DNA of 47,369 nt, counting the filler, from Jimgerdemannia flammicorona (Eukaryota): NCBI GenBank assembly GCA_003990765.1. It is 2 parts of 2 records of this genome, joined end to end, with 100 filler letters (N's around TTAATTAATTAA, not from the genome) between each part and the next. Parts side by side here need not be neighbours in the genome. Positions count along the whole stretch, not along the records: positions 1 to 23,636 come from RBNJ01001084.1; 1 more part is not named here. The stretch is one strand, 5' to 3'. Below the pieces are notes generated by a model, which did no database searches, had not been told where the DNA came from, and saw only the letters and a program-made list of their open reading frames with translations. Positions within the stretch are counted from its first letter, which is position 1; each line of letters begins with the position of its first letter. Of the stretch, positions 1 through 47,369 are shown piece after piece. A program made the translations under genes and the position numbers.

Positions 1-20
1 AAAAAAAAAAAAAAAAAAGA

Positions 21-537
21 AGCATCATAATCCAAGTCAAAAAGAGCCAGTGTTTGGAGAGTGCTTGGTAGATTCAAAAAGATACATCCCGATAGATGGG
101 GATTATACTCTTGGTCTCCCCATTCAGCAAGTTCAAGTACCTTGAGGTAGTGGCAATTATTGAACAGTGTGGCTAGAATATATAGATCAGTGTTCACAAG
201 ATGGGCCAATTACAGATTGGCCAGTAGGAGGAAGATATTGCAGATAACACTTCTGCTGAAATTAAATATATCTGGTAAATAGATTTCTTCACACAGAGTA
301 GCAAGATCTTCTCTGGTAAAAATGGTATACTGGTATAAAAGCAGTCTTGGAGTGAGGTCCCTGGGATCAATATTAAGTAGAGAGACTGCAGTAAAGCACT
401 GCTGTTGCTTCAGTATTGAAGCTGCGACAGACTAGGGTGCAGGCATGAAGGCTTGTTTGAAGCAACTGTGCACAGTCATCATAGGGCCAGAGAGCATCAT
501 GCAGATACCCAATACTGATGTAAAGGAGGTCATTCAT
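21..537 (-). pseudogene. F-box (plus LRR-like) protein pseudogene
   Basis: Manual translation from ATG 537: MNDLLYISIGYL...LHACTLVCRSFNTEATAVLY, typical of fungal F-box-like N-termini, then LRR-like LFNNCHYLKVLEL. Has in-frame stops and runs into the poly(A) at the window start. Confidence 0.6.
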
Positions 538-651
538 ACTTTGGGGGAATAATTAGCATATATTGAATGCTAGATATTTATATATTAATTGCATGACTAC
601 TATATATGCTGCAGATGACCTAGATAAAAGCAGGGCTGAAAACCCCTAAAG

Positions 652-945
652 AATGACAGTACAATAGACACCAAGTGTATCCCAAGATGCTGTCAGTGCT
701 CTATCAAATATACTGATCTAATATATGTCACCTATATATCATACTGTATGATTTCCTGGCTTGATTGCAGGCAATGCAAGTTGCGAGGTCAATGTGTTAA
801 CTGTGCCTAGTACACAGATTGCTGACAGTGTGCTAGCCAAATCTCAACAGATCCTAAATCACTCTGTACCAGTTGCAAGGGGATCTGGACAAAACACCAA
901 TATCTCATAGATACAATCTTTCAAATTCGCACTTATATATTCTAA
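652..945 (+). pseudogene. Small multi-CxxC (zinc-binding) protein remnant
   Basis: One frame reads KCIPRCCQC...DCRQCKLRGQCVNCA*YTDC*QCASQ...LCTSCKG. Five CxxC motifs; stops are explained by CAG>TAG and CGA>TGA. Confidence 0.45.
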
Positions 946-1042
946 ACACCCATATTATAGACAGGAAATCTTTTAACATATGACCTTATGTACTATATGA
1001 CTATGATAATAATATGATATACATCAATTTATGCAATGGTCT

Positions 1043-1969
1043 TTATTCTACAAGTATTTCTATAACACTGGCTGTTCTTATCACTGTTCTAGCTATATTA
1101 TATATTATTGCACCATATCTGGTCCTTATATATATATCTGCATCCAATTGGTTTACAAGAAGGGTTACCATATCTTCTATTACTTGCTCATCATATATTT
1201 TACAACCAGATGATCTAAAATGAAAATACCCAGTACTCCATGTTGCATAATGCAATGGTGTCTCTCTAAACAGCTTATCTACAATATCAACACATGCCTG
1301 AAATTCAACAACTAGCATTTTCACAAGCTGGAGATTTCCATGGTATACACAAATGTGCAATGCACTATGTCCTCCCATCTATATTCTTGCATTAATATTG
1401 ATGCCACTAAACTTTAACAGAGCACATACAGTGTCAATATGATCTCTCTTGCAGGCATAATACTGTACATTCTGACAATTTTGTCTGGATGCACTGGCAC
1501 ACAGCAAGGACACAACTTTTTGGTAACCATTGCATGCTGCTATCTGCAGTAGTGACTTCAGTGTAAAGTCTGGAGTTGCTAAGCTAGCCCCATATCTATA
1601 AAGAAGATGTACAGCATCATAGCATCCATGTTTTGCAGCTATATAGAGTGCTGACACAGCACTATATCCAATAGCATTGATATCAGCATTGAGCTCATAT
1701 ATGAGAATTATGATAATGTGAGTGGTGTTTATATATACAATTATGTGTAGTGGACTGTAGCATGTTATATTAGTTGAAGAGGACTGAATTAGATAGTCAC
1801 TGATGGTTTTCTCAGGAGAGAATCCCTGCACTTTTAACTATTCATACAGGATGATATCTCTTCCATTCTCATAAAAGATCAGTGGTGGAATGGTAATAGC
1901 CACATCATATTGTCTATTAGTATTATCTGAGGTGGGGTCAGTGGGGGCCTTTTGATAATATGGATTCAT
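1043..1969 (-). pseudogene. Ankyrin-repeat protein pseudogene
   Basis: ORFs 1379-1831 and 1043-1378 are in one frame split by a stop. Repeats include SPLHI, SALYIAAKHG, SLLQIAACNG, SALHICVYHGNLQLVKMLV and ETPLHYA. Confidence 0.85.
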
Positions 1970-2170
1970 TATCTTCACTGATAGTTACCTGCAAAGGGGA
2001 GAAGGCAATAGAAGAGCCAGTAGGTCAGACACAGACATGTTCTTTGATGATACCTAGTACAGAATGTACTGTATTTAAAGGTTCTCTGGCAATAAATTTG
2101 TGACCAGAAATAGATACTTCTGAATAACAATTAGCTAAATTACCAACAATTATACAAGTAATAGTAATAT

Positions 2171-2472
2171 ATAGTATATAGGAGCAAATGCATCTTTTGC
2201 TCAAAAATCTCCTAAGTGACTTCGAAATTTTTGGCCAGCTAATAGGGGCTCACCATAGCATATTCCTTTCTTTGAAAAAGGATATGCTAAATATGAATTT
2301 TATTAATTTAATAAAAATCAGGTGTACCTTTTGCCCAGCTATTGAGCTGTCATTTAGCATAACTCTTTTTATTGAAAGGGTTATACTAAATGTGATTTCA
2401 TTGGCCAGACAAAAAATTCAAAGTCACTTAGGAGGATTTTGAGCAAAAAGTGTATTTGCTCCTATATACTAT
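2171..2472. mobile_element. MITE (non-autonomous DNA transposon), about 300 bp with about 60-bp terminal inverted repeats
   Basis: Left end ATAGTATATAGGAGCAAATGCATCTTTTGCTCAAAAATCTCCTAAGTGACTTCGAAATTTTT matches the reverse complement of 2411-2472 with few mismatches. No coding capacity; TSD is not clean. Confidence 0.85.
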
Positions 2473-2608
2473 TAACTATACTAATACAAAGTAATTAGCC
2501 ATCAGCATTATTTTATCTCATACCTATATAAATTATATCCGCACATATATAAATAGCTCACTGCAATTTTCTTGATACTGTAGAAATATATCATATTATT
2601 GGAGTGCA

Positions 2609-4438
2609 ATGTCATCCTCTAGACCAAGATATCATCCATATACCAGTATTACTCCAAGGCAGCCAGTTATCAACCCACAGAACCACCTCCCAGGCCCCTT
2701 TTGAAAAAAAATCCAGGAGACAGTCTTAGTGAATGGGAAAGGTACCAAAGGCCAGCTTGGCCTAGGATCTGCCATTGAGTTTGCATACAATCTATGGGTT
2801 ATAGAGACACTGAATAGTATTGGTATTGTGGATATCAGCACTGGATATAACCATTCTGCAGCTATTGATATTGAAGACAGAGTATGTGTCTCTATTTTAG
2901 TCTCAAAATTGGTATTTTCTATATATTTTATTTTTACCCTAATATATACATCTCTATCTAGGTTTGGACATAGGGGTGCAATGCTAATGGTGCTTTTGAC
3001 CAGAATGGAGATAGATGGAAACCTGCTCTTATTGATATACTAAATGGTGTACGAGTGGCAGCAGTCAGTTGTAGATGGGGATTTACTCTTACCTTGAGTG
3101 ACTATGGATGTCTTTATGTCTGGAGATCTTTTTGTGACAAAGAAGATAAAGTGACCTACATCATAAATACCCCCCAGGACTCTCTCAATCCTGCATGTAA
3201 TCTGAGACCAGATGAATGATTTACTGTCATCACTACTGGTATTTCTCATACCATAGCCCTGACTACTGAGAGATGAGTGCTTATATTTGGACATAGTCTA
3301 CAGTATCAGCTGGGATGACGTCTGGTTGTACATCAGACTGGGGCTTGTCTTGCACTCACCTTTTTAGCACTTGATAGAATCAGATTAATTGCCAGTAGAT
3401 ACTTTCATTCATTTACTGTAGGCAAAGATGGTACCATTTATGCATGGAGCTACAATGACCATGAGCAGACAGGAATACCCAAAACCCCATCCAAAGCACT
3501 CCATCTAATATGAACCCCCACCAAGGTCAGTACAATCCAGAGCAGAATTAGTCAGATTGCTGTAGGAAAACTCCACACCTATATTCTATATGAGAATGGC
3601 ACTGTAGCAACATTTGGGAAGGCAATTGCACTGGATCTCCCATCAGTAAGATCTATTTCAACTGGGTGTGGATGCTCCTTAGCACTGTTTAGTGGAGGGG
3701 ATGTTTTTCAGCAGATTGGTGAATTACTCTGGACAAGCATAAAATGTACCACATCTACACTTGTAGTTGTCACCAGTGTTAAATTCAGTATGGTGTTATT
3801 AAAGTAGGTATTTGAAATGGCTGGAATTTGCTACATTTATTCTAGAGCAGTAACTAACATATATTTTTATCTGTAGAAATCCCAACTTGCCAAAGAAGCT
3901 ACTGGTTCTGGATCTCAATAGGGTGCTTCTCTGCAAGCATGCCCAGAAGTTCTATCTCTGGCCATATCTATATATATTTCTTGGATTTGTTCTTTCCCAC
4001 TTTGATGTCATAGTATGGTCTTCAGCACAACCTCACAATGTAGCCTGCATGATCAGTCTGTTTGGCAAGTACAAGGAAAGACTGACTACAGTATGGATAT
4101 GTGATATATTCAGTCTAATGGATAAGCAGTATCACTCTGATTTCATAATGATCAAGGATCTTTTTATGATATGGGAGGACAGCTCATTCAGTGGACAATA
4201 TCATCAGCACAATATAGTCCTGATAGATAATTCAAGAGATAAGGCTCAGCTGCAGCCAGGGAATGCTGTCCATCCAACCACCTTTGGTATTCAGGATATT
4301 GGGTCCACTGATGATGAAATTAGATGTCTGATAACATATTTGAAAGGATTGCGACAAGAGGATGATGTCAAAGCCTATATCATACAGAATCCCTTCCAGT
4401 CTTGCAATTGTGGTACCATCCCACCTGTTCACAAATAA
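2609..4438 (+). pseudogene. RCC1-repeat protein fused to a C-terminal FCP1/NIF-type HAD phosphatase domain
   Basis: RCC1 repeats: GKGTKGQLGLG, ISTGYNHSAAID, IYAWSYNDHEQTG, IAVGKLHTYIL. Introns at about 2882-2961 and 3804-3876 (GT..AG); the second joins in frame to KKLLVLDLN..., VIVWSSAQPHN, IKDL and NIVLIDNSRDK. Internal stops in the RCC1 part. Confidence 0.8.
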
Positions 4439-5464
4439 AATTCTTTTCTGATTTTGCAAAAGACCTTGAACCTTGAAGTAACACTATAGAAATATTTGAC
4501 AAATTTGATTATATAACAAATTATCTATATAAATACATGGATTTATTTTGAATGAATTATTTGTTAGATACAATGAGTATAAGACTGAGACTTCTGAGTA
4601 ATCAAAGAAAGTGAGGTGAGGCAAGACTAAGACCTCTGGATGATCAAAAAAGAGAAGAAGCAAGAAAATGGCAGCAAACATAGTCTGATATGATAGCTGC
4701 AAGAAGGATACAAGATGCCTTGGATCAAGATGCCAAGTTAATCAATAGAGAACAAGAGGAGCAAGATGGGATTCTGACTCTAAAAATGACCATTAATCAG
4801 ATAGATAATAATACCCTAAAGTGATTGATGGACACTACTGCTGACAAAGAAGCTGTACATATTTTGGAAGGTGTGGGTATTATCATACAAAATATAATCA
4901 TTTTAATTGAATATACCATATATAGTATCCCATTTGTCTCAAAATTTCTGAAGATCTGAAGGCTATAATATATTATGAATACATATTATATAATACTTAT
5001 TTTAGAGGTATGAGAACATAAGTATCTATTTGGTCTATTTTTCAGTATACTGATATATTATTGCTATCTGATAGACTACTCTGAGAAATCTAGAGAAAAT
5101 GAGCAGATTTAATGTCCCTATTACCAGTATATATTAATGTTTATTTTTAGTACCTTGTATAGTTGGCTATCTAATCTCATTTTTATATACAGGCAATTCA
5201 CTTCTTTATCAAATATTGTTCCAATCAACCTTATTTACAAATATCTCCAAAATGCTCCAAAATACATCTCCCTACCAGTAGTATCAGACTAGTTTGTCCA
5301 GTCTGCAGTGTGATATTGTAAGTATTTTCAAGAGTGCAAGATATCTAAATAAATGTTTTTTAAAAATGACATATAATAATGGTGACCAGAATATGATATG
5401 GCTTGTAATCTATATATAAGGCAACTTAAACAACTCCTTAACACTACCTTTTCTTCCTCCAATA

Positions 5465-6450
5465 ATGTCAAACAAGCTAATCTATACCCTGTCCTTTCTA
5501 GTAGCATTTGTCTGTGCACTAGCCCTGGCATTTGTCTCCTACCCACTACCCTCATATGTCTGCCACACACTCCCACCTATAGTGACAAACTATGTCTGCA
5601 GGACCCAGGTACCTATTAATATGACCACTCAGGTTTTCTCAAGCCTAGCTGATCTGGCCAAGCATTTTCCAAACTTTGGCCCTCTGGTGATTGACCTGTA
5701 TGAAATGCATACTGTTCTACAAAATACCAACATTTATATCAAACACTCCAACCTCCTTGCTAGCTGCAGGAATAATATCAACTTGCTAGTAAATTTGACT
5801 ATGCAGACATTTGATAAGATCATATCTGCAATAGAGATGCTTGATGTTTAGTTGCCATTCCTAGTCTACAAGTTCATACAGTATAACAATAGGCCGCAGA
5901 CTGCTCATGATATGACTGCAGCCTTCACACAAATGCTGTATAGTCTGATAGTCTAAATATACAAGCTTGCACAGAATGTACACCAACTAGCAACTAGGTG
6001 GGATATCCCTTTGGCATTATATATATATATCATGTTTTAGTTGGGTTTTTATTAGCTACTGATATTGTTTTTGGCAAATATAGATATAAATATCTCCAAG
6101 AACTGACCAGCAGTACACATGATATCTGTCAAGATCATCTGGACCCCCTGCGGCAATCTGCTCTATCATGGATTTGGGGCTGGATGATAGAATACAAAGA
6201 CAAATGGCTGGGCAATATGGATGACCAGCTCCTACAACATTTTGTCGATGAGCAGGATGTATGCTCTGAGCATTTGGGCCAGATGCAGACAGCAGTTGCC
6301 TATTTTCTGAATCTTTTACAGATGATCCAAGACAATGCTAGAAATGGACTGGTTACCATTATCAATGGAGATGAGTATGTGGCAGCTGTAAATGAGGCTG
6401 TTGAGAAGCTCATGCTTCTATATGCAAATAATATTTGGATCAACTTATGA
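5465..6450 (+). pseudogene. Uncharacterised N-terminally anchored or secreted helical protein with a WIWGW hydrophobic patch
   Basis: ORF 5465-5851 starts with a hydrophobic segment and continues through stops and a probable intron (about 5998-6083) into 5998-6450 (SALSWIWGW...YVAAVNEAVEKL). Confidence 0.5.
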
Positions 6451-7205
6451 GGCCATTGTTGTTTGTTGGAATTTTATAAATAGCTATTTGTTTGAAAAAT
6501 AAAAGATTGAATATGCGATCTGGCATTTCTCTACCATGCCCCTCAACCAACTTGTTGACTTGAAAGTGTATATTGAGTGCAGCCTTCTAGCATCAGAGTT
6601 AGGGAGACTGATCTAGAAGAAGCTTGTGCAGTATGAGGCTGTAGTGTCTGGTACAGACCATCTAGTAAATATACTATCATATGGGAGCCTTACAGTGATT
6701 CAAGTGTTCTGGTGATAATAGATAAGTTTGTAAATTTCTACAAGCATACCAAAAAGATGCAGGATTGTTTTCCAGAATGACACATCTGGTACATTGTACA
6801 AGGTCTGGGGATCCTCGACCAGCAGCTTGTTTAGCTGTAGATAGTATACCAATATCACATTGTTGAGACATACAATGCAGAGGAGACTGTGCAGTGGATT
6901 GTACAACTGTTGTGAGATATTGGTGCTGATGATGAGCATGCAGTAACTCCCAGAATTCACTCTGGTCTAGATGCTATAGATATATGGTGGCATATGTTGA
7001 GGCAGATATACAGTATGTCTGATACTATTGCAACTACTATAGTACAAGTATATCTGTGTATAATACACTCTCCAACCCACAAGAGCTGCTTGCATCCATC
7101 CATATTACCCTGGAGCACATGATTGACAGTGTGGTATCAATATGTATATATATCATTTTGGGGCACACTGAGCTGGACTTCAAAATAAACAGCTCATTGG
7201 CTACT

Positions 7206-8616
7206 ATGTTAGCTAGTATTTAGTGCTTGTATAATCAGAATCTCTCAAATATATATATCAGTGGATTGCATATACCCTGCACTCTGCATACTATATCTCA
7301 AGCATTCTATATAACTGTATGAGCATCAGAAGGATTCAAATCATTCATACAGAGTTTTCTTGATCTGATCAGACTATCTGATGGGAACTTATCCATATAC
7401 AGTAATAGTATGGACTCCCTGTTTATAGAGGTATTTACATGTCCATCATCTAAACCAGTTCTGGGGGATATGATAACAAATAAGGTGGGCATACCAATGT
7501 TCATTTTTTGTTGTGGACAAGTGGTGGAGTGAGTGTATTGAGATAGCCTTATATCTTCTACAGAATTTAGAGTAGGAGGGAGATGCATTACTAAATCTGG
7601 CAGCAACTTACTGGTTGAGCCAGCACTTCCCTGGTGAAGATGTTGGATGGCTGACAGTCAGGCAACAGTGCATGGTAGCTAATAAGTAGGGGCTGGAGAA
7701 TTTGGCCTCAAATCTTGATGTAGATGAGTGGGCTATAAGCAAGCCTAGTAGAGGGGGGAACAAATAGCTGGTGAATATTATGGAGAGTTTGATAAGGTGT
7801 GTACAGAATATAAATATTTGGTCTAGTATTTTGTACAATGAACCTCTGTATAACAGATCTGCTGTCTCTAGTGTAATAGATCACCTGTTTAGATAGTAAG
7901 CTGTGGATAGGTTCCTGTATAGTTGTTTTGATGGCCATGCTCAGGTCTGGTTCAATAGGTATCTCTCTGACAGCATCAAGGCAGAGATTGCAAACATATC
8001 ACTAGAGGATCTGAGCATATTATATACCAATGAGCTGGATGTATATCTATGGTGCCATTACCATGATGGTATGGGGAAGGGACTTGATATCACCTATACT
8101 CCAACAAAGGATAGATAGACAGCCTATGCAAGTATTACAATCAGAGATAAAAACCTAGTATGAGAGGCTAAGGGCCAGATAAGGAAGATGGCCAAGAATA
8201 GAGCATGTCAATGCTTGTTGCAGCTTATACAAAAACATGGTACTGGACTCAAGTCTAGACAACCACTCAAATACAAGAGAGCTGACTCACTGCCATCACT
8301 ACCAAGGTCATCACTGTATGGCTGTTTTACTATACTTCTATCAATGCAGGCAGTTGCCAGCCTTATACCAACTGCCAACTACAAAGGGGTACTGCAGACT
8401 CTGTACAGCTGTGGATTGGTAGTCGATAGTACAAAGTACAAGCATAATCAGACAGAGATACATCATACACCAGTCTTTACTGCAACATGTGTAATTGGTA
8501 ATATTGTTGGCAGTAGTACTGCCTCCAAAAAAAACAGATGCAGAACAGGCTGTAGTAAGGGACATACTAGAAATATTACTTGGAGCAAGATTGTAAAACT
8601 CTGTATATTTGGATAA
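7206..8616 (+). pseudogene. RNase III domain + two dsRNA-binding domains (class 1 / R3B2-like architecture)
   Basis: After an intron ending at 7563: NLE*EGDALLNLAATYWLSQHFPGEDVGWLTVRQQCMVANK (RNase III signature) and NK*LVNIMESLI. dsRBD1 ends AKGQIRKMAKNRACQCLL; dsRBD2 reads NYKGVLQTL...TPVFTATCVIG..GSSTASKK.AEQA. Missed by the ORF track because of stops. Confidence 0.8.
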
Positions 8617-8649
8617 TAAAAGATAAACATTACATAAAAGATCTAAAAG

Positions 8650-9590
8650 ATTACATAATAGTGGTTTATCCTTGGCTTGGGTCACTTTGCAAAAGTTTGA
8701 GCTATATTCAAAACTCTAACATCCATCTTGGCCAGAGATAGAGAGCATCTCAGATTGTCAAAGAGAAGCCATCTGTTCAGTTCTTGGCTATAGCCTCAAG
8801 AGTGTCCAATTCAGAGCTTAGGATGGTACCCCCTGTTTGAATGTTAAATTAGATTATTGATGATATTACAAGTGTATGTATATAAAGCCAGTTGTTGAAC
8901 ATATAAGCTATTTTCAGTTCTTGCAGCCATGAGAGCTGGGCAAGTCAAAGTAGCACACTCCCAGTAGGTTGTAATATGGTGGATATGTGTGTAGTGCATA
9001 GTGACACTACTGATAGAAAAATAAGATATCAAACCACAGATATACATATAGTATTTTATATGCTTCAAACAAGACATACCTCTAATATTAATACAGTAGA
9101 TACTGGGATTTCTGGCAATAAAATGTGAAAGGCCATCCAATACATAGGTATAAATATATTTGATTCTAGTAAGAACTCGAGATTTGATGCTAGTATTGCC
9201 TAGAAGTATCAAGAATGGTAGTGATAGATAGCCTCTGAAATCGATGGACTCTAGATATGGAATATTCAAAATAATAGTACAGGTATCACAGTATAGACTG
9301 CCCATCTCAGAGTGGTCCAGATTGGCCAGTGGAGGTGATGGAGATATATAGAGCCCAGTAATATCAACTACACCGAATTTGAAGAATCCTGGGTCAGTTC
9401 TTGCAAATCGTGCAAGCTGGGCTATTGGGTGATGTAATGTCAGATTCAACCCATCCCAAAGCAACAGTGATAGAGCATCTTCTCGCAGTAGTTTAATGCA
9501 AGTGCAGGATATGAGATTGCTGCTTGGAAGAGTGTTGAGAATCTGATATATGGTCTCAGGTGGCAGACTGGCTATTGGGCTGGATGTTTG
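8650..9590 (-). pseudogene. F-box/LRR family paralog A
   Basis: IASLPPETIYQILNTLPSSNLISCTCIKLLRED (F-box) leads in frame into ORF 8844-9464, which has LRR-like segments. Confidence 0.75.
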
Positions 9591-9779
9591 TATTAATATT
9601 TATTTCAAGGCTTCTTATACTGCCCAAAAATATGATTTAATGGAATTTTGCAGGTATTTGTTTATTAGTAATATCAAATCAATATATTCGCTCTGATGAC
9701 AATTGTCTTACTAATCATAGAACACAGGGCTCAGGGGTTTGACAGTGTAAACAGGTACTATTTGGGCTTTTCAGAGAGT

Positions 9780-10469
9780 GGGATATGATGTAGCTTCCTT
9801 TCTAACATTGGAAAATTCTTGCACATTTGTTTACTCCCAGTAATATTATCTGTAGATCCCACATCTCTGTACCCCCTGCTGATATCATATATATCATTGG
9901 ATACACCCATTGTTTATCTCAAATATACTCATACAAAATGATGTGCATTTGCCTTTTATATATTTTTACAGCATATCATGTTTGTGGTCTGGGCCTCATT
10001 GGATTTAGTAGTGGGGATACTGAAAACAGGAGCAAATAGGGGTTTATGAGGGGTGTGATGTCCAGCTTCACTGTCAGACATCTATAAGAATAGAAATAAT
10101 AGCCATTATAATTACCAGATTAGCATCAGAGCTAAGAGGAAGAAGAATTACTCATAACCTACCTCCTTCATTAAACTGCACTTGTATACCTTACCAGCCC
10201 ATGTCCCTTTAGCATTGACTGTACCAAATCTAAAGAAAACTGTGTCTGCCCTTGCCAGTCATGTGAGCTGGGCTACTTGGTGATGTGATGTCAGATCCAA
10301 TCCATCTTGGAGCAACAGTAATAGAGTATCTTCCTGCAGTAGTTTAATGCAGGCACAGGATACCAAATCACCACTTGGAAGAGTATCAAATATCTGATCT
10401 ATGATTTCGGGTGGCAGACTGGCAATTGTGCTGGTGATATTTTGGAGACTTCTGTCCTTTGCACACCAT
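9780..10469 (-). pseudogene. F-box family paralog B
   Basis: IASLPPEIIDQIFDTLPSGDLVSCACIKLLQED...LDLTSHHQVAQL..LARADTVFFRFG. Clear DNA similarity between 10215-10425 and 9365-9575. 3' limit uncertain. Confidence 0.75.
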
Positions 10470-10940
10470 TGGCCTTTATGACAAACATGCCAGTGCCCCA
10501 GCCTGCATCATTAACCCAAAACATCTGCCCCTAGTCTTACTAATTTATAGGACATAGGGGTGCCATTTTGTGCTTTTCTAATGGATCCTAGGGATACTGA
10601 GTTGTTTGGACCTCTAACTGCAAAGGGGTGCTGCAAACTCTGCATGATCACAGATTGGTGCAATCTTTGTAACTTGGCAGGATGGTACAGGCCATAGTCC
10701 TGTCTTTACTGGGGTGGAACAATTAAAGATGAATGCAGAGGCAACAGCCAAGATTGTACTGGAAATATACTTGATTGGATCCAGTGCTAATGTATCCTAT
10801 ACCCCTTTTTGTAAATCCTACCCCAACCATAAAATTTTGCAATATAAAGAAAATGGAGTTTTGTCTACTGCCCAAATTCTGATGTGGTTGGCTGCCTCAT
10901 TTCTGACCTACATTGTATTGCCTCATACCCCACTACATTG

Positions 10941-11290
10941 TGCTGAGTCTAATTCTCAGGCCAGGCCAGCCCACTCGGTGGACCAAGAAGCTCTTGACCA
11001 CCATCAACTCTGACTGGCTGGACCCAAGACCTGTCTGAGTTCCAGGCTGAGGATTGCTCCAGTCTAGGTGGACCACAGAAGTTCACCAGGCTGAAGTATG
11101 GCAAATCTATTCTCTACCTGGACTTTGGACCCTTCTCATCTCCACACATATGACTAGTCATTAGCTGAGTCCTTTGCTAAGTCCAACACCCTTGCCAAAG
11201 CTGGGTATAGACTCAGCATCTCAGGCTGGTCACCTGGCAGACCAAGATGCTCTTGCCCGCCTCCTCACGACCAGCTGGACCCAGTTCTAC
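10941..11290. repeat. GC-richer non-coding island with an 11-bp inverted repeat and a degenerate direct repeat
   Basis: TGCTGAGTCTA (10941-10951) and TAGACTCAGCA (11208-11218). CTCAGGC..GACCAAGA(A/T)GCTCTTG..GCTGGACCCA occurs at about 10955-11027 and 11220-11284. Confidence 0.5.
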
Positions 11291-11559
11291 CAGTCCAATG
11301 ATGCTGGGGCCATTGCATAAATATCAACATTTTATATATTATTTTTTAAAAAACATTCATATTGGATTTGAGAAGTTTCTACTACCGAATCCAGTATTAT
11401 TCCAAGAAAGTGGTGCAGCTCAACTATAAGTTATTTGAGCCCATGAAGGATTTATATCATTGACAGTAATAACCCTTCACATTCAGTTGGGAGATTAGTA
11501 ATAGATGATTATTATATGTTTCAGATCTATTATCAGGCATAATTCTCTCATCATCATTT

Positions 11560-12526
11560 ATGTGATAATTCTAACCATAGTACTGAAACTGGTGATTGAC
11601 TCTTAAAACTAGTCTCATGTGACATTCTGAGAAGCCTCAGTCTAAACTACAGATAATAAACTAATCTACATAAATATCACAGTCACACATCTCCCATGAA
11701 TGGCTATATATATAATATATTAGTTCCTGATAATCTGCTTAATAGTTGTAATCCTCTATCAGAAGCTGAAAATCATTGATTGTCAGATAGAAGCCATTCA
11801 ACTGTCGATCTGTAGTATCTTCAAGAGAGTGAAAGTCCCTTCTATCTTCAAACCATTCTGTAGTAAAATATATAGATTAGGTGTAATCATAGCCAATCTA
11901 TGAATTCAGAATAGCAAAGCATATATATAGGATATTTTTAATTCTCTGATGTGTGCAATCTGAGTGAGTTTAATTAAACCAGGCACTCTATCATCAGTCG
12001 ATAGACCTCTAATAATCACACTCCTGATACTAGTATTTCGAGCAATGAATTGTACAAGTCCATCAATACTACAGATGTCCTGCCATTCAAGATTAGCAAG
12101 TGATTTATATCTGAGAAAAGTATTACTCAGTATCTTGAGTAACTCAGGAGATATATAGCTATTGAGACTGAGTGTTGCCAGGCCTGAGAGGTTGGAAATA
12201 ATGTCACATATACCAGAGCAATCATGTTCAAGTAGATACTAATCTGTATAGGTAGGAGTGTATATAGACATATTCTGAGATTTACAATAGTTGCTATACT
12301 GAATTAAAAGAAGGCTAGATCAGTTCTTGTTAGTTATCTAAGTGGGTTGAGATCTTTGTGCAATGTTAGATCAATTGTATCCTCAAGTAGTAGTAGGGCA
12401 AATACTCACCATGGAGAAATATAGGCACAGAATATCAGATCACTGCATGATAAATTGTGAAAAATCTGGATAATGGTTTCTGGAGGCTGGTTGAATGGTG
12501 GAAGGGTGGGTGTTTTCTGTCAACAT
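11560..12526 (-). pseudogene. F-box/LRR family paralog C
   Basis: PPETIIQIFHNLSCSDLIFCAYI...IDLTLHKD..L.RTDLAFF and DGLVQFIARNTSIRSVIIRGLS, matching paralog A DGLSHFIARNPSIYCINIRGMS. Multiple stops. Confidence 0.7.
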
Positions 12527-12649
12527 TTCTTTAAGGGGTGTGGAGATTACCACTAGTATTAAATATAATATATCAGGATTACATACCATCATATGACTAT
12601 ACTATTTTGGTATAGGTTTTCAATAGTAGGTGATATGCAAGAATGCAAA

Positions 12650-13530
12650 GACCTGTCTATATATCATGCTACTATCTCAGTATATGCTAATTTTGTATAT
12701 ATATGTATAATTTTCATGACCCCAGTTACTATTGATTCATAGAAAAATGGCTTTAATATTTACTATTGATGGGATCACAAATATCTAGATGGGTCTATTC
12801 AGTATATTGTAAGTGAAGGATTAATATAAACTAGTTCACATATCTTTGCTATACAATTTGCATTTGTAGGCTGGCCCCATAGCTCCATACCACATAGTAT
12901 ACTTGAGAGTGTAATAGCTTTGTATCGGCTAGCATGCTCAATGGCAATACTGCTCACTACTATAGGTTGGATCAGAGATATAGCAATCTGTCTCTGGCTG
13001 CCTACCATTAGCCAGCACTCACCTATATGTATAGATGGCATAATGGCTATCTCTGGAGGGTGAATACAGATATCACCTTTCAATATCTGATAGAGAGTAT
13101 ATAGTGATGAGAAGTATGTTGGCGAGGTATACTGATGGACAATTCTTACCTCTCCAATATAGAGTACAAAGTCAGGAGACTCTATTATACTAGATGTATA
13201 CCTATTCAATATTGTATGTCTTCTATCAGTGATCTCAGATACAAAGGATTGTGATAGATAAGCCATAACTGTCTCTACATAGAGTGTAGAAATAGTATAG
13301 AATACTATGATACTGATAATATACATGTACCAATCTAGTATTACTGGTATATGATTGCTGACTGGTGGCTGTATCTCTTGCTTGATATCAGTATATTGCA
13401 GAGATATATCGAGAGTAGCAGTAGTGTCTATATCACTATCACTGTCACTATTATATGCCAAACAGTACTTATCTGCAATCAAACAGCTATAGGCAAATGA
13501 TGGTACATCTTTGTAGAGATTCTATGGCAT
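12650..13530 (-). pseudogene. SUN-domain (Sad1/UNC-84) nuclear envelope protein pseudogene
   Basis: TM segment followed by PDFVLYIGEVRIVHQYTSPTY, PPEIAIMPSIHIGECWLMVGSQ.QIAISL, IAIEH and MELWG; a frameshifted tail reads INSNWGHENYTYIYKI. Confidence 0.85.
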
Positions 13531-13719
13531 TTTAAATAATAATCTAATACTGGACAGAGCTGGTATTTATAATATTGATATAATCCTAGTTAGCTACTGT
13601 ATCAAAAGAATACTAATTGGTGAAAATGGAAAGATGAAAATAATAAACTGAATGATCTATAATCCAATGGCAACTCATGGAATATTTGAGTTTATAGGAA
13701 TAGAATCGTACTTATTTAT

Positions 13720-14480
13720 TGCACAAGCTGACCCACACTACATTTGACCACTGTATAGCACTGATCAAATTATATGCTTTGTGGATGAACTGAATATGGT
13801 GCCTATAATCTGTGAATATATGTCACTTCACCAGCCTCTAGTACCCAGACAGGACACAACAGACTCTGTTGGCATATAGTATCTGCAAGCAGGACATCAT
13901 GCATCTCATGCTGCTTGATCATTACTAGAATATTGCTGGTGATGCAATCCAGATAGTGATTATAGCGGGTAAAGAGAAGTACTTTCTCAATGTTTGGTCT
14001 GGATAATAATATAAGAAAGTATAAAATGTATAATAGCCAAGATTACAAATCTAATATATTGTAATATATGGAAATTGTACCTCTGCAGTACACTCATCAT
14101 ACATGATAGTTTCTCTTGCAGCTTCCTCCTTATTACTGGTTTAGTAGAATCAACAAAGGAGCCACTGATAAATAAGACCAGATTGACTCTGTGTTTCAGC
14201 TGACTGCTAATTACAATATCAATGAACTTATAGATATGGCAATGAGTATAATGTTTGTTGAAGACATGACTAATACACCCAAATATAATTTTGACATACA
14301 TTTTCAAATGAGATGGTTCATGGCTGTCCATCTCTATTGTCTTCAGCCCACAGTATACCATCATTATTAGTATGTATTGGAATCAGCAGCCACTTGCTTG
14401 CCCTGGTCACCATCTTGATGATTGGAATAACATTATATTAGACAATTATCATAATTCGAATATTAATACAAGGATACAAA
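13720..14480 (-). pseudogene. Unknown gene remnant
   Basis: ORF 13987-14364 plus flanking intron-like AT-rich segments. No recognisable domain. Confidence 0.3.
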
Positions 14481-15215
14481 ATTGGGTCACCTCTTATCAA
14501 TACTGTTTGCTTCTGTACTGAGGGTGTTTTCATTCAAAATCGAATTTTTTATGAAGAATACCTGATTGTTCTACATTGGTATTATGATATTAATTAAACA
14601 TAGTATTTACATATTTTACAATATAGCTAGCATCTGATCATATATCCTATATATTGTGAATGAAGACATAGTTGCAGTCCCAAGGATCTCCTACTCTGTA
14701 AAGGATGTAAGTTCAATCATCTGGATATCAATGTAGCGGTTTCTATCATAAAAAGTGGTTGTATCAGATCTGCTATCATTATATTTCTAAATATTTGACA
14801 TTTACCTATATAACAATGAGTTACAGAGCTGCTGTCTATATAATATACCAATCTATTTGTCATCATACAGGTATACCTGGTTAGAGGGCCTGAGGGCTGT
14901 AGCTGTATGCTTAGTTGACCCTCTTTGGGTCCAGAGTTCAACTGTTTTGCAGTCTATCTAGTGTACATCATTGTGTCTGTGATAATGTAACTTATGATAT
15001 CACAGTAAATACCATGTGATTTGTGGCTTTGGCATCATATGACTCTGGCTGGAAAGCTACATAAAACTAAATAATACCTCTGTACAAAAACTAAACACAT
15101 ATCTCTATATATACACCTAATCATATCTACTAAATATCAGTGAAATTCTCAGGGCCATTTTTGCATCCCAGATGAATACTTTGAAGAATCAATTAAATGA
15201 CATCTAGTATTTAAT

Positions 15216-15960
15216 ATGTCATTTTCAAACATGGATACCACTTTCTATGTCTGGCTCAAGGAACCAATTATGTCAGTTCCGATACAGCAGAATCTGGCAA
15301 GCTATAGACTTTATTATTATTATTATTTTGTACCTTTTTGTCATCCTTTAATCATTTTCTATAATTGCTATTTACAGGAGTCTGAAATACTCACCTCTAT
15401 ACAGTATACCCAAAAACATGCTTATGAAGAGGATGAAGAGGATGGTGGTGAAGGTCCATCTACATCAAAACATGCTCACTTCGAAAAGGTATTCTTCTAT
15501 TTTACTAGATCTTCATTATATTGACCATTATAGTAATATCCTGGTATTTTTATAGGATCTGCCATCCCCCCCTCCCCACCACTGCCACCATGGTATCTTG
15601 AAGAATAAACAACAAGTACCTCAACAAACTAATAGAAGCAGGTCTCCAACCCCACTAATCCATAAGCCCACAGAAGAAGAGCTAGCCCTGGTGGAGAACT
15701 TCAGGACTACTGTTGCAGAGGTGGTAGCTGATCCCTCTCCATCCAGCTGTCTACTCTGAGGGAAAAATACTCTCCAGACACACTTAGTGGGCTGTTTGGC
15801 TCTGCCTCAGCAGCCCTGAAAGTAGTTGATGTATCTTTCCCTTCAGGTGGTCTTAAGGGTACTTTGGATCAACTGGTTGCAATAAGAAAGTTTCAATGCT
15901 TGCTCAGGGGGCCAGAAAGAGCTCATTATGATCAGCAGATCAAGCAATGCTTTGGCTTAG
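15216..15960 (+). pseudogene. Unknown intron-containing gene remnant (acidic/Pro-rich)
   Basis: Exon-like blocks (KHAYEEDEEDGGEGPSTSKHAHFEK; PTEEELALVENFRTTVAEVV; LDQLVAIRKFQ) separated by short AT-rich introns, e.g. 15489-15555 GT..AG. Confidence 0.4.
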
Positions 15961-16276
15961 AGATTTTAATCCTCCTTACAAATGTGATATTTCTATCATA
16001 TTTTTATAATCTGGTAGAAAAACATGAGTATGGAGTACTGTACTCTTGTGTATGCATTGCATATGAGCTGACCCACACACTACCTACAATACTATTTTAT
16101 GCAGTAGATAAGATAACAAAAAAACTTATTATAGTAGACATATAATAAATTGTATAATTTCAATAGATAGATTATAGTATTTATATTATCTGTCAGTTCA
16201 GTATAATTTATAGTTATTGATATACCAATTTCTAATAAATATATCTATCTTATTCTTCAATATTCATGTATTTTTA

Positions 16277-16774
16277 CTACCAAGACATTTCCAAGAGGGC
16301 TGTTTTAACTGTTTTAGAACACCCAATAAGTTGATGCTGGACTCTCTTGCAAACCCTCCCACTCCTTGTTACTTGTATTTTCTCTTCAGTAGGGGGTTGA
16401 ATTCTGCCCTCTAATTGTTGTTGGACAAATATATATCTCTCCATAAAGTTTGCCACTACTCTTTCATGGAATTCCCTTGCTGTCTTTTGTATCAAAATAT
16501 CTTACATTTCTGGATGAATATGTGGATATATTGACAATGCCTTAATGGCAACTTCTTATATTGAAGGAGAGAGGTGTGGGTGACTCCTTATTGCCTGATA
16601 GAACTTGGATAGATATTTGAAGTCTCAGATATTATACTGTCAGTGCAGATGTCTGATTGCCTCAGAGTGAAGTGTATGTGAAATATGTATGCAGTAAGTA
16701 AGATCAATAAATCCAAGATTGCAGACTATAAGTCCAACTATCTTGGCTGGTATTGACTACATATAACAGATCAT
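16277..16774 (-). pseudogene. Small F-box protein pseudogene
   Basis: M..*SIPAKIVGLIVCNLGFIDLTYCIHISHTLHSEAIRHLH...LSKFYQAIRSHPHLSP, continuing in frame into ORF 16277-16495. Confidence 0.65.
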
Positions 16775-16934
16775 TATATGAGATCATTTTATGTATAGAT
16801 TTATATCAAAGTCCTGCTATTTATATTGTTATAGAAAAGTTTATTTAATGGCCACTCATGGGGTTCAAAACATAGTACTATGTTGAGGTAATCAGCAACT
16901 CTGAATTTACATTCTTCAATAATATATAAGAAAT

Positions 16935-17521
16935 TAATAAAATAAAATAAAAATCACAAAATCCTTGGCTCTATATAACTTTCTTGACTAATGTCAAGAT
17001 GATACTATTGGCCTTACCTCTAAAAAATGAGTTGGCTCCAATAAGATAGCTGGCTCCTATTACCATATTGTATACCTGTGTCCTGCACTCTTGGGATACA
17101 AAATCAGATATAACTGCCTTCTTTCCAAGAAGATCACTAATAAACTGCTTGCCATATCTTATCTCATCAAAGGTGATTTCCTGCCCTCCTCTGGAATTGT
17201 GTACAGCATCAATGAATACATTGAGTGCTGACACCTGAACAGCTTCTACAGGCTCTTCAGCAAATACACTATCATCTGAAACTGTAGACAGCAGACTGAA
17301 TCACCCTGGAGGAGAAGGTGATTCAGGTATGTTTGGAATCCTCTATGGCAATTTGCATTTTCGAGAGTATACTGGAGGTGATGATGGCAAGGGTGTTTCT
17401 CTATATGTATGAAGTTCACATGGATCAACAGTCCTTGGAGATGTGGGTGGTGATACATTCTGGTCGTAATTGAATATTGTATATTCCATTCTTTTAGAGA
17501 GAAATGATTGCAGACTGTCAT
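16935..17521 (-). pseudogene. Unknown gene remnant with a Pro/Ser-rich N-terminus and helical C-terminus
   Basis: SPPTSPRT..TPLPSSPP..PESPSPP read through stops into ORF 16971-17234. Confidence 0.4.
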
Positions 17522-17773
17522 TTTAAATAGACAGGTTTAAATAGCAAATATTCAGTGGTAGTCTCACCAATTTAGTCTTTGAAGATTCAAAATAAAACAT
17601 GGTTTGTTATACATTTTACAGCAGCCAAGATTTATTCCCAATCATAATACTCTGGCCTGAGTGGGAACTGATATCTACTTTGGCCTGCTGGTATTGAATG
17701 ATAGCCCAGTATCAGAGTTGAAATACAAAGCCTGATATATATACAAAATAGGGTATGATGTAGAGTGACAAAC

Positions 17774-18864
17774 TCAGTCAATGATATCATCATCTGCAGA
17801 TACACCAGGATTCTCTAGACATTGTACATATAGTAAGCCAATTACAATAATATTTAGCTTCCAGCACCTATTTAGTTCAAAGCTCCAGATGATACTTGCT
17901 ACAATGGCTGCAACTACTAGCAAGACCATTACTGCTGCAGAGCTCAGGCCTGTAATTGTCTGAAGTATTGCAATGGTCCCCATAGCCCATCCAGGAATCC
18001 ATCTACTAGCTGATTTAATAAAAGCCACATAGTGCTGTTCAACAAGAGTGACAGTAATATTACTGGCATTGGCAACTGCTGTGATTGTCTTATTGAGAGT
18101 ATCATCTACTTTGTAGGTATACTCATCTACCCATATACCTATGCCACTTAATGTACTGGTGGTTGTAGTTGTTAGCTGAGCAACCTCCTTTTTTGCAACC
18201 TCTAGTCTATCTATGACATCTTGTTGCTTTTTAGCCAGCTGATCCATTGATATCATCAGATCACTGAGCAGACATTGTGATACTGCTTTTATATTTCTGG
18301 TGATCTTCATCTATCTATGGAACTAGCAGACAGAATGTGAGTTTGTTTTATGGTATATGAACATTGGAGCCAATACTGTATTTTTGCCCATGTACTTCAG
18401 ACAGATATCGGTATTGATACCCTTGCCTAGACATTGTCTGGGGATTGATATCTTCAATATTATAGCATCGCATACTACCAGAGAAATACCATCTACAAGA
18501 TTCCATATATATAATTAATATATAGTTGTGCATAATTATGTGAAATAAAACCAAAACAAGATACTAACATCTATTGTGAACACTCATCTGTCAGAACCAT
18601 ATCACAATCAGGCCCCATGATATCCATGGTCTGCTTGAAGCAGTCTCCCTGTTTCTCATATTGACAAAGAGTATCTGTAATTTGCAGTATATATAAGAGT
18701 GCTGTTTGTAGGTACAGAATCTAAACAATACTTATTTTCAACCACATACTTAATGCCTGCTTATATTTATCCTCTATAGATATAGTTGATACACTCTTGC
18801 TAGCATGGCTGACTGTAGCAAGCATATATGCAAACAGGAGTATGAGTTTTGGGATGGGAGTCAT
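17774..18864 (-). pseudogene. Kar5/Tht1/GEX1/Brambleberry-like nuclear membrane fusion protein pseudogene
   Basis: Signal peptide MTPIPKLILLFAYMLATVSHAS. Cys-rich domain across an intron: GDCFKQTMDIMGPDC.../GISLVVCDAIILKISIPRQC...DICLKYM...SVC. Then a coiled coil and C-terminal TM helices (ORF 17774-18310). TATAAATA lies about 20 nt upstream of the ATG. Confidence 0.65.
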
Positions 18865-19049
18865 CTTTTGTAAGAGGGGTATTTATAGATGGAAGAGATC
18901 ATTGCTACTTATAAGTTTATGACTATTTTCATCACACACTGTTCTGAAATATAAGAACCCAGGTTCTGCTCATCACTGCTCAGTACTCTTTCTACCCTAA
19001 TGGCAACAACTACTGTGGCTACAGATATCTCTCTCCAGTACCACTTGGG

Positions 19050-22000
19050 TTACACAACCTTTGGAAAGCAACTATAATATCGTTTTTGGAGAAAAGAGAC
19101 TAGCAACATGGCGACTGACAGACAATCTGAGGTGCATACTGGGTAGGGTGGCCCAAGCGTGTTCGACTGGCAGCAGGTGGGGAGAGGCCCTGGCCTGGGG
19201 GGAGGTATGAGGGAGCTGCTGGCAGGTGGATGCAGAAGGGGAGGAGGCAGTAGTAGAGGACAGAGATCTGGGAGAGTGAGCTTTGCGGAGACAGTGAAGG
19301 AGAGATGGCAGACATTGGGGCTAGAGGGTTGGCTGAGGAAAGGCAAGGAAACAGAGAAGGCGACAGTATAGAGGGGAGTAGCCCTTAGTAGGGGGAGCAG
19401 TGAGGCTGGAGGTATAGTGGCTGGGGGGGCATGATGGCTAATGGAGACAGGACTGCCAATCTGGAAAAAAATCCAGATGTGACTGCAGATGGCATGGCTG
19501 AGCAACTGGGGCTTAGAAGATAAGGAGATTTGGCAGATGGTGTGATGGGCCTGGCGGTGGTGCTGTTACTCAAGAAATCGATCTCAGCATTCACAGTAAC
19601 GGTGTGCTTTCAGGGCCTAGCAGTGATAGCAAAAATGGTGCTGGAGCTTATCACTAAGCAGGTGGCTGGAACAGCATCCATAAAGTTTTTGAAGAGACTG
19701 GAGGGAGTGGAGGTGGGCTTTGAGGAGGCCGAGCCTTTGGAGGAAGCACTGAAGATTGGATTAATAGTTGGAGAGGTGTGTGTTCCAATGGCATGCTACC
19801 TGAAATGGGATCCCAGGGTGGTCCAATTACTGGTGAAAGGGGTGCCCATGGTGATGGCAGTAGCAAAAAGAAGAAGAGTTGAGGAGGTTATGGCAAAGTA
19901 TGGAGAGGTGATGGATATCAGATTCAGAGTCTGGGAGGGGACCTTACTCAGGACTGGGGATGTAGATGTGAGGATTTGGCTGGCAGAGAAAGAAGTTACT
20001 GGGAAGGCAAGGGACTGGCCTTTGGGGATAGTCTGGGGGGCAATCTTGTGCAAGATGATGAGGGTGAAGGGGAGTGAGGAGGAGGAAGAGGACTTATTGG
20101 AAGTACTGGAAGAGTTGAGTGGTGCTGTGGAGTGGCAGATGAAGGCTTGGAAGACCTTTGAGGTAGCGACACACTTGGAGATAGTGGATGGGAGATGGGT
20201 TCAAGTGAACAAGGAGCAGTGGGAATAAGATCAGAGATATAAGAGATAGAAGGAACTGCTGGCGAAGATGGCAGGCAGGTCTCTGAAGGATATGAGCCAA
20301 ATGGTGGATACAGGGGGTGCCAAAGTGAGTGTTTGGGCAAGTGAAGGTAGTGGGAGTGCTGGGAAGGGGACTGGTAAGAACAGGGAGATGACTGGCAATA
20401 ATCTGTATACTGATGGTATGCTTGAGATATGGGAGGAGACATAGGAGGATTCCCCTACCCCTACTCCCCTTATCAGGTGAGGCCCAGCTTCCCAAAGCAG
20501 GGTGGTGGAGGATGTACCAATGCGGGGGGCCCAGCAAGTGCAATTTGGAGTTCCAGAGGTGACGAAAGGGGGACAAGTAGTGGTGGCTGGTGAGGAGGAA
20601 CTGGTGGATGTCCCAGAGGAGTGAGATGAGGCTGTGAGTGCTGGGGCTGACACCACAATGCTGGATGGCAGGAGGCTGGTGACCCCAGGAGGAAAGGAGG
20701 TGGGGAACCTACTTTGGATGTGCAGGATGATGAACAACCTAGTGGCCAAGGAGCTGGGAGAGGTGGATTTGAGGGTAATGAGCAATGAGTATTGGATGTA
20801 GATCCTGCAGGGGGATGGAGTGATGATGGTATTGAAGGTGGAAATTCTTGCAGTGTATCTGGAGGAGGAAGGCTATGAGGTAGATAAGAAGTGAGAGGCA
20901 GAGCTGGCGGGAGTTGCTGGAGAGAGGGCAGAATACTGCTGGACCAAGCATCATGGATTGCAGCTCTGGCAGGAAGCCTGCCTAGAGTACCAAGAGGAAT
21001 TTGAGGAGAAGGCAGATGGAGAAGGCAGATAGAGAGATGAATGAGCTGTTGGTTGGATTGGAGGCTCAGAGGGCTGAAGAGGAGGCAGTGACTGCAGAAT
21101 ATAATCTGGACTTGGTGCAGGAGAAGATAAACATAGAGCAGTAGGGAAGGACTTGATAACACACTATTCTTCATTATGAATAGTACAACCAATATTTTTT
21201 CTTTGAACATAAATGGGTTATGGGGTACTTATCGACATAAGAACATTTTTACTTGGCTGAAGAGATTGGAGGCTGATCTCTTCCTCTTGTAGGATGTCAG
21301 GTGTGAGGATGATTTGGATAGACTGGAATGGATGAAGAAATGGAGAGGTGAGACAGTTTAGAAGGGCAAGGTTGGGATTCTGGTATGGAAAGGTAGAGGG
21401 GAGATAAGGGATATGCAGAGCTAGGGAGATAGATTGGTCTGGGGAGAGTGGATACACATGGGTTGGGAGCCAGTTATGGTGGGCTCCTGCTACTATTCTG
21501 CAGTATGGGGTGAGCATGTGGATTGGGTGAAGGGCCTATAGGAGAGCAGGATTCTTACAGAGATTGGGGTGGATATGCTCGGTGGGGACTTCAATATGGT
21601 CTAGGATGTATTGATGGATAGAACTGATGGAGGACAGGGAGCTGAGGGTTGGAGTGGAGGACTGGCAGTATGGGAGAAAGTGGAAAGACTGAGTGCTTTG
21701 GTGGATGTGGGTAGAGAGTGTTGGGGGGATAGGAGGGTATACATGCACTAGACAGGGGGCCTGGGGACAAGAATTGATTGGATTCTGATGGCCAGCTGCT
21801 GGGGCTTGGATGTTTGGAAGTCACTGGAGGTGGAATGGTGTCTGTGGTCAGATCATTGGGGGCTTTTGGGGCAGGGGCATTTTGGGGAGAGTGGGGATGG
21901 ACCTGGACATTGGCACCTTAATTCCTCCTTATTAGATGATAAGATCTGGTGAGATGAGTGGGCTGCAGACATTCAACTGAGAGTGGAGTACTGGAGGCAG

Positions 22001-23584
22001 GAAGGTGCCCCAGTTGGTATTCAGTAGATGAGGATGAAGGAGATGGCCAGGACCTACTGGAGTGAGGCTGGCAAGGAGGCTGGGAAACAGAGGAGATGAC
22101 AGGTGAGATGGACTTCTAGTAGACTGTCTAGACTCTTGGAGGACTGGGCAAGACTGACAACATTGGAGGAGGAGGAGGATTGGAGATTGATAAGGGTGAA
22201 AATAGAGGTCGATGAACTACAACAGGTGTTGTGGAATGAGGAGGAGGCAAGGGTACAGGGTTTGGTGGCACGGCTTCGTTGGTAGGGGTTGGAGGAAGGG
22301 GAGAGACCCTCAAAGTATCTCACAAGAGCCCTTCAGACAAGAAGGGTGCAATAAAGGTGGGAGGGGGTGCTTAATGCTGATGGTATATTGGTGCATGGTA
22401 TACAAGACATTCTTGGATCACTAAAGGAGTGATAGAGTGGATTGTGGAGTGAGGAGGAGGGTGGGGCAGATGCTGAAGCTATTGACCAAGCATTGGAGGA
22501 TTAGTACCCTATATGAGTAGATGGGCTGGATGACTTGGTGCTACCAGTACGAGAGGAGGAGATCCACCAGGTTCTTGCTGCGACAATGCTGGGTACAGTG
22601 CCTGGAGAGGATGGTCTGCCCTGGGACTTCTGGAAGAAGATAGTGGGAGTTCCAGGAGTACTGGGTGAGATGATGGTACTGTGTGATTGGATTCTACAGA
22701 TGGGGAGATGGGTGGGAGAACAGGATCTGGGGCTGGTGATATTGCTTTACAAGAACAAAGGAAGGCAAGAGAACTAGAAGAACTGGAGGCCAATTATGTT
22801 GCTGGATATGGACAGAAAGTTGGTTACCAAGGTAGTGGTCGCAAGGCTGCAAAAGGTGGCCCAGCAAGTCCTGGGTGTTGAGCAGAGGGGCTTTGTAGGA
22901 GGCTGACTCATTAGGGATAGTACAGCCTGGGTTCATGGAGTTATTGAAGGGGTGCAAGCCAGTGGACTGGATGGGTAACTGGTCTTTCTGGACCAGGAGA
23001 AGGCTTATGACTGGGTGCAGCAGGTCTGGCTGGCAAAAGTATTGGATAGGATTGGGGTCCCGCATCAGTTCAGATCAGCAATGGTCAGCCTACTGGAAGG
23101 AAGTAGGGCTGTGCTCATATGTAATAGACACAGAGGGGTAGTGTTTCCCCTGGGTAGGGGGGTGCCCCAGGGGGACCCACTGTCCCCCATTTTGTATGCT
23201 CTTTCCCTGGAGCCCTTCATGGACAGAATCAGGTAGAAGATAGTGAAGCTCTCTATGGCATTGGGTGGAAAGTAGGGGCCTTTGCAGATGATATGGTGGT
23301 CAGCCTGAGATCAATTGCAGATGTTGAGGAGCTCAAGAAAACCATGAAGTGGTATGAGGAGAACTCAGGAGCTAAGCTTAATTGGCATAAATGTGAAACA
23401 ATGGTATTAGGCAATGGTCTGGTGGGAGGGGAGATTATTGGAACTATTGTCTCTGCTGGTGAGGCAGTGTAGTACTTGGGTATTTATCTATCAGTATATG
23501 GGTCAGTTTTACCCAGACTTTGGTGAGAGCAGTGGGTTGGAATCTGGGAGGAGGTCCTGTGGAGTTGGGGGGGGCACCAATTGT

Positions 23585-23587
<3 letters not shown>
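19050..23587 (+). mobile_element. L1/Tx1-type LINE, copy 1 (degenerate, 3' part missing)
   Basis: ORF1 from ATG 19108. ORF2 from ATG 21176: SLNINGL, GGDFN, RIDWIL, SDH (AP endonuclease); PGEDGLP, WRPIMLLDMDRK, FLDQEKAYD, GVPQGDPLSP, FADD (RT). Many stops. Confidence 0.92.
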
Positions 23588-23636
<49 letters not shown>

Positions 23637-26600
23637 NNNNNNNNNNNNNNNNNNNNNNNNNNNNNNNNNNNNNNNNNNNNTTAATTAATTAANNNNNNNN
23701 NNNNNNNNNNNNNNNNNNNNNNNNNNNNNNNNNNNNATAGTCTCTTGGACTCCGTCTTTATTATCAGTCTATGAATAAGTATACAATATAACCACCCACT
23801 AACCAATCCCCATTGGGGGGCCCCACCCCACCTCCTCACATATAAAGACCACCCTCTCACCAACAACTCCAACTCTTCCACCACTCTGACCACAGATTTT
23901 CACCACTAAGCGGTGCCTCCAACCCCCCTGCAGCCCCCAGCCAAGCCACCATCCTGTCAAGGTATCCTCCATAAGGAACTGCCACCTTGCTAATCGGCTC
24001 CCCAAGCTCTGTCGCTTCTCCTCCTCAAATACAAATAGCCAGTATCCGGCCAGCCCCACCCAAATAGCCAATGCCCAGCCGAGCATAATCCACTCTTCCT
24101 CTACCCCTCCTATCAATTGATCCCTCAGGTCCTCCCACCTCCCCTGTACATCATCACCCCTACGCCTTACCCCCAAGTGGTCCCCAATGGCCTGCCAAAA
24201 GTCTCCCAACACCTCACACTCCCCTAGCCAATGTTCTGGCATCTGTACCAATCCCCCTTCCTGCCCTACATTATGGCACTCCTCACAGTCAAAGCAGCCC
24301 CCGACAACAAGGTGTCCTGAGCAGAAGTTAAGCATCACATTCCTCCTCAGCACATGCCACCAGACTATCCAGTACTTCGGCGGCATCCACTTTTTCACTG
24401 CGGCACTCCAGGTCCAAACCCCATGCCAGTCCCACTCCTCACTAATTCCAACTCCTTGCCAACCGCTAGGCCACAGATCCTGGCCTGGTCCCCTTTGGCA
24501 TTCGGTGCCATCACTAATGTTGAACTCCAGTAAAGGCACACCTCCCAGAAGAATGCAATCCCATCTCCACATCGCTGGGCCCCAAGCCCTCTCCCCCTCA
24601 TCCCCTCGCCAGCGAATACCAATGCGGTGTGCCCCCTCAGCTATACCCCACCAGAAGCCTTTATATCTCAGTTGCGCAGTGTTCTGAAGCCCAACCAATG
24701 AAAGAAGATCGCCCATCAAGCCTCTAGGTGATGTCCTCCCCTCCCATATCTTCTATAGCAAGGGGACCCAGCCCCCTCCATGCAACTCCACCGCCCTCCT
24801 CAGCCACCAAGCCTGCAAGCAGTGTAGTCTTTTGGGGAAGTCCACCAGCCCAAGACCACCTCTTGTCACCAGTAGAGACAGAGTCTCCCAACCAATCTGA
24901 CTCTGTCTGCCAGCCCAAATCCATCTCTTGGCCACCTTCACCAATCTCTTCACCACCCAGGCTGGGAAGTCCAGATGATAGGCCAAATACCACAGCTTCG
25001 GCAGCCAGTAAACATTCAAAATTGAGATCCTCCCTGCCAGAGAGAAGTGTCTACCTCCCCAACCCCACAGGTCTTCCTCCCAAATTCCAATCCTCTGCTC
25101 CCACCACCATCTGAGCAAAACAGACCCATAGACCGACAAATAGATGCCCAAGTACCGCACTGTCTCTCCGGTGGGGACAATTGTTCCAATAACTTCCCCA
25201 CCCACCAAGCCATTGCCTAGCACCATTGTCTCACACTTGTGCCAATTCAGCTTTGCCCCAGAGTTCGCCTCATACCACTCCACTGTCTTCTAGAGCTTCT
25301 CGACATCTGCAGTCACCCCCAAACCAACCACCATATCGTCCACAAAGGCTCCAACCTTCCAGCCAACTCCATAGATAGACAGCCCCATGATCCTCTGCTG
25401 AATCCTGTCCATGAGAGGTTCCAAGGAAAGAGCATACAAAATGGGGGACAGTGGGTCCCCCTGGGGCACTCCCCTGCCCAGAGGGAAAGCCACCCCTCGA
25501 TGTCCATTGCACACCAGCGCAGCCCTACTCCTTTCTAGTAGGCTGACCATCGCTGACTGAAATGAGGCCGGAACTCCAATCCTATCCAAGCCAGACCCGC
25601 TATACCCGGTCATAAGCCTTCTCCTGATCCAAGAAGACAAGACACCCATCTAGTCCACAGGCTCGAGCACCTTCAATAACTCCATATACCCAGGCCATAC
25701 CATCTCTAATGAGCCGACCCCTGATGAAGCCCCTCTGTTCAATGCCCACAATCTGCTGGGCCACCTTCTGTAGCCTTGTGACCACTACCTTAGTCACCAA
25801 CTTCCTGTCCATATCTAACAGCATTATCAGCTGCCAGTTCCTCCAATCCTCTCGCCTTCCCTTATTCTTATAGAGCAGTGTCACCAGCCCAAGGTCTTGC
25901 TCCCCCACCCATCTTCCTGACTGCAATATAGAGTCACACAGTGCTGTCAACTCCCCCAATATGCCCGGGACTCCAACCATTCGCTTCCAGAAATCCCAGG
26001 GGAGGCCATCCTCCCCAGGCGCCGTACCCGAGGCTGTCACGGTAAGAACCTAGTGGATCTCATCCTCCTTTACTGGCATCACCAGATCACCTAGTCCCTC
26101 AGCTTGTGGTGGGTGCCAATCTTCTAATGTTTGGTCAATGGCTGTAGCATCTGCCCCACCCTCCTCCTCACTCCACAATCCACTCCATCGCACCTTCAGC
26201 GTTCCAAGGATGTCCTGTACACCATGCACCAGTACATCATCTGAGTCAAGTACCCCTTCCCACTGCTGCTGTACCCTTCTCACCCGAAGTGTCCTTGTGA
26301 GAAACTTGGAAGGCCTCTCCCCTTCCTCTACCCCCTGCCAACGAAGCTGAGCCACCAGGCCTCGCACCCTTGACTCTTCCTCTTCCCGCAGCACCTGTTG
26401 CAGTTCTCCAACCTCCATCCTCACCCTTGTAATTCTCCAGTCCTCTTCTCCCTCCACTGCAGCCAGTCTCGCCCACTCCTCCAGGAGCCTAGCCAATCTA
26501 GTAGAAGCCCAATGAACTTTCTGCCTTTGCTGCTTCCCAGCCACTCTGCCAACCTTGCTCCAATACATCCTGGCCATCTCTTTCATCCTTATTCACTGAA

Positions 26601-26880
26601 CCCCAATCACAGCCCCTTCCTGCTGCCAATTCGCCACCTTCAGCTGAATGTCTTTCGCCCACTCCTCCCACCGGACCTCATCATCCAACAAGGAGGAATT
26701 CAGGCGCTAATGTCCAGGCCCATCTCTACTTCCCCCAAAAAACCCCTGTCCCAAGAGGCCCCAGTGATCCGACCATGGGCACCATTCAACCTCTAACACC
26801 CTCCAGACATTGTGGCCCCAACAGTCGGCCATCAGAATCCAGTCAATCCTTGTCCCCAGACCTCTAGCCCAATGCGTACA
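23588..26880 (-). mobile_element. L1/Tx1-type LINE, copy 2 of the same family (5'-truncated, with poly(A) tail)
   Basis: RT motifs in ORFs 25600-26040 and 25290-25649, C-terminal CxxC..EHW..EC zinc finger in 23799-24719, AATAAA at 23757-23762 (minus strand), and poly(T) 23588-23636 across the gap as the likely tail. Retains more CpG than copy 1. Confidence 0.92.
23637..23736. other. Assembly gap with an artificial six-frame stop linker
   Basis: 44 N + TTAATTAATTAA + 44 N, 100 bp in total. Confidence 0.97.
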
Positions 26881-28334
26881 TTTAGTTCTCTATTCTGAAA
26901 GCTATTATTACTAAAACTGTTACCTATGATATGATCCTTGCACCAACTAGATGAAGGAAATGAATGCAGTTATTGATATTGATCAATAAGTACTCAAGTT
27001 TGACTACTAAGATAAGAAATATAGAGTTAAGGTGACTAGCTATGCACAATCAAAGAAGAAAAAGAAGATCACTATCTAGGAAGAATATACTAGTAGTGAA
27101 GAGTCTACTATAGAAGAAAAAGAAGAATCTAAAGATAAAAATGATCCCAGACTCAATCCCAGAATTAACCTAGTAGATGATAGACCAGAAGACAATATAT
27201 GGGCCAGGAACACTGTCTCTATCATTATTGGAGCCATTGTAAGAGAAATCAAAGGATGCTCCATCTGCTTTAAGAGACATAAGTGCCCCAAACACTTCTC
27301 TAAGATCATTGAGACAAGGAATTCACCTGGCACAGTCTGCCCCAAGTGCAGAAGAAAGAAGAAGAAATGCAGACATATTTCAGAGACACCTGTAGCCAAA
27401 GCTACAGAAGTACAAGTAATTTGAGATCAAGAATCATCTGAGGAAGAAGGAACCCCTGAATAGGAGGTTTCTGAACAAGAAGTATCTGAAGAAGAAGAGG
27501 TCTCTGAACTCATTCTCTGGGACAATCCTCACTAGACACTACCTGAAGATAATGACCCCTGGAATATTGAAGAAGAACTCAGTATAATCTCTATCATTCT
27601 TAAGTAAGAAATATACTAAGAAAGAGCTTTTCAGCTAGGAAGATATCTATATCAAATGGTCTTCCACTCTCCTCAAGACTACTGCTATCAGTGCCATCTA
27701 TTGGATCAATAAGAAAGACAGAGACCCTGAAGATTAGAACCTCCAACTATAGTTATATAGTCAACCATCTTCCAAGAAGTTATTATAAAGTTGCAAAGTC
27801 GATTTAGAGGACAAGGTCTCTTTACACAAACAGAAGTATATCTCTTGGCCACTCTTCTGCCAACCTATGATTAAGATGGATACCAATTTCCAAGACAACA
27901 AGAGATTAACAATCAGGAACAGTATTCTTGAGCAATGAGATATTACAACTATAGAAGACACCCAGACTACTGAGACTGCAGACACCAGAAGATCCATCTC
28001 AGTTAGGATGTTGTAATCCATATGGTGAAGAGAGGAGATAATAGAGATCAGATCTAAAAAAGTCAAGCCAAGAAGCCAGGAAGAAGGATCCTTAAGATCT
28101 ATGATTTGGGAGAAGATATTCTAGCTCTCATCAGATATATAATCTGCCAAAGATGGGTAGAAGATGCCACCAATTTCATAGAAGCCCTAGACTCTATAGG
28201 AAAGAGAGGAATCAATTATCTCTAAGATCCCTCTACTGAAACCAGATAGCCACACCTCAACCTCAGAGCCTAGAGACTTTCTACTAGTAGAGCTTCAGCC
28301 CAAGGACAGCTCAAACTCAGCAAGAATGTTGCCC

Positions 28335-28740
28335 AGTATGCTCTGCTATATTTCAAGGCTAAACCCCTAACCAAAGCTCACCAAGAAGATATAGAGTATG
28401 ATCTTTATAGTCTGGAGGATAAACCCATTAAGCCTGGAAGAACACTGATGTTCAGAACCAGACTAGCCATACATCTACCCCAAGGAACTTATATTCAACT
28501 GACCTCAATGTCTGGACTTATCAGACAAGGAATAACTGTAGAAGGAGGAACCATAGACCCAGAATATATAGGCAAAATCAAGATAATTCTATACAACAGT
28601 AGCATAGAATGACATTGAATTATTAGAGAACAGAAGATTGCTCAAGTAGTCTTTATGAAAGTCAAGACTCCATAATTACAAAAAGTCTCTAAACTGACTG
28701 AAGGAATAAGATAAGCTAAAGGATTTAGAAGCTCAGATAA
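28335..28740 (+). pseudogene. dUTPase domain of element A
   Basis: All five dUTPase motifs in degenerate form: EYDLYS, SMSGL, GGTIDPEYIGKIKIILYN, KIAQVV, R*AKGFRSS. Confidence 0.88.
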
Positions 28741-31304
28741 AAAGAAAGTACATCTCTTTCAGGTCAACCACCTGAAGAAGAATGTTCCCCAGCAAGTATA
28801 TTACTAACTAGTCAAACTGTACAAGAATCTCATCTTGGAGCCTGGAGAGCAAACCACCTTCAAAATCTTTGTATCATCTAATCCCAGAAATCTCTTCTTT
28901 GAACTCAATGAAGATATCCTAAATCTGGATATTGAAGGACACATATTTCCTAACAAGATGAATCTAGTATACTCCTGAGTAACCCACTAGAGCTGAGAAA
29001 GTATTATCTTATCAAAAGGAACCATTATAGGATATTTAGTGCCCTTCCTCAACTAAACCTACAGAGAAGTCTATGAGCTAATCCTATTGAGAAATGGCAA
29101 AAGATCTCAGAAGAAAGGAAAGACTCCTCTGTAACCTAGGAGATAGTGAAGCCTTCCACTAACATTGGAGAAGAATTAATACTCCAGCAATGACAACAAC
29201 TAGTAGAACTTCTCAATAAGTATTAAGATATCTTTACTACTAATTATGACAACCTGCCATATAATCTAACATACTACCATAGTATAAATACAGAAAATGC
29301 AACACCCATCTGACAGAAGCTATATAGAATACCTCATCACTTAATGATATTTAAAAAGGAACACATTTAAGAACTCCTAGACAATAGAGTCATCTGACCC
29401 TCAGCCAGCCCTTGGGCCAGCCCTATACTTATTGTACTAAGGAAAAGAGGATGGAGACTCTATATAGACTATAGAAAACTCAACTCAGTTACTGAAAAAG
29501 ATGCCTATTCTTTGTCCAGAATCAATGATCTCTTAGACCAGTTACAAGATATCAGATACTTCAGTAGTGTGAACTTTTTTGCAGAATTCTACAAGATCCT
29601 AATGAATCTAAAAGACATCTAAAAGACAGCCTTCCTTATCCTAGAAAAACTGTTTGAATACCTCCAAATGCCCTTTGGACTTTGCAATATACCTCCTATC
29701 TTTCAGAGAATGATGAATTCAGTCTATATCCCTCTAATCCACTACTGTCTAATTATATATATAGATTATTCCCACATCTATTCAGCAAATTTCAAGGAAC
29801 ATTTATACTACCTAGAAGAATTCTTCAAGCTCACTTACAAGAATCACTTAAGACTCAATGCCAAGAAATACTACTTCAGAAAACAGAAACTTAAATTCCT
29901 TAGATTTATAGTTTTAAAAAAAGGAATCCATATAAACCTAAAGAAGACCAAGAAGATCAACAACTGGCTAGTACCCAAGACCCCAAAGGAAATACTATTA
30001 TTCCTGATACTAATATCTTACTACAGAAGATTTATCAAGAACTTTATCCAAATTGCTGCCCTAATCTGAATCCTTCTCAAAAAAGAAGTACATACCTTAC
30101 AAATGGACAGAATCACAAGAACTAGCCTTCAAAGAACTCAAGTACCAAATGACTATAACACCAATCCTTATTCAGCCCAATCTACAGAAGCTATTCATCT
30201 TGTATACAGATACCTCTAAAGATGACCTGGGAGCAGTTTTAGTCTAAAAAGAACCTGATCAATAATATTATATAATAGCTTATATAAGCCAAGCTATCAA
30301 CCAACAACAGACCAATTATGGTAGTACCAAACTGGAATGCCTTGCAATTATATAGACTGTCACTTTGTTTAAAAATTATCTTATTGGAAAAAGATTTATT
30401 CTGATAACTGACCATACTACCCTCAAATAGTTATTCAACTATAAGGAATCTACTGGAATCCTGGCCCACTGGATTCTTATCCTTCAAAATTACAAAATCA
30501 TCATTACTTACAAAGCAGAGAAAGCTCACAATAACATTGATATACTTTTCTACTAACTCTAATAAACCAGAAGAAGGGTATATCAAGGAACCGTATTTTA
30601 AAGAAAGCTCCTTTGACCACTAAGGTACAAGAGGATCTCATCTAAAAAGAATATCAGAAGGCATATCAGAGATAGATAAACCTAGAAGAAAAGCTATAAA
30701 CAACCTATCAATATTAGTCTAATCTCAGAATATAAGTTCAAAACATACTCAGGAAGTATAATATCTATCAGAAGTATTAAGGAAAGAAAAACTACCAAGC
30801 ATTATTACAACTGATCATACTACTAGACAATATCTTTCAAAGATGGGGAGTAGATATAATTGGACCCCTACCAGTTATACCAAGAAGAAATAAATATATC
30901 TTAATATTTATAGAATATCTGACCAAATGGCCTAAAGCTTTTCTAATAGAAACTATTGATACCTTAATCATTATTGACCTCTTCCATAGACTCACTCTCA
31001 GATATAGACCTTTAGAGAAACTTATCTCTAACTGAGACATAGAATTTATCAATAATATAATTATAAGTTATGCTCAAATTCATAAGATTCACCTCAAACA
31101 GACTATATCATATTACTCTCAGATCAATGATATAATAGAATGAATGAACCAGACCATCAAGAAAGAACTTGCCCAAGTTAATCTTACTAACTGAGATCTC
31201 TACTTATCTGAGATCCTATGGAAAATCTGAAATACCTCTACTATCTTTACCAAACAAAAGCTATTTGAAATGGTATTTGTTAAGAAAATCAGAATTGCTG
31301 ATCA

Positions 31305-31758
31305 TGTAATTGTTCTAGTTTCTTTAAGAGAAAGTGACTAAATCTGGAAGTTCTAGTTGGCCTAAAGTAGCTCAAAGAGATACTCAAAGGTTCAAGTATT
31401 CTTAAAGGATTTCTGGGAGAAAATATTCTGAGCTTTATTTAGGTAGAGAATAAGGATATTTATACATGATCTGAAAGAAAGATCCAGAAGGATCTTAGAA
31501 AGAAAGAGAAATGCTAAGAAATAGATTCTCAGCAAAGCTGACTAATATTATTCTACAATGTTCTAAAAGGTTCTATAACTAGCTAAGATAAGATACTTAG
31601 CACTAAGAATATTCTAATAGTGTCTGAGTACTGAGAGAAGGTTTCTAAGTAAGTAGAAGGTAGTAGAATATAGTAGAATGTTCAAGAAATAACAAGAAAA
31701 GACTAACTAAAAGATACAAAAATATACTAAGACTAAATATGACTGTGAAATTGTTACA
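31305..31758 (-). repeat. 3' LTR of element B
   Basis: TGTAA...TTACA termini; colinear with 36913-37366. Confidence 0.95.
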
Positions 31759-34700
31759 TCTCTCTCTCCTTAAGAATCAATATCCTCATTGAGTTCTTAG
31801 GTAATACAAGACTAGATATACTTAACCAAAATTTCTCAAACTTATATTGGTATATTGGTGGAGATTAGCCATCCTTATATAGGGCAGAGAGTCTATTATC
31901 AGACTAACTAACTGGGAGGGGTTCAAACCCAGCTAGTAGCTTCATTTTGGTGGACTTCTTATTCATTAAATGTTCTGCTGGTTCCAGGGTCCTAAAGTAA
32001 ACTTCTGATACATAAGGTACTGACCATTGCTATAGGTCATCAATAATCCAAGAAAATCACTATAGAGATTGGGTAATATGTTTTACCTCAAAGTCTTGAA
32101 CTAGATCTTAAGAGTTCTTGAGGTTGACTAGTGGTTTCCAGATAATATTATATTTAGAGTAATCCATCCGCTTGACTAGATATTCAGGATGGTGATAGTA
32201 GATTCATTTGTTAAAGATTTTCTCAGCTTCATACTTGATATGGTCTTCAATAATCATAGGGGTAAAAGGCTTAGGGATTTGACCAGAGTAGGGCAGTGAC
32301 TAGTTCCAGATCTTGAGATGTGATATATAAAAGACTGAGTGTACTCTCATGGTTTCAGGTAGTTTGAGGCAGTAGGAGGATGCAGAGACTTGTTCAGTGA
32401 TCTTGAAAGATCCAATATACTTGGGTTAGAACTTGTTCAAAGAGTGGTTAACTTGAGATTGTATCTTGAGGTTCTTAGTAGATAGTAGAACTTGATCTCC
32501 AATAGTATAAGTGACATCATAGTGTTTCTTGTCAGCATACTTGGCTTGATACTATTGAGTCTTCTGAAGATTCATAATAGCAATCTTGAGTAGTTCATCC
32601 ATTTTGCCTATAAGGTTCTTGGTGGTTGGGACTTATATTTGACTGCTTTTCTTGAAAGGGAATAGACTTGTAGAGGTCTCAGGATCTTGACTATAGAGTA
32701 ACCAGAAAGGGGAAAGACCAGTAGATGATTGGATGATATTGTTGTATACAAACTCTACATAAGTTAGGTAATGGTCTCAATTATCTTGCTCATAAGAAAC
32801 ATAGTTTCTAAGTATTTGTTCTAGAGTTCTATTCATACACTCAGTTTGTCCATCAGTTTGTAGGTAAAAGGCAGTAGATATAGCCAATTGGGTTCTCAGG
32901 GTCTTGAAGAGAGTTTGTCAGAAGTAACTAGTGAACTTGGGGTTATGATTACTGACAATTACTCATAGTAGGCCATAGTGACAGAAGATGGACTTGAAGA
33001 AGATTCTTGCAACCTTGAGTGTAGTAGCATTGGTAGTGGTTGGTTCAGTAATTATAGTCTTAATTAGATGGTCAATGAATATGATAATAGCATTAGTACT
33101 AGATTGGGTTTGTGGTAGTTGAGTTATAAAGTCCATGGTAACTTGCTTGAATTTCTTAGTGGAAATTGGCAATGGTTGTAGCAAACTGGCTGGTACTTAA
33201 TTGGTAGACTTGTTGTACTGACATAGATTATAGCTAGTAATATAGTTCTTGATTTCCTTGACCATACTTGGTCAATAGTAGTAGTGTTGAATATTCTTAA
33301 ATTTCCAGATGACTAGCAAGAGAGGAGTTATGGTATTCTTGTAAAACCTTATAGTATAGGTTTATGTTTTCAGATAGATAGACTTGATTTTGATAATAGA
33401 TCAGGTTATTCTCAATAGTATATGTATCCTTAAGCTCATTTGAGAAAACTCTAGTAGCAACTGTGTCTTTTTTGTAAGCTTGTCTGATTTGGTCTAGGAA
33501 TTCTGATGCCAAGGTAACCTGTATGATTGTGGTGAGGTCTGGGCATCTTGATAAGGTATCTGATACTACAAGTATCTTGCCAGGCTTGTAAATAATTATC
33601 AAGTTGAAGGTTTGAAGCTTGAGACTCCACTTGGCTTATAGATATGACATATTGATGTACTTGAGGAATTGATAATCAGTGATGACATCAAACTCAACAC
33701 CTTCTAGATAGCATCACCAGTAGTCTAGTGTATATATTATTGCCAGTAGTTCCTTCTTATAAGTGGCTAGCTTTTGTTTAGCTGGAGCTAACTTGTGGGA
33801 CTCAAAAGCAATAGAATGATGTTCTTTGCCATCATCTTGTGACAGGACTGCTCCAATGGTAATATTTGATACATCAGTAGTAACTATAAATTTTAGGTCT
33901 TGATCTACATTATGCAGGACTGATCAGACAGTTCTTGAGTTCTTGAAAGACTTATTGACAGAAGAGATCCCAGGTATAGAGTATATAGTGGTCTGAGTGT
34001 GGGGCCTTCCTCATGAGATTAGTCAGTAGCTCAGCAATGCCAGAGAAGTTTCTGACAAAGTAGCAGTAGTAGTTAGCTAGATTAAGGAAGGATCAGAGTT
34101 CTGTGAGATTTGATGAAATAGACTATTCTTTAATTACTTCTATCTTGTGTGAGTCTACTTGAATTCCTTGTGCAGAGATAATGTGGCCAAGATATTCAAC
34201 TTGTTCTCTGAAGAATTTACACTTCTTGAGCTTATTATAAAGCTTGTGTTTTTGTAGAATCTCCAGGATTATTTGAATGTATTTGAGGTGCTCTTCTTTA
34301 GTTGCACTAAAGATCAGGATGTCATCAAGATATACCAATAGGAAAATAAATAGTTAGTCCTTGAATATCTTATTCATTAGGGTCTGGAATGTAGCAGATA
34401 CATTAGTGAGACCAAATGCTAAGATCAGGAATTTATAGAGTCTAAAGGGGGTCATAAATACAGTCTTGGAAATATCTTCTGGCTTGATTCAAATCTGGTG
34501 GTATCCTGACATAAGATCTAACTTGGTAAAGTACTTGGTATTCTTGAGAGCATCAAAGATTTGATCAATCAAGGGTAGTGGATAGTGGTTCTTGACAGTG
34601 AGTTTGTTGAGTGCATGATAGTCTATGCATATTTACAGAGTACTATCCTTCTTCTTGACAAATAAGACTGGTGAGCCATAAGGAGATTTGCTTGGCTAGA

Positions 34701-35430
34701 TGGCTTCTCATACAAGTAGTTCTTCTAGTTTCTTCTTGACTGCTTCAATTTCAAGTAGCAATATATAGTACATGTATTTCTTAGGTGATATAGCTCCTGG
34801 GGTCAGTTCAATTTCATAATCAACTTCTCATATAGGCAGTAGACCAGGTAGCTTGTCTGGAAAGACATCCTTGAATTCTTCTAGTAGTAACTTGATACTT
34901 TTATTGACTGATAGTCTCTTGTCTTATTTCTTGAGATAGACTATTATAATAAAGACATATATTGTCTTCTTGAGTACTCTTTTATACTGTATAGCTGACA
35001 GTGTTGCAATCTAGATCTTGCTCATAGTCTTGTCTGTCTTGATAGTGATATTGGCTCTATCTTAAAGTAGAGTGACTTTATTCTTATACCAATTGATGTC
35101 TAGATTGTGTTTCATAAGCCAGAGTTTTCCTAAGATCAGGTCATGATCTCTTAGTGGTGCAATCTCAAAGTCTACTCATTCTCAATATTTCTGGATCTTG
35201 ATGGGTAGTTTGGCAGCAATTGACTTGATGGGGTACAAAGTACCATCTGCAGTGACTATACTATTATTCTTAGGTATAGGCTTGGTAAGAATCTTGAGAC
35301 TTTCAATGAGATTCTGATTGATGAAGTTCTCTGCAGCTCTGCTGCCTATAAGTACTTGAACTTCTTTTCCTTTAACTAGGCCTTTGAAAATGAGCATAGC
35401 TTGAGCTTGATTTTCACTAAGACTTGCTAC

Positions 35431-35840
35431 TTAATCAGTACTGCCAAAATCTTTTTGATCTCATTTGATTTCAGAGAGTTCTTGGACTTCTGTAATCTTA
35501 AGTTGACTGGCTTTTTCTAGGATCATTTACATGACTCAGTCTCCTTCCTTGACTATGTAGTCTTAATCCTTCTGGTTGATAAGTAGAACTTGAACTTGTC
35601 CTTGAAAGTCTGGGTCAATGACACCAGTGCCTATATCTAAATAATATTTGATACTAAGTTCTGATTATAGTATAATTCTGGCATAATATCCTTTAGAGTA
35701 TTGAACTACAATTTCAGTAGGCACTAGGGTTCAGCTCTTGACTGGAATAGTGACTTGTTTGACTAAGTATAGGTCAAGGCCAATGGCTCCTTCTATTTGA
35801 TATTGAGAGATCTGGGCCCTCAGATGAAGCTTCTTGACCT
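35431..35840 (-). pseudogene. dUTPase domain of element B
   Basis: GAIGLDLY, GYYARI..*SEL, GTGVIDPDFQGQVQVLLIN, EGD*VM*MIL, KDFGSTD; lies between the gag knuckle and the protease. Confidence 0.88.
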
Positions 35841-36912
35841 TGAGCTCAGATTGACTGATAGTGGAGTTAATAGATGTATCCTTGGACAATATGGTGACTG
35901 ATCTTGAGGGTTCACTAGTCTTCTTAGGACATTTGGTTGCAATGTGTCCTATTTGGCAACAGAAGAAACAGACTTTATATTTCTTCAGGTAGTCCTTTTC
36001 TTTAGAGATAAGCTTGGTGTTCTTTCTGTTCATAGTGTCTAAATCTATTGGTGCCAGGCCAACTGTCCTTGGTTGATTCTTGTGATTGTTCTTGAAGTAG
36101 TTCTTCTTGTAGTATTCTGATTTGAAGCAGTTATCAAAGATGATAATATCAAACCTATCAGCAATTCTCATGGCTTTATCAAGATTTTTGAGCTCTTCTA
36201 GCTTGACCTTGACTCATATATTTCCCTTCAGGCCTCAGATATAGCAGTCTATCTTTTCACCCTCAGATATTACTGGTAGCTTGAGTAGAATTGACAAGAA
36301 TTGTATATTATAGCTTTACATAGACTTGAGTTGCTTAATGTTCACTAGCTTGTCTCTGGCTAGCTTGGTGGTATTAGTAGGCTTGAACTGCTTATAAAGA
36401 GCTCTCTTGAAAGCTTTCCAGTCTCTAATTCATATATATAAGTATACAGATATAACCATGATATAATTGCACTACTAGATAGCTGTATTTCCTTAGAGAA
36501 GTATAGTGGCAAATTGGACTTATATGTCTTCTTCCATTCTTGTGAGCTTGAAGTATTAGTCCAACTAGAAGATCTATGTATCTATAGATAGTCCTCCTCA
36601 ATGACTGTTGAAGATATCTGGTTTGAGTGGCTTGAAACTGACTAGTACTATAGTAGAATGTGATATACTCACAGTTCTTGTTTTCTGCTGTTCTAGTTGT
36701 GCTTGAAGTTCTTGGATTTGGTGAGCTATAGCATTGATCATATCCTCTATACTGAGTTGCTGTCCTTTTGCTTCTTCTATAGCAGAGAGGTCTAGCTGGT
36801 AGACTGACTCTTTATGGCTCATTTCAGGTTTATGTGACTATTTGTGACTGGTTTCTAAATTTGTGTAAGGTTTCTTAATAAGGCAAGGTATAATGATACT
36901 GCTGCTACTATG

Positions 36913-37366
36913 TATAATGGTTCTAGTTTCTTTAAGAGAAAGTGGCTAAATCTGGAAGTTCTAATTGGCCTAAAGTAGCTTAAAGAGATATTTAAAGGTT
37001 TAAGTGTTCTTAAAGGATTTCTGAGAGAAAATATTCTGAGCTTTATTTAAGTAGAGAATAAGGATATTTATATATAATCTAAAAGAAAAATCTGGAAGGA
37101 TCTTAAAAAGAAAGAGAAATGCCAAGAAATAGGTTCTTGTCAAAGCTGACTAATACTATTCTACAATGTTCCAAAAGATTCCATAACTAGCTAAGACAAG
37201 ATACTTAGTACCAAGAATGTTCTAGTAGTGTCTGAGTGTTGAGAGAAGGTTTTTAAGCAAGTAGAAGGTGGCAGAACATAGTAGAATATTCAAGAAATGA
37301 TAAGAAAAGACTAACTAAAAGATGTGAAAATATACTAAAACTTAATATGACTGTGAAATTGTTACA
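36913..37366 (-). repeat. 5' LTR of element B
   Basis: 454 bp with no indels relative to the other LTR; the terminal TG is mutated to TA. Confidence 0.95.
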
Positions 37367-38448
37367 GATCATAAGAACCTTAGAGATCTCCTCAAGAAGA
37401 TAGAACAATTATATAATTAAGCCTAAGTTCAGATTATCAAGGCCCAAGAAAGACAAAAAAAGTATTATAATCAGAAGTAGAAGAATTAGAAGATCAAGAT
37501 TAGAGATCAAGTATTAGTTTGAAGAAGTATAATTGAGACAAACTTTGCCACCAAACTGAAGCCCAAATGGAAAGGATCTTATCTTGTATATAATATCAGA
37601 GAAACTAGCATCTATTTAAGAAGCCTGGACAGATGAACCCTAAAGACACCAGTATACATCAATCACCTCAAGATATATCTTCCTTCACATAATGAATCAG
37701 AGGATTGACTAGCATCTCCAGACCCTTGTCCTCAGTTCATTCTAATTACTTCCAATTTCTCTATCCCAATTCTATCTAGTCAATAGAAACTCTCTCCAGC
37801 AAATTCAGATTCATTGAGAGAATCTTACCTTAGCCAGACATCTCCTATAAGTCCACTAGCTACAGGCCTACTATGCAATTGATAAACAGTTGTAGAACCT
37901 CTTAGATCTATATCAGAAATACTACAGATCTGATATAAAGATATATCACTACTGCTGACAGACTATACCATCTACAAATGAAATATTACAGCATTAGTAT
38001 AGGTACAGTTTTTCCTGCATAATATACAAGAGATGAATCTAGCCACCTATCTGAGTATCATCAACTATGTTGAAATCCTATTCCCAGAGAAAGAAGAGAA
38101 ACCTATAATTTGAATACTTAAATTTAAAATAACTAAATACAGAAACCCTATATATTGTACTGAGTATTTATAGCAAACAGAATGATATGCCACCCCCCGC
38201 AAGCTATGCTATATAAGGCCGCGTAAGACAGAGAAAGCTACGTAAGCATAAGAGGGCAGCGAAAGCTTTTGCTATGACTGGTGTTGGGTCACGTGCACGT
38301 TGGCCATAGCGTCCATTAGCCCATTAGCCATTATTGGCCAAGAATCATAAATGAAGTTTAGACCAGATGGCAATCAAACATAATGACTAATTTAGTTCGG
38401 CATATTTAGTCCGCGAGTTGTTCTCTCCCCAACACCGAAGGAATAGCC

Positions 38449-40631
38449 ATGACGACAAAAATACTAGGTACGGAACGCGCCGAGGTCGTTGGTTTTGAGC
38501 GAATACTTCACGTTTGCTGAACAGGTTTTGCCTGGGTTTAGAAGTCGCGTCCAAGGACCAGACCTCGCAGGGTCGTGTTCATGACACGACCTCCTCCTTT
38601 AGTAATCGTGCGAGAGGTTTTGCCGCGGGCGTGGCATCGGGTATCACAAAGCTCGTCGTGGGGCATCCTTTCGGTACGGTTGGTTTCCATTGCTTTCTGT
38701 CGCGGATTGGTGAAAATCGATGGAGTGTGGGATGGTATATTGATCGATATGTAGTAACAGTTGAAGGATGATAGAAAACGACGGGAAGAATATTTTAACA
38801 TTCTCCGTGTCAACCGCTCTTCTGTAGATACGATCAAGGTCCGGTTGCAAACCTCAGGCGCGGCGGATGGACGGTTTGCTGGGCCGCTTGACTGCTTCAA
38901 GTCTACTTTACGCCAGGTCTGTCGGCGTGCCCCGGTCAACTGTCATCCTTTACAGTGAATGTACGATGTGGAGTGCGTAGTTGATATTACAAAATGCTGA
39001 TTATAGCACATTGCCATACCTATGTCGATTCTGTACATTTCAATCAATAGGAAGGCGTCCGGGGACTATACAAAGGTGACCACTCTGTATATCTACTTTG
39101 ATGCCAACAGTTTTTCTATCTTGAGGTCGTCTTGTTACTGCAATTCAAATCGATTCTAACACCAGTTATACCTGATCAATTCAACTCTGCCAGGTGCAAC
39201 GCCACCGCTAGTAGGATGGATGTTCATGGACAGCATCATGTAAGGCCCATTCAAACCCCATCATATCTGGTTCTCACCACGGAAGTCGGCGGTCATGGAT
39301 AAACCTTGTTTGAAGAGCGCATTACAATCCTTTGGATAGGTTATGTCAACCTCATCCCTGTTCACACATTTTAATATCCGATTCTCACAGGCTTGGTACC
39401 CTTCACAATACCCGCATGCTTCTACAACAATACAACGGTCCCGACCGACCCCTCTCCATTTTCCAGCATGGTCTCGCAGGACTCGCTGGTGGGTTGACGG
39501 TCTCCTTTCTTGCCACGCCCGTAGAACAGATCAAGGCGCGCCTGCAGGTGCAGTATGCAGATGGTAAAAAGTTGTACACAGGACCGATACATTGCGCAAA
39601 GACTTTGGTAAGTGAGATTCCTGGCTGGGAATTGTATGTTCCTTGGAAAAAAGATGTGTTTGTCTTGTCATCATTGGTTTCTCGACCCACCATTTGATTA
39701 TTCATCATTTCGACGCAATTGTAATCGCAGATACACAATAATGGGTTCTTCCGCGGTTTATGGAAGGGATTGGTTCCGACGATGTTGTTCAGAAGCTGGT
39801 TCTTTGTTTTCTGGAGCTCTTATGAGGTGAGGACCACGGTTGTAACAGAGTGAATGTTTGCCAATGATTTGTATTTCATGACCTTCAGTGATCATTTGTG
39901 ATTATCAGGTTTACGGTCGTGAGTTGCGCAAGCGTGGATATAGCGATTCGGCAGTTAGCTTCATCGCTGGTGGTGTCTGTGCCAATACGTTTTGGCTCGG
40001 CGGGTTTCCGTTTGGTGAGCTAGGTTTGCTAGGTTTGCGGACTCGCAATGTTGGGATTTATACGTAGCGACGTAGCGACTGCTTGCGACTTAGACCACTC
40101 ACCAAATTTCCACAGACGTCGTCAAGAACCGTATCATGACTCAGCCGGATGTCAAACCACCACGATTCCCAACGATGCGCAGCTGCGCAGAGTTCGTGTA
40201 TCGAACAGGTGCGTAACTTTCCTTCACCGCTGGTGTTGCAAGAAAGAATGTCGTTGTTTATGCAGATTTGGATGTAATGGAACAAGAGTATAGATGTATG
40301 CTATCCCCAAAAACTGGCATCACATAACTGATGTGCCATACCATTTCCGTTTGTAATCTCGTCAAATTCTTTATTCGCCTAACATATGCAGAGGGCTTGA
40401 AGGGCTTCTATCGAGGTAAAGATTTTTTTTTTTTTTTTTTTTTCAGTTCACGTCAAACTATCACCTCCAAACTATCACCTCCTCTAACGAATCCTGTTGA
40501 TCGATCCAGGCTTCCTTCCCTGCTTCCTTCGAGCATTCCCGACCAACGCTTCCGCCATTCTGGCGTTCGAAACCGTGATGAAGCTTCTGGGCGATAATCA
40601 CAAGGTGGAAGCCGAACCATTTGAAGATTGA
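38449..40631 (+). CDS. Mitochondrial carrier (SLC25; carnitine/ornithine-carrier-like), 11 exons
   Basis: Exons 38449-38467, 38542-38673, 38828-38916, 39051-39075, 39194-39239, 39391-39607, 39731-39826, 39909-40014, 40116-40208, 40392-40415 and 40510-40631, all with GT-AG introns. Three Px[DE]xx[KR]x[RK] motifs: PFDTIKVR, PVEQIKAR, PFDVVKNR. Confidence 0.93.
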
Positions 40632-41088
40632 AGAGTATCAATCTTTGTGGCTAAAGTTCAAGTTCAGGACGACGACGACGGGCATTCAGATAATTGCCAT
40701 GTGCGGACTAGTGGTTGGCAAGAGACCGTGTTGGGGTATTCATAGTTCTTTTTCTCTCCAGGTAGATGAAACAATCATATCTCCTTTACGCCCATCATGA
40801 TCTATTTTATTCGTCCCCATTTTTTTTGTACACATGTACCAATCGAAATAGTCCCAAGAACGAAAGATTGAGGATAGAGACCAAATTTGATATTTGCAAG
40901 ACCTCTTTGCTGCGGATGTTAGCTGCCGATTTATAATAGTTACAAACCATCAGAATAGGAAATAAAAATAAATTTTATGAGATCGTGTTTATCGCATCGT
41001 TGATTTATTTTCTCGATTGCTGAAAGCAGCAAAATTGCATCAACACGCGTTTCTCCTGAATACATAAACTGAAGATGCCCATCGACAT

Positions 41089-41469
41089 TCAAAACAATCT
41101 CCCGCCGATCGGCACCTCCCTCTCGGGCTGCAACAGGACGACCTCGCCATCGGCGTCGGGGACGCCAAGGGTGAGGACCTCGCTCATGAACTTTCCAATC
41201 TGCCTTGGGGGGAAATTGACAACGGCGAGGACGAGCTGGCCTTCGAGGGCGTCGAGGGCGTAATGTTTTGTGATCTGGGCGGAGGACTTCTTTTGGCCAA
41301 TCTCGAGGCCAAAGTCGATCAGGAGCTTGTACGCCGGCTTGCGTGCCTCGGGATACGCCTCCGCTGTCAGGATCCGTCCCACCCGCACGTCCACCTTGAG
41401 GAAGTCCCCGAGCCCGATCGGCTCCGTCCCGCTGCTGCTGCTGCTGCTGCTGCTGCTGTGCTTGTTCAT
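41089..41469 (-). CDS. csaA: CsaA-like OB-fold chaperone / tRNA-binding protein, prokaryotic type, intronless
   Basis: [42 protein letters not shown]...[21 protein letters not shown] is the CsaA family pattern. N-terminal poly-Ser comes from an (AGC)n repeat. Confidence 0.9.
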
Positions 41470-41567
41470 GCTGCGCTCGTCCGAGAGTGTGTGCGATGCC
41501 TAATGCCCCCTTGGCTAGCCTTCCACTCCAGATACTTAAAGACGCCATGCGGATGGCACAGTCGCGC

Positions 41568-41775
41568 GGTTTGGTGCCGCAGTAGGATTCGTAATTTTGT
41601 AAAAAGTCCCTTGGTTTGGGTGCCGCAGTAGGATTCGTAATTTTGTAAAAAGTCCCTTGGTTTGGTGCCGCAGTAGGATTCGTAGAAAGTCCCTTGGTTT
41701 GGTGCCGCAGTAGGATTCGTAGAAAGTCCCTTGGCTTGGTGCCGCAGTAGGATTCGTATATAATTTTATAGAAAG
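41568..41775. repeat. Minisatellite, five copies of TTGGTGCCGCAGTAGGATTCGTA with periods of about 46/45/36/36 bp
   Basis: Read directly; linkers are ATTTTGTAAAAAGTCCCTTGG or GAAAGTCCCTTGG. Confidence 0.92.
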
Positions 41776-42030
41776 GCCTCGGAGCGCTGGCTTTTGGGGT
41801 TTAAGGTTTTGTTATTTCTTTTTTCGTCATGCATGGTTTCCGAGACATCGGATCCTTGGCCCATAGATGGAAATAAAAATATATTTTATGATTCAATCGA
41901 GACGACAGAGAGGATCTTCATGTCGGACGCAAAAGGAGAAAAAAAAAAAAAAAAATGGACTGCTATGGAATACTATTTAGATCGTTCATGGTCAATTTTC
42001 GTGTCGTTTCAAACGGGTACATATGTACAT

Positions 42031-42576
42031 TTAGTTGAGGGTGGTGGTGTGGTCGGTGGTGGCCGTGCCACGCTTCAATTGCTCGCCCTCAATAACCTTG
42101 GCATCGTTGCCAGAGATCTTGCCGGTAACCTTTTTGAACGTTCCCTTGATCTTGTCGCTGGCGGTCGGCTCCATGTCAGCGGTAGTGTTGGTGACGCCGT
42201 GGTGCTCGTTGTAAATGTTACGGGCCTCGGCACCTCCGCCGCCGACGGCAGCTCCTAGGGCGGCGTCGCGTCCGAGGTGGCGGTCTTGGGGCGGTTTGCC
42301 CTCGCGGTGCCTGTCCCAGTCATGCTTCACCTCACCTGCAAGGATGATTGAATTCTTGAGCTTCGTTCATTGCGGATGAGAACAGCAAATGAAGCACTTA
42401 CCACCAGCAACGCCGATACCGGCTCCAGCGACGGCATCCCTGACGGGATGGTGGTGGTGGACGTTGTGTTGGTTGTTGTGAGTACCGGCATCAGGGGCAG
42501 TGGGGTCGACCTGGGCGCCGGGAGCGACGGTGGAGGAGGTCTGATCGACGGGGGTGTTGTTGTTATAGCCGGACAT
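42031..42576 (-). CDS. Small hydrophilin / stress protein with a CsbD-like C-terminus, 2 exons
   Basis: Exons 42576-42402 and 42335-42031 joined in frame by a GTAAGT..TGCAG intron; C-terminal SDKIKGTFKKVTGKISGNDAKVIEGEQLKRG. Confidence 0.75.
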
Positions 42577-43749
42577 CTTTGTTTTGTTGTTTGTTTGGTT
42601 TGGTTGGTTGGTTGTAGTGTGAAGTTGTTTGCTGTCCGAATTGAAGAGGGGGGGTATTTATTCGTTTCCCCCCGACGCCTCCGCGCTCTCCGCGCTGAAA
42701 CTTAACGCCAGACCTTGCAGGGCGTAGCCCAGTCCATCAATGGTGCTGATTCTATGATGTGCGCGGGCGTCATGTATTTAATCTCCACTGGCGACTACGA
42801 CCGGTTTTGGAACAAACCTGATGTTCGAGACACGTCACTAGTGAGGGCGTACCGGCAAAGGCGTCATGTTGCTCACATCTTTCTCTTCATCTTTATTCTG
42901 AATGGTTGAACGGCGCCTATGCAGCCATAAAACCCTCACCATGACATCATTCCATATTTGCCTTTTTTTTTTTAAGCGCCATCTCTACGGCAAAATAATG
43001 TACCGCTATTAAGAAAAGATCAACAAACATGCGGACATTCGGATATGCAATAATTATTGTAATGAAATTTGAGCAAAACTAGCCAGACCAAAGGCGCAGG
43101 TTGTAAACAATAATGATGTATGCCGATCCCTATTGTCATGTACGCGACTCCTTCCTGGTTTCGTCTTGGAATTATGAAACTAATTGGATTATTCTACTGA
43201 GGGGGTGAAAGAAAATTTGAAGTGCTCGAGAACCTCATTGAAGTATAGAAAAGAAGAAATTGCATGATGACAACCCCCAGGGGATAGAAGGCAATTGTCA
43301 TTTTCTTGGCTCCAGAGTGCCGTTCGTTTGGTTCATCATTATTCACTTTGTAAGTGCCTCTTCCAGTAGCGGCGCATTCTCAACCATATCTCCCAAATGA
43401 CATCAAGTCGGCTTCTCAACGTGCTCCCGCTCTTCTCCAGACGCAATGCACCATCCAGTCCCACGAATATCTGTCGAATCTATCCGTCATCACAGGAGCA
43501 AAATTTGCAAAATCCTGAGCTGGCACTAACCACAACCCTCGAACCAAATCGTCCCACCCCGCCACTAGCCCCGAGAAAAAAAGAAAAAAAAAAAAAAAAA
43601 AAAAAAAAGAATCTATGAACATTAGTAGCCCCCAAACAAAATAATCTAGAAGCAAAACGCACAGATAACAGACTTTTCTGCGGACCATCCCACAAGACCT
43701 CGCAGCCCGCACAATCATTATTTGCACCAAATCAACCACGACATGCTCA

Positions 43750-46700
43750 TCATCCCTTGTAACCCACCCACTTCCAACTCTTGGCACTCTCGTTCACACT
43801 TTGCGTCTGTCCTTGCTCCTGAAGGACCTGCGCTTCTGGTCCCTCCGGCACGCCATTCGCGGCCCCATTTTCTATTGCTCCAGACCCTGTCTCATACGCA
43901 GTAGTGCCGTTATGTGGGAAAATGTTGTTAAACGATGTTTGTTGATGGGGTTGTTGAGGGTATTCGGATGAGGGGAGACTGGATGCTGGGGACAATGCGG
44001 CGGCTGGGTGAGCGTATTCAGGTCGCGTGGCTTGTTGATTCGCGAACACGAAATACGGGCTACTAGATGCTTCACCGTACGTGCGGGATGCCGTCGAGGG
44101 GAGAGTTACCGGCGTTGTAGGTAAGACAGTGGTGTTCGGAGCGCTGGTTGGGTGTTTGTCAAACATCAACGGTGGTTTCTCTTTTTCCCTCCTCTTCTTG
44201 TTCTTCTCGGCCTCGCGCCCGTCCAACTTCTCCCACGTCCTTTTACTCGACGGCACCGTCAACTTCACCACTACGTTCCCATCTTTCCGGTTTTTCCACG
44301 CCTCCTCATCCCACTCTTCGTCTCCAAACAGACACCGCAATAGTCTGGTCGCCAGCCACTCGAGCTCCCTGGCCAGCTGGGTGATGGAGCTCTCCTCATG
44401 ATTGTATACCACGCAATTCCATACGATCTGCCTTAGGTCCGCAACGAAACCAATGAACCCCACACGCGAATTATCCTCACAAGCTTTGCCGTCCTCGTCG
44501 CTTCCGCTTTCTTCCATGTTCGCCTCCTGAGCCTCGGTCTTGACGCCGTTGTATCGATCGAGCATGATCTTCTTGTAGATCGTAGAGAGGTCCATTGGCC
44601 GCTTGATGATCTTGGGGTAGTCGAAGATTTTGAATTTGACAACGTCAACAGGGACAGCGAAGTCGTCAGAGCAAGGTTGCGAGAGAAGGAGGGAGACGGT
44701 ATCTCGAAGGAGGGATTTGACGAGCGGGTTGGTAATGGCTGTAAAGGTCGGTTGATCGTGATGAGTGCATATCATGTGGATTGGAATCAGAAATCGATGG
44801 GCCATCCACACCTTTCCTCCCATCAAAAACGGAATGGTCAAGAAATACATTCATTCAAACGTCAAAACGACTCACCTTGGTGATTCACGTCAAATCCAAC
44901 CTTTAAGCTCCCCAGCTCCGGGAATCCGACCTTGGCCCTACCGTTTTGCTCGAACTCCTCCAACTCCTCCTCTGCCTTTCTCAAAATCTCCACGCGCGGT
45001 TTCACATCGCCATCCAACAACGCAACTGTCTCCTTCAGCTTTGCCACCGCCGTCCCGAGGTCGTCCGGTAATCGACGTCGCAATAGCGTAAGCGGCTCCT
45101 TCTCTTCCGAGGGTTGGCGTATCGCGGCGCCGCCATAACGTGTCACGCGTTGTCTAGGAGGGGGAGTGGTGTCTTGGACGGTGTCTGGGGTAAAGTCTGG
45201 AGTAGCATCTGGAGCAGGAGTTGATTCCGAGACGGGAGTTGTGGGTGTGGGAGTGGGTGCGAGCAAGCTCTTAAAAAAGCCGCGCACTTCTATGTCGAGC
45301 CTCTTTTCCTGTGTCGCGTTGCATGGGGATGAACAAGAATAAGAAAATTAACGAAATTCAAATCGGGGGCGGCCAATATGTTCAGCCCGACACAAAATGT
45401 GGCCTCACGAGGCTTACCGCCATCTTGATTGCTTCCTTTTCCGCTCTCCTCCTTTCCCGCTTCGCTCGATCTTTTTCGGCCTTGCGTTGCTCGGCCTGTT
45501 CCGCTTCGACCCGTCGCATTTCCTCTGCACGTTGATGCTCTTCCACTTCTTTTTTCTGCAATGGAGAGAATACAGGGGGAACGAGCAAGAGGGCAGCAGT
45601 TAATTCAACGCTGAGATTGCCTTCATTCCACCGCTGCGTCATCGATTATCGTTCTCATACCGTAAATTTCATTCTTCCCGCCCCCTTCTCAGATAAAATA
45701 AAATAAGCCAAACAAATACCTTGGATTCGATCCGACTACTTCTCTTCTTCGGCATTGCATTCAACAGCCTCAACTTCTCCAACCGCTCCTTCTCGCGGGC
45801 CCTCGCCACCAACTGCACCTCGATCTTCTCAATCACCTCCTCGCCGATCTCGCACAATGCCTCGTGCAGCATCCGCTCCGCGACCTTTCGCGAGGATTTG
45901 AACCGCATCATCCAAACGCCCCAATCCTTTGGAGTGCGGGCGAGCTTCATGTGTGGAAGGAGTGATGCGCGATGATCATGTTTTGGGACATAACGGTGGA
46001 GGCAATGAAATATTGATGTGCACTGTGGACAAATGTGTAAATGTGATTAGAGACTCACCAGTTCAAACGTGTAATCTTCCATGGGTGGAGTGGAGCCTTG
46101 TTTACGGAGCTTGGGCAGCGGCTTCTCACGGTAAAGTCTTGTTTCTTTGGGAGTACACAGTGTTTAATATTTTTATGCAATACATTTGATAAATTTGCGT
46201 GAACGAAAGACAATTTTGCAGCACGACAACATGTTGGGTACGCGATCCCTGCCCATCTTTTAGTGGCAATGATTCTTCCGTTCAATATTTGAATAATGAC
46301 AATGCAAACCGGGAAATACAGTATTCTTACCTCCAAAAAGCCAGTAGGATCGTCCTTTTTCGTCTATGCCAAGTGGGGCACACCTCTGTAAATGTAGAGG
46401 AAGCGGGAGGGGGGGAGGCGAAAAGATGGATTTCAATATCAATAATAATAATAATATGTAATTCACGTCCTTGACGACGCGCCAACAGCCAATATGATTG
46501 GCATATTTCACGCTGACAGCAGCCCACCGAATCGTCCATCTTGTCATACCGATTCCATTCTCTGCTTTCGCTCCTTCAACCGTGAAAATTAGATAGCACC
46601 TACCATTTCTTCCGAATCCACATCCCTTACAACATCAGCCCCCTCCTCAAACACGCGATCACATACGCGCTTCAGCAGCTCGATCTTGACATGCGTGGGC

Positions 46701-47300
46701 AGTGCGCCGAACGCCACGTCCTCGGGGAATAGGTCATCGATGTCATCGTCATCTTCGCCAGCGTCAGAGGCGAGAGACGAGGAAGAGCCGGCGGAGCGGC
46801 GGTAAGGACGGAGGAGGGCACGGACGTGGAGTTCCCAGATTGCTGGGCTGAAACAATACAAGAACAGGGGAAACGCGTGGTTGAGGGGTTATCCGTTGAA
46901 ATATGATGTTGGCTAGTATGACCCCCAAGCAATTAGATATGGCGGGAACTGGAGACAAGACTCACGTGATTAGGCGCTTGTCCTTCTCAAGGGATCTCAG
47001 AACGCCGGCTCTGGGCGTAAGGTGCTGCAGCAGACGACACATGAATTCGCCCAGAAATGCTGACGAGGTCGCGGTGCCATCAGTGAGACCTGTTGGAACG
47101 GGAGTCGACATACGTGACGAGGAGCCTTGCGATAGCGCGGCACTCGCCTCGCGCTGGTCTTGCGGATCGCCTTCATCATTGGCGCCGAATGCGGCCTCGA
47201 GGTCGTAGATGTCGAAGCGTGGCAGGCCCAGGACGGTTCGAAAGATATCACAAAAGTTGAAGGCATTGAGGAATTTCCAAGACGATTGAAGGATGAGCTC
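43750..47300 (-). CDS. DDT-WHIM1-WSD-bromodomain chromatin remodelling subunit (CECR2/ISWI-accessory-like), multi-exon, 5' end truncated
   Basis: DDT WKFLNAFNFCDIFRTVLGLPRFDIYDLEAAF; WHIM1 LPTHVKIELLKRVCD; WSD PLGIDEKGRSYWLFG; KKRSSRI coiled coil; bromodomain FAVPVD..DYPKIIKRPMDLSTI...DLRQIVWNCVVYN. Confidence 0.85.
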
Positions 47301-47369
47301 TGGGAAATTCCTCAATGCCTTCAACTTTTGTGATATCTTTCGAACCGTCCTGGGCCTGCCACGCTTCGA
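47212..47369. repeat. Perfect 67-bp terminal inverted duplication (foldback)
   Basis: 47303-47369 is the exact reverse complement of 47212-47278, with a 24-nt loop, at the sequence end. Confidence 0.93.

Follow-up and report, generated by a model that had tools for sequence, protein, structure and literature searches.

RNase III enzymes on parasitic replicons and in fungal silencing

RNase III suppressors of RNA interference (RNAi) are known from plant and animal viruses. For example, CSR3 of SPCSV carries the tetrad 40E/44D/126N/129E and cleaves both 22-bp siRNA and 200-bp dsRNA (PMC8315922, accessible part), and in the accessible part of PMC4352025 CSR3, the iridovirus enzyme PPR3 (two double-stranded RNA-binding domains, dsRBDs) and an ascovirus RNase III are each described as suppressing RNAi via catalysis. 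In fungi, the accessible part of PMC8136814 describes the NCRIP nuclease R3B2, reported from Mucorales only, as cleaving solely ssRNA through the centre N52/E56/E113/D116, with residues that vary among fast-evolving orthologs. That parasitic DNA can carry RNase III is known already; new here are a family of such enzymes and its carriers, found in mycorrhizal fungi with large genomes moulded by the silencing of repeats.

We analysed a 47,369-nucleotide stretch of Jimgerdemannia flammicorona DNA (assembly GCA_003990765.1; two parts joined by 100 filler letters), referred to below as the window. A sequence-only reading had noticed in it a hidden gene laid out like R3B2 or the yeast enzyme Dcr1 and proposed a counter-defence against host RNAi. 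Like CSR3, PPR3 and the RNase III of ascovirus HvAV-3e, the encoded family pairs a single RNase III domain with one or more dsRBDs on a parasitic replicon, sharing the E/D/N/E tetrad with CSR3 and two dsRBDs with PPR3, as the accessible sources describe them. Unlike these viral suppressors, with which it shows no common descent as far as tested, it derives from an intron-bearing fungal host family; its carrier is at most a candidate virus, with virus-like replication genes and no capsid among the ORFs scanned, and its suppressor activity is putative. The window gene itself is dead; what deserves attention is the family and the elements that carry it.

Structure and decay of the window gene

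The window contains a decayed gene for one RNase III domain followed by two dsRBDs (Table 1). The signature E*EGDALL lies exactly where it had been placed, at 7570-7593, and the looser motif E..GD[AS][LVI][LI] appears a single time across the six actual frames and in 2 of 100 shuffled sequences. With X written at stops, the window frame matches Pfam Ribonuclease_3 (E 5.2e-4) and dsrm (E 3e-4), though both below the curated cut-offs, and it matches human Drosha (E 9.4e-5). A natural stop-free relative, P0004 (labelled at its source a J. flammicorona protein; 75-80% identical), exceeds both Pfam cut-offs (Ribonuclease_3 1.9e-8, dsrm 5.2e-14). Signature and fold (the Pfam and Drosha matches, and Z 15.1 for the fold of the relative P0008) place the domain in the RNase III superfamily. 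Pfam detects the second dsRBD only, the first being recognized in a structure model of P0004; there, residues 175-252 resemble a TRBP dsRBD (Z 11.6, rmsd 1.4, 72 aligned) and residues 295-363 another solved dsRBD (Z 12.0, rmsd 1.3, 68 aligned), both predicted as alpha-beta-beta-beta-alpha. The two dsRBDs of the earlier claim are thus backed by Pfam for the second and by the model for both.

The gene had been given as 7206-8616, which comparison with paralogs corrects to 7293-8596: the ATG at 7206 sits in the tail of an upstream EME1-like gene, and 8616 is the stop of a shifted frame, the natural stop being at 8594-8596. The first 43 residues of P0004 are also EME1 (Pfam EME1-MUS81_C; low pLDDT), yet a fusion of EME1 with RNase III is rejected as a gene-model artefact, as far as the copies on genome contigs show. 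The upstream remnant is 82-84% identical to its copy on contig C138 (Pfam EME1-MUS81_C E 1.4e-9) and 37% identical to an EME1-like gene on C10125.

Table 1. Features of the element-derived part of the window, with positions counted along the whole window
Feature	Position	Strand	Remarks
Giant element family A, window part	15..19025		CpG o/e 0.07; ends at a LINE-like insertion
Ankyrin-repeat gene remnant of element	1043..1834	-	Pfam
Imperfect palindrome, ~300 bp	2171..2472		Common to all family A copies; candidate origin or attachment site
RCC1-repeat gene remnant of element	2705..3040	+	Pfam
NIF/FCP1-type phosphatase gene of element	3854..4435	+	Pfam E 4.3e-18
EME1-like (ERCC4) gene, decayed 3' part	6781..7223	+	Directly upstream of RNase III gene; contains ATG 7206
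RNase III gene, exon 1	7293..7484	+	First RNase III helices; alignable with the first exon in C1413 (host-like paralog) and in element copies C138 and C5283
RNase III gene, intron 1	7485..7563	+	79 nt, GT-AG; position common to C1413, C5283, C10127 and metagenome locus L106
RNase III gene, exon 2	7564..7796	+	RNase III catalytic core; active-site codons E 7570, D 7582, N 7681, K 7762, N 7774, E 7783
RNase III gene, intron 2	7797..7871	+	75 nt, GT-AG; position common to C1413, C26659, C1173, C13405 and L106
RNase III gene, exon 3	7872..8596	+	End of RNase III domain, dsRBD1 (~8023-8235), linker, dsRBD2 (~8377-8590)
SUN-domain gene remnant of element	12802..13521	-	Pfam E 4.7e-7

No start codon stands where the relatives begin, eight internal stops interrupt the frame (7320, 7573, 7687, 7765, 7894, 7897, 8116 and 8161), and a run of A near 8527-8534 carries a frameshift; intron 2 is stop-free and a multiple of three, so that the frame reads through it. 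Contig C138 holds a second copy, 88% identical, from which the window gene differs by 143 changes in 378 codons, 128 of them transitions; these are spread evenly over the codon positions (50/43/50), so the two copies have decayed neutrally. Only one CpG is left in the 1304 nt of the gene. The window copy is dead and decayed via C-to-T mutation. In a comparison of window positions 7000-8700 with C138, C-to-T changes at CpA/TpG make up most of the late decay (30 of 59 changes and 34 of 57), a pattern that appears RIP-like and would have followed the exhaustion of CpG.

An RNase III family of host and elements

A search of the genome contigs with P0004 returned 20 matches spread over 13 contigs; the match on C10125 covers the EME1 part alone. 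Three family genes (C1413, C26659 and C1173) look like host genes, since they bear introns and lie in normal-CpG DNA; P0005, likewise labelled J. flammicorona, matches the gene on C26659, and C13405 carries a decayed plain duplicate of a host gene. Further members, including L106, occur in metagenome records, where a scan confirmed 2 of 56 stretches, one of them informative. Homolog searches by word index gave 1, 1 and 7 matches (five of the seven generic RNase III), and an exhaustive search gave 13. An uninterrupted 392-residue member with both dsRBDs, P0008, was seen on a 1.4-kb Logan contig and forms the deepest family branch. The host genome also encodes a two-domain Dicer.

Phylogenetic analysis groups the family as one clade (support 99/98), with seven RNase IIIs of bacterial/viral type and two segments of host Dicer as outgroups, in a tree of 21 of 26 rows after five fragments were dropped; a second tree of 16 rows gives 100/100, with forks inside the family lacking support. 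Element copies form no supported clade of their own, and a p-AU of 0.38 neither rejects nor shows a single capture. The window protein is 42% identical to its nearest host-like paralog, C1413 (109 of 259 columns), and the gene has both introns of that paralog, which together point to an old capture as DNA. These comparisons establish, at the level of sequence, that the gene came down, introns included, from a host family of proteins with a single RNase III domain and two dsRBDs. The proposal would have failed had no RNase III profile matched or had the gene arisen by recent duplication of a Rnt1- or MRPL3-type host gene; a profile match was obtained, and recent duplication is rejected at 42% identity, with MRPL3-like genes at separate loci. 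Orthology with MRPL3/mL44 is likewise rejected, the signature being kept and mL44 giving a general fold match only; the MRPL3/mL44-type candidates, identified by eye, lie on C5213 and C2508.

Across the family the active-site columns are strongly conserved: E in 13 of 14 members, D in all 14, and N, K and the last E in all 15, and these positions are kept nonetheless along branches of 0.9-1.6 changes per column. Three of the four Aquifex ligands (E40, D44, D107, E110) are retained; D107, to which the N at 7774 corresponds, is replaced by N in 13 of 15 members and by S in the other two. This replacement need not mean a dead enzyme, because CSR3 (as described in the accessible part of its report) is active with N there, nor does it mark a suppressor, since the host paralogs share it and D is absent in three of the seven bacterial/viral-type outgroups. 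Modelled as a homodimer, the RNase III domain of contig C88 reached a predicted score of 0.81, where the best control gave 0.01, with at least 95% agreement in contacts and pLDDT 90, against a mark reached by 21 of 30 solved homodimers and none of 23 monomers; this score probably owes to resemblance to solved RNase III dimers.

Relation to R3B2, Dcr1, Rnt1 and Drosha

With Mucorales R3B2 (one RNase III domain and one or two dsRBDs, in Mucoromycota) the family has layout and fold in common. It is unlike R3B2 in its canonical signature, its multigene nature and its element-borne copies, and R3B2 (6zdw) is absent among the 52 PDB sequences that the family RNase III profile matches at E<=10. Best among these is Drosha (1.7e-15), with Dcr1/Rnt1 at a weak 0.0015. 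The sequence-only reading was right about one RNase III domain with two dsRBDs, a layout shared with both R3B2 and Dcr1, but for R3B2 sequence match and catalytic centre disagree, and for Dcr1 the profile score is weak. Membership of R3B2 by sequence is rejected as far as testable, the family having E/D/N/E and E-x-x-G-D in place of the R3B2 centre; one of the comparisons behind this covers the best 60 of 102 matches. By fold, R3B2 stands level with bacterial enzymes among the best structural matches (6zdw Z 14.4, rmsd 3.0, 141 aligned, 18% identity; top match 15.1), so a deep sister relation is possible; the outgroups of the family trees were bacterial/viral-type RNase IIIs and host Dicer. 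Besides Dicer, MRPL3 and R3B2, the family would be a fourth RNase III type in Mucoromycota.

As in Dcr1, Rnt1 and Drosha RNase IIIb, the extra catalytic N and K of eukaryotic enzymes seem to be kept, judging from the Drosha alignment; we take these two residues to correspond to those so placed in Rnt1 numbering. Unlike those enzymes, the family has N or S as its third acidic residue. In Dcr1 and Rnt1 an N-terminal dimerisation domain precedes the RNase III domain. The family appears to have no such separate domain, since only 64 codons precede the signature and all of them encode RNase III helices; in alignment, exon 1 corresponds to the opening RNase III helices of the bacterial-type outgroups.

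Carrier elements

CpG is depleted over the first 38 kb of the window (o/e 0.00-0.28); beyond lies normal host DNA. The element part that contains the RNase III gene is collinear with, and 77-86% identical to, C335:28560-32769 and C138:39591-26002, and further copies of this family A occur on C127, C2478 and many small, less decayed contigs. The copies are 77-96% identical to each other and differ in their host junctions. Their pieces tile into a self-closing map of ~50 kb by addition of pieces, which either a circle or a head-to-tail array would yield. Within this map the window bridges the end of C335:12750-32769 to that of C138:9433-39591, and C127 and C12124 bridge C138:9433 to C335:12750. 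The junctions with host DNA on C2478 and C127 both lie near a palindrome at C335:17400-17600, a candidate attachment site.

Family A encodes a set of replication and recombination genes, namely a UL9-type helicase, Rad52, a YqaJ/RecE exonuclease, Pif1, RPA-type OB folds, MUS81 and EME1, together with histone H3, dUTPase and many captured genes, including ankyrin, F-box, SUN and kinase genes. The UL9-type origin-binding helicase is an 874-codon open frame at L089 (C22957) and L116 (C27147; Pfam Herpes_ori_bp E 1.8e-7). Among the stop-free family A ORFs scanned we found no capsid, packaging or integrase gene, nor a DNA polymerase in the reconstructed map, so that family A is a putative virus at most. 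The comparisons identify the island as one dead copy of a multi-copy element with its own replication and recombination genes.

Several smaller observations concern the gene content of these elements. The frame preceding the UL9-type helicase resembles by eye an AEP primase, with no family match. Histone H3, kinase remnants and a frame resembling by eye a Ulp1-type SUMO protease (no family match) lie at L005:3152-3619, L157:2270-2671 and L128/L133. In the window, 9372-9583 and 10223-10434 form a 77% direct repeat, by eye the starts of two F-box-like genes. Crinkler N-terminal domains occur at L004:1434-2087 (C138, element A) and L039:2191-2919 (C88, island C).

Two further islands carry RNase III genes of the window gene's clade. 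Island B (C5283, C10127) has a palindrome in common with C94, a contig with a PolB gene and four palindromes, and island C (C88) has a third palindrome type. All three islands have an ERCC4 gene as well as RNase III, A and B also YqaJ, and B and C share the gene downstream of RNase III; in both, RNase III meets the next gene tail-to-tail at a distance of 10-21 nt. The RNase III genes of C5283 and C88 are open, with one dsRBD each, and introns number two in A, one in B and none in C. Normal CpG and open genes make C88 and C5283 look young or undecayed. The gene-dense islands, C88 on the one hand and C94/C856 and C5283/C10127 on the other, each have their own dispersed palindrome. At L035:3450-4717 (C9660), a dsRBD2 very similar to the host-type one of C29407 neighbours a gene of family B (84% to C5283) and may reflect a further capture of recent date.

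These elements resemble Starships and giant endogenous viral elements in being tens of kilobases long, multi-copy, gene-rich and silenced by C-to-T decay. They are unlike them in that family A brings genes of its own for replication and recombination, has palindromes dispersed along it and yields a map that closes, with no capsid found. A search of the genome contigs for the DUF3435 captain gave no match, and its controls gave none either.

Possible roles of the element enzyme

Counter-silencing seems to us the likeliest role of the element RNase III, with a probability a little short of even. The window gene would then be the remains of a gene that a class of large DNA elements, virus-like and self-replicating, regularly carries in an Endogonales-type fungus. 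The live enzyme, we infer a Mg-dependent homodimer, would cut dsRNA into pieces too short for RNAi and would destroy siRNA duplexes, as do CSR3, PPR3 and the ascovirus RNase III, and the element's tightly packed, convergent transcripts would thereby be shielded from host Dicer-dependent silencing. The E/D/N/E tetrad is compatible with cleavage of both dsRNA and siRNA. What holds up of the original counter-defence proposal is an island-borne enzyme, retained in three element families with a CSR3-type tetrad; suppression itself is putative. Against it speak the single dsRBD in islands B and C and the many ordinary genes that the elements have captured. Long retention with an intact catalytic centre would fit equally well if the enzyme were the element's own RNA-processing nuclease, a Rnt1-like trimmer of hairpins and overlapping 3' ends with no special anti-RNAi role. 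The tail-to-tail arrangement in B and C and the frequency of RNase III in large DNA viruses argue for such processing, which we nonetheless regard as unlikely, though a credible contender: several host paralogs could serve in trans, and viral class 1 RNase IIIs suppressed RNAi where tested (PMC4352025, accessible part).

A place inside the silencing system, as a Dcr1-like maker of small RNAs or an R3B2-like ssRNA nuclease diverting the RNA decay of the host, would agree with the layout of both enzymes and with the R3B2 fold comparison, and no other Rnt1-like gene is among the nine Pfam matches in the genome. The family could then be a slow-evolving sister of Mucorales R3B2, whose orthologs diverge fast (PMC8136814, accessible part). 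The missing R3B2 match, the low Dcr1/Rnt1 scores and the canonical E-x-x-G-D in place of the R3B2 residues make this quite improbable. Least probable of all is that the gene was passive cargo, or belonged to a segmental duplicate of host genes now in decay, and was never useful to any element: the window and C138 copies do differ neutrally, and C13405 exemplifies a plain host-gene duplicate in decay, but all six active-site positions are kept despite the distance from the nearest host paralog, two further islands hold open genes, the surrounding genes include some out of the ordinary for a host, such as the UL9-like helicase and the YqaJ exonuclease, and the copies have different host junctions at 77-96% identity. 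Divergence combined with retention largely refutes passive cargo.

Counter-silencing could belong to a broader picture, in which undescribed ~50-kb circular, nucleus-replicating elements or viruses of Endogonales possess, as a core gene, an RNase III that came from an undescribed family of the host and turned silencing suppressor, an independent counterpart of CSR3 and PPR3 that shed its introns and its second dsRBD step by step; taken as a whole, this picture is speculative and more doubtful than not. A host gene kept by three distant giant elements offers naturally intact host and element proteins for testing conflict between elements and RNAi.

Occurrence in databases and the literature

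None of the candidates from IMG/VR (38 for RNase III, 4 for the helicase, 12 for PolB) was a relative, phage records gave no match, and the ESM Atlas returned only generic RNase III clusters (under 0.9) and none for the gene common to A and B. One soil DNA run contained two 151-nt pieces at at least 99%. The accessible parts of PMC12663654, PMC13533422, PMC10827195, PMC7928374 and PMC13465315 do not mention the family, and a mirusvirus screen, according to its accessible part, left out fungi. Subscription papers and supplements apart, the accessible literature yielded no description of this RNase III family or of such Endogonales elements, and no RNase III suppressor from a fungal DNA element.

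Remaining features of the window

Between 19025 and 38100, LINE-like copies at 21758-23573 are inverted relative to those at 25054-26862, a Gypsy element with dUTPase spans ~26900-30400, and an LTR pair (31307-31758 and 36915-37366) is 90% identical. Positions 38400-47369 hold host genes rich in introns and normal in CpG, recognised by eye as a mitochondrial carrier, a tRNA-binding domain and a bromodomain protein. This part also has a short tandem repeat, near 41560-41760, and ends in a palindrome (47212-47369).
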